Virus record (IMG/VR): IMGVR_UViG_3300033485_000002
Span: 1 to 64,000 of that record
Length of the DNA stretch: 64,000 nucleotides
Source: a virus
Strand: one strand, 5' to 3'
In this document: piece by piece, positions 1 through 64,000 of the stretch
Layout: each line of letters opens with the position of its first letter
Numbering within the stretch: the first letter of the stretch is position 1
Program-made: the position numbers and the translations under genes
Notes under the pieces: model-generated
Databases searched by the model: none
The model's input: the letters and a program-made list of their open reading frames with translations, nothing else
Told to the model about the DNA's origin: nothing

Positions 1-1
1 T

Positions 2-1678
2 CAGCAGCAGTTCGTGGAGGTGTTCGGCCCGCCTGACGATACGATCGGCTATGAGGCGTATGCTGCGCTTCAGTATCTCCGGCAAGGTCGTCAGCTTTGG
101 TTTGTTCGAGTGGTTGGTGCGGCTGCGGCTGCTGCAACGCATACTTTCCTGTATGGTATTCCGGTTACGTCAGAGTCTCAGACTGAAACCCCGGCAATCG
201 ATGGTATTGTCAAGAGCTTCACTGGTACTGTGGCCCATGCTCTTGTAAAGCCTATTGGGTTTACTTTAACGGCCAATCTTCTTACTCATGGCACAAGTAC
301 CATGACCGATATCACTGGCCAAGGAATTCTTGTTGGTGATCATGGTACTGGTACGATTACCTATTCGAGTGGAGCATGGTCAGCCACCTGGGATACTGCT
401 CCGGCTAATGCTTCTGATATCACTGCCACTTATACGTATACCGATGATGGGTTCCTGGCTACCTGCATTTCCGATGGTGAATGGGGCAACAACATCACCA
501 TTGGTATCGAGGACGGTAGTAACGCAGGGACCAAGAAGCTCACGGTGTACTACGAGGGGATGTCGGTCGAGCGTTGGAACAACATTGACCTCGATGACAC
601 GGTTGGCAACACGCAATTCATCGAGACGGTGATCAACGGTAACTCCGAGTACATCACCGTTACGTTGGATGCTGGTGTTCCGGCTGCGACTGCCCTTCTT
701 CCGGTTAATATAGCGACTCCAGTTGCTCTAACTGGTGGAGATACGGATGCCGCTGCGGTGGTCGCTGCGGACATCATTGGTTTAGCGTGGGACGATGGGC
801 TGTCCTCGCCAACCGGTCTTCAACTTTTTGCTTCGCCGGGTGCGGTAGACATCAACTTGTTAGCTTGTCCGGGATGGTCGGATGCTGCGGTTGTAAACGA
901 GCTGCTGAACATCTGTGAGACACGGGCTGACTGCATGGCGATCATTGACCCGCCTGATAACCTTCGCCCGAGCGAGGTGGTGGACTGGCACAATGGTCAG
1001 GGTACGTGGGTTGGGCAGCATGCGGCCTTTAACAGCTCCTACGGTGCTCTGTATTGGCCGTGGGTCAAGGTCTACGACTCCTATAATGCCCAGTACGTGA
1101 TGACGCCGCCCTCTGGGCACGTTCTCGCGGTGTATGCCTTTACCGACTACAACACTGAGACTTGGTTCGCTCCTGCGGGCGTCCAGCGGGGTCGGGTGAA
1201 GTCCGGTGTTGATGTGGCGATGGGTGCAACTCCCGGTGAAACGGACCTCCTGTACGGTGACGGCAATGCGGTCAACCCGATCGTGCGCTTTACCAAGGAG
1301 GGGATCGTGGTTTGGGGCCAGCGGACCCTGCAACGGTCTCCGACCGCCCTTGACCGGGTGAACGTTCGCCGGTTGCTTCTGTATCTCCGGAAGGTGATCT
1401 CGACTGCTGCCCAGTACCTCGTGTTCGAGCCGAACGACGAGAAGACCTGGAAGCTGTTCGGCCACCTCGTGGTGCCCTACCTGAACGATGTCCGTCAGCG
1501 GCGCGGTCTCTACGACTTCCGGGTGAAGTGCGATGAGAGCACCAACCCTCCGGCTGTTATCGATCGGAACGAGCTGCACGCGCAGATCTTCCTGAAGCCG
1601 GTGAAGGCTGCTGAGTTCATCCAGGTGGATCTCGTAATCACCTCGACCGGTGCCAACTTCGACGAGATCATCTACTAA
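2..1678 (+). CDS. Tail sheath protein (T4 gp18-like), 5'-truncated by the window
   Basis: Frame open from base 2; sheath motifs YGALYWPWVKV, PPSGH, WFAPAG.QRG, VNPI, GIVVWGQRTL, RVNVRRLL, FEPND, PVKAAEFI. Confidence 0.95.
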   Translation, partial: QQQFVEVFGPPDDTIGYEAYAALQYLRQGRQLWFVRVVGAAAAAATHTFLYGIPVTSESQTETPAIDGIVKSFTGTVAHALVKPIGFTLTANLLTHGTSTMTDITGQGILVGDHGTGTITYSSGAWSATWDTAPANASDITATYTYTDDGFLATCISDGEWGNNITIGIEDGSNAGTKKLTVYYEGMSVERWNNIDLDDTVGNTQFIETVINGNSEYITVTLDAGVPAATALLPVNIATPVALTGGDTDAAAVVAADIIGLAWDDGLSSPTGLQLFASPGAVDINLLACPGWSDAAVVNELLNICETRADCMAIIDPPDNLRPSEVVDWHNGQGTWVGQHAAFNSSYGALYWPWVKVYDSYNAQYVMTPPSGHVLAVYAFTDYNTETWFAPAGVQRGRVKSGVDVAMGATPGETDLLYGDGNAVNPIVRFTKEGIVVWGQRTLQRSPTALDRVNVRRLLLYLRKVISTAAQYLVFEPNDEKTWKLFGHLVVPYLNDVRQRRGLYDFRVKCDESTNPPAVIDRNELHAQIFLKPVKAAEFIQVDLVITSTGANFDEIIY

Positions 1679-1688
1679 GGCTAGGCAG

Positions 1689-2297
1689 ATGACTCTACTT
1701 GAACGTGTTAAGCAACGTGTTGGCCTCTTGCAGGCACTTGGGGCAGGGGCCAGGACTCTTTACCAGGGGGTAAAGGACACGCCACGTGATATCAAGCGAA
1801 TGCGGGTTGCCCATAAGCTGCTGACCCGCACTCGCCCAATTGATCCGAATTTGCCGGGGAAGTTGCCTCCGCTTCTTCAACGGCACCAAACCTTGACGGC
1901 AGCACTTTCTCAAGGGAAAAACGCTTTCAGCCCAGAAGATTTTGCACGAAAATCTACTGAATTCGCTAAGGTAGAAAAAACACGTGCGAAGCTTGGGGCA
2001 ATTCGCAAGGCTGCTGTTCAGCGTAACGCGATTCGGTTAGGGGCATTAGGACTAGGGTTGACTGCTGGCTCCTTTGCTTATCGCACTTACAAGTTGCGGA
2101 AGCGCCAAGCACAAGAGCGGGCTAAGTACCGAGATTATCACGTTTTCCCGGAGCATAATTACGCGACTGCTCCGGTTCAACCTGAGAATCGCGCTGTTTA
2201 CTACGACAACCCTGTTCCAAGTTCTGGCCCACCGCGAGTAATTGAGAATGAACGCACTCAACTCATCAATCAGATCATAGAAGCGATTCTCGGATAA
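1689..2297 (+). CDS. Basic hypothetical virion protein with a Gly/Ala hydrophobic segment
   Basis: ATG 1689 just after the sheath stop; K/R-rich, LGALGLGLTAGSFAY segment; lies between sheath and tube. Confidence 0.6.
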   Translation: MTLLERVKQRVGLLQALGAGARTLYQGVKDTPRDIKRMRVAHKLLTRTRPIDPNLPGKLPPLLQRHQTLTAALSQGKNAFSPEDFARKSTEFAKVEKTRAKLGAIRKAAVQRNAIRLGALGLGLTAGSFAYRTYKLRKRQAQERAKYRDYHVFPEHNYATAPVQPENRAVYYDNPVPSSGPPRVIENERTQLINQIIEAILG

Positions 2298-2336
2298 CGG
2301 CTTTATTTGGTGGACACTGTATAGGAGGGTTCTAAC

Positions 2337-2897
2337 ATGCCATATTGGGAACCAATCGGATCGGATCTTCTTGGGGCCAAGCACATTGCCAGTCCCGGTG
2401 GCGGCTTTGAACCTCAGCGCGGGCACAACTTCGAACTTCTTCTTACGCTCCCCGGTGGTGTCCCAGGTGGCGTTGATGCAGCTATTCTTTTGAAGTCAGT
2501 GGAAACCTCGCTAGGTATCAGCCATAACAGTGAGCCACTGGCCCTGCCGTACATGAACGAGACCGTCTATATCGCTGGACGGCCCCTGTACGCGCCTGGG
2601 GCAGTGGTCTACCGCGACATGGTCAACATGGGTGTCTACAGCATGCTTGAGGGCTGGTATCAGCTCGTGTACAACGCCTATACCTCGGAGATTGGGTACG
2701 CGGCGGACTACAAGAGCATGGGCACGCTGACCATGTATGACGTGAAGGGCATCATTGCCCGTTCCTGGGAGCTGATCGGTATCTGGCCCCAGGATATCTC
2801 GCAGGAAGCGCCGTCGCATGTGAACGGTGACATCATGCGGCTCAATGTGACGTTCCAGTTCGACAAGGCAGTACCTTTGTTCATTGCTTCGTACTGA
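2337..2897 (+). CDS. Tail tube protein (T4 gp19-like)
   Basis: AGGAGG RBS; 186 aa after sheath; YIAGR, ADYK, W.LIGIWP, VTFQFD motifs. Confidence 0.9.
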   Translation: MPYWEPIGSDLLGAKHIASPGGGFEPQRGHNFELLLTLPGGVPGGVDAAILLKSVETSLGISHNSEPLALPYMNETVYIAGRPLYAPGAVVYRDMVNMGVYSMLEGWYQLVYNAYTSEIGYAADYKSMGTLTMYDVKGIIARSWELIGIWPQDISQEAPSHVNGDIMRLNVTFQFDKAVPLFIASY

Positions 2898-2942
2898 TAG
2901 AGTTTGACAATAAGATCTTTTCTTGCCCGCTATAAGAACTTT

Positions 2943-2982
2943 CAGCCTGCCTAACCTTTCATAAGAGGCAGGCTGTATTTTT
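2943..2982 (+). terminator. Intrinsic terminator after the sheath/tube genes
   Basis: 10-bp stem CAGCCTGCCT/AGGCAGGCTG followed by TATTTTT. Confidence 0.7.
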
Positions 2983-3019
2983 AGATGAGGACAAGAGTTA
3001 ACCCAATTAGGAGGACACA

Positions 3020-4054
3020 ATGGGTGAATTCGATTTCTTAACGCCAATCCCAAAAACCACGGTGCAGGTGAAGCTGCCGTCACGGGGAGTCCTTTACCCA
3101 AAGGGATCTCCTGCGTCGGGCGGTAAGTTGACCTTGACGCCAATGACGATGGTTGAGGAAGCCGTTTTCGCCAACCCGAGGTCACAGGGTGGGGAAGCGG
3201 TGGACACAATCTTGAAGCGGTGTATCCAAGAATCTGTTGATGTCAACACGCTTTTGTCCAGTGACAAGTTCTTCATGTTCATGATTCTTCGTGCCATCAC
3301 CTATGGTCCGAAGTACTCGTTTGTGTGGACTTGCACAGCTAGGAAGAACCCTCGGGAAGCTTGTGGCCGGAAGAACGAAAAGACGGTCAGGATCCCCGAT
3401 GACTTCGAGGTGAAATACCTGGCTGATGAGGATAAGGAGCCGTTTATCCTCCGGCTGAAAGACAGCGGCAAAGAAGTTTCTCTGCGGCTTCTTCGTGGTT
3501 ATGACGAACCGATGATCGACAAGTACACGGCGGAGTTGGAAGCCAAGCGGAAGCAGGGTATCCAGATCGCTGATACGACTCAGGCGTACCGGTTGTCCCG
3601 GCATCTTGTGGCTGTGGACGGTAAGTCGGTCGAGAAGGCCCCCGAGGACAAGGTGCTCTCCTTTCTGGTGTCTTTGTCGTCCAAGGATATCCAGCAAATC
3701 CGTGACACTATCGTGTACTACACCCCAGGAATTAGCACGGGTGTGACGCTCGTGTGTGCTGACTGCGGCACTGTCCACGAATGGGATTTGCCGTTTACGG
3801 CGGACTTTTTTCGTGCAGTCGATACGGAGCCGGGGCGAACAGTGGTCGATGAAGTTCGACCTGATGTACCACCTCGGGATGAGGTACAGCGAGATAATGA
3901 GCCTGGACCTAGCGGAACTCCAGTGGTACTACGAGAAGCTGCGAGAGACGAAGGAACAGGAGATCGAAATCGAGAAGGTCAAACTCGAAGTGCTGGCTTA
4001 CGTCGCATCAGCCGGGGCCACCAAGAAACAGGCGCAGAACCTACTAAGCGGTAA
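3020..4054 (+). CDS. Tail/baseplate assembly chaperone (T4 gp26-like); conserved part ends at PFTADFF (~3811)
   Basis: V.LPSRG.LY, PMT..EE, D.FF..LRAITYG, Cys pairs, LPFTADFF; directly upstream of the tape measure gene. Confidence 0.8.
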   Translation: MGEFDFLTPIPKTTVQVKLPSRGVLYPKGSPASGGKLTLTPMTMVEEAVFANPRSQGGEAVDTILKRCIQESVDVNTLLSSDKFFMFMILRAITYGPKYSFVWTCTARKNPREACGRKNEKTVRIPDDFEVKYLADEDKEPFILRLKDSGKEVSLRLLRGYDEPMIDKYTAELEAKRKQGIQIADTTQAYRLSRHLVAVDGKSVEKAPEDKVLSFLVSLSSKDIQQIRDTIVYYTPGISTGVTLVCADCGTVHEWDLPFTADFFRAVDTEPGRTVVDEVRPDVPPRDEVQRDNEPGPSGTPVVLREAARDEGTGDRNREGQTRSAGLRRISRGHQETGAEPTKR

Positions 4055-4073
4055 GGGTAAAAAAGAGGGTTAA
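3813..4073 (+). CDS. Downstream (+1 frame) part of the tail assembly chaperone, probably reached by frameshift
   Basis: Frame +1 encodes FDLMYHLGMRYSEIMSLDLAELQWYYEKL, typical of chaperone extensions; starts right after GAC TTT TTT CGT and stops 3 nt before the TMP start. Confidence 0.7.
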   Translation: MQSIRSRGEQWSMKFDLMYHLGMRYSEIMSLDLAELQWYYEKLRETKEQEIEIEKVKLEVLAYVASAGATKKQAQNLLSGKGKKEG

Positions 4074-4076
4074 CCT

Positions 4077-6941
4077 ATGACCCCCGATCTCGACCAAACT
4101 CTATCCCTGAAGGCGCAACTGAATGATCTAGTTACGCCGACGCTACGGAAGATCGAGCAGAATACTCGTACGACCAGTGATGCGTTGAATCAACTGGTGC
4201 AGGCTTTCGAGCAGGCAGGGGCACAGACTGGGAGTAGCACGAAGGGTATGACCGACAAGGTCGGGGATAACCTCGACCAACTTCAGGCTAAACTCAAAGA
4301 AACTGGTGGTGGGTTCAGGGAGTTCGGGGAGGAAGCGTCACAGAATTCCCGTAAGGTAGGTCAGGCGTTAGAAGACGCGCTGTATACTGAAGGGGCTACC
4401 CGTAAGCTCGATGAGTTAGACAAGGATCTGGGCGGGGTCAATCGTGTTTTCACTTCGATGGCTTCCCGACAACGGTCCATTTCGGGGAAAGCTCGGAACC
4501 TTCAGGCTGTAACCAAGGATAATATCAACAAGAGGGTCATTCCGGCCTTCGAAGAACTCCATGCTACATTAGACGACTACCCGGATACTTTGAAGGAGAT
4601 CAACAGCCTCGAAGAGGGCCGAATGAAGATGCTCTCGGAGGGGGGAAGTGTTCTTAGCCGGGTAGGAGAACGGCTCAAGGGGCTGACTGGTATCCCCGAA
4701 AAGATCAAGTTCGGGGTAGCGGACATGGCAGGTGTTGTGACTGGCGGCATGCTCGGTGTTGCGGGCATGAAAGTGCAGGAGCAACAGCGAGAAGTAGCCC
4801 GAGTGGGTGGAGTAGATGCGTTTCAAGCGCTGCCTGGGGAACTCACCAAAGCTACCATGCAGGCTCAGACCACGATGGATGTGGCGGGGCCTTTTGTGCT
4901 GGCTCTGAAAGAGCTGAACGCTACCTCCAGTGAACTGATCCCCGAAACTGTCAGCCAGATGGTGAACTTGAGCAAGGCCACGGGGATGAGCGTGGAGGAA
5001 ACGGTGGCCTTGCAGCATGCTTACACGCGCTTAGGGGGAGTAAAGCTCCCGGATTACGAAGAGATCATGAGTGGTGCCCTGTCAGCGGCACAAGAATCAG
5101 CCGCTACTTGGGACGACATGTCGGCAACCATTCAAGAAGCCTCTCTTCACATGCTCAATTACTCAGAGGCGCAACGGAAGACCTTTGTCAATAATCAAAT
5201 CGCCGCCACTGCGGCTGCGAAAGATTTAGGGCTGCAAGCGGACGCCTTCGAAACTTTGCGAGATAACATTCTTGACAATTCAGATGCCTATGCTCGTTTT
5301 GCGGGGATGTTAGCTAGTGCCGGGTCAGCGTTTGCCCCCGATGAAGCGTTGAGAGATGCTAATACATTAATCGATGCAATGCAGGATATTATCAATACTT
5401 CCGGGGCTAAAAGCTTAGATATGGAAACCTTCCAAGGGCGACAGGTTTACCAGCAAGTTTTTGCTCCGTTAGGTATTGGCGAGGATATGTTCCGGCGTAT
5501 GGTTAAAGGGATGCCCGAAGGAGAAGGGGTGCTCGGGCAAACCGCCGCAGAACGTTTAGCGAAAGTTGAAGCAGGTGCGCCTACGGCAGTTGAAGAAACG
5601 TCTAAAGCTATCCGTGGCACCGTAGCAGAACAGTATGAACAAATCCAAGGGACATGGGACTCTGGAATCATTACTCCAGGAACAAAACTTATTGAAGGAT
5701 TTGGGGTAGTTGTTGATAAGTTTGGTAATTTCCTTGAACAAGGAGTTACGGCTTTTCAGCGGTTCGATGAGAGCGTAGGAGGAAAAGCGAGCACGGGTGT
5801 TGCTGCGGCTGGAGCAGCAGCCGGTGTTTACGGGGCGGGACAAGGTTTAGGCGCTTTGATGGGGTTCAAAGAGGGCGGTATTGCGAGTACGGTAATTGGC
5901 CTTTCTGCACTTACAGGAGGCGCTATTGTCGGGACAGGAGGCGCTGTTCTTACAAAAGATTTTTGGAAGGATCCTCTTGGCAATCTTTTCGGAGGAAAAA
6001 CAACCCCAGAGGGGCAAAGTAATCTTTTTGGAGAAAAAACAACTCCAGAAGAGCAAGCTAAATTAGCGGCGGTTGGGCTTGGTCCACAAGCGATGCCTCA
6101 AGAACAAGCCCCCCTTTGGGCTAAAGAAGGCATCCCCGAGCAAAAAACAAGTATTTGGACGAAGGTTAAAGAAGCCGTACACCCGAAGTCAGCATTAGAT
6201 GATCCAGAATTTTTTGCGCGTATCCAAGCTACTTTAGCCCAACAAGGAGTGGCTACAACTATTCCTACGGACTTATCTACTGCTGAAAAAGTAGATATGG
6301 CTAGTGCTATCCAAGATATTTTAGACCAAACCAATATTTCACGTGACTCTTTTGAAGGACGTAAATTTGAGGAAGCGTACTTTAAGCCTATGGGGCTTAG
6401 CCCAGATATGTTTGAGCGAGCAAGGATACATGATGAGACGATGACTGCCCCTGTTAACATTGCAAAAAAGACACTTATTGGTGGTCTCGGAGATCCTCTT
6501 GGAACTGCTTGGGCTGGCCTCAAAGAACTCCACTCTGTGTGGAAAGGGCAAAAAGACCTGGAAGAGATTCAGAAACGACAAACAATGGCTGATACTATCA
6601 ACGCTTTACCCCAAGCAATTGAAGTTACAGCAGCAAATATTCGAGAGACTGGGGTACCGACTGTCTGGGACGGCTTGGGGGATGGGGAACTCATGAGCCA
6701 GACTCTCCAGATGGCTCCAGAGCTTACTACAACCGGTGAAGTAGAAATCCCAGCCATGAACGAGGTGGCACGTAATACTTCACAGCAAACGAGTATTCTG
6801 AAGTCCATCTTAGATGCAATTCGTAATCTGAACGGCCCGGATACCCCGCAGAATCCTCGGATCATTCCGGGTATGGCTAATGTAGAAACACCGGGTGTCC
6901 TTCGAGATTACGAGTACTTTGCAGCGGAGTTAGGGAGATAA
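4077..6941 (+). CDS. Tape measure protein
   Basis: 954 aa, helical Ala/Gly-rich, hydrophobic Gly stretches, canonical position after the chaperone. Confidence 0.85.
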   Translation: MTPDLDQTLSLKAQLNDLVTPTLRKIEQNTRTTSDALNQLVQAFEQAGAQTGSSTKGMTDKVGDNLDQLQAKLKETGGGFREFGEEASQNSRKVGQALEDALYTEGATRKLDELDKDLGGVNRVFTSMASRQRSISGKARNLQAVTKDNINKRVIPAFEELHATLDDYPDTLKEINSLEEGRMKMLSEGGSVLSRVGERLKGLTGIPEKIKFGVADMAGVVTGGMLGVAGMKVQEQQREVARVGGVDAFQALPGELTKATMQAQTTMDVAGPFVLALKELNATSSELIPETVSQMVNLSKATGMSVEETVALQHAYTRLGGVKLPDYEEIMSGALSAAQESAATWDDMSATIQEASLHMLNYSEAQRKTFVNNQIAATAAAKDLGLQADAFETLRDNILDNSDAYARFAGMLASAGSAFAPDEALRDANTLIDAMQDIINTSGAKSLDMETFQGRQVYQQVFAPLGIGEDMFRRMVKGMPEGEGVLGQTAAERLAKVEAGAPTAVEETSKAIRGTVAEQYEQIQGTWDSGIITPGTKLIEGFGVVVDKFGNFLEQGVTAFQRFDESVGGKASTGVAAAGAAAGVYGAGQGLGALMGFKEGGIASTVIGLSALTGGAIVGTGGAVLTKDFWKDPLGNLFGGKTTPEGQSNLFGEKTTPEEQAKLAAVGLGPQAMPQEQAPLWAKEGIPEQKTSIWTKVKEAVHPKSALDDPEFFARIQATLAQQGVATTIPTDLSTAEKVDMASAIQDILDQTNISRDSFEGRKFEEAYFKPMGLSPDMFERARIHDETMTAPVNIAKKTLIGGLGDPLGTAWAGLKELHSVWKGQKDLEEIQKRQTMADTINALPQAIEVTAANIRETGVPTVWDGLGDGELMSQTLQMAPELTTTGEVEIPAMNEVARNTSQQTSILKSILDAIRNLNGPDTPQNPRIIPGMANVETPGVLRDYEYFAAELGR
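5982..6057 (+). repeat. 39-nt tandem duplication in the tape measure gene
   Basis: NLFGGKTTPEGQS / NLFGEKTTPEEQA, copies start at 5982 and 6021. Confidence 0.8.
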
Positions 6942-6944
6942 GTC

Positions 6945-7565
6945 ATGTCTTCTGGTTATGGTGGAGATCGTTCAGCCGCCCGAGTGTTGAGTCCTGAAGC
7001 ATATTGCTTCATTCTCGATTTAGACAGTGACGATCAAGATCGGCTGGAGTTCCAGCTCATGCCGGAAGCATTTGTCGATACGAAATCGGCAGTCTATAAC
7101 GAGACACCGATTATCGGACGTAGCTTGCCGCTTCTTGGGTACTCGCACTCTACCTCTCGTACTATCGGGCTTTCTCTTCAGTTTGCGTCATTGAACCCTA
7201 CCGGGTCATACTCACCTTCTTGGGTAAGAGAGAAGATAAGCTGGCTGGAGTCGAAGATCTACCCGGTGTATGAGGAGGGGTTCGTGTACCCCCCACATCG
7301 GCTGCTGCTGTCTATCGCTGAATCAGTGGGCATGCAGGTAGTTATGACGAGTTGTTCAACTACTTGGATGGGGCCATGGGCTGTTAATGAGTATGGTGCT
7401 CAAGCTTTTCGGGCACAAGCTGACTGTCAGTTCCAAGAGTATGGCGCAAACGATGGTACACGCCCCTATAGCTTCGCTGACGCTATTGAGGGTAAGCACA
7501 ATACGTTTGGGGCAAAAGGTACGACGATCTATTTTGACATTCCTCTGAGTGTCGGGAGTGGATGA
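6945..7565 (+). CDS. Baseplate tube-initiator-like protein (CIS tube / gp48-gp54-like)
   Basis: FQLMPE..D.KSA.Y....IIGRS.P..GY motif; follows TMP. Confidence 0.65.
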   Translation: MSSGYGGDRSAARVLSPEAYCFILDLDSDDQDRLEFQLMPEAFVDTKSAVYNETPIIGRSLPLLGYSHSTSRTIGLSLQFASLNPTGSYSPSWVREKISWLESKIYPVYEEGFVYPPHRLLLSIAESVGMQVVMTSCSTTWMGPWAVNEYGAQAFRAQADCQFQEYGANDGTRPYSFADAIEGKHNTFGAKGTTIYFDIPLSVGSG

Positions 7566-7927
7566 TGCCTATCGTAGAGACCCTTCTGACGCCCTTAAAC
7601 CAGGGGCAAATCCCACGGGGGTGGAGACACATCCCCGGTCGTTACCAGAAGTCCTGGGCCTATCAGGACGCGGAAGAACGGTATTTCCTGGGGACGTTCA
7701 GCGTTCCGACTATTTCGGCACATAGTTCCGATCTGCTGTATGCGCTGGAAGTCGGGGATGTGGCTCGCCCTGATCTCATTTCCTATAAGGTTTACAAGCA
7801 CCCTGGTTACTATTGGGTCATTTTGTGGCTCAACAATATCAGTGACCCATTCGAGGGTATGTATCCGGGCATGATGTTACGGCTTCCTACGCTTCAAAGG
7901 TTGGCTGAATACGGTATCCGAGCATAG
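7562..7927 (+). CDS. Baseplate wedge protein, LysM-like (gp53-like)
   Basis: RPDLISYKVY..PGYYWVILWLNNISDPF..G..LRLP. Confidence 0.85.
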   Translation: MMPIVETLLTPLNQGQIPRGWRHIPGRYQKSWAYQDAEERYFLGTFSVPTISAHSSDLLYALEVGDVARPDLISYKVYKHPGYYWVILWLNNISDPFEGMYPGMMLRLPTLQRLAEYGIRA

Positions 7928-7932
7928 GGGGA

Positions 7933-9513
7933 ATGATGGTAGACACAATTATCCCCCGCCCCGAGATGTACCAGACGTATGCTCCTTTTTTGGAAGTCTA
8001 CGTTCGGGGGCAGGATCTATTACGTTCTTCAGATGGGAAACCACGTAATCTGATCTCCTTTACGCACACCCGTTATCAAATGGGCGGTGGTCTGTGGGAG
8101 TTGGAAATCTTTGACCCTGACTATGTAAATGCTGAAGAACTGCTATTAGGCGTGTCTGCAAAAGAAGGGACAACGAGTGGGGAAGAAGGTGGTGACCCAG
8201 AAAGCTATGAAGTCACTCAACCCGCTATGTTTCGGTATGGTTACGTTTCGCAAGATGGAAAAGTTATCACAGTTAGTCCTCTTGGAGAAGAGTACTTTTT
8301 TGCGACTATAAATCAGTATAGAGCTACGTATCAACCAAATGGTACATTACTCAGTATCACGGGACAAACTCTCGGATACGTTCATGCTCGATCTATTAAA
8401 GAAAAACGTTCATTTTATGCAAAAAATATCTATACTATTCTCAAAGAAATTTGTGAATTATTAGAATGGGAGTTTGTTCCTCTGGGAGAAACTGAGCCAG
8501 GAGAGTTAGCCCCAGAAAAACAACCCACGTTTCTATCAGTCACGAATGCTGCTATTGACTCTACTGAAGAGCAAGAGCCAACTGTTACAATGGAAGAGAA
8601 TGAAACATATTATCAATTTATTCAACGGATTTGCAATATGGCCCGCTCTAATGACCCAAAGTTTGGGGATTACGTTTGCTATTTACAAACTAGGACCAAA
8701 GGAAAAACAAGTGAGGGGGGTAACCCTACCCCAGAGAAGCCAGTTACCTATTTATATTTCGGCCCTTATGATGCTTTCAAAGGGCCAGTTCGTAAATATG
8801 TATACATGCGTGACCCAACTTCTGATGTTATCAGTTTTACTCCAAATGTTGCTATTACTGTTGCAGCTATAGCGGGGGCCTCAAGCGGTGTAGTAATTAA
8901 AGGGGATGACCCACAACGTGGGGAACCATTTGTACATCAAACTGATCATGCTAATCTCGACATGAAAACACACCGTACACGTCGTCCTCCAGTTGGAGTA
9001 ACTGCGAGTTTTGCCGAAATGCGGCAATTCCAAGAGGGTCTTCCTGAACAAGGTGAAGACACTTTGAAACGACCAGAAGGTGGTGTTGCAGGGCCTACAG
9101 TATTAGCTGCTCCAAAAGCAGCGGATATTGACGCTCCTGTAGTGGAGATGTCCACGGCAATAACTAACCCGATCAAGTTAGACCATGCTGCCATGAATTG
9201 GTGGCTTGGTTTGAACCGAATGGTGAACAGTGCCACATTAGAGATTTTTGGTGACCCTTCACCTGAGTTAGATATTGGAAATAATGTTATTGTCGTGTAT
9301 TTCGTCCCTACGGATAACAAGGAGTTTCGTGTTCATTGGATTACAAAAATTTGGGGAATCATTGGCATCACTCATTCGATCCAAGGCGGGACTTACATCA
9401 CACAGCTTGAGTTAGGGACAAATGGTGGTGGGCTGGATATGGGCACCCGTCAAGCCTGGAACGCCATGACTAGTGGTATGGACCCAGGCGCAATGGGACG
9501 GGCAGGGGGTTAA
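7933..9513 (+). CDS. Baseplate hub protein (gp27 / late-control D-like)
   Basis: FRYGY, ETYYQFIQRI, ATLEIFGDP..L.IG, I.GITHSI.GG.Y.T.LEL; precedes the spike. Confidence 0.7.
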   Translation: MMVDTIIPRPEMYQTYAPFLEVYVRGQDLLRSSDGKPRNLISFTHTRYQMGGGLWELEIFDPDYVNAEELLLGVSAKEGTTSGEEGGDPESYEVTQPAMFRYGYVSQDGKVITVSPLGEEYFFATINQYRATYQPNGTLLSITGQTLGYVHARSIKEKRSFYAKNIYTILKEICELLEWEFVPLGETEPGELAPEKQPTFLSVTNAAIDSTEEQEPTVTMEENETYYQFIQRICNMARSNDPKFGDYVCYLQTRTKGKTSEGGNPTPEKPVTYLYFGPYDAFKGPVRKYVYMRDPTSDVISFTPNVAITVAAIAGASSGVVIKGDDPQRGEPFVHQTDHANLDMKTHRTRRPPVGVTASFAEMRQFQEGLPEQGEDTLKRPEGGVAGPTVLAAPKAADIDAPVVEMSTAITNPIKLDHAAMNWWLGLNRMVNSATLEIFGDPSPELDIGNNVIVVYFVPTDNKEFRVHWITKIWGIIGITHSIQGGTYITQLELGTNGGGLDMGTRQAWNAMTSGMDPGAMGRAGG

Positions 9514-9514
9514 G

Positions 9515-10798
9515 ATGACAACGCCCCAAATGACTGCTGAACGTGATGGATTTGCTCACCTGCTAGATTGGAAGTTTGGCCGGGGGATCCATAAGCGAGA
9601 TAATTACGCTATTGTCAGAGGTATCGTAGAGTACAACCGTGACCCTGAGCATCGTGGACGGATCATGGTCCGGGTACTTGAAGATGGCCCAGAGATGAAG
9701 CTCGGTAAGGCGGAGCAACCTCGGGTAGCTAGCTTAGAGCTAGGCTGGTGTGATGCCCTCTTTGGCCATGGTTCTGGCATGGGATTTGGAGCGTTCACGG
9801 TTCCTCCTGTTGGTGCCAGGGTGTTCGTCATGTACGAACGGGGAGCCAGTGAGAATGGCCTTTACTTTGGTGGATGGTTTGCGAATGCACCTCGGCAACG
9901 GCGCTATGGTGTAACGAGAACAACTCTAAAACCTCCAGTTAACGATCTCCCGGACAAGCCTGGGTTCACGGAAGAGGGTCATACGGGTGGAGATTACATT
10001 TACCCCCCGAAGCCCACACCGTATGGTGGCTATTGGATGGAGCCACCTCGCCCGGAGATTCCACTCGAACTTGTCGAGATGGAAGATCATACCCCTGACA
10101 TCCAAATGTTTTTCAAGACCCTCAAAGGGGCTACATTAATTGCTAAAGAGCGCGATACTGTCGAAGAGTTAATGCTTATTGACCGATTAGGAGCCGAGCT
10201 TCGTTTTGAGTCAAATCTCATTTGGCAAGAGAACGGGGTGATTCGCCGGGGGATGAACTCAGCGACTCAGCTAGAGCCTATGGGGCTGGATAACCTGAAC
10301 CATGCCTCCCATAAGGTCTCGCTTCTTACCGCTACCCAAGCGGGCTTGGTCATGGAGAACAACATATATGGAGACGATGCCGTTCTACTCCAGTCACACG
10401 CCACTCCCAGCACAGTTGTACGTAACGCAGAACTATCCCCTACCCGCATGGCCGTTGAACTCGATGAGGGGCAGGGCCGACTCCGAATCATATACATGGA
10501 CGCCGGAGTTGAAATTGGGTCTATCACAATCGATATCGTATCCCGACGACTGGACATCCACGGCATTGAACATTTTCACCTGACCTCTTCCGAGGAGATC
10601 CTGTTAGAGGCTCCGAGGGTCCGGGTATGTGGGGACTTAGATGTAGAGGGCGAGATCCGGCACCTGGGCGGGAAGAAGCTGACCTTTATCGACAACGATA
10701 CCGACCCGTACGATTCACAAGCTCGTAACTTCTGGGACATCACACCTGCTAAGGGGTGGGAGGGGTTCCGCAAAGACGAAGATGTGGATAGGTGGTAG
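9515..10798 (+). CDS. Baseplate central spike (gp5/VgrG OB-fold)
   Basis: GIVEYNRDPEHRGRIMVRV and VPPVGARVFVMYERG..N.LYFGG are the gp5 OB-fold signature. Confidence 0.85.
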   Translation: MTTPQMTAERDGFAHLLDWKFGRGIHKRDNYAIVRGIVEYNRDPEHRGRIMVRVLEDGPEMKLGKAEQPRVASLELGWCDALFGHGSGMGFGAFTVPPVGARVFVMYERGASENGLYFGGWFANAPRQRRYGVTRTTLKPPVNDLPDKPGFTEEGHTGGDYIYPPKPTPYGGYWMEPPRPEIPLELVEMEDHTPDIQMFFKTLKGATLIAKERDTVEELMLIDRLGAELRFESNLIWQENGVIRRGMNSATQLEPMGLDNLNHASHKVSLLTATQAGLVMENNIYGDDAVLLQSHATPSTVVRNAELSPTRMAVELDEGQGRLRIIYMDAGVEIGSITIDIVSRRLDIHGIEHFHLTSSEEILLEAPRVRVCGDLDVEGEIRHLGGKKLTFIDNDTDPYDSQARNFWDITPAKGWEGFRKDEDVDRW

Positions 10799-10800
10799 TA

Positions 10801-13800
10801 ATGGCTGACCCAGTTAACCCGCACGATACAACAACCTACGGGCAGCAGCAGGAAGAGAAGCTCCAGCACAATAAGGCTGAGGGTGAAATTCGGGATCTGT
10901 ACGGTTACTACAGGTTCTCAGATCACCGGCTTACGAATATCGCCTTGAAGGAGAAGATCTATAAACGGCAGGAAGTGTGGTTTGAAGGCTACATGGACTG
11001 GTCGTTCAAAGAGTGTTTGTTCAAGGCACCTTTTCACTTTGGAGTCGAAGGAGAACGGCTAGAGGAAGATACTCGGGGGACCGAAAAGAACCCCGAGCCT
11101 TTCCCAGGGTATGGGTTCAACGGATTGAATTTCGAGACTTGCAAGTTCAAAATTGATGATCCTGAGTTATCACCACTATTTGAAATTAGGAATAACTGTA
11201 ACGTCGTGTTTAAAGGGTGTTCGTTTGAGAAAGGTTCCGGTGACATATATCCTACCCTCAGCACCGGGGACAATTGCCGAGTTGAGTTTATCAACTGCAA
11301 GTTTGAATGTTCCCTTGTTTTCGATACCTTCTGTGATGTGAAGTTTCGAGATTGTGAGTTTGCCGAAAATCTAACATCTTATGTTTCTGCTAGTGATCAT
11401 TGTAAGCTACACTTTACCAATTGCGATATGAACCACTCCCCAGAGAACGGGAACTGGATGAGTTTAGCTAATGACTGTTCGGTAGTAATTCATGGTGGAG
11501 CTAACCTTCCAAGTTTATTGGGTAAAACAGGTACAATATCTTTAGCTAATAATTGTCATGTAAAAATATACAAAATGAAGAAAGTTTGTTGTACCGAAGG
11601 AATTATTTTCTCTTTAACGAATGGTAGTAAGCTCGAAACATTTGATGTTGAAGAGATGTCTTGTGGTGCTGGGGTCTGTTTTGATATTGCAAATAGTGAA
11701 GTTTATGTACGCAATACAGAATTAATTAAAGCTGGGTTTGCGGCTATTTGTTTAAACGATGGTGTTTTTCGTAGCGATAATGTTAAAGAGATACGTGCTG
11801 GTCAAGGTAGTGCTATTGATGCTAGTAATGGCTCAAAGGCACAAATTAAGAACACTGAATCCATTATTTCCGGGAAGGGTAGTGCCGTTGTACTTATAGC
11901 GAGCACAGCAGATTTAGCAGATATTACTCTCGTTCAAGGGCTGCTTAGTGGGGTTAATGCTAGTGGGGCAGGGCGCTCCTACCTTCGTCGTGTAGAAACT
12001 GTAACCGGGGCGACCGAGTCAGGCATTGACCTGTCAGATGGTGTGGAGCTGTATGGTTACACAGTATCAACTATAAACGGGGGGCTGCTTGCGGGTGTTA
12101 CGCTAGACAGCGCACGTTTTGAAATCACTGACGGCACCACTATTCATGGGCCAAAAGGCGGAATTGTAGGCACCCAGGCCCATATTCGAGTAGAACAGGT
12201 GACAACGATTTCCGGAGATGATGAAGCCGGAATCTCTCTTGCTGACTCAGCATATGACATCCGAAATGTGCAAACTATGTCCGGAAAGTCCGGACTTACT
12301 ATGTCAAATTGTAGGGGAGTACTTCTTGACATCGGGACAATAAGTGGAGAGCAAGAGCCAGGAGCCATAATTGAGGATTGCTCCGGTCCTACCGAGTGGG
12401 ACACTATTACCACTATCTCTAGTAATAGCGGTGATGGTCTGGTCGTAGAAGGTAACCTTAAGCAGCTTCGTATCATCAACGTAGACACGATTACCAGTAC
12501 ATCTGCTAACGGTGTGTCCTGGACCCAAGCGTCTGGTACGGCCTTCCTCGGGCATGTACTTTCGATTACCTCGACTTCTGAAGTAGGAATGACTGCCACA
12601 GTCACCATCGGTAGCTTAACGCTGGAAGAAGTTGACACCATCACCGCTAAGATGGATGCGCTGAACATCGCGGGTACTGGGGAAGTCTATGGGAACATCC
12701 TTGGTACGTTAACGTCACAGGAAGGAACCGCTTTTTCGGTTTCGATGTCTTCGAGCGGTAAGGCACGTTTTCGTGACCTTGGTACCCTCACCTCGCAGGA
12801 AGGGACTGCGGCCTCTTTGACGGCTCAAGGAAGCGCCGAAGTTGCCCTGTGGGCAGTGACTGCTCCTATGTCCTCGCAAGAGGGAGACGCGGCGGTGCTC
12901 ACTGCGTCGGGAGACAGCTACATCACGCTCAGAGATATTGCCGGGATGACGAGCGAGGAGGGACGCCCACTGGTTGTTACGACTAGTGGAACGTCAGAAA
13001 CGTACATCTATAGCATCACGTCGGAATGTACCGCTGTAGAGGTGGCTGCTTGGACTCTTACTCTGAGCGGGCAATCCCAGGTGACGGTGCGTGAAACCGC
13101 AGGAGCTAGCTCCGAGAAGGGGCAGGCGGTAGTTGTGAATGTCGGTGCTGGTTCCATCTTGACGATGGACGACAACACGAAGTTTTCCAGTGTGGAGGAA
13201 ACTGCTTTTTCGGGTACGGTTCAGGGTACGCTCAAGGTCAACAACATGGACGAGATCAGCACCGAGGAAGGGCGCATGATCGTCCTGAGCGGTGGCACGG
13301 ACTCTTGGATCGAGTTTACGAATATTCCCACTATCAAAGGGACGAATCCTTCAGAAGATGCGGTTGAGATCACAGGTTCTGGAACTACTCGGTTAGTGAA
13401 CATCGATGAAATCGACGGTGGCAATCTCTCTAGGTACATTGTTGAGTTAACGAGTCTCGGGGCAGAGCTGGGGAAGATCGAAGTCATCGATGTACTTTCG
13501 ATCAAGGCTACGAACTGCCGAGGGGGGTTACTTGTCCAAAACTGTGGTGATATCGAGATCTACTGTACGACTTCGAAGGGGTCTATCGTTTGTGACACGG
13601 GGTCTACGCACTGTCTGAGCATCTTCTCCGGTAACGCTGTTGTCCGAAACTTCTCCGAGATCAAAAACAGCGATGGCTCGATGAACGGAGTTTACACGTA
13701 TGGGACTGGGCGTGTAACTCTTGAAAACATCGATCTTATGCAGGGGGAGCATGGTCTCTATGCGTATAATGTTAATCGAGAGTTACTGGTTTCGAACTGC

Positions 13801-15954
13801 CCCAGTATCAAAGCACCAGAAAGTGGTCAGTCTGCGTTGGAGATTTCTGGTCCGGGGCGAGTTGTTATCCAAGGGGTATCTCCTACAGTTGTTGAAGCTA
13901 AGGATGCGAACACCGTAGCCTTGAAGCTAACTGGAAATGGGGAAATTCGTAACGACTTCAGACTTTTAAATGTCGAAGTTACTGCAAGTAAAGGACAGAT
14001 TCAGTGTGAAAGTCTATCCGCGTACTTCTATGGTTGTCAGTTCGATGGGTCCACTTCTTTCACTCAGTGTACCGGAGAGCTTCAAACAACGGAGATGACA
14101 GTTGGGCTAGCGGTTAGCCAGTCAACTCTGGCTTTCTATGACACCAAGATCCAGCTCGGTACAAACGATGGCCCGGATCAAAATTTGACTGTTACTGATA
14201 GTACATTAACTGCTTATCGTTCTGAGGTTACTGGAGATAAGGAAGTCACGATTAGCGGGTCAGTGGTGGACTTCACTTGGACTACGACTGCCTTAGCTGG
14301 TGGCACTTGGACGACTACTGATAGTGTGCTTCGAGGGGTAAAGGCTGACTGGGACAAGGATATTGACGCTAGCGCTTCATCCGTGCTTCAATTTACGAAG
14401 ACCGACGCTGCAAATATCACCTTAAGTGGTGCTGACCAAGTTATCGAAGGGCATCTTCTGACTGCGGATAACCTTTCAATCGGGGCGACGTGTGCGGGGT
14501 TCATGTCCCATTTGACTGCGACTGCTCCTGTTTCTACGGGAGCTGATACAGCTTTGTTCGTGAACTACGGTGCTCTGGATGGCGTACAGCTTGGGCAGGC
14601 AAACGGAGTAGTTCTGAATCGGGTGACTTCGGGGCAGACAACTCTAGCAACTGATATGGCTTTGTTTGTGAATTACGGTGCTCTGGGTGCTTTACAGTTC
14701 GGGCAGGCTACTGGTGTAGTTTTGAACCGAGTGACTTCGGGGCAAACAACTCTAGCAACTGATATCGGGTTGGTAATGAATTGGGTGGACTCTGGGGCGT
14801 TTACGGCTAGTAGTGATGACGCTATCATTGCAAACAACTATAGGACTTCATCGAACGTTACAACTAGTAGTGGTTGTGGCATCGTTGGTGCCAGGATGCG
14901 AACGACTGCTGCATGGAATATTGGACAAGATAACGGTATCATTTCAGCTAAAGGTTCTGGTAGTTGGAGTACTAGTGCTTCGGGTATTGGTGCTCTCTTT
15001 GCTAAACATGACACAGCAATTTCGGCAGGTGGGTCAAATGTAGGTATTATCGGCGCTTCAATGGCTTATGATTTAACGCTTAGTGGGAGTACTACTGGTA
15101 TCGTTGTTGCTTCTCAGGCAGGAGCATCAGAAGCAAAAGGTGTAGTCGCCGCTTATTCAGCCGAGGTTACTGGGTATGGAACAATTATGGCTGCTGGTGG
15201 GGATATCACTGCCGATAATGGGCTTGTAGCCGCAGGATGTACTGGTATTGGATCCGGTGGTTATGGGTGTGTTGCTTCCGGTGGGGCAGGTTCTCCAGAT
15301 GGGAAAGGATGTGTTGCCATTGGGGGGGAGTACACGGCAGTATCTGGTAGTAAGGGGGTTGCTGCTGTTGGACCAGAAAGCTGTGGTTCTTTAACCGCAG
15401 GAGAAAATGCTGGGATGTTGGCGTTAGGAAAACATTTTTCAGCTATTTCTACCCCAACAAGTGGGGGGGCTATGTTAGCTGGTACCGAGGTTGACTTAAC
15501 TTTGGGGGGTTCCTCCGGTACTATTTTAGCCGGTTGTTCAGTCCCAAGTGGACTTACTGTGACTACTACTGGTGCAGTAATTGGGGCGGCTGTTTCTTCT
15601 TCAGCGGCGCATAGTGTAACAGGGGATGCAGTTTTACTCGGTAACCAACACTCAACTGGTACTGGGCGAGCAATTACTATGACAAGCCAGACAGATTGTT
15701 TAAATCTTGGGTCAACACAACAAACAGCTATAAAATTTAATACTAATTCAATCGGATTATATAATGCTTCTGGTGGTTCATTTGTGGAAGAAAGTGGTGA
15801 TGGTGGTGAGAGTCCTGGAACGGCTATAGTACTCGGGGCTAATGATCCCTATAGGGGGGCAAGTATTAAACAGCAAGTACGAATTGCTGGAGTTGGAATT
15901 ACAGATTTATCCCCAATTATTCATCATAATTATCCTTATTATGACCCACAATAG
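10801..15954 (+). CDS. Very large beta-helix/solenoid virion protein
   Basis: ~1717 aa of short Ser/Thr/Gly/Val repeats (e.g. TLTSQEGTA), Cys-rich N-terminus; located between spike and gp25. Confidence 0.7.
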   Translation: MADPVNPHDTTTYGQQQEEKLQHNKAEGEIRDLYGYYRFSDHRLTNIALKEKIYKRQEVWFEGYMDWSFKECLFKAPFHFGVEGERLEEDTRGTEKNPEPFPGYGFNGLNFETCKFKIDDPELSPLFEIRNNCNVVFKGCSFEKGSGDIYPTLSTGDNCRVEFINCKFECSLVFDTFCDVKFRDCEFAENLTSYVSASDHCKLHFTNCDMNHSPENGNWMSLANDCSVVIHGGANLPSLLGKTGTISLANNCHVKIYKMKKVCCTEGIIFSLTNGSKLETFDVEEMSCGAGVCFDIANSEVYVRNTELIKAGFAAICLNDGVFRSDNVKEIRAGQGSAIDASNGSKAQIKNTESIISGKGSAVVLIASTADLADITLVQGLLSGVNASGAGRSYLRRVETVTGATESGIDLSDGVELYGYTVSTINGGLLAGVTLDSARFEITDGTTIHGPKGGIVGTQAHIRVEQVTTISGDDEAGISLADSAYDIRNVQTMSGKSGLTMSNCRGVLLDIGTISGEQEPGAIIEDCSGPTEWDTITTISSNSGDGLVVEGNLKQLRIINVDTITSTSANGVSWTQASGTAFLGHVLSITSTSEVGMTATVTIGSLTLEEVDTITAKMDALNIAGTGEVYGNILGTLTSQEGTAFSVSMSSSGKARFRDLGTLTSQEGTAASLTAQGSAEVALWAVTAPMSSQEGDAAVLTASGDSYITLRDIAGMTSEEGRPLVVTTSGTSETYIYSITSECTAVEVAAWTLTLSGQSQVTVRETAGASSEKGQAVVVNVGAGSILTMDDNTKFSSVEETAFSGTVQGTLKVNNMDEISTEEGRMIVLSGGTDSWIEFTNIPTIKGTNPSEDAVEITGSGTTRLVNIDEIDGGNLSRYIVELTSLGAELGKIEVIDVLSIKATNCRGGLLVQNCGDIEIYCTTSKGSIVCDTGSTHCLSIFSGNAVVRNFSEIKNSDGSMNGVYTYGTGRVTLENIDLMQGEHGLYAYNVNRELLVSNCPSIKAPESGQSALEISGPGRVVIQGVSPTVVEAKDANTVALKLTGNGEIRNDFRLLNVEVTASKGQIQCESLSAYFYGCQFDGSTSFTQCTGELQTTEMTVGLAVSQSTLAFYDTKIQLGTNDGPDQNLTVTDSTLTAYRSEVTGDKEVTISGSVVDFTWTTTALAGGTWTTTDSVLRGVKADWDKDIDASASSVLQFTKTDAANITLSGADQVIEGHLLTADNLSIGATCAGFMSHLTATAPVSTGADTALFVNYGALDGVQLGQANGVVLNRVTSGQTTLATDMALFVNYGALGALQFGQATGVVLNRVTSGQTTLATDIGLVMNWVDSGAFTASSDDAIIANNYRTSSNVTTSSGCGIVGARMRTTAAWNIGQDNGIISAKGSGSWSTSASGIGALFAKHDTAISAGGSNVGIIGASMAYDLTLSGSTTGIVVASQAGASEAKGVVAAYSAEVTGYGTIMAAGGDITADNGLVAAGCTGIGSGGYGCVASGGAGSPDGKGCVAIGGEYTAVSGSKGVAAVGPESCGSLTAGENAGMLALGKHFSAISTPTSGGAMLAGTEVDLTLGGSSGTILAGCSVPSGLTVTTTGAVIGAAVSSSAAHSVTGDAVLLGNQHSTGTGRAITMTSQTDCLNLGSTQQTAIKFNTNSIGLYNASGGSFVEESGDGGESPGTAIVLGANDPYRGASIKQQVRIAGVGITDLSPIIHHNYPYYDPQ
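14551..14765 (+). repeat. 108-nt (36-aa) tandem duplication in the solenoid gene
   Basis: ALFVNYGAL....GQA.GVVLNRVTSGQTTLATD twice, starting at 14551 and 14659. Confidence 0.9.
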
Positions 15955-15969
15955 TGTATAGGAGAGTAT

Positions 15970-16320
15970 ATGAACATCCAGCGGCGGATTGCATACCGTT
16001 ATTTAAATGTTGTAGGTAATACAGGTTACATAGCTTTAGATTGTATTGAAGATGTTCGTTTATCCGATTTTGCGCATAATTATTCAAAATGGTGGACTAC
16101 TGCGTTTGCAGTTCGTAAAACAGCAGAATATGATGGTTCTAAAGTAAGTAATTATTATGTTCCTGGTGTCTACTCATTAATCTTGGAAGGTTCTACTAAA
16201 ACTTTTGCTCGTGGCTGGCCTGTTGCTATTTCAGGCGCGCTTTTATCCGATGGTCGGCGTTTAGTAAAATACAAAACTACGTATCTTCCCTCTGATAAAG
16301 GTATTTTTGTGAGCCAATAA
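15970..16320 (+). CDS. Hypothetical protein
   Basis: AGGAG RBS, 116 aa, in operon. Confidence 0.7.
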   Translation: MNIQRRIAYRYLNVVGNTGYIALDCIEDVRLSDFAHNYSKWWTTAFAVRKTAEYDGSKVSNYYVPGVYSLILEGSTKTFARGWPVAISGALLSDGRRLVKYKTTYLPSDKGIFVSQ

Positions 16321-16322
16321 TA

Positions 16323-17024
16323 ATGTTCAACTATACGATTCAATATCCTAACTTAAACTACTCGGCAAAATACACGCCGAGATCAGTGCGTAAAAGTAAG
16401 CTCACAACCGCAGAGCAGATCATGGTGGACATCACCCCCTTAGACCGAGGGGACCGGGTGAACTATATCCCCGGTGATATCACCCAAAACGTTTTAGCTG
16501 GTGCGGTTTGGGTGGCGGCGACCTTGAACCTCTATACAGCTAAAATAGTTGCAACTACACCTGTCCCAGTCATTCTTGGGGATACCGAGTTGGGGTTGGC
16601 AATAAGCTGTCGAGAAGTACCAACTTCTCTTTACGCAACGGTGGAGCAGCTAAACAAGATGGTTGCTTCTTTCTTGCTTCGGTTCGATTTGTACCGAGCA
16701 GCGACTTGGGACGAACTGCTTCTCGGCATGATGGAAGGATACAGCCCGTTGATCGGGGGCACGGTGTACTCAAGTTTCCTTTCTGCTAAAGATACCGGTG
16801 TCGTGCCCATGCCTAAGCCGGGGGAAGATTTATTGGGTGGTCATATTGTGAATCTGGTCTCGTTTGACCGAACTCAGGAGACAGGAATGGCGATCGGAAA
16901 CTTGGGGATGAGCTTCGGGAACTACGGAATGTTGACTTTCCGTGGCTCCTATCTCAGAAACCTGGGTATTTGTCGCGATTTCTTTTTGCTGATTCCAAGG
17001 AAGGTTGAGCATGCCGTTCACTGA
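16323..17024 (+). CDS. Papain-like (C1) peptidase homologue lacking the catalytic Cys
   Basis: EGYSPLIGGTVYSSF, GVVPMP..GEDLLGGH.V.LV.FD and IGNLG..FG..G match the C1A C-terminal half; QNVLAGA replaces QGxxGSC. Confidence 0.65.
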   Translation: MFNYTIQYPNLNYSAKYTPRSVRKSKLTTAEQIMVDITPLDRGDRVNYIPGDITQNVLAGAVWVAATLNLYTAKIVATTPVPVILGDTELGLAISCREVPTSLYATVEQLNKMVASFLLRFDLYRAATWDELLLGMMEGYSPLIGGTVYSSFLSAKDTGVVPMPKPGEDLLGGHIVNLVSFDRTQETGMAIGNLGMSFGNYGMLTFRGSYLRNLGICRDFFLLIPRKVEHAVH

Positions 17025-17532
17025 TGAGGAACAGCGGATCGCCCAGCAGACGGTCGCCACTAACCTGTTGGAGATCATCGGGCAGGGCATTGCGTTCCCG
17101 TTTCAGTTTACTGTGGCGAAACAGATTGGCACGATTCGGCAGTCGAATGCCGGTGAGCGGATCAACGACTCGATTCACATCATCCTCTCAACCAGGATCG
17201 GTGAACGGCCTTTCAACCCCGAGTTTGGTAGTCGGCTTCCCGAGTTAGTGTTCGAGCCGAATGACGAGATTCTGAAGCGGTTACTGGTCTTCTACACTGC
17301 GGATGCTTTGAAACGGTGGGAGCGCCGTATCGAAGTCCTTCGTGTAGTCCTGTTAGAAGGATATAACGATGACTGGAACCAAGTTGGGGTTCAGGTCGAG
17401 TACACGATTCGGAATTCGCATATCCGAGGGAGCTATGTGTATCCCTTCGTTCGCGAGGGCATGCCCACTAGCGAGCTGTATACCGGAGTTGAAGCACGTC
17501 GGATGAGCACCTCCGGAATGGTGGTGGAGTAG
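17011..17532 (+). CDS. Baseplate wedge protein gp25/GPW-like
   Basis: I..SI.IILST..GERPFNPEFGSRL..LVFEP, AL.RWE.RI. Confidence 0.95.
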   Translation: MPFTDEEQRIAQQTVATNLLEIIGQGIAFPFQFTVAKQIGTIRQSNAGERINDSIHIILSTRIGERPFNPEFGSRLPELVFEPNDEILKRLLVFYTADALKRWERRIEVLRVVLLEGYNDDWNQVGVQVEYTIRNSHIRGSYVYPFVREGMPTSELYTGVEARRMSTSGMVVE

Positions 17533-17535
17533 CCC

Positions 17536-19056
17536 ATGGCAACCAAGTACAAAGCTGACTACTTTCTGAAAGACTACGCGACGATCCGTACCGAGATGAT
17601 TTCGCGCCTTCCGATCCTTTCGGATGGCAAGCTCACTGATCTTAACGAGTCGTCGATCAGTGTTACGTTGGTAGAAGTCTTTGCTGCTATCGCGGATATG
17701 CTTGGTTTTTATCTGGACTCCAATGCTCTGGAAGCCTTTCTTCCTACTGTTCGCCAGCCGGAAAACGTGTATCGGTTAGTTGACCTTATCGGTTATCGTA
17801 TTCGGGAAGTCACGGCAGCTCGGGTGCATGTACGTTTCTCTTTGCCAGCTATTTTGGTTGAGGAAGTGTTTATCCCGAAGGGTACTCAGATTGGGACTAC
17901 GAGTGGTGGTGGGCCAGGGAGCGAGGGGCTATTTCTGACCCTGGAAAACACTACGGTTCCAATTGGGCAAACTGAGAGTGAATTGGTCGAAGCTGTCCAA
18001 GGATACCGATATATCGAAACCTTCTTGAGCGACGGCACAGCGAATCAGTATTGTGTGTTAACGAGAGATAGTATCGACATCAGCACAATTGAAGTGACTA
18101 CAGGAACCGTCAAGTGGACTCAGGAAGAGTCCTTTCTGTACAGCGAGGATATTGATTTTGTCTACACAGTAAAGACCGATTACCTCGGTATTACTAGGAT
18201 TTACTTTGGTGATGGGAAATTTGGGCGAGTTCCTTCGGTGGGAGAGAACATCGGCGTGTCCTACATCCGTTCCTCGGGAGCCGCAGGGAACGTTGGAGCC
18301 AATTCGATTACGTTGGTGTTCTCTGATATCCGAACAGTGAGCACCAACTCGAAGGTCGAAGGAATCGCGGTGATCAACCCGGCTGCTGCCGCAGGTGGTA
18401 GCGACCGACAGTTGCTAGAAAGCGTGAAAACCAACGCTCCCGGCTCTCTGTCTGCGTTGTACCGACCTATGACTAAGTATGACTATACCACCCTCATTGC
18501 CCGTCTGGGGGGCATCCAGCACGTAAATGTGTGGGGTGAGCAGGAAGAGGATCCACCGTCTTACGAGAACATGAACTGGGCGAATGTGTGTCTTGTCCCG
18601 GTTGGGGGTGGGTTGCCATCTATCAATCTGCAATCGATCGTGCGGGATTACCTTGTGGAGTATCAGCCAATTACGGTGAGAGTTAGGTTTATTGACCCTG
18701 AGTACGTCTATCTTAATGTTTCGATGGATGTGTATACGCTTCCCGGTTACTCGTTAGAAGACATTCGTATCCAAATCACTGATGCTGTCAGGGTGTTTTT
18801 TGACTTAGAGAACGTCCAATTCGGTCAAGATATCCGAGCTTCTACCTTCTACAAGATCGCTATGAATATTGATGGGGTTGACCACGTGACCGTAGACGAT
18901 TTTGTAAAGGTAGTAGGCGATACGGAAACTGATTTAGGGCAAGAAGCCATTTTGCAAAAGTGGGAGATCCCGGTGTTGAACACCTTTACCATTTCGATTC
19001 AGGAAGCCACTGAGCTGCCGGTTCCTGACCTGTACCCAGACGAAGAGATCGAGTAG
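17536..19056 (+). CDS. Baseplate wedge protein (gp6 / baseplate J-like)
   Basis: KDY..IR, D.LGFYLD..A.E.FL.T, IYFGDG.FG..P, G.AGNV, GGSD, DY. Confidence 0.93.
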   Translation: MATKYKADYFLKDYATIRTEMISRLPILSDGKLTDLNESSISVTLVEVFAAIADMLGFYLDSNALEAFLPTVRQPENVYRLVDLIGYRIREVTAARVHVRFSLPAILVEEVFIPKGTQIGTTSGGGPGSEGLFLTLENTTVPIGQTESELVEAVQGYRYIETFLSDGTANQYCVLTRDSIDISTIEVTTGTVKWTQEESFLYSEDIDFVYTVKTDYLGITRIYFGDGKFGRVPSVGENIGVSYIRSSGAAGNVGANSITLVFSDIRTVSTNSKVEGIAVINPAAAAGGSDRQLLESVKTNAPGSLSALYRPMTKYDYTTLIARLGGIQHVNVWGEQEEDPPSYENMNWANVCLVPVGGGLPSINLQSIVRDYLVEYQPITVRVRFIDPEYVYLNVSMDVYTLPGYSLEDIRIQITDAVRVFFDLENVQFGQDIRASTFYKIAMNIDGVDHVTVDDFVKVVGDTETDLGQEAILQKWEIPVLNTFTISIQEATELPVPDLYPDEEIE

Positions 19057-19066
19057 GGAGTAAGCA

Positions 19067-20317
19067 ATGACATTTCCCATTATTGGTACTACAAGTGTTT
19101 GGGAGAACTGGAACGGGTCAGGACTCGGCTCCTGGCGTATGTGGTTCATGGCCCCATATGGATCATGGATATACGCCGGATTTGTACGTGACAATGAGGT
19201 CACTTACGAGAAGATCGATATTGGGCCGGTGGATACAAACTATGAACGTTACAGTTGGGATTTTGGACTAGCGGCGAATACTCCCGAGGATATCTTTACC
19301 CATGAGCAGCATGAGGGGAATCCAGATGGTGCGATTGGGTGTGGTTGCATTCGAGGAGCAACTCCTAAGTTGTATCTGATTGGGCGAGGAGATGCCGCTC
19401 CAGCCACTAATGCCGTTCTGCATCGATTTACGGTAGGAACGGGGTTTGTCCAACAAGCGCCAGGAACGATTCCGTTTGATGATTCTCTGACAGATACTCC
19501 GGTCAACATCAACCATGTTGCTGGGATTGAAGTTATTCAAGGGACCGCTTTCTTTCTTGTGCTCAATAACCGTGACACGAACGAGTTCCGGTTGTTTCGT
19601 TACCCCTATACGTGGACTGGTGGAGGGCAGAATCCTACCCATCATATCGAGCTTTCAACCAATTACATGGAGAATAACCTTGGCGCTCGGGTACGGGGGA
19701 TTGCTCGGGCCAGTGATGGCAACATTTTGGTTTTTGTGAACACAGGTGTTACAAATGCTTCCTGTAAGGTGTTGAAGTTCTCTAGTACCGATTTGAGCTA
19801 CTTGGGGCAGACTACCTGGACCCCGAATATCGCATCTGCAACTTGGGGCTATATTGTCCAAGTAGCCGAAGTGTTCATGCTTTTCCAGGGGCTGACCAGC
19901 AACTCTCTATATGATTGGAAGACTGCGATCTATTATGACAGAGCGACTGGGATCCCGGACGGGACGAAGAGCACCTTTATCATTGCTGATAACCTGACGA
20001 CTTTCGGGTCCAACGAGCCTATTACCTTGCAGTATGAAGCACGGGATGCGTTCAACATTGCGGTGACAGGAGTGAGCTGCAAGTTCACGATTAACGGTGA
20101 AGATGAGGATGACCCCACGACTTGGACTGACCGACTTGGCAGTATCCAAGGGAGTACAGGGGTTGATTTCTTCACGACAGATGATGTGCCAACTGCGATT
20201 TCGGCAATCGTGACTACTAACGGAAGCGGTGTTGCGACTGCCTATTATAAACCGATGCGCTCCGGCAGTGGCACGGAGATCGATGCGATTGATGTGTTCT
20301 GCCCCTCGGATACCTAA
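19067..20317 (+). CDS. Hypothetical baseplate/tail structural protein
   Basis: 416 aa, beta-rich; Ig-like C-terminus (TTNGSGVAT..Y). Confidence 0.6.
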   Translation: MTFPIIGTTSVWENWNGSGLGSWRMWFMAPYGSWIYAGFVRDNEVTYEKIDIGPVDTNYERYSWDFGLAANTPEDIFTHEQHEGNPDGAIGCGCIRGATPKLYLIGRGDAAPATNAVLHRFTVGTGFVQQAPGTIPFDDSLTDTPVNINHVAGIEVIQGTAFFLVLNNRDTNEFRLFRYPYTWTGGGQNPTHHIELSTNYMENNLGARVRGIARASDGNILVFVNTGVTNASCKVLKFSSTDLSYLGQTTWTPNIASATWGYIVQVAEVFMLFQGLTSNSLYDWKTAIYYDRATGIPDGTKSTFIIADNLTTFGSNEPITLQYEARDAFNIAVTGVSCKFTINGEDEDDPTTWTDRLGSIQGSTGVDFFTTDDVPTAISAIVTTNGSGVATAYYKPMRSGSGTEIDAIDVFCPSDT

Positions 20318-22773
20318 TGCCGATACCGACTCCTCCGACTGCCCCACCGGTTGAGGCGCATAACCGGGTCTTCATCATTGAACCCATTTTCGTGGGTCAA
20401 TCGAAGATCTTCATCTATGCGCCGACAGCAAGTGCAGGGAAAATTATGGTTATCCCCGTGTCCGATATTTCTCGGGCACAGGGGAACATTATTGTCGAGT
20501 CAATCACACAGACCTATTTCCGTGACAATATCAAGACGTTCATCCCTTATGAATTTTGGAAGATGGATGCACGGACTATCGAAGAGGGTGGGGGCGAAGG
20601 AGCTTTAGCAGCTTACACGGAAGTCTTCGCTATCACGCTTGACGAAATCAAGCAAGCTATCGACGAATTCCCCCTGTTATTTGATATTGATCATTGTCCA
20701 CCTAACTACTTACGAGTTATCGCGGAGCTGTTGAACTACCCCTTGGAAGATACAGACACTACAGCTAAACAGCGAAAGCAGCTTAAGTCTGCTATCCAGT
20801 GGTATCAGTCAAAGGGTAGCCAACGGGCATTCGTGGCAATCTTGTATGCTTTCGGGTTCTATGCCAAGGTCATTCCACTGTGGACGGAAGACTATGAAAT
20901 TTTCACCGATACGATCCCTGGTGTCGCAAAAGGCAATGACCCCCCTAACGATTTTCCTCTGCTGATTGAAAACGGGGGGACGTGGTATCGCTCACCCCAC
21001 TTTGGTATCCGACTTGTTGGCATCGTCAATGACCAACACGTTTTTGTAGAGTGGGGGAATGCTACTCAGCAGCAGATAGATGCTTTTGAGGCCATAGCAG
21101 CTACGTCTAACGCCCATACAGCGTGGTATCAGATGGTGGATGAACTGAGTGCCGCAGGCGCATTTCTCCGCTATCACTTTTCCGCCGAGGATTTCCGATA
21201 CATTTGGCGTAGGTTGGAGTTTCTGCGCCCTGTGTTCGCGGTGCTTGAGTGGTTGGAATTCCTGTTCGAGATGCAAGAGCAAGTAGACGATGCCGTCGAG
21301 CCAACCTGTATCATGACAGCGAACCCAACCCGAAGCGAAAAAGGTTGGTACCTTGGCTATTGCGACCAGGATGACATCCAATACACGCGGTTAGATGATC
21401 GTTTGCTTGGCCCGGATTATTTGACTCTTACTTCCCCGTTGGGCGGTGGGTTACCCGGTTCTACTCCTGTGGTAGATGAGATTGCTGCGACAATATCAGG
21501 CTCTCCTAGCCATATCAGTGGCACGTTGGACAATGCTTGGATGTGGCCGGGTGTTACGTTTACTGTTACGATTGATACGAATCCGGTAAACGTAACAGAC
21601 GGCATCAATCAGGGGGTGTTCTATTACCTGAATGTCCCTGTCACCCATGAGGTAATTGGGGTAGGGGATGGAGTAGAAACCGATTTCCATACTGTACTTG
21701 CAAACCACCCGATCATGTATGGCAGCCCGGATCGGGTGTGGCTTACTCTTCAGATAATGGAAGGAGGCATTCCGTTATCTGTTGATGAGGATGGTGTTAT
21801 CACAGGTTCTAGTGGTGCCCAAACAATTACGGGAGCCATTATCGAAGACACTGGAGAGTTGTGGTTATCCTTTTCGATACCTCCTTCAGCCGGAGACATC
21901 GAGATCGATTATGAGTACTGGACCTTTGAGGAAGGGGAGATCATTGTCCAGTCGGACGAAACTGATGGTGTTACCGAAACTTTCACAGGTACGCTTGAAC
22001 AATCTCCTTTAACCGAAGGCAGTCTCGACTGGGTGAAGTTCAATATTGGGCCAGGAACCAAAGCCACTCTCATTACAGATGCAGCAGGAGTTATCTCAGG
22101 TGGGGGTGTTACCGGTACCATCAACTACACCACGGGAGCGTGGAGTATCACTTTACCTGCTGCCCCAATTGCAGGGTCAGAGGTAATTCTACAGTACTCG
22201 TTCCCTCGGTATGAGGGTGTGTTACGGGCTGAAGGCATCTTAGGAGTCATTGATTACAGCACTGGGTTCTGGTGGTTGGACTTTGCTACCGGCTATGAAC
22301 CAGATGATGCTACCGATGTTTTAGCCGACTATACCTATACCTCAGAGGTGCCTCCTACCGATCGTTCAGGAGTGTGGCCTCGTGGGTCAACAGAGCTACC
22401 GTTCCCGCATGTGCGTGACCCGCAAGAAGGTTACTGTCACCCACCGGAAGAGTTGGATATCGATTGGTACTGGATTCCCGAGGAGCAGTACACCTTAGCG
22501 TTAACACGAGATGGGATGAACCTTTACCCACCGTCTGGCCCGATTCCTTATATCGATCATGCCGATTTCCCGTCTCGTGGGTTTGACTACAACACCCCAC
22601 TTGAGCCGGGGCACGCTAATACGTTCACCCGTCAATACGGGTACTCTACACGTCCACTTTGCCTACTTCGAGTTGAAGCGAACCCTGCTCCTGAAGAGGA
22701 AAATTGGGAGAACCAATTTACAGAGTGGGAGTCGTGGACTGGATTCTGGGAAACTCACGGCGACGGAACTTAG
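20317..22773 (+). CDS. Baseplate/tail protein I-like (P2 gpI/gp7) with inserted Ig-like modules
   Basis: DID.CPPNYL..IAELL.Y, R..LK.AI.WY..KGS motif; repeated GTI.Y.TG.W modules. Confidence 0.8.
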   Translation: MPIPTPPTAPPVEAHNRVFIIEPIFVGQSKIFIYAPTASAGKIMVIPVSDISRAQGNIIVESITQTYFRDNIKTFIPYEFWKMDARTIEEGGGEGALAAYTEVFAITLDEIKQAIDEFPLLFDIDHCPPNYLRVIAELLNYPLEDTDTTAKQRKQLKSAIQWYQSKGSQRAFVAILYAFGFYAKVIPLWTEDYEIFTDTIPGVAKGNDPPNDFPLLIENGGTWYRSPHFGIRLVGIVNDQHVFVEWGNATQQQIDAFEAIAATSNAHTAWYQMVDELSAAGAFLRYHFSAEDFRYIWRRLEFLRPVFAVLEWLEFLFEMQEQVDDAVEPTCIMTANPTRSEKGWYLGYCDQDDIQYTRLDDRLLGPDYLTLTSPLGGGLPGSTPVVDEIAATISGSPSHISGTLDNAWMWPGVTFTVTIDTNPVNVTDGINQGVFYYLNVPVTHEVIGVGDGVETDFHTVLANHPIMYGSPDRVWLTLQIMEGGIPLSVDEDGVITGSSGAQTITGAIIEDTGELWLSFSIPPSAGDIEIDYEYWTFEEGEIIVQSDETDGVTETFTGTLEQSPLTEGSLDWVKFNIGPGTKATLITDAAGVISGGGVTGTINYTTGAWSITLPAAPIAGSEVILQYSFPRYEGVLRAEGILGVIDYSTGFWWLDFATGYEPDDATDVLADYTYTSEVPPTDRSGVWPRGSTELPFPHVRDPQEGYCHPPEELDIDWYWIPEEQYTLALTRDGMNLYPPSGPIPYIDHADFPSRGFDYNTPLEPGHANTFTRQYGYSTRPLCLLRVEANPAPEEENWENQFTEWESWTGFWETHGDGT

Positions 22774-22782
22774 GAGGCCACT

Positions 22783-24936
22783 ATGGCTATGACTGGACAA
22801 GACCCGAAGGATACCTATCTGGATATCCTGTGGGTTGATAACACGAATCTTGGCATTCCTCCGGCCTCTACGGTCACCGTAAAGAGTGGTGGGGGTAACG
22901 CCTCTCTCTTAGCTTTGAGTCAAGCTGAGATCGAGTTCCTCGGTATCCTGAGTGCCACTGTAGCAAGTGGTGTTGTGCTAGAAACCGGGGTGGGTCTGGT
23001 TGCTGACGCTGTGACTGTGGACAGCGTGCTGGATAAGGGTGACCCAACGGTGGGAGTGTTCTTTACCACTGGAGACCCGGAAGGGGCGTTAACCGCAGGA
23101 ATCGGCTCTTTGGCGTTGCGTGAAGATGGTGGGGCTGGGACTACGGTCTACATCAAAGAGAGTGGAACGGGTAACACAGGATGGAAAGCCTTCAACGTTA
23201 TCGCCAGTTTCACTGATTTAGATGATGCTCCTGGCGCTCTTGTTGCTGACCAGTGGGTAAAAGCTAACGCAGGTGGTACTGCCCTAGAGTTTTCTACGGT
23301 CCCAGCTCCCAGCTTCTTAGACCTCACAGATACTGACCCAACGACATATGCTGGTGCAAGTGGGCAGTATGTTGCGGTTAATGGAACGGTAGACGGGTTG
23401 ACGTTTGCCGATCCTCCTGTTGGTACCTTCATCGCTTTAACTGACACAGACCCGGCTGACTATACCAATGCTGACGGCAATCTTGTTCGGGTGAACTCCA
23501 CCCCAGATGGGCTGGAATTTCTTGATGGCACACAGGGAGATATCCTTTACCACAACGGTACAGCTTGGGTTGCACTTACAGCCGGAACAAGTGGGCACTT
23601 TTTACAAACACAGGGAGTTGCGGCCAACCCAATATGGGTAAATGCTGGTTCTGGAATTACCTTTATAGATTTAGCTGATACAGATCCAACTGATTACACT
23701 GATGATGGTGGCAGTCTTGTTCGGGTAAACTCGACTCCAGATGGGCTGGAATTTCTTGGTGGGGCCGAAGGCGAAATTCTCTATCACACTGGGACCGCTT
23801 GGGCGGCACTAGGTGTCGGCACTAACGGTTATGTGTTGACAACTCATAGCACTGGTGAAGTACCGACGTGGGAAGCACTCCCTGCTGCTGAGCTACCTTC
23901 AGGAGTGCAAGGGGAAATCCTCTACCACTCTGATACTGCATGGGCCGCATTAGGGGTTGGTACTGAGGGGTATGTATTAACTACACATAGCACTGGGCAA
24001 AACCCCACTTGGACGGCAATACCTACTGAACTTCCATCTGGTGTTCAAGGCAATATTCTTTACCACAATGGTTCTGGTTGGGTTGCCTTAGCTCCTGGTA
24101 CGACTGGGTTACAACTCACAAGTTCGGGAGCAGGTGCGAACCCTGTATGGGGGGAGAGTGGTATTCAACATTTTGATACCACAGATGAGGTCAATACTCG
24201 GGAGTCATGGCTCGGAGCAGAGATTTTCGCTAAGATGATTGATTTCGGCACTGGCCCGGATGGTACTTCTACTCCTACTACTAAGAGTGTTGAGTCTGGG
24301 TTAGCCATCAATGGGTTATACACTGTTGTTGACATGCAAGTAACTGCGAATACTCCAGCGGCAGGGTGGCTTGCTAGTACTTATGATGTTGGGGGAAATA
24401 CCGCGTCATTTACTTATAACAAAATTGACCAAAAAATTTATTGTACTGCAAACACTGGAACTGATTTATCGGGCACAAATTACTACGTGTTACTGAAGTA
24501 CATTAAGGAACCGGGGACTTTAGCTGGGTCTGGGCCACACGTGATTGCCACTATTGTAGGTGAAACTTGGGGTGGACTTGACCAGGGAGTTCATATTCTC
24601 TCTCCGGATTTGTACAACTTTGCTTATACTGGGAATTACAACGCACCGGGTGCTCTGTCTTTTACGTGGTCAGTGGCTCCGACTACTGATGCTCTCTTCA
24701 AGTTTAAGGCTACTGCGGATGTTAATCATCGTGAATCATATGGGTTGCTTCAAAATGGGACTGGTACAGGTAATACAGATAAGATAAGCCAGTCGTTTAC
24801 AGGAACAGAGTGGGTAAACCCGTATACCAAAGGTATTGGCCCTGGCAATAATCTCTTTGCGGCATACACTGTGGGAGCATTAACACTGACAATATCCAGA
24901 CTTTCAGACTTCCCGTTGAAGCCTGCACTGGCTTAG
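22783..24936 (+). CDS. Tail fibre protein with repeats
   Basis: Four G.ILYH....W.AL..GT.G..L repeats and four F.DL.D.DP..Y....G..V.VN...DGL.F repeats. Confidence 0.8.
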   Translation: MAMTGQDPKDTYLDILWVDNTNLGIPPASTVTVKSGGGNASLLALSQAEIEFLGILSATVASGVVLETGVGLVADAVTVDSVLDKGDPTVGVFFTTGDPEGALTAGIGSLALREDGGAGTTVYIKESGTGNTGWKAFNVIASFTDLDDAPGALVADQWVKANAGGTALEFSTVPAPSFLDLTDTDPTTYAGASGQYVAVNGTVDGLTFADPPVGTFIALTDTDPADYTNADGNLVRVNSTPDGLEFLDGTQGDILYHNGTAWVALTAGTSGHFLQTQGVAANPIWVNAGSGITFIDLADTDPTDYTDDGGSLVRVNSTPDGLEFLGGAEGEILYHTGTAWAALGVGTNGYVLTTHSTGEVPTWEALPAAELPSGVQGEILYHSDTAWAALGVGTEGYVLTTHSTGQNPTWTAIPTELPSGVQGNILYHNGSGWVALAPGTTGLQLTSSGAGANPVWGESGIQHFDTTDEVNTRESWLGAEIFAKMIDFGTGPDGTSTPTTKSVESGLAINGLYTVVDMQVTANTPAAGWLASTYDVGGNTASFTYNKIDQKIYCTANTGTDLSGTNYYVLLKYIKEPGTLAGSGPHVIATIVGETWGGLDQGVHILSPDLYNFAYTGNYNAPGALSFTWSVAPTTDALFKFKATADVNHRESYGLLQNGTGTGNTDKISQSFTGTEWVNPYTKGIGPGNNLFAAYTVGALTLTISRLSDFPLKPALA

Positions 24937-24943
24937 GTAGTTA

Positions 24944-26095
24944 ATGGGGTTATACGTCGTTTCAGGTTGCCCGCGCTCTGGTACTTCCTTGATGATGGAT
25001 TGTCTTCGCCATGCATTGGGAGAGGAGCGGCTGCTCGGGAAACAGTTTGTCCACGAAGAGCCGTCTGAACCAGAGACTCCCATTGAACGATGGCATCAGT
25101 ATCTTCGGGAGTTAAACCCGCCTACAAAAAACGATGCGTCTGATGATCTTAACCCTAATGGATTCTGGGAGGATGGTCGATTCACGGTTAAGGGATTACG
25201 GTACCGAGCTTCGTTACAGCAACTTCTAAAGGATATTATCCGGGCGGATAAGCCTTACTTTGCGAAAATTGTTTCACAGGGGCTAGGGAAGACTGACCCG
25301 ATGTATATCGATCAGGTCATCTGTATGTTGCGCCATCCTCGGGCTGTCGCGAAATCTCAAGAGCGGCTTTCCCATCAGAAGTTCAGAACAGCAGATGGTA
25401 CGCTCTTCGATATCGATAGCAAGGTCATTCATACCCCAAAGATGTTCATCAACGTCTCTCTGGTAGCAGCCAAGTGGTTACTGGAGAACCCCGAAATTCC
25501 TTATATCATCGTCGAGTATGATGACTTGATCGAGCAGCCTGCTGAAACCTTAGCTCGTGTTCAGGAGTTTCTTGGAGAAGGAGACTTTGAACGGGCAGCG
25601 GCAGTCGTGAACCCGAAGCTGCGTCGTAGCTACCCCCAGGAAGTGGAGAACTCGCTGTGGGGCGAGGCGGAAAAGACCTACGAGCTGTTTAAACAGCAGA
25701 AGCTACAAGAGCTTTTGGACTTCTTTGCCGATCCCAAACGACTTATTCATCGAGAGACACGAGGTTGGACTTGTGTCCGCTTCGGTGGGGGAGTGAATGA
25801 GGCGCAATGTCGAGTCTGTAAAGGCAGCGAGGAGTTTCGCGCCTCCCTTCGCGGGTTCGCGAACGAACACAGTGTTCCTTGGCGAGAACGCCCTTGTGCC
25901 TTCGAAGTCGCTTTTGACTTTGACCATCCATTGATTTCGATCGAGGAGAGCATCCAGAACAATTTCTGGGAGGACCAGCATGAATCTGTTCGACAGCATC
26001 AAAGTTCCAGAGGGCGTACTCGACCTGAGAGCATACGAGGTTCCGTCCGGTCGCCTTATCGCACACGTTACTGGCGAAAATATTGTCGTCAATGA
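24944..26095 (+). CDS. Sulfotransferase-family protein (P-loop)
   Basis: VVSGCPRSGTSLMM (5'-PSB loop), NPNGFWE, MLRHPRAVAKS (3'-PB), VEYDDLIEQP...LARV.EFLG. Confidence 0.85.
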   Translation: MGLYVVSGCPRSGTSLMMDCLRHALGEERLLGKQFVHEEPSEPETPIERWHQYLRELNPPTKNDASDDLNPNGFWEDGRFTVKGLRYRASLQQLLKDIIRADKPYFAKIVSQGLGKTDPMYIDQVICMLRHPRAVAKSQERLSHQKFRTADGTLFDIDSKVIHTPKMFINVSLVAAKWLLENPEIPYIIVEYDDLIEQPAETLARVQEFLGEGDFERAAAVVNPKLRRSYPQEVENSLWGEAEKTYELFKQQKLQELLDFFADPKRLIHRETRGWTCVRFGGGVNEAQCRVCKGSEEFRASLRGFANEHSVPWRERPCAFEVAFDFDHPLISIEESIQNNFWEDQHESVRQHQSSRGRTRPESIRGSVRSPYRTRYWRKYCRQ

Positions 26096-26480
26096 TGGAC
26101 GACAGGCTCTTGCCCGGTTACTCGGGCATGACACCACCCAGACGTGGTACGTGGACACCATGAAGTTCGGTGACGGTGGGCATACTGCAACTGTGCCTCC
26201 GGGGATGGTTGCTGTTGATGTCACTGACACTGACCTCTATGGTGCTATCCACATTTCCAAGGATGTAACTGGTGCAGGGACCACGTTCCCGGCTACTCGG
26301 AAGGTGACGTTCACTGCTACGGTGGAAGCGGCTGAAGGGAATGGAACCGGGGTTCTAGAGTACTCCGAAGCGGGGCTGTACTACAACGCTGGCACCCAGA
26401 TGTTCTCGCACAAGTCGTTTGGGTACATCGTAAAGAACGATACGATTCGGCTAGTGGCCACGTGGACTTTCACTTTCTAA
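25980..26480 (+). CDS. Tail-collar / baseplate-associated protein
   Basis: GGAGG RBS; N.VV..GR..LA.LL, GDGG, EAGLY, F..I.K, W.F.F terminus. Confidence 0.75.
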   Translation: MNLFDSIKVPEGVLDLRAYEVPSGRLIAHVTGENIVVNDGRQALARLLGHDTTQTWYVDTMKFGDGGHTATVPPGMVAVDVTDTDLYGAIHISKDVTGAGTTFPATRKVTFTATVEAAEGNGTGVLEYSEAGLYYNAGTQMFSHKSFGYIVKNDTIRLVATWTFTF

Positions 26481-28793
26481 ATGAAACTGTTCACCCTTAC
26501 TGAAGCGCGGAAGCCCCGCTCGGCATACAAGCAGGAGCTGAAGCAGCAGGTTCTCGGCCCGGTAAAGGGGGAGAAGTGGGATATGGCTTGGCGGGAGAAA
26601 GTCCGTCAAGCTTTCATCGATTTCAAGATCTCCCATAGTTACCAGCGCCGGATCATGGAGCTATTTGAACTACTGGCAAAGCAGAAGGGGGAAGACTACT
26701 TTCAACGGATCAACGTTGTCGTTATCCGGGATCTGGTGAAGGCACTTAACCAGAAGTATGAGTTGGAAGCGGTTGGGCCGAAGAAATCAGGGGCGTCATC
26801 CGCGTATACTCGTGCATTAGGGGTGACTTACCGTCATTCTCCAGCCGCAGAGCTGCAAAAGCACATGGCGGATGTGGATGTTGTTGCGTTGAAGAAGGAA
26901 GAGCTTCCGACGCATGACCACCCCCTTGTCCGTCGCCTCTACAATGCAATCTCCCCGATCAAAGATCGCCACCTTCAAGATCAAGCTGTTGTTTGGGATT
27001 TGGAAGGGCACCCGTTCTATCTATTCACTCGGTTGCATATGACCCATCCCGGTGCAGAAAAACCAGATGCATCGGGGAAACGGTGGTTTGAAGCGATAAT
27101 TCCTCGGGTACTGGATTACCGTGGTGGGCGGAAACTGTCTGAACACGATTTCGAGATGTACACCAAGGACACCGATTGGCGCAAGCAAATGCGCAGCACT
27201 TCGGAAATGGCGGTGCTCCATAAGTTTCAGACCACGAATCTCGATGCCAGCATAGAACGGTTGCAGACTCAAGCTTGGGAGAAGGCACGTCCGTGGTATG
27301 CCGTATGGCACGCTTATTTGGAAGCCAAATTCCAGCGTGACCTTCTCGACAAAGAGTGGTACGAAAAGCACACTAGTGGCTTTCCGGTGGAGAAGCAGAG
27401 ACAGCTTTATGAGCTGAATCAACTTGTTGATAAGTACTATGCTGCCCTAACTGAGGGGGGCAAAGCACCAGAAAGTTACACATGGTATCTGTGGCTGCTG
27501 ATCGCGGAAGATGAGTATGGGATTCGGGTTCCAGAACGACAGGAGATGTATCCGGCGTACCCACGTACTCCGACTGCGGTTAAAGGGTTGGAACCGCATT
27601 GGCCTGTTCGTCCTGCACAAGCTGAGGGTGGAGAGCCACGTTGGGACGGAGAGCTGTTAACCGGGATTGGCTTTGGCCGAAACGAGTGGGAGCGTTTTGT
27701 TAGAGAGCTGAAAGCTTCTCGGTACAAGTTCTACTCCAGTCCTAAAGAGATTCAGCGGCTCATGGTCCCCCTTGTCGGAAAAGTTCGAGAGCGCTTTGGT
27801 GTGCAGCTTCACCCTGCCAATATCACTGAGTACATGGATGTAGCCCGTCAGGCTAAAAAGATTTGGCACAAAACTGGACCTGTGCTTGGCCGGGAAGGGA
27901 ACGTATTAACAGTCCACGAGGGTATGCCTTTCCCCCAGTATCGGTTCCTTGGTGCGGGAGGACGGGAGATTTCCCTTATCCCTGCGCTTGGTTATCTCCA
28001 ATATTTTGATTCGCCGACACATGGTGGGGAACGATTGATCCATGGTCGGTTGGATCTTGAGCCGCCTATTTCGAAGAGTATTCACTATCCAGCAAAGAGT
28101 CGTGCTGGCAAGCCTATCTTAAGAGGGCAAGCCACTACCCGTGACGCCACGGATCTGCACTTTAACCCGGAGCAGGCACGGCAGCGACGGTTACGGATAG
28201 AGATCGCTGCCGCTGAACGGATCATCAACCTTCGAAATAAGCGGTACAAGGAAGAAGTGGCACGGATGGCTCGGATCAATCAGCGGTTGAATGATCCGCA
28301 CTGGCGGGCACCCGGTCCTTCGTCCGCTTCACGGCAGCAGTTTATCCATAGGCAACGCGGCGTGTGGGAGAAGGATCCTGCCAAGGCTGGGCGACGGTTC
28401 ACCATTCGGGATTCAGGGACTACGTATCAACATCCTAAGCATGCGCCTAAAGGTGAAACCACAACTGGGATTCATCCTAAGAAGCTTTATCGTGAGAGGA
28501 AGTTCACGTACCAGATTCGGCGGCAACCTCTCCCGCCTCGGCAGATCGTGCGGCCTGAGTTTAACCCGTCCAGAAGCTATGTCCCACCGCCTTTAGGCTG
28601 GGAGGAGTACTGGAAACAGGATCAAGCAGCGTGGTCGAAGGAAACCAAACAACGTGCTCAGAAAGATCCGAAGTACTTGGCAGAGCTGAAAGCTTTTGCA
28701 CAACAGCAACATGACCAATTAGTAAAAGACTTCCATGACGCTCATCGCAAAGGCTTTATTGTGATGACGGATGAACCGAAGGAGCGGGGGTAA
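26481..28793 (+). CDS. Large basic hypothetical protein, possible internal head protein
   Basis: 770 aa, K/R-rich; N-terminus MKLFTLTE/A resembles T4-type capsid-targeting and protease sites. Confidence 0.6.
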   Translation: MKLFTLTEARKPRSAYKQELKQQVLGPVKGEKWDMAWREKVRQAFIDFKISHSYQRRIMELFELLAKQKGEDYFQRINVVVIRDLVKALNQKYELEAVGPKKSGASSAYTRALGVTYRHSPAAELQKHMADVDVVALKKEELPTHDHPLVRRLYNAISPIKDRHLQDQAVVWDLEGHPFYLFTRLHMTHPGAEKPDASGKRWFEAIIPRVLDYRGGRKLSEHDFEMYTKDTDWRKQMRSTSEMAVLHKFQTTNLDASIERLQTQAWEKARPWYAVWHAYLEAKFQRDLLDKEWYEKHTSGFPVEKQRQLYELNQLVDKYYAALTEGGKAPESYTWYLWLLIAEDEYGIRVPERQEMYPAYPRTPTAVKGLEPHWPVRPAQAEGGEPRWDGELLTGIGFGRNEWERFVRELKASRYKFYSSPKEIQRLMVPLVGKVRERFGVQLHPANITEYMDVARQAKKIWHKTGPVLGREGNVLTVHEGMPFPQYRFLGAGGREISLIPALGYLQYFDSPTHGGERLIHGRLDLEPPISKSIHYPAKSRAGKPILRGQATTRDATDLHFNPEQARQRRLRIEIAAAERIINLRNKRYKEEVARMARINQRLNDPHWRAPGPSSASRQQFIHRQRGVWEKDPAKAGRRFTIRDSGTTYQHPKHAPKGETTTGIHPKKLYRERKFTYQIRRQPLPPRQIVRPEFNPSRSYVPPPLGWEEYWKQDQAAWSKETKQRAQKDPKYLAELKAFAQQQHDQLVKDFHDAHRKGFIVMTDEPKERG

Positions 28794-28796
28794 TAA

Positions 28797-31700
28797 ATGG
28801 CTGACATCTTCAAACCAGTAATCACCTCGATCGGGTATGGGCCAGGAAATGGTCTGGAATTGTTTGTCAGCACCGATATCTATCGGTATGACGTAGACAA
28901 CCGTCCACTGGAGAACCTTGCTGCCAACGATGTTGCGCTCAAGGATGCCATTGATGAGATCGTAGACGAGATCGAGGATGCCTATGACGGTAAACTTTGG
29001 CCAGATGGGACAGACTATACATGGCCTAACTTAGACCCTCGCTTGGACAACATGGATAATGTGTTACAGAACTTTACCGAAGTTCGTAACGTCCAGTACT
29101 CGGCTTTCGTGCAGATGGCTAACTACCTGCGCGAGCGGTACACCAGCGGGTTCATGAACGGTCCTTACCCGGACAAATTTGTTCGCTCCAACTACGCGAT
29201 GGAGAATAACGAGTTCATGCCTGCTCCCTTCGGCGGGATGTACGTGCCCGAACGAGGATGGTCAGTCAAGAATCAGAATGTTCCTGATAAGATTGGGCGA
29301 GATCAGATCGCGATTGAAACTCGTATTGAGCCTGATGGTTCATCCCGAGAGTATGATTCTGGTAAGCACTACGCTTCACGGAAACCGTTATACGCCATCA
29401 TGAATGGTTATGTCGTACCGATTTTCAATGCCCATGGCGGTACGATGACGGAAGATCAAAGTATTGATAACAAATGCACGAGTGGTAACTGGGGACCGAT
29501 TGATATCAACTTCCCGCCAGCTCCCACTACTGGGCATCGGTTTGATTTTGCCTTCTTGGAGATGTGGTTAAAGGAGATTGACCCGGACAACGGGGTGTTC
29601 TACCCCTATGGAGCAGTCGATTGGGGTGGCTGGGATTTCCCGACCTTGGATCAAACGGCTGGTTCGGCAAGCGATTATTCAGGGACAGTTGACAACCGTG
29701 AGATTGTCAAATTTACTGAAAGCAATACTCAACCGGGGTGGCGATGGGGATTCCGGGTCTATGTTCGAGATACTGATTATGACACTAACCCTATCGTCTG
29801 GGCTACTGAAGACCCCGTGACGATGGTCTGTGAGGATAATGGGTCAGGGGCGTTAATTGAAGTTAACAGCTCCGGCTGCACGGGAACAATTGACTATGAA
29901 ACTGGAGAATGGACTCTCCATTTCACTACTCCTCCACCAAATGGCAAATACATCGTTGGTATCTATGCTTGGAACGCAGTTACTAGCGCGAATCACTGGT
30001 CACTTCGTGGGTCATTAACCTTTTTGCCGAATGGGCATTATCTCCAGATTCAGTATCGGATTCGTGTCGTCCCTGGTGTAGATTATGCGTCCTACCCGGA
30101 TTGGTTTAGTGATCCTATTGTGGAAGCTCGGGGGCCGAAAAATACCCCAGTAGCGAACTACACTTTCACTAACATGTTGAATGTCCTGCATGATGGGACA
30201 TTGTGGCGGGCAGGAACTGGTACTTCAGGTTCTGTAACAGATTTAGGTACCTATGACGGGTATATCTATGCTCTGCCTCTGTGCGTGTGGTCTCGCTTTA
30301 ACCAGCAGCCATGGGACTATGATGAGCAGAATGGCGGGCTTAGTGATCGACTTGATGATTGTATCCATTACGCTCCTGATGATCGGCATGTGATCGATCT
30401 TCGCCCGGTCATCTTCTCTGAGCGGTATGGCATGAATGAAGCGGCAGAGAACACCCTGGATAGGATCATCCGGGGCGATCACCGTTCAGTGTTTGGGCAA
30501 GCGGTTGTTGACGCTGCGGATGATGGTACTCCGACCAGTATTAATGTCTGGGGTGTGGAAGTCCCCGAGCTGTGGCGGGTGTATCAGTATTCTGGAATGG
30601 CGATCGACACCAACATCAACACTGTTCGGGACATTGGGTTGGCAACGACTAATGACCCGTTAGAGGGAGATGGTGGTGAATTCACGGCACCTCGGGCACA
30701 CCATGACGGTATCCGGCGTATCTTCTCCCCGCAGGAGGAGGTTCAGGAAGTTCCGATCAGTATCCCTGATGTGTCTTTAAGTCCTGCTAGCCCCTCTCCT
30801 CTTGTTACGTACAACCCCGCTACGGACGTTATTACGTTAAGTACGAATGTCACTACTCTTTCTGGGTATTCATCGACTTCAGGTAAGGGGCTTCTTATCA
30901 ATGATTCTTACCCCCGCCTGTGGTGGCGTGGTTCTCGTCAACCGGTAGTCTATTCGACGCGGTGGTCAGGGTTGGGTACTAACACAGCCACAGCCACTAT
31001 CAAGACTGACGCAGATACGTATGAACCGAATGGTGCTATTGACGGTATTGTCGAGCTGATCTACCCAGAATGCACGGGTATTGGTCGCCCGGTCAAGACT
31101 ATTGATGGTGTTTTAGCTTACGATGGACTCAACAACTACGCGACTGTTATTGTGGGGAATGAAGATGGCTCCCCCGATGACATGGAAATGGTTGAGTGGA
31201 AGATCAATGCTGGGCTTCAACCGGGGATGAATCTTCCTGCCGGTATGTGCTTTAGCCCAGGGCCAAGTCCTACTTCCATATATGTGTGTGACAGTGCCAA
31301 TAACCGAGTGGTTAAACTTAACGCTTCCACTCTTGCCTATCAAGCACAATGGCCGACGTTAGCGAATTACCCGGTACCATCAGACGGAACTTTCGATTTG
31401 AGTGTCCATCTCCGGTACCCAGTAGACGTAGCTTGTGATTCGTCTGGAAATGTCTACGTAGCTGATCGGGACACACATCGAGTCGTTAAGCTGAATTCGA
31501 CATTAACGACGCGGATTAGTGCTTTTGGGAATGGTTTGCCAGCTACTGTCTACAACGATGATGACCAATTACGCTATCCCGAAGGTGTCACAGTAGACAG
31601 CGCGAATAACGTTTATGTGGCTGACACCGAGTTGTTCCGGGTGGTGAAGCTCACTAACTCGTTGACCTATGTGAGCCAAATCGGCAACGGGTATAGTGGC

Positions 31701-33848
31701 CCCGGCAAGAATCAGTTCATCCAACCGGCTGGGCTTGACTGTGGCACTGTGGACGGCGACGAGTTTATCTATGTGGCCGATGAAAGCCGCATTGTGTTGG
31801 TGGACCCCACCAACATGACCACTGAGACCATCCTCGGCTCCCTGATGGGAGCGCAGATGCAGCGGTTCTTCCGCAACCAAGGATGGGTGACTGTGGCCGA
31901 AGATGCAGCGGGGAACAAGTACGCCGTCTCTTGTGAGCGGAAGCAGGTGATGAAGTTTGACTCCGGCTACCAGCTCGTGGCGGTTTTCGGTGAAGACGGT
32001 GTCGCCGGGTGGGATGACGAGCACCTGACTCACCCTCGTGATCTGATTTATGACGCAAATGCCTCTCTCTTGTACGTGGCCGATAACGATACGGAGGGAG
32101 ATGATGGGCGTGTTGTTGTCCTAAGCTCGTTGGATCTTACTTATCAGGGGCAAAGAGATACGGATAAGGGGTTAGTTGGTCTAGCCTTCTATCAAGATGC
32201 GGGTACTGCCGGGAAACTGTATGCAGGTGGGCAAAATACGGTTTACAGGTTCGCTTTACCTGTTCCAGGTTCTCGGTTAGATCCGGATAATTGGACGCAA
32301 GATTGGGCAGTAACAGCATTTTCAGGGACTGATATCGCTTTTGTTCATGACTTGTCGTTAAACCAAGCGAGTGGTAACTATCTTTACGTCGGTGATTTGT
32401 TGGCTTCGAAGGTATACAAGGTAGATATTTCAGGCGGTACACCTACGTTAGCTGATACTTGTGACTTGATCTCTGAGGGTAAAGCTCCGCAGTGGCCTCC
32501 GGCTGTAGGTGTAGGTTGCCCCTTTGGAATGGAGCTGAATGCGGATGCATCCAAGCTGTACCTTTGTGGTGGCTCCCTTAATGGGGAAACTACTGGTGGT
32601 GTTATCCGGGTGGTTAACACTTCCACTATGGAGATCACTGACGATGATCTCTTTGACAATCAGCACTGGCCAACAGAATCGTTCCCATTCAACATCCGGT
32701 TCAACAAGGACGGGGATGCATATGTGCTCCTGTCCAACCGGGTGCTGCTCTATAATCAACCGTTTGTTCCGTCGAGCGGTAGCATCGCTGGGGATTTCCT
32801 CTATGACGTAGCCGATGTCCCACTCAACATCGACCTTGACCTCGCGGTTGAGTGGGAAAACGTTCGTGCCGTCCACATTAAGGACGATGTCCTATATGTG
32901 GCAGACATGACGACCAATACCCTCACTTCGATTGATGCGGTGAGTCTCACAGTCTTAGGGCAGATCGGGTCACCGGCAGTGGTTGGTCGTGGAAAAGCTT
33001 CAACGGCTGGCCCTGGTGGGGTGATAGTTCATAACACGGAGATCTATTTCTCTGATACGCTCAACAACCGGGTTGTGAAGGGTTATCGATTCTTCCCGAA
33101 TGTCGAGCGAGGTACTGGTCGGCTTACGTATCTGATCGCACCTCCGGCAACGCATACTGTCACTTATCAGGTGCGATATGCTCCGTACCAGGGCTACTGG
33201 AAGTTTTTGAATGAGCCGAGTCTGCATGGGCGACACTACATCACTGACAACAACACCATGTACTTAACTACGTTAGGCCGGGGTACTCCGAGTATCGTAA
33301 CTCAGGATGGGGGCATGGGTTTCTACGCTAATATGATTGCCCATCTTCCGACGCCTACGGATACGCCGACCAAGGCTCCTCGGGTGACCGATGAGTACCT
33401 GTTTGCCCCAGAACCGCTACCGATCACGGGAGAGACTGGCGGGACGCCTTTTGCCCGGTTGCCGGTCATCAATCGGTATCCGGCGACTGCCCAAGAGGTC
33501 AACCCCATGTATGGTGGTGGGTCTCGGTATGACTTCACTCGAATGTTGTTCATGCAGGGGTTAGGACCGAATTGGCCGTCTGAAACTCCAGTGGACTATG
33601 TGCAGCGTGGATTTGAATGCACCGGTACTTTCCCTGGTTATGACACGCTGGAAACCTTCCCGCTGCAAACGATTTCGGTGCCGCGTCTTCTGTTTGCCAC
33701 AGCTATCGTGGAAATCGAGGGACAGGGATTCTTGGTCATTTTTACCTGCTATCGTGCCGAGCAGCGTAACCGGTTGAATGACGGCACCCCGATTGTGGCA
33801 GATGTGTTCAAGCTGTTCGGCAACCCCGGTGTCAAGGCTAGGTATTAA
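28797..33848 (+). CDS. Large virion protein with NHL-repeat beta-propellers
   Basis: RPLENLA.ND N-terminus; repeats such as LRYP.DVA.DSSGNVYVADR.THRVVKL. Confidence 0.85.
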   Translation: MADIFKPVITSIGYGPGNGLELFVSTDIYRYDVDNRPLENLAANDVALKDAIDEIVDEIEDAYDGKLWPDGTDYTWPNLDPRLDNMDNVLQNFTEVRNVQYSAFVQMANYLRERYTSGFMNGPYPDKFVRSNYAMENNEFMPAPFGGMYVPERGWSVKNQNVPDKIGRDQIAIETRIEPDGSSREYDSGKHYASRKPLYAIMNGYVVPIFNAHGGTMTEDQSIDNKCTSGNWGPIDINFPPAPTTGHRFDFAFLEMWLKEIDPDNGVFYPYGAVDWGGWDFPTLDQTAGSASDYSGTVDNREIVKFTESNTQPGWRWGFRVYVRDTDYDTNPIVWATEDPVTMVCEDNGSGALIEVNSSGCTGTIDYETGEWTLHFTTPPPNGKYIVGIYAWNAVTSANHWSLRGSLTFLPNGHYLQIQYRIRVVPGVDYASYPDWFSDPIVEARGPKNTPVANYTFTNMLNVLHDGTLWRAGTGTSGSVTDLGTYDGYIYALPLCVWSRFNQQPWDYDEQNGGLSDRLDDCIHYAPDDRHVIDLRPVIFSERYGMNEAAENTLDRIIRGDHRSVFGQAVVDAADDGTPTSINVWGVEVPELWRVYQYSGMAIDTNINTVRDIGLATTNDPLEGDGGEFTAPRAHHDGIRRIFSPQEEVQEVPISIPDVSLSPASPSPLVTYNPATDVITLSTNVTTLSGYSSTSGKGLLINDSYPRLWWRGSRQPVVYSTRWSGLGTNTATATIKTDADTYEPNGAIDGIVELIYPECTGIGRPVKTIDGVLAYDGLNNYATVIVGNEDGSPDDMEMVEWKINAGLQPGMNLPAGMCFSPGPSPTSIYVCDSANNRVVKLNASTLAYQAQWPTLANYPVPSDGTFDLSVHLRYPVDVACDSSGNVYVADRDTHRVVKLNSTLTTRISAFGNGLPATVYNDDDQLRYPEGVTVDSANNVYVADTELFRVVKLTNSLTYVSQIGNGYSGPGKNQFIQPAGLDCGTVDGDEFIYVADESRIVLVDPTNMTTETILGSLMGAQMQRFFRNQGWVTVAEDAAGNKYAVSCERKQVMKFDSGYQLVAVFGEDGVAGWDDEHLTHPRDLIYDANASLLYVADNDTEGDDGRVVVLSSLDLTYQGQRDTDKGLVGLAFYQDAGTAGKLYAGGQNTVYRFALPVPGSRLDPDNWTQDWAVTAFSGTDIAFVHDLSLNQASGNYLYVGDLLASKVYKVDISGGTPTLADTCDLISEGKAPQWPPAVGVGCPFGMELNADASKLYLCGGSLNGETTGGVIRVVNTSTMEITDDDLFDNQHWPTESFPFNIRFNKDGDAYVLLSNRVLLYNQPFVPSSGSIAGDFLYDVADVPLNIDLDLAVEWENVRAVHIKDDVLYVADMTTNTLTSIDAVSLTVLGQIGSPAVVGRGKASTAGPGGVIVHNTEIYFSDTLNNRVVKGYRFFPNVERGTGRLTYLIAPPATHTVTYQVRYAPYQGYWKFLNEPSLHGRHYITDNNTMYLTTLGRGTPSIVTQDGGMGFYANMIAHLPTPTDTPTKAPRVTDEYLFAPEPLPITGETGGTPFARLPVINRYPATAQEVNPMYGGGSRYDFTRMLFMQGLGPNWPSETPVDYVQRGFECTGTFPGYDTLETFPLQTISVPRLLFATAIVEIEGQGFLVIFTCYRAEQRNRLNDGTPIVADVFKLFGNPGVKARY

Positions 33849-33858
33849 GGAGTAGCTA

Positions 33859-34731
33859 ATGCCCTATGCAGTATTTTCCAAGCGCACTAAGATCGTGTCG
33901 CGGATCATCCACGATCTGACGAGCCTGTTGCCTAGTGAATCGGCCATCGAAGTGGACGATGATATCGCTTATCCGCGTAGGCAGAAGGCTATTCCTATCG
34001 GACAGCAGGTGAACACAAAACGGTTCAAGCTGTTTGAAGCTGCTGACCTTTCGCCTACGATCAAGCCGTATGCGCGTGTGTATGACCCGGTAACAGATAT
34101 CGCTGGAAAGGTGAAGCACACACCGTTGCTTATCCGGGCAGCTAGGCTGTCTGGGGGTGATGTTCAAGATCCTGATGAGTTTATCGATCTTCCGATCTAT
34201 GCCAACCCATTTGCCTGGAAGGCGCAAGAGGTTGCCCAGATCAAGTACGAGTCGATGCTGGCCGAGAATTACCCTTATCAAGTAGTGATTGGTGAAGAGT
34301 TCATTGACACGAAACACATCGATGCTTCTTCTTCCAATTACATCCTGAGTGAGGGGCATTGCATGCTCTCCCCCGGTGGGGTGCTCGTCACCAAGGAGTT
34401 TAGTTTCCGGTTGCCGAAGCGAATTACCTTCTCCACTGCTAACTATGAGAAGGCGTTTAGGTACGCTTTTGATACGTACTTCTTCTCCACCAACCCGGAA
34501 TTCCCCGAAGGTGTCCAGATGGCTTGGCGTGGGGATAAGTATGTAGACGGGTCTGACACTGACTATCAAGACCTAGTTGTTGACGAGGAGATGCCTACGC
34601 TAGTGGGTTTAGAGACAGCTTCCACGTTACTTACTACTTTCCAACTCAAGTTCACGAATCTCACTCCGGAAATGTTCGAGATCGAAAATTACGTCCTCTT
34701 CCTCCGTCTGCGGAATGTGCCTGGGTCGTAA
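33859..34731 (+). CDS. Hypothetical (virion) protein
   Basis: AAGGAG RBS, 290 aa. Confidence 0.7.
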   Translation: MPYAVFSKRTKIVSRIIHDLTSLLPSESAIEVDDDIAYPRRQKAIPIGQQVNTKRFKLFEAADLSPTIKPYARVYDPVTDIAGKVKHTPLLIRAARLSGGDVQDPDEFIDLPIYANPFAWKAQEVAQIKYESMLAENYPYQVVIGEEFIDTKHIDASSSNYILSEGHCMLSPGGVLVTKEFSFRLPKRITFSTANYEKAFRYAFDTYFFSTNPEFPEGVQMAWRGDKYVDGSDTDYQDLVVDEEMPTLVGLETASTLLTTFQLKFTNLTPEMFEIENYVLFLRLRNVPGS

Positions 34732-34741
34732 GGAGATACCA

Positions 34742-35134
34742 ATGGCTTTTATCGCGACTGTCGTTAACATGCCGCAGCTTAGGCGGTCAAACTGGCGTGG
34801 CCCTGGTAACCCTAGACCGCCGTCACCGCCAATTATCGAGCCTCCGGGTCGGCCTCCGATCAAGCCCCGGTGCAGTGGGGGCTATCAGTACATGAATGTT
34901 CGATGCATCCCGGTTGGCCCTCGGGGCGTTGGGGACCACCGTCTCATGTACAGATTCGGTTGTCGGCGTACGACTGCTCGTAGTGTTCGAGCATCTCGTT
35001 ACACTCGAAACGGTGTGGTGTGGCGTGGAGTGCCGATGCAATATCTTCCGTTGTACCGGAATGACCGTCGCGTGATCGGTGGACGACGTATTCCACGTCG
35101 TGCGGTGACCCGTCATACGGTTCAAGAGGGCTAA
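34742..35134 (+). CDS. Small Arg/Pro-rich protein
   Basis: AAGGAG RBS; ~25 Arg in 130 aa. Confidence 0.65.
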   Translation: MAFIATVVNMPQLRRSNWRGPGNPRPPSPPIIEPPGRPPIKPRCSGGYQYMNVRCIPVGPRGVGDHRLMYRFGCRRTTARSVRASRYTRNGVVWRGVPMQYLPLYRNDRRVIGGRRIPRRAVTRHTVQEG

Positions 35135-35284
35135 ATGAACGCTCGTGAACTCGTGCTCGAAGAGGTATTGGCCCGTATCGTGGACGAGCATGGAGTGGAG
35201 ACCATGGCTCTGAATTGGGCCATTTTGAATGAGCTTATGAAGGAAGAGGCTCCACCGGAAAAGTCGGAAGAGCCTGCTGAATAA
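35135..35284 (+). CDS. Small acidic protein (49 aa)
   Basis: ATG directly after the previous stop; MNARELVLEEVLARIVDEHG...; fills the gap before the endolysin. Confidence 0.6.
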   Translation: MNARELVLEEVLARIVDEHGVETMALNWAILNELMKEEAPPEKSEEPAE

Positions 35285-35320
35285 GATCTTTTAGTTGTAA
35301 TTACAACAATAGGAGGGGTA

Positions 35321-35854
35321 ATGCCTCGTTGGACACATATCGTAATGCACCACTCGTTTACCGGAGATACTACGCTACCTGATGCAGTCGCGATTCGACG
35401 TTTCCACACTAGCTATAGACATGGTGGGGACATCATCACCGAAGCTCAGTATCAGCAGCTTAAGAGTGAAGGTGCTTCAGGGTTAGAACTTCCGTGGCAA
35501 GACATCGGTTACCATTGGATCTTTGAACGTTTGTCGGATGGGCGGCCCTGGTTGCTCAAAGGTCGTTCTATGATGAAGACCGGAGCGCACTGTAAGGAAG
35601 CCGGAATGAACCGACGAGGTATCGGAGTCTGTATCGTTGGCAATTTTGACCCGGCACCTCCTCCCGAGGATATGCTGGAGATGGTAGCCGATGATGTCGC
35701 ATGGCTCTGCCGCATGTATCGGATTCCGGTAGAAAACGTGGTTGCTCACAGGGATTTCGCTACGTATAAAACTTGTCCTGGGGCGAAGTTCGATATGAAC
35801 TATTTTCGAGAACGGGTAGCTGAGTATCTGGCAATCTGGATTCCTCACACCTAA
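35321..35854 (+). CDS. Endolysin, N-acetylmuramoyl-L-alanine amidase (Amidase_2)
   Basis: HIVMHHS, DIGYHW, GAHC, IGVC.VGNFD, V.AHRD, KTCPG Zn-amidase motifs. Confidence 0.93.
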   Translation: MPRWTHIVMHHSFTGDTTLPDAVAIRRFHTSYRHGGDIITEAQYQQLKSEGASGLELPWQDIGYHWIFERLSDGRPWLLKGRSMMKTGAHCKEAGMNRRGIGVCIVGNFDPAPPPEDMLEMVADDVAWLCRMYRIPVENVVAHRDFATYKTCPGAKFDMNYFRERVAEYLAIWIPHT

Positions 35855-35880
35855 TCCGAGGAATAGAAAGACATACGATC

Positions 35881-36165
35881 ATGGGGAGATATCTCGTGAA
35901 CGCCGTAAAACTCATCAGTGAAAGCACCGGAGTTCTTGCCACGCTGTTTGCCATGACGGGCATGACGGCATCATCGATTTTCCTGTGGTTCCGCCCTGAG
36001 CGGTTTACTGCCGATAACTGGCTCTCTGCGTTGTTAACGTGTGCTGGGCTGGTTGGAGGAGTGGTAGCTAAACGAACGATCGAAAATACCAAACTCGGTA
36101 AAACCGGAGTCGGTGATATCGACGGCGCGGGGAACAATCGAAAAGACGATAACAATGGGGGGTAA
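35881..36165 (+). CDS. Putative holin
   Basis: 94 aa, two hydrophobic segments, charged C-terminus, between endolysin and spanins. Confidence 0.7.
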   Translation: MGRYLVNAVKLISESTGVLATLFAMTGMTASSIFLWFRPERFTADNWLSALLTCAGLVGGVVAKRTIENTKLGKTGVGDIDGAGNNRKDDNNGG

Positions 36166-36168
36166 ACA

Positions 36169-36606
36169 ATGTTCGGGTTAGCTTGGCTAACAGGTCCAAT
36201 GCTCTATGCTGGTGTTGGTGGGTTGGTAGTTATCATTGCTCTTTCCGGCGCACTTTGGGTCCAGACAGATAGAGTTGCTTCTAGGGACGACACCATCAAA
36301 GCTATGGAAATCGTTGCTGCCTCCTGGGAGCAGAAGGTTGGCGAAAAAGAAGCTAAGATTGAAAGCCTACAGTTCACGATCGACGAGCAGAACAAGCTCA
36401 TTGAAGACAATGCCGCTCAGGGTGAGCTTGCTAAAGCCAAGCAACGCGAGGTTGACGCCCTTCAGCAAGAGCTAGCCCAGGCTAAGGGCGATCTTAAGCT
36501 GATCTCCGATATGTACAGCCGTATGCGAGATCAGGCGGTCGGGTTGAACACCTGTCAGACTTACGAGATGGTTCTACGCTCCATTGCGAAGAGGGTAGCG
36601 CCATGA
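36169..36606 (+). CDS. Inner-membrane spanin (Rz-like)
   Basis: N-terminal TM helix, coiled coil, C-terminal Cys. Confidence 0.75.
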   Translation: MFGLAWLTGPMLYAGVGGLVVIIALSGALWVQTDRVASRDDTIKAMEIVAASWEQKVGEKEAKIESLQFTIDEQNKLIEDNAAQGELAKAKQREVDALQQELAQAKGDLKLISDMYSRMRDQAVGLNTCQTYEMVLRSIAKRVAP

Positions 36607-36992
36607 ACCGCAGTCGAAATATCTTAGGCGCTATCTGTGCTGGTGTCATGATCGTTGTGTCAGTTGTGCTACTCTTGTCCTTGTGTGGGTGTAACCATAA
36701 GCCCAAGTTGCCGTGCCCTGAGTCAGAGCTACAGATTGTCAAAGTGGATAAGCCCATCCCCTGTATCGTTGAAATTGCTCCATTGGAGCCAGCCCCCAAG
36801 CCGACGCCCCTCCCGTTCCCCGAGGATGTTCTAGATGAAGAGGTCAAGAAGGCGTGGGCGTTGAAGGTGGGTGAAGCTGTTGAGAGCCAACATGCGCTTC
36901 AGCTTGCTCGTGACGCAGCGTGGCTGGTGAAGATCACGGAGCATAACAAAGCGCTTCCAAAGTGCTCGGAAATCCCCACTCCGGTTCCATAG
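36603..36992 (+). CDS. Outer-membrane spanin lipoprotein (Rz1-like)
   Basis: Signal peptide with LCGC lipobox, Pro-rich, overlaps the i-spanin stop. Confidence 0.75.
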   Translation: MNRSRNILGAICAGVMIVVSVVLLLSLCGCNHKPKLPCPESELQIVKVDKPIPCIVEIAPLEPAPKPTPLPFPEDVLDEEVKKAWALKVGEAVESQHALQLARDAAWLVKITEHNKALPKCSEIPTPVP

Positions 36993-37015
36993 CCCCCTTA
37001 CACCCTTGTAAATTC

Positions 37016-37044
37016 AGCCCCGATCTTTGAGATCGGGGTTTTTT
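37016..37044 (+). terminator. Intrinsic terminator ending the late/lysis operon
   Basis: CCCCGATC-TTTGA-GATCGGGG followed by T6. Confidence 0.9.
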
Positions 37045-37162
37045 GCTTTATTAGGTAATCGCGCAAAGGCATGCGCGAGGGGTGTTGAGGCGCGAAGAGA
37101 AAGAGTCACATAGGAGGTAAATCTATGTTGATCTATAGGGTAGCTGTCCAAGGAAAGAGTGC

Positions 37163-38395
37163 ATGAGCACACCGAAAGCAACACAAGAAATACAACATTT
37201 TGTTCACGATGATGGCACAATTGAAGTCACCGTCATCCCAATTGTAAAAGGAAATGTCAAAGCCTTTTTTACCGACAACGAAGATGTACGCCATTACGGG
37301 TACACGACAGAACAAGAACTCCGCGCTATTGCTAACATCCCCGATAATTACCACACCAAAGCCTTCAATCCGAACAACTGGGCAGCTCAAGATAGCGACG
37401 GCCCCTTCATTTGTCATCAGGTAAAGGGCATCTTCTCCCCGCCTGTCCCGGAGGAGAACGCGATCGGGGCGTTGCTCAAGCACATGGAGAGCAAATCACG
37501 GATCGTACCGAGGCTATACCCCAAGATAAGGTTTGGCTCGAAGGTCCGTCGTCGCCTGTTGGAGATCAGCGTCATGGATCCCCACCTCGGGCTTCAGTGC
37601 TTCAGGCCGGGGGCAGACGCCGACTACAACTTAGAACAAGCGGAAAAGACCTATCTGTGGGCGGTGAACAACTTACTTGCCCTTGGTGAGCATTATGGCC
37701 CCTTCGAAGAGATCCTGTTCCCGTTCGGTAACGACTACCTGCACGCGGAAATGATGCCGATGGGCAAGGGTGCGGGGCACACCACCTCGGCAGGCACCGC
37801 TCAGCCCGAGATGATGGCATGGCACCATGTGTACCTGCGTGGGGAGAAGCTCCTGATCCAGGCCATCGAGATGATGAAAGACAAGGCTCCGGTTATCTTA
37901 CTGGAGGTTCCGGGGAACCATGATCGGTATTCGGCCTTCACCATGGGCCGGGTAATGAACGCATGGTTCCACAACGACGAGAATATCGTCGTAGACGCCT
38001 CTCCCAGCCCCTACAAGTTCAAGCACTATGGGGTGAACCTCATAGGGTTCGAGCACGGGCACAGCGTGACTCCGATCCGGCTAGCGGCCTTAATGGCCAA
38101 TGAGTGCAGAGACATTTGGGCGGGCATCAAGTACGCTGAGTGGCATCTGGGTGACCAGCACCGAAAAGGATCGTCAAAACCGTCTGTGTTCGAGGAGCAG
38201 GGCGTTTCGGTGGAGTTCCTGCCGAGTATCGTGGCTCCGAACGAGTGGCATAGGCTGAAGTCGTTCAACCACCAGAAGCGGGGAGCCATGGCATGGGTCT
38301 GGGACTACGAGACCGGCCCTGTAGCTCGTCTTCAGGTGAACCTCGATAATCTGACCGGTGGACCTATGGGAGGAGGCACCTGTGACCTGGAGTGA
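37163..38395 (+). CDS. Calcineurin-like metallophosphoesterase
   Basis: D.H.G, GND.LH, GNHD, HGH, GDQH motifs in order. Confidence 0.88.
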   Translation: MSTPKATQEIQHFVHDDGTIEVTVIPIVKGNVKAFFTDNEDVRHYGYTTEQELRAIANIPDNYHTKAFNPNNWAAQDSDGPFICHQVKGIFSPPVPEENAIGALLKHMESKSRIVPRLYPKIRFGSKVRRRLLEISVMDPHLGLQCFRPGADADYNLEQAEKTYLWAVNNLLALGEHYGPFEEILFPFGNDYLHAEMMPMGKGAGHTTSAGTAQPEMMAWHHVYLRGEKLLIQAIEMMKDKAPVILLEVPGNHDRYSAFTMGRVMNAWFHNDENIVVDASPSPYKFKHYGVNLIGFEHGHSVTPIRLAALMANECRDIWAGIKYAEWHLGDQHRKGSSKPSVFEEQGVSVEFLPSIVAPNEWHRLKSFNHQKRGAMAWVWDYETGPVARLQVNLDNLTGGPMGGGTCDLE

Positions 38396-38786
38396 CGTTT
38401 TATGGATTCTGGCCCTGATCCCGGTAGCGTTCATCCAGAACATGGTCTTTACGGCAGTCAGTCGTTCCCGTAACAGCGGTGACCCGCAGTACCACAGATG
38501 GTGGGCATATGGTAGCAATAGTGTTTGGCTGCTGTGCCAAGTGTTCATCTGGAAGGGTTTCTGGGGGGCGTTCAATGATGCCGACTACCTGACCATGGTG
38601 GTTATGGCATTCGTCTACATCGTCAGCACGACTGAAGGTTCAGTCGTTATGATGCGACGGATGCTCAAGACGGAGACCGGGGCACGTAAGGTCGGAGCCA
38701 ATCCGAATGAAGTCAAAGTTCAACAGATAGAAGTGGATATGGCTACCTTGAAAAAACGGATCACTGAACTTGAAGAGTGCTGGTAG
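38382..38786 (+). CDS. Membrane protein
   Basis: GGAGG + GTG; three hydrophobic segments and a C-terminal coiled coil. Confidence 0.7.
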   Translation: MTWSDVLWILALIPVAFIQNMVFTAVSRSRNSGDPQYHRWWAYGSNSVWLLCQVFIWKGFWGAFNDADYLTMVVMAFVYIVSTTEGSVVMMRRMLKTETGARKVGANPNEVKVQQIEVDMATLKKRITELEECW

Positions 38787-38805
38787 GAAAACCCGGATGG
38801 GGTGG

Positions 38806-38834
38806 TTGCCTTCTGAAAAATAGTCGTGTATATT
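38806..38834 (+). promoter_or_regulatory. Sigma70-type promoter for the HU-like gene
   Basis: TTGCCT-17-TATATT. Confidence 0.6.
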
Positions 38835-38864
38835 TGTTCCTGTGAGGTTCACAGGAGGTACGTA

Positions 38865-39227
38865 ATGAACACGACGACACTTAGGGATTACATCTACTCC
38901 GAGTCTGCCAAAGTGTTCGATCCCCCAATGACGCGGCAGGACGTGTCATCGTTGATCGACATTTTCCTTGATGGATTGGCGGCGGGTCTCTCGGGAAAGA
39001 TCACGGATGCTGAAGGTGAGGAAGACGGTATCAACAAGGTGCTGCTTCGTAGCTTCGGCACCTTCAAGGTGGTCAAGCGCCGTGGGCGCACGTATAGCGT
39101 CCGGGGCAAGGAAGTCAAGGTCGGTGATCGTTTCACGGTTGTCTTCAAGCCGGGAGCGGACCTCGTCCGGATGCTTGAAACCATGACCCCGGAGAGCGAA
39201 CCGGCACCTCCTATTCAGCAGCCGTAG
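38865..39227 (+). CDS. HU/IHF-like DNA-binding protein
   Basis: AGGAGG RBS; V.LRSFGTFKV..R.GR......V.FKPG..L. Confidence 0.88.
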   Translation: MNTTTLRDYIYSESAKVFDPPMTRQDVSSLIDIFLDGLAAGLSGKITDAEGEEDGINKVLLRSFGTFKVVKRRGRTYSVRGKEVKVGDRFTVVFKPGADLVRMLETMTPESEPAPPIQQP

Positions 39228-39243
39228 TGTATATCGCTCTCCC

Positions 39244-39276
39244 GGCACCCTTTCTCCCAAGGGTGCCAAATTTTTT
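39244..39276 (+). terminator. Terminator after the HU-like gene
   Basis: GGCACCCTT/AAGGGTGCC stem followed by AAATTTTTT. Confidence 0.7.
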
Positions 39277-39297
39277 CCTTATCCTTGGAACAGGGGG

Positions 39298-39326
39298 TTG
39301 ACATCCGAGGTAGAGGGTAATATATT
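39298..39326 (+). promoter_or_regulatory. Near-consensus sigma70 promoter
   Basis: TTGACA-17-TATATT. Confidence 0.85.
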
Positions 39327-39419
39327 GCCTCTTGTCGAGAGCGAGTCTGGTACACCCGGTTCTCGGCACGAGGCTCGGAGGCCACAGGTAGTCCCCTTCC
39401 TGTGGCCTTCACTCTTTTT
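39327..39419 (+). ncRNA. Putative ~90-nt small RNA (two hairpins)
   Basis: Bounded by a strong promoter and a terminator-like hairpin GGAGGCCACAGG/CCTGTGGCCTTC plus U tract; no ORF. Confidence 0.6.
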
Positions 39420-39425
39420 AGGGGC

Positions 39426-39454
39426 TTGACACAAGGGTAACCAAGGTATATCCT
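39426..39454 (+). promoter_or_regulatory. Sigma70 promoter
   Basis: TTGACA-17-TATCCT, 9 nt before ATG 39464. Confidence 0.8.
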
Positions 39455-39463
39455 GATAGTGTC

Positions 39464-40045
39464 ATGAAGTTCACACGTACCCCCGATGGTTCACTCGTCC
39501 AAGTCCCCTCGGCAGTCCTGCCCAGGCACCACGGGTACACACCGGACATGACGGTAGAGATCAGGTTCGGCAAGAGCAAGTGCCAGTTCCTGACCCCGTA
39601 TCCCTCCCAATTGGACAAGGCACTCACCGCACCCCACCCAGGGTACATCTTCACGCCGCAGTACAAGAGCGGCAACTGGGACGGGCAACACCACTTCATC
39701 ACACGGGCTGGCCAATTTCCTACAGGGTTATTGCCAGTGGTATTTCACATCTTAAAGACAGGGATAAATCCGTTGATAAAGGAAGGGAAAAAGGAACGGA
39801 AAGTCCTGTCTATTCTACCGGCTAATGTGAAGGTCACGGTACCCGAGGAGGAGATTTTCCACTTCTATCCGGGGATGGTCACCTTCTACCAGGACCACGT
39901 CAACGCAGTCGAGTATCTCTCTGAAGATGGAACCTTTGCCTACTCGGTTCCGTCGCTGAAGCAGTGGAAGAAAGTTGAGACGCACAACGCTTTCGCAAGA
40001 TCCGTACTCGATTTAGCTAAAGCTTTGAAAACAAAAGACTTATAA
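39464..40045 (+). CDS. Stand-alone UvsW-like helicase N-terminal domain protein
   Basis: PGYIFTPQYKSGNWDG.HHF....FPTGLL matches the UvsW N-domain pattern GY.F.P....G.WDG....LP.GL. Confidence 0.7.
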   Translation: MKFTRTPDGSLVQVPSAVLPRHHGYTPDMTVEIRFGKSKCQFLTPYPSQLDKALTAPHPGYIFTPQYKSGNWDGQHHFITRAGQFPTGLLPVVFHILKTGINPLIKEGKKERKVLSILPANVKVTVPEEEIFHFYPGMVTFYQDHVNAVEYLSEDGTFAYSVPSLKQWKKVETHNAFARSVLDLAKALKTKDL

Positions 40046-40340
40046 AAATGCAGAGGACGATAACCACAATATCAAACGTTTCCTCGCAAAAAACATGCAG
40101 GGAACCCGGAGATGCGAGGTGTAAACCGAGCATAAACGGGTCTATTTGGATGAGGTACTTTAGTACCGAATCCGAATAGGAAGGTTGAAAGGAAGGGGGG
40201 GTATATATATGTACTATATAAGGGACCGGGGGGGAAACCATAAGGAAACCATCGATAGCGTCTACCAGTCCTTTCCGGAGAGTTGTTGAGATTCCCAGTT
40301 CGGGTAGGTTCGTTCCCAGGTCGGGAATATTTTTTCCAGG
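40046..40340. other. Candidate replication origin
   Basis: Non-coding; AT run at 40202-40221 flanked by G runs; GGAAACCAT x2 (11-bp spacing); TTCCCAGKTCGGG x2 (21-bp spacing). Confidence 0.45.
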
Positions 40341-40344
40341 GGGC

Positions 40345-40373
40345 TTGACGAGTGACGAAGTGGGGTTTACATT
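40345..40373 (+). promoter_or_regulatory. Sigma70 promoter for the replication operon
   Basis: TTGACG-17-TACATT. Confidence 0.75.
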
Positions 40374-40417
40374 AGCTGATCTGAGCCTCCGGAGACTCGG
40401 CAAAGGAGCCAACGCTA

Positions 40418-41722
40418 ATGCCAGTCGGGTGTACCAACTTCCAAATCAACTCATGGCAGACTGTCGCAGATCACTTCCCAGGTGTTCAACCTCTAGCAAA
40501 CCTTGAAGATAACCAGGAGATCGAGTTCCGGAGCTATCAAGCTCTGGCAGTCGCTTCGGTTATCTTTTCCGGTTTCAGGGGGGTGGTTCGAGCGGCTACC
40601 GGTAGCGGGAAAACTTTAATCGCAGCCGGTATCTGTGGTGCATTTTTGCCAAAGCGTTCACTCGTGATGATCCACGGGAGGGAGTTGCTTCGCCAGAATC
40701 ACGAAGAGTTCGTACGTTACCTTGGTAAAGAAAACGTTGGTGTTATCGATACTTCCAAGTTCAATCCGAAACTGATCACGTTGGCGTCAATCGACACGTT
40801 CGCGTTTTACATGGGTAGCCTTCCGTGTAAGAGTACCGGTGTCCCGATCATGAACCCGACTGCGTTTTACGAGCAGAAGAAGCGTTTCCTCGACTACCTT
40901 CAAAATGACGTTGATATGCTGGTTTTCGATGAAGTTCACCATGGTTCAGCCGATACGTGGCAGGATGTGGGAAAGCAAACTGAAGCGTATTACCGTGTTG
41001 GTCTCTCGGGTACACCGTTGAAGCATGACGAATTGTCCGACATGCTCATGATGAGCCTTGTCGGTCCAGTGGTCTACGACCTTAACGCTTCGTGGCTTCA
41101 GAAGAAGGGTTATCTCGCACAGGCGCGACTCGAAATACGTAAGCTCGATTACACGTCACCAAAAACTCGCGGGTTGAATTACCAGCAAGCTAGAAAAGTT
41201 TTATTGATCAACAATCATCAACGTCATGTTCGTATTGCAAGTGATATTTTAGATGCAATTGAAAATACGAACACTCGACTTCTCGTACTCACGGGGAACT
41301 CAGTCGAGATTGCGGAACAAGTCGCTGCTGAACTCGAAGTCCTGGCCAGACCGTTGACTCGTAAACTGGGGTTCGAACCGTTCACCATGGTTACGGGTCA
41401 GATGCACCCGAAGAAGGTAGCGAAAGCCTTCAGTGACCTCCGTAAGGGAAACATCCGGTGTGTCATCACCACGAAGCTGGCTGATGAAGGCATCGATGTG
41501 CCCGACGTGAATCTCCTTTTCCTTGTCGGTGGTGGGAAGGCATATGTGTCCACCGTCCAGCGTATCGGTCGGGGTCTCCGTAAGAAGGACGGGGAGCGAG
41601 AGCTGTTGGTGGTGGATTACTTTACGTTGGGGAATAAGTACATGGAAAAGCATGATAAGCAACGGCTTAAGACCTACGAAGCGGAGGATTTCTTTTACCA
41701 GATCGACATCATCGATGCCTAA
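40418..41722 (+). CDS. uvsW: SF2 DNA helicase (UvsW-like core)
   Basis: RSYQ Q-motif, ATGSGKT, DEVHH, GLSGTP, EGIDVP, QRIGRGLR. Confidence 0.9.
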   Translation: MPVGCTNFQINSWQTVADHFPGVQPLANLEDNQEIEFRSYQALAVASVIFSGFRGVVRAATGSGKTLIAAGICGAFLPKRSLVMIHGRELLRQNHEEFVRYLGKENVGVIDTSKFNPKLITLASIDTFAFYMGSLPCKSTGVPIMNPTAFYEQKKRFLDYLQNDVDMLVFDEVHHGSADTWQDVGKQTEAYYRVGLSGTPLKHDELSDMLMMSLVGPVVYDLNASWLQKKGYLAQARLEIRKLDYTSPKTRGLNYQQARKVLLINNHQRHVRIASDILDAIENTNTRLLVLTGNSVEIAEQVAAELEVLARPLTRKLGFEPFTMVTGQMHPKKVAKAFSDLRKGNIRCVITTKLADEGIDVPDVNLLFLVGGGKAYVSTVQRIGRGLRKKDGERELLVVDYFTLGNKYMEKHDKQRLKTYEAEDFFYQIDIIDA

Positions 41723-42708
41723 TGTACACCGATGATCTTCCTCCGTACGCAGATAAGGATCCTGATTACGCTGTCCTCAAGGATCCTGATGAGATCGTGG
41801 TGCTCCGCATGCTCAAGACCTACGAGGATCTGATCCTCCGGTACACGAGCAAATCCCCCCTTGTCTACAATAACTTCAATGGCACTGATAACTTCCGTAA
41901 GTCTAGGGCATACAAACCCATGTGCCGTTTGGCGGGGAAAATTCGCACCGCCAAGATAGCGGACCCGGCCCACTTCATTGCGTTCATCTTCGAGCTTTGG
42001 GCGACTCAGCCGAAGCAGCATGAGCGTAAGTTTCAAATGCGGAAGAAAGGGATGGGACAGTTTCAAGGCTCGGGGGTGGACTACCCTTCGCTGAAGTACA
42101 TCGTTGACTGCGGGGATGCGCTGCTGCAAGAGTTTGCCGCCATCACTAACTATAAGCCGACGCACTTCATGCCGAGGGACGACTATGCCAACCGTGACCG
42201 GCAGATGATCCGGAACATGGTGGATCGATGGTGCGAGATGGAGGGTAAGACACCTGCGGACTACTGGACGACGCCTCAGCATCTGCGGGACTTGGAGTGG
42301 AAGTACATCGATTACGCGGACTCGTTGTGGGAGTGTGATGCCCTGATCCAGGAGAAATTCGGATTTAGTGTACAGGAGATGAAGGAGTACCTCATCGAGA
42401 GGGAAAGGGTCACTAGGGAGTACTTCGAAACCCACCCTCCGATCCCGTTCAAGCACATCACCGTGTTGGATTGGGAGGAAGAGAACGAGGTCGATCAGGA
42501 GCGGATCGACCGGTACCAGCAGGCCATCGAACAGGGTATCGACGTTACGACCGAAGAATTTCAGAAAGGCGTAGAAGATACTGTAAACCCCATTGACATA
42601 GATCATCCGGATACGCTCGCTTGGTATTTCTTTGGTATCGGCCAGCCACGTCGTCGGGATGGGGAGGAGATAGACGTTGCCGAAGATTTTGGAACTTCTG
42701 ACGGATGA
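41722..42708 (+). CDS. Hypothetical protein in the replication operon (possible loader/initiator)
   Basis: 328 aa coupled between two helicases; no recognised motif. Confidence 0.65.
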   Translation: MYTDDLPPYADKDPDYAVLKDPDEIVVLRMLKTYEDLILRYTSKSPLVYNNFNGTDNFRKSRAYKPMCRLAGKIRTAKIADPAHFIAFIFELWATQPKQHERKFQMRKKGMGQFQGSGVDYPSLKYIVDCGDALLQEFAAITNYKPTHFMPRDDYANRDRQMIRNMVDRWCEMEGKTPADYWTTPQHLRDLEWKYIDYADSLWECDALIQEKFGFSVQEMKEYLIERERVTREYFETHPPIPFKHITVLDWEEENEVDQERIDRYQQAIEQGIDVTTEEFQKGVEDTVNPIDIDHPDTLAWYFFGIGQPRRRDGEEIDVAEDFGTSDG

Positions 42709-44086
42709 CTTTCGATACGATACGTTAGCCTACATCATCAGGGATCAACTTGTTGCGAAGTCACTCATACACGGAATACCCGATGACTTCTACGCTTACA
42801 ACCCACGGTTGAACGCGATCTTCTTAGGGTTCCGGGAGTTTCTGAGTAAGTATGGGTGCCGCCCGAGAGAGCATGAGCTGGAAGATTATCTTCAGGACTA
42901 TGTCCAGAAGAACAAGCTGGATGTCCACCAGCAGCAGGCGTTGTTCTCCCAGTTGCATGATGTTTGGCGGTGGAGCAACTATTCGTCGGATCGAGTAAAA
43001 GAGAAGTTCTCGAAGGCTATCAAGTGGCATAACCTGTTACGTGTCGGCCTCCAGATGCCGGATCTGGCTGATAACGATGACTTCGACAGTTTGTTGAAGG
43101 CGTGGAAGGATGCCGTGTCATTGGGGGTGGAAGACACTCCGGTCACCGAGTACTGGAAAGACATCAGTGACCGTATGGAGCGGCGTAAGAACCAGAAGAA
43201 ACGGTTGATTCCGACAGGATTTACGCCTCTTGATGAGATGGTCAGCGGGGGGCTTCCCCGAGGGGCGCTGGCGTTGTTGCTGGGAGGCACGGGGTTCGGG
43301 AAGAGCGCCTTCCTTTCACAGATCGCGATGCAGGGGTCACGGCAGGGATACCGGACGGCCTTCATTACCCTGGAGTTGGATGCTGATTCGGTGATGGCGA
43401 GGATGGATGCATTCAACACCAACTTGCCGGTGGAGACCTTGCCGCATAAAGGCCCCACATGTGCCAAAAAGCTGTATGAAGTTTTCGAGGGTGACCCAAC
43501 GCAACTCCCGGCTGAGATGTTTGTGAAGTATTACCCCACCAAGAGCATCGACCTGACCCACATCGAGTCTTTCTTGGAGCGGCTCCGGATGGAGCAGGGG
43601 GTCACTCTCGATCTGCTGGTGGTGGATTACTTCGACCTGTTGAAGATGGTCGGCGTGTACAAGGACAAGTGGGCGGCGCTGGAGGAGAACTGCGAGATCC
43701 TGCGAGGCATGGCGGGCAAGTACGACATGGCGATCTGGACCGCAGGGCAGACCCGGCGTGACGGCATCAGCAAGGAGCTGGTCGGGATGGATGACATCTC
43801 GGCCTCGTTCGGCAAGGTGTTCCCGCTGGACCTGATGCTGACCATGAGCCAGACCCCGGAGGAGCGGATCAAGAAGGCGATGCGGGTGCGAGCGGCCAAG
43901 AACCGTTTCGGCCCCACGGACGGCATCATGTTCGTTGAGCATGACTTTACCAGGATGCGCTTTACCGCCTTCTCAGAGGATGAGGCGAAGAAGAAGGGTC
44001 TCTACACTCCCAAGGGGAAGAAGAAGCGCAATGCTAGCGCCTCTACAGGGACGCTGTACCAGGGCTTTGGCACCCAGGGGCCATGA
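42677..44086 (+). CDS. dnaB: Replicative DNA helicase (DnaB/gp41-like)
   Basis: GGAGG + TTG; IPTGF..LD, GGTGFGKS, ITLEL, VVDYFDL, WTAGQ, AKNRFG. Confidence 0.93.
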   Translation: MPKILELLTDDFRYDTLAYIIRDQLVAKSLIHGIPDDFYAYNPRLNAIFLGFREFLSKYGCRPREHELEDYLQDYVQKNKLDVHQQQALFSQLHDVWRWSNYSSDRVKEKFSKAIKWHNLLRVGLQMPDLADNDDFDSLLKAWKDAVSLGVEDTPVTEYWKDISDRMERRKNQKKRLIPTGFTPLDEMVSGGLPRGALALLLGGTGFGKSAFLSQIAMQGSRQGYRTAFITLELDADSVMARMDAFNTNLPVETLPHKGPTCAKKLYEVFEGDPTQLPAEMFVKYYPTKSIDLTHIESFLERLRMEQGVTLDLLVVDYFDLLKMVGVYKDKWAALEENCEILRGMAGKYDMAIWTAGQTRRDGISKELVGMDDISASFGKVFPLDLMLTMSQTPEERIKKAMRVRAAKNRFGPTDGIMFVEHDFTRMRFTAFSEDEAKKKGLYTPKGKKKRNASASTGTLYQGFGTQGP

Positions 44087-45129
44087 TGGGTAGGGCCATC
44101 CGTCCAAACGTGCTGGAGAGGCTCCTGGACAAGGTGTGGCCCGATCACAGGGTGGAGAAGGATGGCACCGAGCACATGGTCGAGTGCCCCTTCTGTGACA
44201 CGGATAAAGCCAAGTGCGCTGTGAACCCCGGAAAGGGCGTGTTCCAGTGCTGGGTGTGTACGGAGAAGGGACCGGTTCAGAAGCTGCTGTTCCATCTCCG
44301 TGACCTGAAGATCATCACCCAAGCGGACATAGATGCCGTGATGGTGGGCAAGGGTATCCCGGCACTTTCTGACGCCATCCAGGTATTGAAGCCAAAAGCA
44401 GCTAAGAAGAAAGAGCAGTATTGGAGTAACATCATCCCCTGCGTGTACCCGCCCCACACCCAGGAGCTGATGACTATGATGGCGCATAACACCCTGGAGG
44501 GTAGACTCCGTAGGGCAGCCATCGAGTACCTGAACAATCGAGGGGTAACGGACGAAAATATCAAGGAGTTCCGGCTGGCTCTCTGCACTGAGCTGGGGTC
44601 ACCGTACTATGGGCACATATTCTTCCCGGCATTGGGGAAGTGGGGTAGGCAGCTTACCTTCTGGACCACGAGGAGCATCCTTCCGAACCCGGAGCCGAAA
44701 AGCCTTCATGCAAGTGGCAAGTACTCGCGGTTTTCGGCGAAGCAGATCCTAATGAACGAGCATTTGGTTGTAGGTACAACGGTGGTTCTATGTGAAGGCC
44801 CGTTTGATGCTATCAGCATTATGAATGCCACCGGTTATCCTGCATGCCCGCTTCTGGGGAAGATCTTTCACGAGTATCAGTTCAACCTGTTGAAGGACGA
44901 GAAGAAGATCGAGCGGGTGTACGTTTGTTTGGACCCGGATGCCAGGGAATTCCAGGATAATATCACGCATAAGTTCACTAAACCGATCAAGACGTACGTG
45001 GTGTTGTTGGAAGGTGGAGACCCGAACGAGGTATCCCCGGAGACGTTGAGAGCCGCCTTTCAAGCGGCGGCTCCCTCAGCGAATGATCAGGTCTATCGTC
45101 AGTTTTCGAAGCTTCGTGAACGGGTTTAG
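44083..45129 (+). CDS. dnaG: DNA primase (Zn finger + TOPRIM)
   Basis: CPFC...CWVC, YLNNRG, CEGPFDA, CLDPDA, GDPNE. Confidence 0.92.
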   Translation: MMGRAIRPNVLERLLDKVWPDHRVEKDGTEHMVECPFCDTDKAKCAVNPGKGVFQCWVCTEKGPVQKLLFHLRDLKIITQADIDAVMVGKGIPALSDAIQVLKPKAAKKKEQYWSNIIPCVYPPHTQELMTMMAHNTLEGRLRRAAIEYLNNRGVTDENIKEFRLALCTELGSPYYGHIFFPALGKWGRQLTFWTTRSILPNPEPKSLHASGKYSRFSAKQILMNEHLVVGTTVVLCEGPFDAISIMNATGYPACPLLGKIFHEYQFNLLKDEKKIERVYVCLDPDAREFQDNITHKFTKPIKTYVVLLEGGDPNEVSPETLRAAFQAAAPSANDQVYRQFSKLRERV

Positions 45130-46586
45130 ACGTTAATGCCGCCCTTGAGCGCTGCTTGAGCGAGCTTTCGCTCTCTGGCTTTTTTGATCGCTTGGCTGGC
45201 TTTGTTGATTCCTTTGTCTGCGGCAGTCCAGGCTGCGGTATCGATGACTGTGCTGCGGACAAAAGGACTGCGGACGAACTTGCTGGCAGCGGCAATAACC
45301 GGGCGTCCGAATCGGGCAAGAATCCCTACTGCGGGTCCGATCTCGGTAAGGTTGGCCCTACGCTCGAAGGCAGAGGCATGCATGCGCCTCTTTCTGGTGA
45401 GGGCATTGACACCGGCATTGAGTGCCATACTTGTCCCGACTTCCTTAGCAACAGTTCGCACGATGGGTTTTGCTGCGAATCTGGTAGCAGCAGCGCGAAG
45501 TCCAGCTCCCAGGGCGACACGACCAGCAGCAGCAACAACTGGAGCGGCTACTAGGGGGTTTTCGGTGATGTCATCGGTGGCATCGATGTCGGCCATCAGT
45601 CCCATGCCTTGTGCTGCCCTTTTTGCCCCACTCCTACCCATGATGATCGGATTCCCTGTTGCTGCCCCTAAAGCCATCCGGATTTTACCCGCTTCATAGA
45701 TTCGGGCAGCGGCATTGATCACTGGATCCTCGATGTCATCACCAACAACGGTTTTTTTGGTGTTGGTCTTAGTCTTCTGGTTTAGCTTGATGGGACCGGC
45801 AGCTTTTGCGTTTTGCGTTCGGATTTTCCCCCCATCCTGACTCAGCATGAGAGCGGTGTGGGCCGTGTGTTGAGGGTGGAGTTTGGTATAGGCAGACCCA
45901 GCTTGGGGTTTCGCTTTTGCAGCTTCCATGATGTCCTCGTGAGTGGGCTTAGGTTTATGCGGTGTCTTAGCCCGGAAATGCCCGGTGCCAAGCTCTTGCT
46001 CCTGACCGAGTTGCTTTAACTTGGCGGCATATTCGGGGTCACGGCGAATCTTGGCTCGCATGGTCAGTTCGTGGGAGCCAACGTCAACGGCGGTTCTCTG
46101 GGCAGTCTGTGAGAGTGTTTCACCTGTCCATCTAAGTAAAGGGTGCCGAGAGAGCAGTCGCTTGGTTGCCCCTTTCAGGACACGGTATTTATGCCCACCG
46201 GGGAGGCTTTTGGCCCCAACACGGATATGTTGCAAAGCTCGCTTGGGCCACTTTTTCCATCGTTTGATCACGCCCGACCTGAGCATGACATCTTTCGGCC
46301 CCATCGGCCTTTCGTCTTCCTCAACTCGCCTACGATAAATCAAGGGAGCTTCCTCTTTAAAGCGCTTTTTGGCATAGCGCTTTTCCCGCCAGTCTACGTA
46401 CTTGTTGACACCCTTTTGACGGGTGTCTTCACCTTTTTGGATACCGATCATTTGGGCGGCTTGGACCGCAACACCCCCTGGATACGTGTTTTTGAAGGCT
46501 TCGGCTTGCCGTCTGAAGCCCCAATATAGCCCGTATGAGTCAGGTGTTTCGGAACCTTGGTGTTTTGGGCGTCCAGATGCAGGCAT
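45126..46586 (-). CDS. Basic Ala/Gly-rich protein, putative internal-head polyprotein
   Basis: TAGGAG RBS on the minus strand; K/R-rich amphipathic segments separated by I/L-x-E sites. Confidence 0.7.
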   Translation of the reverse strand: MPASGRPKHQGSETPDSYGLYWGFRRQAEAFKNTYPGGVAVQAAQMIGIQKGEDTRQKGVNKYVDWREKRYAKKRFKEEAPLIYRRRVEEDERPMGPKDVMLRSGVIKRWKKWPKRALQHIRVGAKSLPGGHKYRVLKGATKRLLSRHPLLRWTGETLSQTAQRTAVDVGSHELTMRAKIRRDPEYAAKLKQLGQEQELGTGHFRAKTPHKPKPTHEDIMEAAKAKPQAGSAYTKLHPQHTAHTALMLSQDGGKIRTQNAKAAGPIKLNQKTKTNTKKTVVGDDIEDPVINAAARIYEAGKIRMALGAATGNPIIMGRSGAKRAAQGMGLMADIDATDDITENPLVAAPVVAAAGRVALGAGLRAAATRFAAKPIVRTVAKEVGTSMALNAGVNALTRKRRMHASAFERRANLTEIGPAVGILARFGRPVIAAASKFVRSPFVRSTVIDTAAWTAADKGINKASQAIKKARERKLAQAALKGGINV

Positions 46587-46631
46587 ATCTGTCTCCTATC
46601 ACGTGTAATAAAGCGATTTTACCAATTGGGC

Positions 46632-46730
46632 TTCCGGGAGAGGTTTTTTGCGTCATACCGGAGCTGATTCTGGGAGTCCCAGAACCCGTTCTGGGACAGT
46701 TAAGTGCTTGAAAACACATCGTTTCTGGGA
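46632..46730. repeat. TTCTGGGA direct and inverted repeats
   Basis: Copies at 46668, 46689 and 46723; inverted copy at 46677; variant TTCCGGGA at 46632. Confidence 0.7.
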
Positions 46731-46762
46731 ATCTAGGAGCCATTATTTTGAAAAGCGTTTTA

Positions 46763-46798
46763 GGGGGGGTCGGGGCGGGGGGGTCGGGTAGGGTTGGG
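46763..46798 (+). other. G-quadruplex-forming tract
   Basis: G7-TC-G4-C-G7-TC-G3-TA-G3-TT-G3. Confidence 0.7.
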
Positions 46799-47072
46799 CA
46801 CTCGCGGAGAATCATTCAACACGCCTGAAAAGCCTATCGTGGCTTATGCTTTCTCAGGACGGGCGAGATGGTAGAGAATGGGCATAGGCACGGGAGCGCC
46901 CGCTCCCGCGTGTCAGAGAGATCCTCGGCTCTCTCTGCGTCTCTGCGTCGCATTTCCCCCGACTGCCACAACTGTGGGTGGTTCTGCTCCAAGCGCCGGG
47001 AATTCACTCCGGCCTGGGGGTGGGGTACGCCCACGCAACCGGCAACCTCGTTGCCAGAAGGAAAGGTCCGCT

Positions 47073-47495
47073 ATGACCAAGCGCCAGTCGTCCAAGTCCA
47101 CGAAGTCCAACGCGAACACCGCCGACCCCATCGTCCCGATCTACATGTACGTGACCCTGCTCGTGCTCACCCAGGGTGGTGAGTGGAAGCGGCACCAGGA
47201 CACCGTCAGCGACCTCAAGGCGATCCGCAACGCCTACCTGCCCACCGACCGCATCGACTGCTCGAAGGTGAAGGCGATGCTCGACGAGTCGCCCGGTGTG
47301 AAGATCGAGATGCCGCTGTCCCGTGAGGGTGTGGCCAACCTCGTCGCGAAGCTCGACGCCGTCCCGGTCACGTCGCTCGACGAGGCGGCGCGGCTGCTCA
47401 AGGCCAAGGCCCGCATCGAGCGGATGGTGGCCTACAAGTCGGCGGTGCCCGCCGTGTCGAAGGTCGTGCTCCGTGCCGGTTACGCCATCAAGTAG
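47073..47495 (+). CDS. First early-region hypothetical protein
   Basis: GAAAGG RBS, strong GC3 codon bias. Confidence 0.75.
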   Translation: MTKRQSSKSTKSNANTADPIVPIYMYVTLLVLTQGGEWKRHQDTVSDLKAIRNAYLPTDRIDCSKVKAMLDESPGVKIEMPLSREGVANLVAKLDAVPVTSLDEAARLLKAKARIERMVAYKSAVPAVSKVVLRAGYAIK

Positions 47496-47603
47496 ATACT
47501 CTCGAACCCCCCGCCGAGGGGGGGTTCTTCGAAGCCACTCAGCCCTGGGGTGGTTTCGGAGAACCCGCAACATCAACGCTCGGCTCAACGAAAGGGGTTG
47601 CCT

Positions 47604-47975
47604 GTGGCACAGAAATTCTATCAACGCATCGACTGGAACGGCGGAGGCGTGACGCACGTCTTCAAGCTGTTCCTCTGGACCATCGCCTTCGGGTGGTTCG
47701 GCAACTGCACCCCCCGGACGCTTCAATTCCAGCGCACGGGTCGCGTCCTGGAGATCGCCTACGTTCACAAGAACCTGCGGGACACCGTGCTGTGGTTCAA
47801 CCTCGGTCGGCACCGGTACGACGAGAATGGTAGGCGGCTCACGTACCGGTTCGCCTGGAACTCGGAGTGGATCGCCGGTCGGTGGGGGAAGTCTCTCGAA
47901 GATGAGGGGCCGTGCCCTCGTCACCCTGACGCCGTCATCTACGATGGGTGGCTCGGCTACCACCTGTGGGTTTGA
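47604..47975 (+). CDS. Hypothetical protein
   Basis: GAAAGGGG RBS + GTG. Confidence 0.7.
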   Translation: MAQKFYQRIDWNGGGVTHVFKLFLWTIAFGWFGNCTPRTLQFQRTGRVLEIAYVHKNLRDTVLWFNLGRHRYDENGRRLTYRFAWNSEWIAGRWGKSLEDEGPCPRHPDAVIYDGWLGYHLWV

Positions 47976-47976
47976 A

Positions 47977-48037
47977 GGCGAAACGGGGCGAAAGCCCCGT
48001 TGTACCGGGTGGTTCCCGGTACCTGATGAGCCAGCCG
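47977..48037 (+). ncRNA. Type II hammerhead ribozyme
   Basis: GGC-GAAA-CGGGGC(GAAA)GCCCCG-U-U-GUACCGGG(UGGUU)CCCGGUAC-CUGAUGA-GCC: full conserved core and all three stems. Confidence 0.92.
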
Positions 48038-48067
48038 CTCGACTTCGTCTTTGAAAGGGGTATGCCT

Positions 48068-48454
48068 ATGTCCGTTCCAGGGTATCCGGTCGTGTACTCG
48101 ACCGAAGAGGACAGCGACAAGGGCGTCAAAGTCCATTGCGCTGTCTGCGGTCGAGACTACAAGGGGGATTCCCCCCACCAAGCGTACGGTTGCGCGTCGT
48201 CCATCGACAACGGTCAGATCTCCGGGGGCTACGGTTCCGTCGTCGCCGATTTCACCATCTTCAATATCGTGCAGGACTTCGGAGTCACCCAAGGCGACAT
48301 CTGCGACGAGTGCATCCTCAACCTCTTCGACGCGGGCAAGATCATCCACGTCAAGAACGAGTTGCCCGAGGACAGCGAGCGCCCGTTCAACTCGAAGTAC
48401 TATCGCCAGTATCTCGACAGCGTCAAGCACGAGATCGAGTTCTACGGGAACTAG
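48068..48454 (+). CDS. Hypothetical Zn-binding protein
   Basis: GAAAGGGG RBS; CAVC...CDEC. Confidence 0.75.
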   Translation: MSVPGYPVVYSTEEDSDKGVKVHCAVCGRDYKGDSPHQAYGCASSIDNGQISGGYGSVVADFTIFNIVQDFGVTQGDICDECILNLFDAGKIIHVKNELPEDSERPFNSKYYRQYLDSVKHEIEFYGN

Positions 48455-48465
48455 GGAGCTGCATC

Positions 48466-48750
48466 ATGGCACTCCCTCTGACCGAGGAACTTGGTGACCT
48501 GAAGCTGCGCGAGTTGTACGAGGCGCTGAAAGCGCTCGTGTATCGCGACGAGTACTGCACCGACAACGAGCATGGTATCGCGAACTACGTCCTCGAACAC
48601 GGCCCGACGCGCATCCACCTGTACCGCTACTTGGGGGGCGTGACCTTCGTCCTCACCTTGACGTACACCCCGATCGGCGGGCCGCAGCGCGTCTTAGAAT
48701 TCGTTGACCAAGTGGAGGACGGCCAGTTCTTCATGCTCACTTCGCTGTAA
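48466..48750 (+). CDS. Hypothetical protein
   Basis: GGGAG RBS, codon bias. Confidence 0.65.
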   Translation: MALPLTEELGDLKLRELYEALKALVYRDEYCTDNEHGIANYVLEHGPTRIHLYRYLGGVTFVLTLTYTPIGGPQRVLEFVDQVEDGQFFMLTSL

Positions 48751-48824
48751 ACCCTCGATAGCGTCGAGTACCGCGTATCTTGTTGATCTATCAGCAGTTT
48801 CCAACTCAGGAAAGGGGACATACT

Positions 48825-49634
48825 GTGTCCAATCTGACTCCCAGTCGCATCGCCTGCTTCGACCGCTTCGCGGAGCGAGTCGAAGACTTCCTCAACGCGA
48901 ACTCCAAGCCCTCGAAGAACGGTCACCGCTCCCTCATCGCGGCGATCTTCGAGGTCATCGTGACCATCTGCTTCCGACCCACCGCCCTCGCGCCGGTCAT
49001 GCACAACGGCGTGTCGCTCCAGGCCACGGGCATGACCAAGCGGCGCTTCCAGCTCCGCGCCCCCAAGACGCTGCCGAACGGCAAGCCCAACCCGAAGGCC
49101 GACATGCTGATCTTCGATCGGGCGACCGGCAACCCGGTGTACTCGAAGGCCCACGCCCAGATGTACACCGCCAAGGCGTTCCGGGAGTGGCGGGCAACGC
49201 AGACTGGTCTCAAGACCCCCGAGACCGTGTACGTCGTCAACTGGGACAAGGTCTCCCAGGCCAAGCAGCAGGGTCTCGCCAAGTCCTTCCCGCCCAAGCG
49301 CGACGGCAAGCCCGAGTTCGTGCCCCAGGTCGTCGGCATCCTGCTCCGGAAGGGCAACAAGCCCGCCAAGGGCGAGAAGCGCCACTCGTGGCAGCGGCTC
49401 ATGCTCGTCGTGGTCGGCAAGTACGGCGAGTTCGGCACCTGCGTGATCCCGAACGCCGCCGTCTGGCAGTCGGGCTGCGTCAAGGCGCTGGGTGAGGCGA
49501 TCGGTTGCCCCGAGGCCGACATCCCGGTCTGGGACGACGAGAACGAGGCCCAGTTCGCCGCCCAGTTCTCCAAGGCCGCCAACGCGGTGATGGAGGCGCA
49601 GCGGCACGGCATCGACCTCGACTTCGACTTCTAG
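48825..49634 (+). CDS. Hypothetical basic protein with an acidic DLDFDF tail
   Basis: GAAAGGGG RBS + GTG; very strong GC3 bias. Confidence 0.75.
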   Translation: MSNLTPSRIACFDRFAERVEDFLNANSKPSKNGHRSLIAAIFEVIVTICFRPTALAPVMHNGVSLQATGMTKRRFQLRAPKTLPNGKPNPKADMLIFDRATGNPVYSKAHAQMYTAKAFREWRATQTGLKTPETVYVVNWDKVSQAKQQGLAKSFPPKRDGKPEFVPQVVGILLRKGNKPAKGEKRHSWQRLMLVVVGKYGEFGTCVIPNAAVWQSGCVKALGEAIGCPEADIPVWDDENEAQFAAQFSKAANAVMEAQRHGIDLDFDF

Positions 49635-49644
49635 TCGAGCTAAC

Positions 49645-49673
49645 GAGGGGGCCTCGTGGCCCCCTCACTTTTT
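49645..49673 (+). terminator. Intrinsic terminator
   Basis: GAGGGGGCC-TCGT-GGCCCCCTC then ACTTTTT. Confidence 0.75.
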
Positions 49674-49721
49674 CGAAAGCTCTTGGCAATGGAGCCGAGC
49701 GCTTTCGAGAAAGGGGATCTT

Positions 49722-50024
49722 ATGGCCTTGACCAAGGACTTCGACAACGTGCCCAGGAAGTTCTTCGGGGGGAGCCGCACCCCGAAGGCGGTCAGTGTGG
49801 ACCTCTGTGTCCACCCCGAGGACCGCAACCGCCCGCTCCAGGTCAGCAGCATTCTCTGCCGCACCTACAAGGGGCGGGTCACCAAGGACGAGCTGCGACG
49901 GATCAAGTTCGCCCTGGACGAGGTCCAGGCGGTGCTCGTCATGAACAAGCTTCAGGGCCAGAGGCTGACCGCTATGGCGTGGTTCCCCCGCTACGGGTGG
50001 CACGTCGTGGCGAGGAAGGACTAG
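49722..50024 (+). CDS. Hypothetical protein
   Basis: GAAAGGGG RBS. Confidence 0.7.
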   Translation: MALTKDFDNVPRKFFGGSRTPKAVSVDLCVHPEDRNRPLQVSSILCRTYKGRVTKDELRRIKFALDEVQAVLVMNKLQGQRLTAMAWFPRYGWHVVARKD

Positions 50025-50026
50025 CC

Positions 50027-50224
50027 ATGCCCGAGCCGGAGCTGACCGTCGAGAAGCTGCTCGACTTCTTGGAGGACGTGCTCTTCACGTTGATCGTAGA
50101 CGAGCACCTGCACCCCGATCACGATCCGGATTGCGGGTGCGTCTACGGGCACATCAAGAAGGTGCTCGGCCCCGAGCGCACGGTGAGGATCGTGGCCGAT
50201 GCCAAGCGCTGCATGAGCGAGTAG
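50027..50224 (+). CDS. Hypothetical protein
   Basis: AAGGA RBS; H/C cluster. Confidence 0.6.
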   Translation: MPEPELTVEKLLDFLEDVLFTLIVDEHLHPDHDPDCGCVYGHIKKVLGPERTVRIVADAKRCMSE

Positions 50225-50305
50225 GACTGTTCATACAACGCCCCTACATGGGGCGTTGTCTGGATCAGCTCCCCCTGGTCCAAATACAATCTTGGAGGTG
50301 CCGAT

Positions 50306-50512
50306 ATGGCATTCAAGGGGACCGTCAGCGTTCGCATGGGCCGGAACTGGATCGAGACCACCGAGCAGGTGCGCCCGGTGACCAGCCAGGACCGGGTCAA
50401 GTTGGGCTACGCCAACTTGGCGCTGCACCAGTTCAACGCGGTGCGCGAGGTGTCCAGCACGGAGAAGGACATCCTCACCCCCTGCAACACCAACCCTGAG
50501 TCCCTCAAGTAG
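50306..50512 (+). CDS. Hypothetical protein
   Basis: GGAGG RBS. Confidence 0.7.
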   Translation: MAFKGTVSVRMGRNWIETTEQVRPVTSQDRVKLGYANLALHQFNAVREVSSTEKDILTPCNTNPESLK

Positions 50513-50676
50513 GGACTCATGTTAGCGCCTATCCGCCTGGATAGCTCTCGCTTCGGGTTCTATCTGATCTGGGCACAGCCTGTCACGGCGTGGGGCGGTC
50601 GGGGGAATCCCCATCCACATCCACGTGATCGCGTGGTAGACTGTGCCTGTCCGACTCTTCACCTCGGGAGGTGATT

Positions 50677-51417
50677 ATGCCTGCGATCGAGGAACCGGAC
50701 CCCCAGAAGGTCTACGCCAGCGGAGGACTCACGTCCTACGGCGTAGTCCAACTCATCATCAACCAGCTTCTGGGGGGGCTGCGAAAGCCCGACCTGGAAA
50801 TCCTCGCCAGCTTCGTCAACCACCGCCTCGCCAACTTCCCCTGTCACTGGAAGAAGGACTTCGCGACCATCGAGGATGTCTTCACCCTGTGGGAGAAGGT
50901 CGCCTTGGAGCAGGGGAACACCGTTTCGGTCATCAAGAAGTTGCGTGACCGCACCGGCTGGGGGCTGCGGGAAGCCAAGGAAGCCACCGACGCCTACAAG
51001 GCGGCACTGGCGAAGAAGGAGATCGATCCTCTGACAAGGGAGATCCCCTTGTGGATGGACGAGGACGAAGACCCCAACGACTGTATCACCGCGAAAGAGC
51101 GGCGGCTGATCTTCGAACAGATGCTGAAGGGTGACAGCACATGGGCGCTGATGAACCCCGAAGGCATCGACCAGATCGCCCAATGCGAGTGCCTCAACAG
51201 CATTCGGGAGCGGCACCAGAGTTCGTCATGGTCTCTGATCGACGCCAAGATGCTGTTCGACGCGGTCGCCAGGGACATTCGCGCCGGGAAGATCTCGAAA
51301 CCCGCCGTGCAACTGGTCGAAGAACCCGAGCCGGAAGACCTCGACGCTGCCATCCGGAGCGGAGAGATCGAAGGCGTGATCGAGTTCAAGGAACTCGACG
51401 GACAACTACTGGAGTAG
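50677..51417 (+). CDS. Protein with a ribosomal bL12 C-terminal-like motif
   Basis: VSVIKKLRDRTGWGLREAKEATD resembles the L7/L12 CTD K..VIK.VR..TGLGLKEAK..V. Confidence 0.7.
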   Translation: MPAIEEPDPQKVYASGGLTSYGVVQLIINQLLGGLRKPDLEILASFVNHRLANFPCHWKKDFATIEDVFTLWEKVALEQGNTVSVIKKLRDRTGWGLREAKEATDAYKAALAKKEIDPLTREIPLWMDEDEDPNDCITAKERRLIFEQMLKGDSTWALMNPEGIDQIAQCECLNSIRERHQSSSWSLIDAKMLFDAVARDIRAGKISKPAVQLVEEPEPEDLDAAIRSGEIEGVIEFKELDGQLLE

Positions 51418-51419
51418 CC

Positions 51420-51680
51420 ATGAGCACCTTTCGGATCGAGCAACTGGAACCTCTCCCCCCGGACGAGAACCCGTTCCTGCACGACCGGTTCCACATGGGC
51501 AACTCCCTGGGGAGCAACGTCATGCTCATGTACCGGGGTTCCGGGGAAGACCAGCCTGCGGACTACCTTATCGTCGTTCATATCCCGACCGGCCAGCGGC
51601 TGAAGATCACCTTCCCGGAGGCCAGACCGGACATTCTCGACGGTGGGGTCATGAGCAGGCTGTTGGGAGGTGTGTCGTGA
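51420..51680 (+). CDS. Hypothetical protein
   Basis: GGAG RBS, coupled. Confidence 0.65.
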   Translation: MSTFRIEQLEPLPPDENPFLHDRFHMGNSLGSNVMLMYRGSGEDQPADYLIVVHIPTGQRLKITFPEARPDILDGGVMSRLLGGVS

Positions 51681-51988
51681 GAGCGATCAGGAACCCGAAG
51701 CTCGTCACTCAGGCGATTCAGGAGGCGATGCTCATTGTCTCCGATCTGCGGGTGGGGCAGCTTCTGGCCAACGCCATGCAGTGGTACAACGAGCGGGAGG
51801 GCAAGCACTCCCGATTCATGGACAAGCATGGCTCACCGGACCTGTACTACGTTGAAGACATCGAACTTGCCAACATCATCCAGATGTACGTGATGTCCCT
51901 TGACTGCCCCAAGTGCGCGGGCAAGGGTGGCAAGCACTTTCTCGATTGCCCCGTGTGGGAGCACAACCAGAAGAAGGAGGCAGAGTGA
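51677..51988 (+). CDS. Hypothetical protein with C-terminal CxxC..H..C
   Basis: GGAGG + GTG; DLRVGQL, DLYYVED..L. Confidence 0.7.
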   Translation: MRAIRNPKLVTQAIQEAMLIVSDLRVGQLLANAMQWYNEREGKHSRFMDKHGSPDLYYVEDIELANIIQMYVMSLDCPKCAGKGGKHFLDCPVWEHNQKKEAE

Positions 51989-51989
51989 T

Positions 51990-52244
51990 ATGAAGACCAA
52001 GCAAGAGCGTCAGGACGCGGCGAAGCAGTTCATCGTGGAGCGCAGCAAGCGTTCCCCGAAGGAGCAGTGGCAGCGGCTGGACGCGAAGTTCGGTGTCTAC
52101 GAGGGTGCCCGCAAGGAGCGGAAGCGTCTGCTGAAGCAGATGGGTGCTCCGGTGTGCGAGTACTGCGAGGGCAAGGGGTGCAGTCGCTGTCATTACTCCG
52201 GGTACTTCGTCAATTTCGCGTACGGGGAGGCCCCAAATGGCTGA
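51990..52244 (+). CDS. Hypothetical protein with a DnaJ-like CxxCxGxG finger
   Basis: AGGAGG RBS; CEYCEGKGCSRC..SG. Confidence 0.7.
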   Translation: MKTKQERQDAAKQFIVERSKRSPKEQWQRLDAKFGVYEGARKERKRLLKQMGAPVCEYCEGKGCSRCHYSGYFVNFAYGEAPNG

Positions 52245-52521
52245 GTACATCAACACCTACGAGGCGTGCTCCGTCCACAAAAATGGTCATTCGGGCCATT
52301 GTGAGAAGTGCGAGACGGAGAACGTGCGTGGCTTGCTGCGCGAGGTGGTCAACTCCGAGATGATGGAGCCGGATGAGTTCGGCAACATCACGCTTTTCGT
52401 CAAGCCGGAGCTGTGGGGCAAGATCGTGGTGCTCCGCACTGTCCCGGTTCCTGTCCGCACCGCCTACGAGATGACGGATGCGGCCACGGCCACCGGGATG
52501 TATGACCACGACACGGAGTGA
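52237..52521 (+). CDS. Hypothetical protein
   Basis: GGAGG RBS; C..H...CEKC. Confidence 0.65.
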   Translation: MAEYINTYEACSVHKNGHSGHCEKCETENVRGLLREVVNSEMMEPDEFGNITLFVKPELWGKIVVLRTVPVPVRTAYEMTDAATATGMYDHDTE

Positions 52522-52525
52522 GACC

Positions 52526-52606
52526 ATGAAGTGGATACTCATTCTGTTGCTGTTGACGTTCTTCGGCATGAAGTGGCTCGACCGGCTGTCCCACCCAAGA
52601 AGGTGA
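52526..52606 (+). CDS. Small membrane peptide (26 aa)
   Basis: GGAG RBS; MKWILILLLLTFFGMKWLDRLSHPRR. Confidence 0.5.
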   Translation: MKWILILLLLTFFGMKWLDRLSHPRR

Positions 52607-52610
52607 AGCC

Positions 52611-52985
52611 ATGAGTCGGGAACCATTTATCGACCTGTCTGACAAAGATGAAGTCATGGCCTCAATCGGGTGGAGAGACAAGGAGATTGCCCGCCTGCAA
52701 GCAGAGGTGATCGCGTTTCGGGTTCTCTATGGAGAGGAGCAGACCAAGACAAAGCGCCTGCAAGCGTTGGTGGACGCGGCGCGACCCGCTGCTCAGTTCT
52801 GCCTGTGGTGCTGCGAGTACTTTTTCGAGGGCAACGACATCTGCGGTGGAGATGCTCAGGACAAGATGGTCGAGCTGGGGCTGCTCGAACAGAGACCGAC
52901 GCCGGAGGATTCCGAGTGGTATGGCGAGTGTGACTTTCTGTACTTCCCCACCAAGGCTTTCGAGGCTCTGGGGGGTGAGTCGTGA
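52611..52985 (+). CDS. Hypothetical protein
   Basis: In operon; DICGGDAQDK.VELGLL motif. Confidence 0.7.
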   Translation: MSREPFIDLSDKDEVMASIGWRDKEIARLQAEVIAFRVLYGEEQTKTKRLQALVDAARPAAQFCLWCCEYFFEGNDICGGDAQDKMVELGLLEQRPTPEDSEWYGECDFLYFPTKAFEALGGES

Positions 52986-53146
52986 GTCAACGTTCTGCGT
53001 TAGAGAACGATGCACTCATTCGAAAATTGATCGCCTATGCCAAGGGGGATTGCTACAGGCTTACGGCGATCATTCGCAGGTTGGGTGCAACCGGGAAGAC
53101 TCCCAAGTGGAAGGAAGTTGTCCGCGCCCTGGGAGGTGGGTTATGA
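52982..53146 (+). CDS. Small hypothetical protein (54 aa)
   Basis: GTGA and ATGA overlaps with both neighbours. Confidence 0.55.
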   Translation: MSQRSALENDALIRKLIAYAKGDCYRLTAIIRRLGATGKTPKWKEVVRALGGGL

Positions 53147-53673
53147 GCCATCCGTTGCTCACCATGTGCCAGGAACTCATCGACGAGAACCTGCGTCTCA
53201 AGAGCGACCTCAACATGATGTTCTTCGAGAAGGAGGCGCTCCAGCAGGCGCTGGAAGCGAGTGAGGCGTTGCTCCATCAAGAGCAACTTCGGAACGAGAA
53301 GGTGGTGCTTGACCTCAGTGGTATGCTTGGCCATACCTTGCAAAAGATCGAGCAGTTGCAGGAAGAACTGCATCAGGCACAGCTTCGAGCGGACTCGATG
53401 AAGTTCAGGATCATCGACCTGGAGAACGAGGCGCGATATCCCGAGATCCGAGCGGCCAAGGACGCCGAGTTCCTGAAGAAACGCTGCACCGAGTGTGAGG
53501 AGGAAGGCTGTCCTGGCCTTATCCAGTGCCCCAAGTGTGGGTACAAGGAGCACGGTGCGAGTGCTCTTACCCACGTTCAGGACCACGGCTACTGCCACGA
53601 GTGTCTGGTGGCATGGCAATACGGGGAGGATAAATGGCAACACAACGGGGAGGATGAAGATGACTCTGTTTGA
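53143..53673 (+). CDS. Coiled-coil plus Cys-cluster protein
   Basis: GGAGG RBS; CTEC, CPKC, CHEC. Confidence 0.7.
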   Translation: MSHPLLTMCQELIDENLRLKSDLNMMFFEKEALQQALEASEALLHQEQLRNEKVVLDLSGMLGHTLQKIEQLQEELHQAQLRADSMKFRIIDLENEARYPEIRAAKDAEFLKKRCTECEEEGCPGLIQCPKCGYKEHGASALTHVQDHGYCHECLVAWQYGEDKWQHNGEDEDDSV

Positions 53674-54052
53674 GCGGGCGATGAATGACTTGGCCGAGAA
53701 CCTCAACCACGTCATCAACTACAACTGGGAGCAGGAAATCGAGGATTTCGAGCAGCAGCTTTTCGAGGAAAATGCGGATAGCAACCACGTTTTCGTCAAG
53801 CTCGTCAAGCTGGAAAACGCACGGCGCGTTCTGGTAGGGGGACCGATGCCCGAGGAACCGCCTCGCAGGTTGGGTGAGTACCTGTGGAACGAGCTGCTGA
53901 ACACGTCGCAGTACTTCGAGTGCGACAACTGCCACCACATCGACTCGAAGCTCGATCCGATCCCCCCGACCTACTGGCAGTACGTGGAAGGCGGGGAGAT
54001 CGCTCCAGCCGGATTCTGCGTCAGGTGCGGCTGTGCCGCATTTCCGGTGTAG
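53660..54052 (+). CDS. Hypothetical Zn-ribbon protein
   Basis: GGAGG RBS; CDNC...CVRC. Confidence 0.7.
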   Translation: MTLFERAMNDLAENLNHVINYNWEQEIEDFEQQLFEENADSNHVFVKLVKLENARRVLVGGPMPEEPPRRLGEYLWNELLNTSQYFECDNCHHIDSKLDPIPPTYWQYVEGGEIAPAGFCVRCGCAAFPV

Positions 54053-54063
54053 CAGGAGGTGTT

Positions 54064-54276
54064 ATGGCCCGGTATACGCAACCACGTAGCGACACCCCGA
54101 ACGAGGGCACCGGCCCGAACGAGCGGAAGTACGTTCCGAGGACGCTGACGAACTACGAGAAGTTCGCTCGGAACGGGGAGTTGCTTTGGCACTGTTCGCA
54201 TTGCGATGCGCTCAACCAGACCAACGCGAGAGCGTGCGCTCAATGCGGTGCTGACAGACGGCAGAACAAGCGGTGA
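54064..54276 (+). CDS. RanBP2-type zinc-finger protein
   Basis: W.CSHC...N......CAQCG. Confidence 0.7.
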   Translation: MARYTQPRSDTPNEGTGPNERKYVPRTLTNYEKFARNGELLWHCSHCDALNQTNARACAQCGADRRQNKR

Positions 54277-54539
54277 CCACCATGAGCATGATGGATTCGA
54301 GACTGGCTCAGCATGAGCGGGATCTTGAGTACCTGAAGCATGACGGGAAGAAGTGCCCGTTTTGCGGAGTGGTGGACTGCATCGTCATGACTGGTGAACT
54401 CCAGCATGAGGGCACGGCCATCTTCCAGGAAGTCAAGTGCGAGAAGTGCGCCACTCGATGGGTGGATTGCTACGAGCTGACGGGCATTTCGGCAATGGAA
54501 GATCTGGCAGAGCAGTCTGACTTTGACGAACAACTGTGA
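54273..54539 (+). CDS. Zn-ribbon protein
   Basis: CPFCG...CEKC..RW.D.Y.L. Confidence 0.7.
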   Translation: MTTMSMMDSRLAQHERDLEYLKHDGKKCPFCGVVDCIVMTGELQHEGTAIFQEVKCEKCATRWVDCYELTGISAMEDLAEQSDFDEQL

Positions 54540-54557
54540 CTTGGAAAGGAGCCTCGT

Positions 54558-54866
54558 ATGAGCAAGAGTCAGGTGACCAAGGGGACGGTCGTTCTGCGTC
54601 GGCACGAAGTCGAGGTGCTTCAACAGAGGTTGAACATCATCCCGGACCACGTGAACGGGATGCCGCTTCAGACCAAGGTGCGCCGGGGTGCCATCGAGCG
54701 CCGCCGTTTGTCCTTGGTCAAGGCCGACAAGCTCGCTCCGAACCTGCTGGCGAGCCAGGAGCTGTACCGGCTGTGCCAGTACATCAATGACGGCTTCAAG
54801 ACGGTGGGCTGGGCGATCCGTTCGACAGTCTCCGGTGACTACTTCGTCTACAGCGAGAAGTGGTGA
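54558..54866 (+). CDS. Hypothetical protein
   Basis: AAAGGAG RBS. Confidence 0.7.
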   Translation: MSKSQVTKGTVVLRRHEVEVLQQRLNIIPDHVNGMPLQTKVRRGAIERRRLSLVKADKLAPNLLASQELYRLCQYINDGFKTVGWAIRSTVSGDYFVYSEKW

Positions 54867-55147
54867 TGCGACTCTTTCCGGCGAACATTCTCATCTGTGA
54901 GGGTGATTCACTCGTGCGGAGGGATACGACAACCCCCATGGGCTTCAAGGGGGAGTGGATCATCGTTCCCAAGGAAGACTTCGATGCTGCCCGGAAGTTG
55001 TTCACGGATCTCCAGGACGCGATCATCATGTTGAGCCGAAACGTGGACGCCGAGGACGACTACTATCGCCGGAAGGCGATCGTCCCGGAGGTGAATCAGC
55101 TTCGCCTTCTTGTGGGACTGCCGGTACTCGGAACGTCAACGCTATGA
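54866..55147 (+). CDS. Hypothetical protein
   Basis: TGATG coupling. Confidence 0.6.
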   Translation: MRLFPANILICEGDSLVRRDTTTPMGFKGEWIIVPKEDFDAARKLFTDLQDAIIMLSRNVDAEDDYYRRKAIVPEVNQLRLLVGLPVLGTSTL

Positions 55148-55404
55148 AGACGTATATCGCGATCGAAGTCGTGACTCGGGGTGGTCAGTCGTACCGAAGT
55201 GACGAGCAGGAACTCACCCCCGAGGTCGAAGAGGCCATGGCCGGGTGGAAGGAGATCACGAGTCGTTTGCGGGAGGTTTCGGACTTCAGCATCGTCGCTA
55301 CCCATGTGTGGGGCGAAACGACATACCACTTTCATCCGGACGACATTTCCGTTGTCGCCATTCTCAAAATCCGAGAAGAATGGAGCAAAGCAATGAAGCG
55401 GTAG
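55144..55404 (+). CDS. Hypothetical protein
   Basis: ATGA coupling. Confidence 0.6.
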   Translation: MKTYIAIEVVTRGGQSYRSDEQELTPEVEEAMAGWKEITSRLREVSDFSIVATHVWGETTYHFHPDDISVVAILKIREEWSKAMKR

Positions 55405-55462
55405 CTATGTCAAGAAGTGCTTGAACCTATCGTCAACTTCTCACTCAATAAGGAGATTTCAG

Positions 55463-56086
55463 ATGGCAACGAAGCGCACCTATCGCAAGACGGCCCCGAA
55501 GACCCAGACCAGCCAGCAGGCTGCCCCTCGGGACTATGATGTCCGGTATGTCCCGGACTTTGTGCTCGGGCAGATCTCGGGAGCGAAGAACGGCAAGTCC
55601 GGTCGCCCGGAGCTGTTCAGCCTGCGGACCTACAAGGTCCGGACCAAGGAAGGCGAGACCGTCGTCGGCAGCTACCTCGTGTTCGGTGGGGTGCCGCCCC
55701 AGAAGCTGCACGAGAAGCTCGACAGCCTGGGCTTCAAGGTCCGCCGCCGTCCCGCTTCCTGGACCGACAAGCAGAACGTCGTCCACGAGGTCGGCAGCAA
55801 CGACCGGGACTGCTACGCGGTGTACTACAACACCGAGCCGTCCATGACTGAGGAGCAGGCCGAGTACATCGGTGGGTTGCTGGCGAAGACCACGAAATAC
55901 GTGGCCGACAATGGCCGCACCTTCCTGCTCCCGTCCTGGGACGCCGTCGAAGCCGACTGGGGAAGCCGGGACAACTGGCTCCAGATCTGCACCGTGGCCG
56001 AGGAGGAGCACTCCCCCGCATCGGGCGGCAACGGTGACGAAGAGACGCCGGGGGTGGACCTCAAGGCCCTCGACGAGATGTTCTAG
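55463..56086 (+). CDS. Hypothetical protein with basic N-terminus and acidic LDEMF tail (possible ssDNA-binding)
   Basis: AAGGAG RBS; strong GC3 bias. Confidence 0.65.
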   Translation: MATKRTYRKTAPKTQTSQQAAPRDYDVRYVPDFVLGQISGAKNGKSGRPELFSLRTYKVRTKEGETVVGSYLVFGGVPPQKLHEKLDSLGFKVRRRPASWTDKQNVVHEVGSNDRDCYAVYYNTEPSMTEEQAEYIGGLLAKTTKYVADNGRTFLLPSWDAVEADWGSRDNWLQICTVAEEEHSPASGGNGDEETPGVDLKALDEMF

Positions 56087-56092
56087 GCGACC

Positions 56093-56317
56093 ATGTCCAA
56101 GTCGGTGACGCTGCTCGATTTCCTAACCGAGGAGCAGATCACCAAGGCTGACCGTATCGTGGGGGAAACCCCCGATATGGGGCAGGCTGCGAAGCGTCTG
56201 CGAGCGGAGGTCATCGAGCCGAACATGGCCGAGATCGACCGCAAGCTCGGGCAGGAGAACGATCCTGCGTTCATGGCGTACGCGACTCTGTACGTCTTGC
56301 TGCGGCTACGGCAGTAG
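56093..56317 (+). CDS. Hypothetical protein
   Basis: In operon. Confidence 0.7.
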   Translation: MSKSVTLLDFLTEEQITKADRIVGETPDMGQAAKRLRAEVIEPNMAEIDRKLGQENDPAFMAYATLYVLLRLRQ

Positions 56318-56324
56318 CTACTCT

Positions 56325-56360
56325 GGGTGGGGGCTATCCTTCGGGGTAGCCCCCATCTTT
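56325..56360 (+). terminator. 15-bp UUCG-capped hairpin (terminator or processing site)
   Basis: GGGTGGGGGCTATCC-TTCG-GGGTAGCCCCCATCT. Confidence 0.7.
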
Positions 56361-56378
56361 GTCTTGGAAGGGAGCCTT

Positions 56379-56786
56379 ATGGACGAAGCAGCAGCACGGC
56401 AGCTCATCCTCGATACGCTGGCGAAGATGGACCAGATGGAAGAACTCCGGAAGAAACAGACGGAGACGATCGCCGAACTGCGGCGTGCGCTCTCCCACAA
56501 GTATTTCTGGCCGGAAGCATACGCGGGGCGAGCTGTCCCTAAAATCTTGTTCGTCGGAGCGGGTAAAAGCGACAAGTTCACCATGACCATGACGGATCTG
56601 GAGACGTTGGAGATGCGTAGCTTCACGTTCCGGGTTCGGCACACGACTAAGGAACAATCACAGTTCATCCTAACGGGGCGAGTGGGCGGTTACGCTCGTA
56701 TCGAGTTGGTGGAACCGCAAGGGCTGGAAATCCCGGTTGATATCATGCTTGAAGTCGTGAAACCGTGGCTCAATCAGTGCTTCTGA
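56379..56786 (+). CDS. Hypothetical protein
   Basis: AGGGAG RBS. Confidence 0.7.
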   Translation: MDEAAARQLILDTLAKMDQMEELRKKQTETIAELRRALSHKYFWPEAYAGRAVPKILFVGAGKSDKFTMTMTDLETLEMRSFTFRVRHTTKEQSQFILTGRVGGYARIELVEPQGLEIPVDIMLEVVKPWLNQCF

Positions 56787-56796
56787 GGAGGCAACT

Positions 56797-57963
56797 ATGT
56801 ACATGAAAGACGTGCGAGTCGGTCAGACGTATGCGTATGCCGAGGACTACAGCCGGAAGTGCCGGTTCAACGTCAACGAGGTGACGGTGCAGCCGGTCGT
56901 CATCACGGACAAGTCCGTGCAGGAGGTCTACACGACGGACAACTGCGGGAGGTTGATCCCGACTCGCAAGACCATCCTGAAGGGGAAGCTCTATGGCATC
57001 CCGGCCACCGACATGCGGGCGCTCGACCTGGACCTCGTGGAGAAGGACAACCAGAAGCTCATCCAGGTGGTGCAGGTTAAGCCCGAGGATATCGTGTCCC
57101 CGTGGGAACCGGAAGTCGAGCGGGCACGGTATCGTGCGGCGATCAAGGTGAAAGCCATGAACGCCCAACGGTATCTTGGGATTCTGGCCTGTGCGGTGCT
57201 GGATCAGATGCGACTTCAGTCATCTTTCGTCGTTCAGAGCAACCCATCAGTTCTTCTCGATATCTGGCCCCTGACCCTTTCTGGCAGCTCCCCCTTCATG
57301 TACTCGAAGGATGAGGAAGTCACCCAGCTTCTGCGGCATCAACTGAAGTGGTCGCTGTTCTCGGGGCTGGTTGCCTTCAACCGTACAGAGGATGACTACC
57401 TTTCGTTTGCTGTGACGATGCAAAAGCCTTCGGAGGGATGGCCCAAGAAGGAAGCAGCTACTACTGATGTGGCCGCTTCAATGACCACGTACAACTACGT
57501 GAAGGTCTTTGGTGTCAATCTGGCGATGCTGTTTGGAGCCACGTACTGCAAGCCGCCCGCACAGCCGCCCAAGAGCTACCGCAAGAAGAACGTAGCTCTG
57601 TGGACAGCGAAAGACAGGGCTGCGAACGAGGTTTACTTCGACAAGAAGCTTCTCCCGTGGTTCGAGCGTGTTCGTGCCCGGTTGGCGAAGAGCACGCAGG
57701 AGGAGCGGCATCATGTCGTGGAGCTGGGGCTGAATCAGCTTCGACAGCAGGTGATGGATTTCACCGGTTTCTCCGGACGGGCTGCCAAGGATATCCCGGT
57801 GGGTAAGAACATCCCGATGTTCAACTTCACCTTCTCTTCGGATGTTTGGCAAAAGGAGTTGAAGGCACGGTCTGAGTCAACACTTGCGCTGCCGAGTGCT
57901 GCCCAACTTCAGACACTCAAGTCTTCGGAGCTGAGATACACCGCGTTCTTCCTGTCGAGGTGA
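56797..57963 (+). CDS. Hypothetical protein (388 aa)
   Basis: AGGAGG RBS. Confidence 0.75.
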   Translation: MYMKDVRVGQTYAYAEDYSRKCRFNVNEVTVQPVVITDKSVQEVYTTDNCGRLIPTRKTILKGKLYGIPATDMRALDLDLVEKDNQKLIQVVQVKPEDIVSPWEPEVERARYRAAIKVKAMNAQRYLGILACAVLDQMRLQSSFVVQSNPSVLLDIWPLTLSGSSPFMYSKDEEVTQLLRHQLKWSLFSGLVAFNRTEDDYLSFAVTMQKPSEGWPKKEAATTDVAASMTTYNYVKVFGVNLAMLFGATYCKPPAQPPKSYRKKNVALWTAKDRAANEVYFDKKLLPWFERVRARLAKSTQEERHHVVELGLNQLRQQVMDFTGFSGRAAKDIPVGKNIPMFNFTFSSDVWQKELKARSESTLALPSAAQLQTLKSSELRYTAFFLSR

Positions 57964-57966
57964 CGT

Positions 57967-58209
57967 ATGCCCTGGACCGAGCAGGAGATCAAGGAAATTG
58001 AGCGTACCTATCAGGCACCGGAAGGGTTCACCTGGGTGTGCCTGATGTGCGGGAAAACCGCACGGAACCGTGACCAGTTCATGGACGTTTCGTGCTTCAT
58101 CCACGCGGTGGTCATCAAGAACACCGATCTGAAACGGGATGAGACCGGGGAAGTCATTGCCGTGCAAGAGGTTGCGTTTGATCCACAAACGGATCGGATT
58201 CGGGCGTAG
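57967..58209 (+). CDS. Small Zn-binding protein
   Basis: WVCLMCGK...D.SCF.HA. Confidence 0.7.
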   Translation: MPWTEQEIKEIERTYQAPEGFTWVCLMCGKTARNRDQFMDVSCFIHAVVIKNTDLKRDETGEVIAVQEVAFDPQTDRIRA

Positions 58210-58217
58210 GAGGCATC

Positions 58218-58394
58218 ATGCCTGAGACCCCTGAGCAGGAGTTGGCCCGGTTGAGGAACGCTGTCCGAGAGCTGCCGAATTTTCTTCGGTTGGAGATCCC
58301 GGACATCCTGATGGATGAGCATGGTTCTCAATGCGATTGCGACGTGTGTCGTACTTTCGGATACGCGGCTGAGCAGGCTGAGGACGAGGAGTAG
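58218..58394 (+). CDS. Small hypothetical protein
   Basis: AGGAGG RBS; H..QCDCDVC. Confidence 0.6.
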   Translation: MPETPEQELARLRNAVRELPNFLRLEIPDILMDEHGSQCDCDVCRTFGYAAEQAEDEE

Positions 58395-58397
58395 GTC

Positions 58398-58571
58398 ATG
58401 CGTAACCTTCAGGGTATCCCGCGAGAGTGGTTGACTCAGGCCCACCTGACCCCCAAGGAGCAGCGTGAACTGGAGCAGCGTGAGAAGAAGCAGCTCCGGG
58501 AGCGGTTGAGCCGTGAAGAGATCTACGCCAAGGAAGAGCCTGACTTCGATACGTGGCAAGCGGAGAAGTAG
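58398..58571 (+). CDS. Small charged protein
   Basis: AGGAG RBS; fills the gap. Confidence 0.55.
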   Translation: MRNLQGIPREWLTQAHLTPKEQRELEQREKKQLRERLSREEIYAKEEPDFDTWQAEK

Positions 58572-58814
58572 ATGACCTCTCAAGAAAATCCGCTTTGGTT
58601 GAGTGATAGCATCCAGTTCCCCCGGCTGTTGGCTGAGATCCATGCTATTGATATGCCTCAAGATATGCTGGATCAGCTTTGCCTAAACATGGATTTGGAG
58701 CCGTTCCAAATCGGAGAGATTCTCAGGCGAGCGACAGAGGCATTTGACAGGATCAAAGAGGAATTTTGTCCGTCGTCCCTAGACACTACCAAGAGGATCA
58801 ACCCTGATGGCTAA
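58572..58814 (+). CDS. Hypothetical protein
   Basis: W..DSIQFPRLLAEI motif. Confidence 0.7.
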   Translation: MTSQENPLWLSDSIQFPRLLAEIHAIDMPQDMLDQLCLNMDLEPFQIGEILRRATEAFDRIKEEFCPSSLDTTKRINPDG

Positions 58815-59124
58815 GTATAGCCCTCTACAGCATGAGCATCTTGAAAAAGAGACCAAAGCACAGCTCATTCGGCGTATACAAGAGCTGAGAAAAATGGACA
58901 TTGCCAAAGAGGAAACAATAGGCAGTCTCCATGATCAGCTTTGGCAGCAACATGACCAGAAGCGGGATTTTGAGTGGTTGATGCGCACAAGGGAAGATAA
59001 GATTCGTGATGTTTGTGCCATTTTCATCCATCTGGATGTGAAACGGGTTGCCCCAACATCACTTGTACTCATTCAACGTCTACTGCAAGAAGCCCTGGAC
59101 TGGCAACAGAAAAAGGCAGAGTGA
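58807..59124 (+). CDS. Coiled-coil hypothetical protein
   Basis: GAGGA RBS. Confidence 0.65.
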   Translation: MAKYSPLQHEHLEKETKAQLIRRIQELRKMDIAKEETIGSLHDQLWQQHDQKRDFEWLMRTREDKIRDVCAIFIHLDVKRVAPTSLVLIQRLLQEALDWQQKKAE

Positions 59125-59603
59125 TGGCTAACAGCTACGAGCAGACGTGCTTTGGGATCGAGAACGTGACCAATAAGGAGTATGCGTGGATCAAGGAGAT
59201 GACCCGTAAACTCCAAGATGTTGAGTCACAGGAGGAGGGTATCCCTGAGCTGGATGACTTCGTCTCCCATGGGTGGACCGGGTGGAAGCTCGTCACCATG
59301 GTCACGGGCATCCAGGGAGAGGCTATCACGGAAGATAACGTCCGAGGTGAAGTCTACTTCGACATCGAGGAAGGCTTCGACAACGACGCCCTGATTGCTC
59401 TGCTCCAGGGGTTCCTGAAGAAGTTCCGTCCCGATGGCGTGATCGGCTTCGAGATCGCCTACACCTGTTCGAAGATGCGCCCCGATGAGTTTGGTGGTTC
59501 GGCAATCGTCATCACTGCCGATGAAGTTCAGTCGTTCGGTACGGCAGCGTGGTTGCTGGATCGCCTCGGGGAGTACAGAGCACAGGGGAAGGTGCGGGCG
59601 TAG
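59124..59603 (+). CDS. Conserved-looking hypothetical protein
   Basis: TGATG coupling; C-terminal AYTCSKMRPDEFGGSA motif. Confidence 0.7.
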   Translation: MANSYEQTCFGIENVTNKEYAWIKEMTRKLQDVESQEEGIPELDDFVSHGWTGWKLVTMVTGIQGEAITEDNVRGEVYFDIEEGFDNDALIALLQGFLKKFRPDGVIGFEIAYTCSKMRPDEFGGSAIVITADEVQSFGTAAWLLDRLGEYRAQGKVRA

Positions 59604-59604
59604 T

Positions 59605-59850
59605 ATGCCCTTCGTGCTCATCTTCGAGCATCGTTTTGGGAAAGACGTGTACGTGGCCCACACTCGGGAAGCCATCGAGAAGCAACGAGAGTATCTTGCC
59701 CATCAATGGCGGGACGAGTACGATATCCCGGAGGAAATCCCGGATGCTGTCCTAGCCGAGAGCTGGTGCGAGTACACGCATGGTACAGAGGGTTTCGAGA
59801 TTCGTGACATCGACTTTGTCGAGGAGGCACCTGACGGGGTTACAGACTGA
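59605..59850 (+). CDS. Hypothetical protein
   Basis: In operon. Confidence 0.65.
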   Translation: MPFVLIFEHRFGKDVYVAHTREAIEKQREYLAHQWRDEYDIPEEIPDAVLAESWCEYTHGTEGFEIRDIDFVEEAPDGVTD

Positions 59851-60089
59851 TGCGTATCTATCTCAAAGGCGGGGATGTCGTCGCTGCTAGCGCAGACTTC
59901 GAGATCGTCACGGATCAGGGGGAACATACCTTGTGGAGTATGGGCGTCCCTGATGGTGAAGTGATCCGTTATTGGCACCCCCAAGAAGAGAAGTGGTACG
60001 ACTGCCGGTGGGATCTTGAAACCGACAGTCCAAACTATGGCCAGCTCTACTACGAGGGTCTGGAGCGCGGGGATGAGTCCGTTCTATAG
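59850..60089 (+). CDS. Hypothetical protein
   Basis: TGATG coupling. Confidence 0.6.
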   Translation: MRIYLKGGDVVAASADFEIVTDQGEHTLWSMGVPDGEVIRYWHPQEEKWYDCRWDLETDSPNYGQLYYEGLERGDESVL

Positions 60090-60294
60090 GACCACGATCA
60101 CGTTCGAGGTTCTGAGTGAGGGGCCTATCCCGAGCCATTGGGATCTGGCGCGGATTCACGAGGAGACGATTTCCGGGGAGTGGTCCGGGAAGTCGGAAGT
60201 CACTTCAGTGAAGGAACTGACCGAGGAGGAGCTGATCCGCGAGTGCCATGAGCATGGTACGGACCCCCACTTCTTCCTGATTGACAAACCTTGA
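60073..60294 (+). CDS. Hypothetical protein
   Basis: FEVLSE, HGTDP.FF motifs. Confidence 0.65.
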   Translation: MSPFYRTTITFEVLSEGPIPSHWDLARIHEETISGEWSGKSEVTSVKELTEEELIRECHEHGTDPHFFLIDKP

Positions 60295-60309
60295 AAACCG
60301 TGATATCAT
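60281..60309 (+). promoter_or_regulatory. Sigma70 promoter with extended -10
   Basis: TTGACA-17-(TGn)TATCAT upstream of the AAA+ gene. Confidence 0.75.
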
Positions 60310-60342
60310 CAACCGTAACTGGCACTTAGACGGAGGCCAGAC

Positions 60343-61323
60343 ATGGAAGTAATCACCATCGAAGCGGGTCAGGTGTTCCCCCAGCTCAAGGGGGAGAACG
60401 CCAAGGTGAAGATTCCCTTCGGCCAGTATGACGATAACGATCCCGAGGATCAGCGGCTCAAGGCTCTGATTCCGGCAGTGGATCCGTACTATCGTTTCCC
60501 TGGTCGGCAGGTGATCTCGCTGCTGTTGGCTTTCGCCAACCGCGACAACGTCCTGCTCGTGGGATCGACCGGTGTTGGTAAGACGATGCTGGGGATGCAG
60601 CTCGCGGCAAAGGTCATGCTGCCCGCCGTCAGGTTGAACCTGCACGGTGAGCTGGGATCGCCGGAGCTGTTCGGCTACTTCGGGTTGAGCAACCCCAACA
60701 TTCTGAACGATGACGGGTGGAAGTGGACCACCTTGACCAAGGCGATCCAGCACCCGTGCGTCCTGCTGCTGGATGAGTGGGATTCCATCAGGGCTGAGCT
60801 GTCGATCGGCCTTCAGCGGCTGTTGGAAGATCACCAGCCCGGTGTGATGCTGCCGGAGCGGGATCAGTTTATCCCTCGGCATAAGGACTGCATCATCATC
60901 GCCACCGCGAACACCCGAGGGCTGGGTGACGAGACCGGCCTGTATGCCGGGACCGGTGCTCAGAACTTCGCGCAGTTGAACAGGTTCCATCTGGTGATGG
61001 AGATGGAGCCGCTGCCGCCCAAGAATCTGGCGCAGATTCTGGAGAAGGTGGAGTTCTACAACCAGAGCTTGAAGCCGGAATTGGTGGATGCGCTCACCAA
61101 GTTCTATGCGGCAACCCTGTCCTCGTGGGAGCAGAACGGGCTGTCCACTCCGATCTCCGTGAGGATGATGCTGCACTTCGCCAAGTACTTCCTGGTGCTG
61201 AAGTACGAGGCATTGGGGATGACCATCCTGTCCAAGCTGCCCACAGCCAGGGACAGGGAGATCATGCTGGGTATCGCTGATCGGTTCAACTTCGTTGATC
61301 CGAACCGAACTGCCGCCAAGTAG
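60343..61323 (+). CDS. cobS: CobS/MoxR-like AAA+ ATPase
   Basis: GSTGVGKT, LLLDEWD, ATANT.GLGDETGLYAGT..QN.AQLNRF, ISVR. Confidence 0.9.
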   Translation: MEVITIEAGQVFPQLKGENAKVKIPFGQYDDNDPEDQRLKALIPAVDPYYRFPGRQVISLLLAFANRDNVLLVGSTGVGKTMLGMQLAAKVMLPAVRLNLHGELGSPELFGYFGLSNPNILNDDGWKWTTLTKAIQHPCVLLLDEWDSIRAELSIGLQRLLEDHQPGVMLPERDQFIPRHKDCIIIATANTRGLGDETGLYAGTGAQNFAQLNRFHLVMEMEPLPPKNLAQILEKVEFYNQSLKPELVDALTKFYAATLSSWEQNGLSTPISVRMMLHFAKYFLVLKYEALGMTILSKLPTARDREIMLGIADRFNFVDPNRTAAK

Positions 61324-61332
61324 GAGGCAGCC

Positions 61333-63960
61333 ATGGACGAAATGGAAGAGTGGGCCACGCTAGAGCTGGCCATGGCAGAACTGGGTGTCAAACACATGCG
61401 CGACCTGTTCGGGGGGAACATCCCCGTCGCGCAGGTTCTGCAAGGAATTGCGGCTGGCTTGGCCGACTGCGATGTCACGGTCGTGGTAGACCCGAAAGTG
61501 ACAGTTCCGCAGGCGATCCCGAGCCAGAGAAAGATCCTTCTTCCAGCCCACGTGAAGTCGGAGCGGGCGTTGCTGATCGTGTCCTGGTATCTCGATCATG
61601 AGACCGGGCATATCATCTTCACCCCGCCGCCCGAGAACACCGTGGAAGGCTGGAAGCAACAGTCCCGTATGCTCGATGTCTGCAAGGCAAAGGGCTATAC
61701 GGAGATCCCGGAAGAGCTGATCAAGACGGCGCACTTCTTCCTCAACTGTGTTGAGGATGCTCGCGTCGAAAACCTGATGGTACGCCGGTTTCCGGGGTGC
61801 AAGAAGCACTTCATCGGCGGGCCGATTGCGTTGGATCTGCAAGATCCGTTCACGCCGACGCTGGAGAAAGCCAAGGAGATCCAGGCAGCGAACAACCTGC
61901 CGCATCCACCGCTGAATCCGTTCTTCGTCGGAGAGTTGCACGCGAATGCGCTTCTGAACGGTAAGCACGGCCAGTTGGACCGGGACTATATCCGGGGAAT
62001 CGCGCCGCCGCATGTGAGCTGGGTGCTCGATGCAGTGGACGATACCTTCGGGGATATCCGGGATGTGTGCGCCGTGACGTTGGAAGATCTGGCAGCGCGG
62101 GTGGATAAGGTCATGGCGCTTATCCTGGAGAAAAAGCTCCCGGATATGAGTGAGGCCGAAGAGAGCGAAGGCGATCAGGAAGGCGAGGAGCAGGGTGGCG
62201 ACGATCGCTTTGCCGAAGAGTTCGCCAAGCCCAAGAAGGGCAAGAAGAGCAAGAAGGGCAAGAAGGGAGACAAGGATGAGCAATCCGATAGTGACTCCGA
62301 TGGAGCAGATGAAGCTGGAGAAGGAGATTCTGACGAATCTGAGTCCGGAGACGGAAGCGATAATGATGCTGGTGCAGGAAGCGTGGGAGACGAAGATGAG
62401 TCAGATTCGGAAGGAGAATCGGACTCTGAGGGAGGAGAAGGAGACGCTGCTGGCGAACATGATGGCAGCGAGGAGGACGATGAGGATTCTGAAGACGATG
62501 ATTCAGAATCTGATGGCGTATCCGGGGCCGGAGATGACGAAGACGATTCAGATGAAGGTGATTCGGCGTCTGGGGGAGACGATGAAGAGGGCGACGACGG
62601 AGATGACGAGGATGACGCCGATGAAGATTCTGGAGACGACGGCACCGAAGGCGATGACCAAGATGATGAAGGAGATCGAGACGGAAGCGAAGAAGGCGAA
62701 GAGGACGCTGAGGGAGATGGAGAAGACGAAGAAGAAGTCGCTGCCGAAGGCGATTCCGACGACGCGCTGACCGGAGACATCAGCAAGCAGGCGCAGTTCG
62801 ATCAGTTGATTGAGTGGGCGCAGGATGCTCAGACGGACATGGCGCAGCTCATGCGAGAGGCGCAGGAAGCGGAGGAAGCGGCCAAGCAGCAAGCGGCTGT
62901 AGAGTCGAACAGCGCCACAGCCGGTTCACCGAGTATGGAGCATGCCCCGGATGCGGAGGGGATGCCTGACGAGTATCTGGCACGGTTGGACCCCGGAGTC
63001 GGGGTGGTCGTGATCGCGGATCAGGATCTGGACGCACTGGTTCAGGATGATGACTCCGCCTTCCAGGAGTATGACCGGTTTATCCAGGAGATTATGCCCC
63101 ATGATCTGGGGCCAGCCGCTCGGCGGCTGATGGGCAAGTTCAAGAGCGCACCGGGCAAAGCGTGGCAGGGGAATCGGATCAACCCGAAGATGCTGCAACC
63201 GATCATGTCCGGACACGCTCATGGCCGACCGCTGTATCTCCGACGCCAGGAGACGGTGCAAAGCAAAAAGGGCGTGGTCGTCATGCTGTGCATCGATTGC
63301 TCAGGCTCGATGATCTCGGATGTGCCGGGGTTGAATCTCCCGAGACCGCACAACTCCAAGTTCGCGATCTCGCACGCAGCAGGCCGGGGGATCGCTCGGC
63401 TATTGCAGCGGATACAGGTGCCGTTTGCGGTGATGGGCTACACCACCGATACGACGAACAACAATCGTCGTAACTATAACGCATCGAGGCAGATGGACAT
63501 CGTCAACTTCTTGTTCAAGGATTTCCACGAGCCGTGGACGACTTGTGAGCAGAAGATGCTGGCGATGAACGCTTTCACTCGCACGACTTATAAGGGCCGG
63601 TATATCTATCCGGAAACCAATTCCGATGGTGAGTCGCTGCTGTGGGCGGCGACACAGATCATCACCCGACCGGAGGATCGGAAGATCATGATCGTGCTGT
63701 CGGATGGGCTGCCAGCGGCAGGGGACTACACGATGCAGTCCAAGTTCCTGAAGTGGGCAGTGCGCCGGATCGAGATCGCGGGCATTCACATTGGAGCGTT
63801 GGGTATTGGAGATCGTGGTGTGACCCACTACTACCGGATGTATGAACTGCTGGATGTGTTCCCCCAAGGTTGGGGAGACAAGCACACGGCACCGTTCCTC
63901 ATCCAGGAGAAGCTGATCACACTCATCGATCGGTTGGCAACGGACCAGACGGGGAGCTAA
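61333..63960 (+). CDS. cobT: CobT-like VWA protein with HExxH N-domain and a long acidic linker
   Basis: DHETGH and EDARVE in the N-domain; ~200-aa D/E linker; VWA motifs IDCSGSM, NSDGE, VLSDGLP, ALGIG. Confidence 0.85.
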   Translation: MDEMEEWATLELAMAELGVKHMRDLFGGNIPVAQVLQGIAAGLADCDVTVVVDPKVTVPQAIPSQRKILLPAHVKSERALLIVSWYLDHETGHIIFTPPPENTVEGWKQQSRMLDVCKAKGYTEIPEELIKTAHFFLNCVEDARVENLMVRRFPGCKKHFIGGPIALDLQDPFTPTLEKAKEIQAANNLPHPPLNPFFVGELHANALLNGKHGQLDRDYIRGIAPPHVSWVLDAVDDTFGDIRDVCAVTLEDLAARVDKVMALILEKKLPDMSEAEESEGDQEGEEQGGDDRFAEEFAKPKKGKKSKKGKKGDKDEQSDSDSDGADEAGEGDSDESESGDGSDNDAGAGSVGDEDESDSEGESDSEGGEGDAAGEHDGSEEDDEDSEDDDSESDGVSGAGDDEDDSDEGDSASGGDDEEGDDGDDEDDADEDSGDDGTEGDDQDDEGDRDGSEEGEEDAEGDGEDEEEVAAEGDSDDALTGDISKQAQFDQLIEWAQDAQTDMAQLMREAQEAEEAAKQQAAVESNSATAGSPSMEHAPDAEGMPDEYLARLDPGVGVVVIADQDLDALVQDDDSAFQEYDRFIQEIMPHDLGPAARRLMGKFKSAPGKAWQGNRINPKMLQPIMSGHAHGRPLYLRRQETVQSKKGVVVMLCIDCSGSMISDVPGLNLPRPHNSKFAISHAAGRGIARLLQRIQVPFAVMGYTTDTTNNNRRNYNASRQMDIVNFLFKDFHEPWTTCEQKMLAMNAFTRTTYKGRYIYPETNSDGESLLWAATQIITRPEDRKIMIVLSDGLPAAGDYTMQSKFLKWAVRRIEIAGIHIGALGIGDRGVTHYYRMYELLDVFPQGWGDKHTAPFLIQEKLITLIDRLATDQTGS

Positions 63961-64000
63961 GGGGAACATATGCGCTCACTGTCAGTGACCCAGGGTGTTG

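Follow-up and report, generated by a model that had tools for sequence, protein, structure and literature searches.

We examined the first 64 kb (hereafter the window) of a linear IMG/VR record of 168,260 bases, the completeness of which is estimated at 77%. Its genes include those for a tail sheath, baseplate hub, DnaB-like helicase, and DnaG-type primase, and the tail sheath is 30-49% identical to the sheaths of cultured myoviruses; given this gene content and the divergence of the tail sheath, the record was taken to be a large uncultured myovirus. The four tRNA genes of the record lie outside the window, at L005 11531-13768 and L006 8510-8581. For phage RNA-repair enzymes that might act on the ends left by RNA cleavage, a search of the record (77% complete) with the RtcB family (PF01139) returned no match; a search with the T4 Rnl1 family (PF09511) returned no match in the record and none in any control genome, and is therefore uninformative.

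Nearly all genes of the window are encoded on the + strand. The single minus-strand gene occupies either 45126-46451 or, with an alternative start, 45126-46586, and is followed by a non-coding region of 0.5-0.6 kb and by a run of small + strand genes that begins at 47073. Several sequence features were noted within this divergent non-coding region (46452-47072), including a palindrome, TTCTGGGAG/TCCCAGAA, at 46668-84, two further TTCTGGGA copies (46689-96 and 46723-30), and, at 46763-98, a G-rich tract containing numerous runs of three to seven G (G3-G7). The palindrome, repeats, and G tract between 46668 and 46798 may be regulator sites or G-quadruplex-forming DNA. It was also noted that the G+C content shifts from approximately 47-55% across the structural and replication modules (1-46000) to 58-62% across the small-gene region (46000-64000), where the ribozyme described below is located and GC3 reaches 0.8-0.95. 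This shift suggests a mosaic origin or a different codon usage of the small-gene module.

The ribozyme fills the 92-nt spacer between two small open reading frames (ORFs) of the + strand, 47604-47975 and 48068-48454, both of which carry a GC3-rich coding signature. The upstream ORF encodes 123 amino acids from a GTG start preceded by a GAAAGGGG ribosome-binding site, ends in a TGA stop codon at 47973-75, and has a codon-position GC of 0.59/0.45/0.82, typical of the genuine genes of the region. Its product had no Pfam or PHROG match. The downstream ORF encodes a small Cys-rich protein of 128 amino acids belonging to an uncharacterized family, and its ribosome-binding site, likewise GAAAGGGG, lies at 48053-60. 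Remote relatives of this protein (n = 89) share the invariant residues C24, C27, C42, G53, G56, S57, D61, C79, D80, and C82, and its AlphaFold model is confident, with a pLDDT of 84; no match to the downstream protein was found in the PDB by Foldseek, nor in Pfam or PHROG. An association of the ribozyme with this gene family was considered and rejected, since no hammerhead lies near four remote relatives of the gene, which occur in seven loci.

Two further hairpins delimit the surroundings of the ribozyme on the + strand. The first (47504-47527) is a strong, G/C-rich hairpin of 9 bp (-20.4 kcal/mol) that comes after a gene with its stop at 47495 and is followed by UUCUUCG, not by a canonical T-run. 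Because a proper T-run is absent, this hairpin may act as an attenuator or RNA stabilizer and not as a terminator. The second (49645-49666) is terminator-like, with a T-run following the hairpin (-24.2 kcal/mol, z = -4.4), and probably marks where the transcription unit of the ribozyme ends. From these two hairpins, the ribozyme probably lies inside a transcript that spans approximately 47.5-49.7 kb. An initial annotation of the locus had described the flanking genes and their transcript as early. This label was not retained: the flanking genes had no family match, the window is encoded almost wholly on one strand, and no sigma-70-like promoter of the + strand was found in 45-51 kb, so that neither early nor late timing can be assigned.

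The site at 47976-48040 (+) is a complete type II hammerhead ribozyme, a class that is already known, and it is a real element and not a chance resemblance. The Rfam covariance-model search placed a full Hammerhead_II (RF02276) match on these positions. Reading from its 5' end, the element opens with the 5' strand of stem II, GGC (C11.1 = 47979), and the core nucleotides G12 A13 A14 (47980-82), together covering 47977-47982. The stem III hairpin follows at 47983-48000, formed by 7 bp between ACGGGGC (47983-89) and GCCCCGU (47994-48000) around a GAAA loop, with the A15.1-U16.1 pair (A47983-U48000) closing the stem. Because the hammerhead core numbering places position 17 at 48001 (U17, the last nucleotide of the triplet GUU) and G1.1 at 48002, the cut is predicted between 48001 and 48002. 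Stem I (48002-48022) is a perfect hairpin of 8 bp, GUACCGGG (48002-09) with CCCGGUAC (48015-22), enclosing the loop UGGUU (48010-14). The core strand CUGAUGA (C3-A9, 48023-29) and the 3' strand of stem II, GCC (48030-32; G10.1 = 48030), then occupy 48023-48032, and the element ends in the 3' tail AGCCG (48033-48037), the pseudoknot partner of loop I.

All 13 core positions were found intact, comprising C3 U4 G5 A6 U7 G8 A9, G12 A13 A14, the A15.1-U16.1 pair, and an H nucleotide at position 17, and both stem I (8 bp) and stem III (7 bp) are free of mismatches. The arrangement is that of the type II permutation, in which loops cap stems I and III while the 3-bp stem II is left open, its strands being contributed by the 5' and 3' ends of the element. 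Loop I and the tail can form five pairs, two of them G-U, where the family requires at least four. The initial annotation had proposed precisely such a complete type II hammerhead, and every element that it named agrees with our reading base for base, including the G10.1-C11.1 pair (48030 with 47979) and a predicted pseudoknot between 48010-14 and 48033-37 that is kept in relatives. Its placement of the ribozyme between two genes also holds, both flanking ORFs being on the + strand, as does the gap of 1 nt between the upstream stop (TGA, 47973-75) and stem II, which starts at 47977.

The automatic gene call in public assemblies starts the downstream gene at AUG 48026, inside CUGAUGA, which yields a protein of 142 amino acids. 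No ribosome-binding site was found before AUG 48026, and the resulting 14-residue extension is not covered by the remote relatives; for both reasons, ATG 48068, which stands behind GAAAGGGG as does the start of the upstream gene, is the more likely start. For one other assembly, it was noted that the caller had chosen a minus-strand shadow ORF of 157 amino acids at the site of the downstream gene.

We assessed the statistical support for the ribozyme by searching the entire window with the full set of 4227 Rfam families at their gathering thresholds. Hammerhead_II was the sole match in the window, covering model positions 1-66 of 66 at 47976-48040 (+) with a score of 44.9 bits against a cut-off of 37 bits (E = 6e-06, counting both strands of the entire window and every family). 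The search with Rfam hammerhead models that had been suggested as a check thus placed RF02276 above its gathering threshold. A strict descriptor, which demanded the core, the NUH rule, a stem I of at least 5 bp, a stem III of at least 4 bp, and a stem II of at least 2 bp, found one site in the 168,260-base record, namely 47976-48040, whereas 300 dinucleotide-preserving shuffles of the window yielded no site. No second ribozyme of any Rfam class was detected in the 168,260-base record at gathering thresholds, and relaxed Rfam thresholds revealed no other ribozyme in 44-64 kb and no other Rfam family near the site. Clusters of ribozymes flanking single genes or short blocks were accordingly not seen, the ribozyme being a single copy in 168,260 bases. 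Clustering is frequent among type II hammerheads but is not a defining trait.

We sought relatives of the locus at both the nucleotide and the protein level. When 7.5 kb around the ribozyme (44500-52000) were compared by blastn with 50,697 phage records, only the ribozyme itself was matched, at 81-84% identity, in the Streptomyces phages phiScoe1 (OQ672741) and Jevington (PP978834). Searches of IMG/VR found no relatives of the two flanking proteins, the primase, or a 284-amino-acid downstream protein, and word-indexed searches over 5.8 billion proteins recovered, for each query including the upstream protein, nothing beyond its own cluster. A contig that encodes those clusters (L110) proved identical in sequence to the window, and further contigs behind the same protein clusters have the gene spacing of the window.

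Relatives of the ribozyme itself were collected with a subtype pattern made up of the GGC/GCC stem II, the core, and the AGCC tail, which matched 100 IMG/VR loci, many holding 2-5 copies. Among 93 unique, well-formed relatives, a stem I of 8 bp was the commonest length (48/93) and UGGUU the commonest loop I (24/93), while the length of stem III ranged from 5 to 8 bp. With its 3-bp stem II, 8-bp stem I, UGGUU loop, and tail pseudoknot, the copy in the window therefore has the commonest geometry of the family.

Covariation was then assessed by aligning 82 sequences of the subtype, namely the window copy and 81 relatives from viral contigs that are not orthologues of the locus. Of the cells assigned to stems, 91.7% were paired, compared to 73% after shuffling and 27-45% when the partners were slid, and compensatory cells with changes on both sides numbered 258 against 66 expected. 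Changes on both sides were observed at all eight stem I pairs and at four of the six stem III pairs, and the covariation score reached 0.456, compared to 0.126 for shuffled and at most 0.11 for slid alignments. The cells of stem III were 99% paired in the relatives. Within its own stem I, the window copy has rare compensatory U-A and A-U pairs where most relatives show G-C and G-U. The central G-C pairs of the pseudoknot were near-invariant in the 82 sequences, and its U-G/C-G pair varied on one side only. A check by covariation in related phages, which had been proposed for the locus, was therefore answered in part: stems I and III covary across the 81 relatives of the family, while a divergent copy of the locus was not found in the collections searched.

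The layout around the ribozyme was also compared across 161 copies of the subtype. A same-strand open frame ends no more than 200 nt upstream in 157 of the 161 copies, with a median gap of 4 nt from stop to ribozyme and a gap of 0-3 nt in 67 copies. Downstream, a start codon with a preceding ribosome-binding site follows in 144/161 copies, and this start lies 11-30 nt past the AGCC tail in 132 of these 144 (median gap, 22 nt). The corresponding gaps in the window are 1 nt from the stop codon to the ribozyme and 31 nt from the ribozyme tail to the start codon at 48068. The order of stop, ribozyme, ribosome-binding site, and start in the window matches that of approximately 160 relatives, and the ribozyme lies in a short spacer between genes of the same strand, as is the case for phage intercistronic hammerheads.

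One core position sets the window copy apart from its family. Position 17 is U in the window copy, while 91 of 93 relatives have C there; of the other two, one has U and one has A. U17 (GUU) is cut more slowly than C17 (GUC) in minimal constructs. The nucleotide nevertheless satisfies the NUH rule, being an H and not a G, and GUU is among the listed cleavable NUH triplets (PMC3138052).

We consider it probable, though with some reserve, that the + strand polycistronic phage mRNA cleaves itself at 48001/48002 by means of the type II hammerhead. Upon transcription, stems I and III would form hairpins, the core would then be closed by the 3-bp stem II together with the pseudoknot of loop I with the 3' tail, and the RNA would be cut between U48001 and G48002. 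The upstream message, which holds gene 47604-47975, would thereby carry the stem III hairpin and a 2',3'-cyclic phosphate at its 3' end. The downstream message, extending over the genes from 48068 to the terminator near 49666, would begin with a 5'-OH on the stem I hairpin, its 5' end lying 66 nt ahead of the start codon. As a result of such cleavage, the two halves of the operon would gain separate stability and translation. That cleavage takes place in vivo, that the ends are of this kind, that the hairpin protects the 5'-OH end, and that the fate of the mRNA is affected are what we infer from knowledge of the family.

The RNA could also adopt a competing fold. Thermodynamic prediction pairs the segment 48045-48066 (+), which holds the ribosome-binding site GAAAGGGG, with 47955-47981 in a helix of 21 bp, comprising 47971-81 with 48045-55 and its extension, 47955-65 with 48056-66. 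The strand at 47971-81 contains the stop codon, the 5' strand of stem II, G12, and A13, and on the other side the predicted helix covers the downstream ribosome-binding site and ends 2 nt short of the start codon. From this arrangement, an alternative reading arises in which the ribozyme is gated or slowed by translation. The helix would make the 5' core strand and the ribosome-binding site of the downstream ORF inaccessible until a ribosome ending the upstream ORF or loading on the downstream one opened it, allowing cleavage and downstream translation. U17 would slow or tune the rate, and the element would be a switch, not a constitutive cutter.

We regard this translation-gated reading as unlikely, and the folding predictions that favor it carry their own qualifications. 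In a 251-nt context, stems I and III are retained in the predicted minimum-free-energy fold as well as in the centroid fold, and stem II gives way to the helix. Nearest-neighbor folding prefers other partners for both strands of stem II, giving a probability of approximately 0.97 to the alternative pairs and of approximately 0 to stem II. Folding of 47966-48066 gave -43.4 kcal/mol for the alternative versus -32.5 kcal/mol for the active secondary structure, in an energy model that leaves out tertiary contacts, ribosomes, and the pseudoknot, which amounts to approximately -3.4 kcal/mol when taken as a duplex by itself. The competing helix is predicted to dominate once the 3' end of the transcript reaches approximately 48052-55. 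However, the same model gives stem II a probability of approximately 0 even before the competitor strand has been transcribed, and it therefore generally under-predicts the 3-bp stem II.

The rarity of the helix was gauged within the record and within the family. Its duplex energy of -24.5 kcal/mol falls in the top 0.9% of 23,978 same-geometry segment pairs in the record and in the top 2.5% of such pairs within 46-66 kb, a significance that is modest (p of approximately 0.01-0.03), the helix boundaries having been picked after the fold had been seen. The pairing of the downstream flank with the 5' core strand was then compared across 127 relatives, which had a mean of -7.3 kcal/mol versus -8.7 kcal/mol for controls and a median rank of 0.78. 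The competing helix was rejected as a family trait, the relatives having less flank complementarity than the controls. The window copy is an outlier in this comparison, at -12.6 kcal/mol and a rank of 0.025. The hammerhead family thus seems to avoid such competitor pairing, whereas the window locus has one; this outlying position speaks for a translation-gated element at this locus, and the absence of the helix from the family speaks against it.

It is distinctly improbable that the motif is an inactive relic or look-alike that no longer cleaves, or whose cleavage is without consequence. Such a state would be consistent with the occurrence of a single copy in 168 kb, whereas relatives often form arrays, and with the unusual U17 and the predicted competing structure. 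Decay would, however, be expected to strike the stems or the core first, and here the core is intact at 13 of 13 positions, the stems are perfect, and the geometry is the commonest of the family. The placement from stop to ribosome-binding site is also as precise as in the relatives, and a chance origin is excluded by the shuffles. That the ribozyme is part of a mobile gene cassette, or serves to process a non-coding RNA in place of punctuating mRNA, is hardly credible, despite its nearest sequence relatives lying in unrelated Streptomyces phages of approximately 50 kb: the cassette was rejected since no flanking repeats were found, tblastn of nine neighboring proteins against 102 hammerhead-bearing loci gave no match, and no ribozyme adjoins the four remote relatives of the downstream gene, and for a non-coding RNA no other Rfam family lies nearby, nor is there room for another RNA, because the ribozyme and the ribosome-binding site fill the 92-nt spacer.

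Self-cleavage of a polycistronic message, the reading that we prefer, is also the standard one for sites of this class. The biological role of phage hammerheads in general is, to our knowledge, still unproven. Natural type II hammerheads were reported from bacteria, prophages, and metagenomes by Perreault et al. 2011 (PMC3088659), who found them active in vitro and in E. coli and found the pseudoknot of loop I with the 3' tail to be needed for fast cleavage. In the same work, hammerheads were seen to flank prophage genes and were proposed to process long phage transcripts (PMC3088659). The window copy resembles these type II ribozymes in its closed stems I and III, its short and open stem II, its invariant core, and the same pseudoknot, and it likewise sits between same-strand phage genes and passes the RF02276 cut-off. 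Unlike them, it is a single copy in a myovirus of at least 168 kb and not part of an array, it has U17 where C is usual, and a predicted helix reaches its downstream ribosome-binding site. The class, the pseudoknot, and the position between phage genes had all been described by 2011, and the window copy adds a well-formed but unexceptional case.

The closest comparison is with phiScoe1, Jevington, and the approximately 100 IMG/VR contigs of the subtype, with which the window copy has in common an identical GGC/GCC stem II, core, and AGCC tail. The 81-84% identity of the ribozyme to the two Streptomyces phage copies is accompanied by the same layout of stop, ribozyme, and ribosome-binding site. 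These two phages differ from the window in being siphophages of approximately 50 kb that carry five (phiScoe1) and six (Jevington) copies within 4-5 kb, and, outside the ribozyme, the DNA of 44500-52000 has no similarity to any phage record searched. It was noted that the right-arm hammerheads of phiScoe1 (L002 1545-3599) and Jevington (L003 1279-3603) lie between small hypothetical genes, and that none of these five and six type II hammerheads is annotated in the GenBank records. A further parallel is offered by RiboJ-type insulators, in which the 5' leader contains a ribozyme that cleaves itself, so that the RNA starts at a defined 5'-OH, with a hairpin next and the ribosome-binding site beyond it. 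Those insulators are engineered and derived from a satellite-RNA ribozyme, whereas the window element is natural and lies between two cistrons.

The only lead to something new at this locus is the competing helix, which is specific to the locus, together with U17. If the helix is functional, for which the present evidence is weak, the element would be a natural hammerhead coupled to translation, its cleavage serving as a readout of ribosome traffic. More broadly, these results indicate that type II hammerheads also occur singly in large myoviruses and not only as arrays in siphophages of approximately 50 kb. As a solitary copy in an operon bounded by the hairpins at 47504-27 and 49645-66, the ribozyme would offer a simple system for the effects of cleavage on the two halves of an mRNA.
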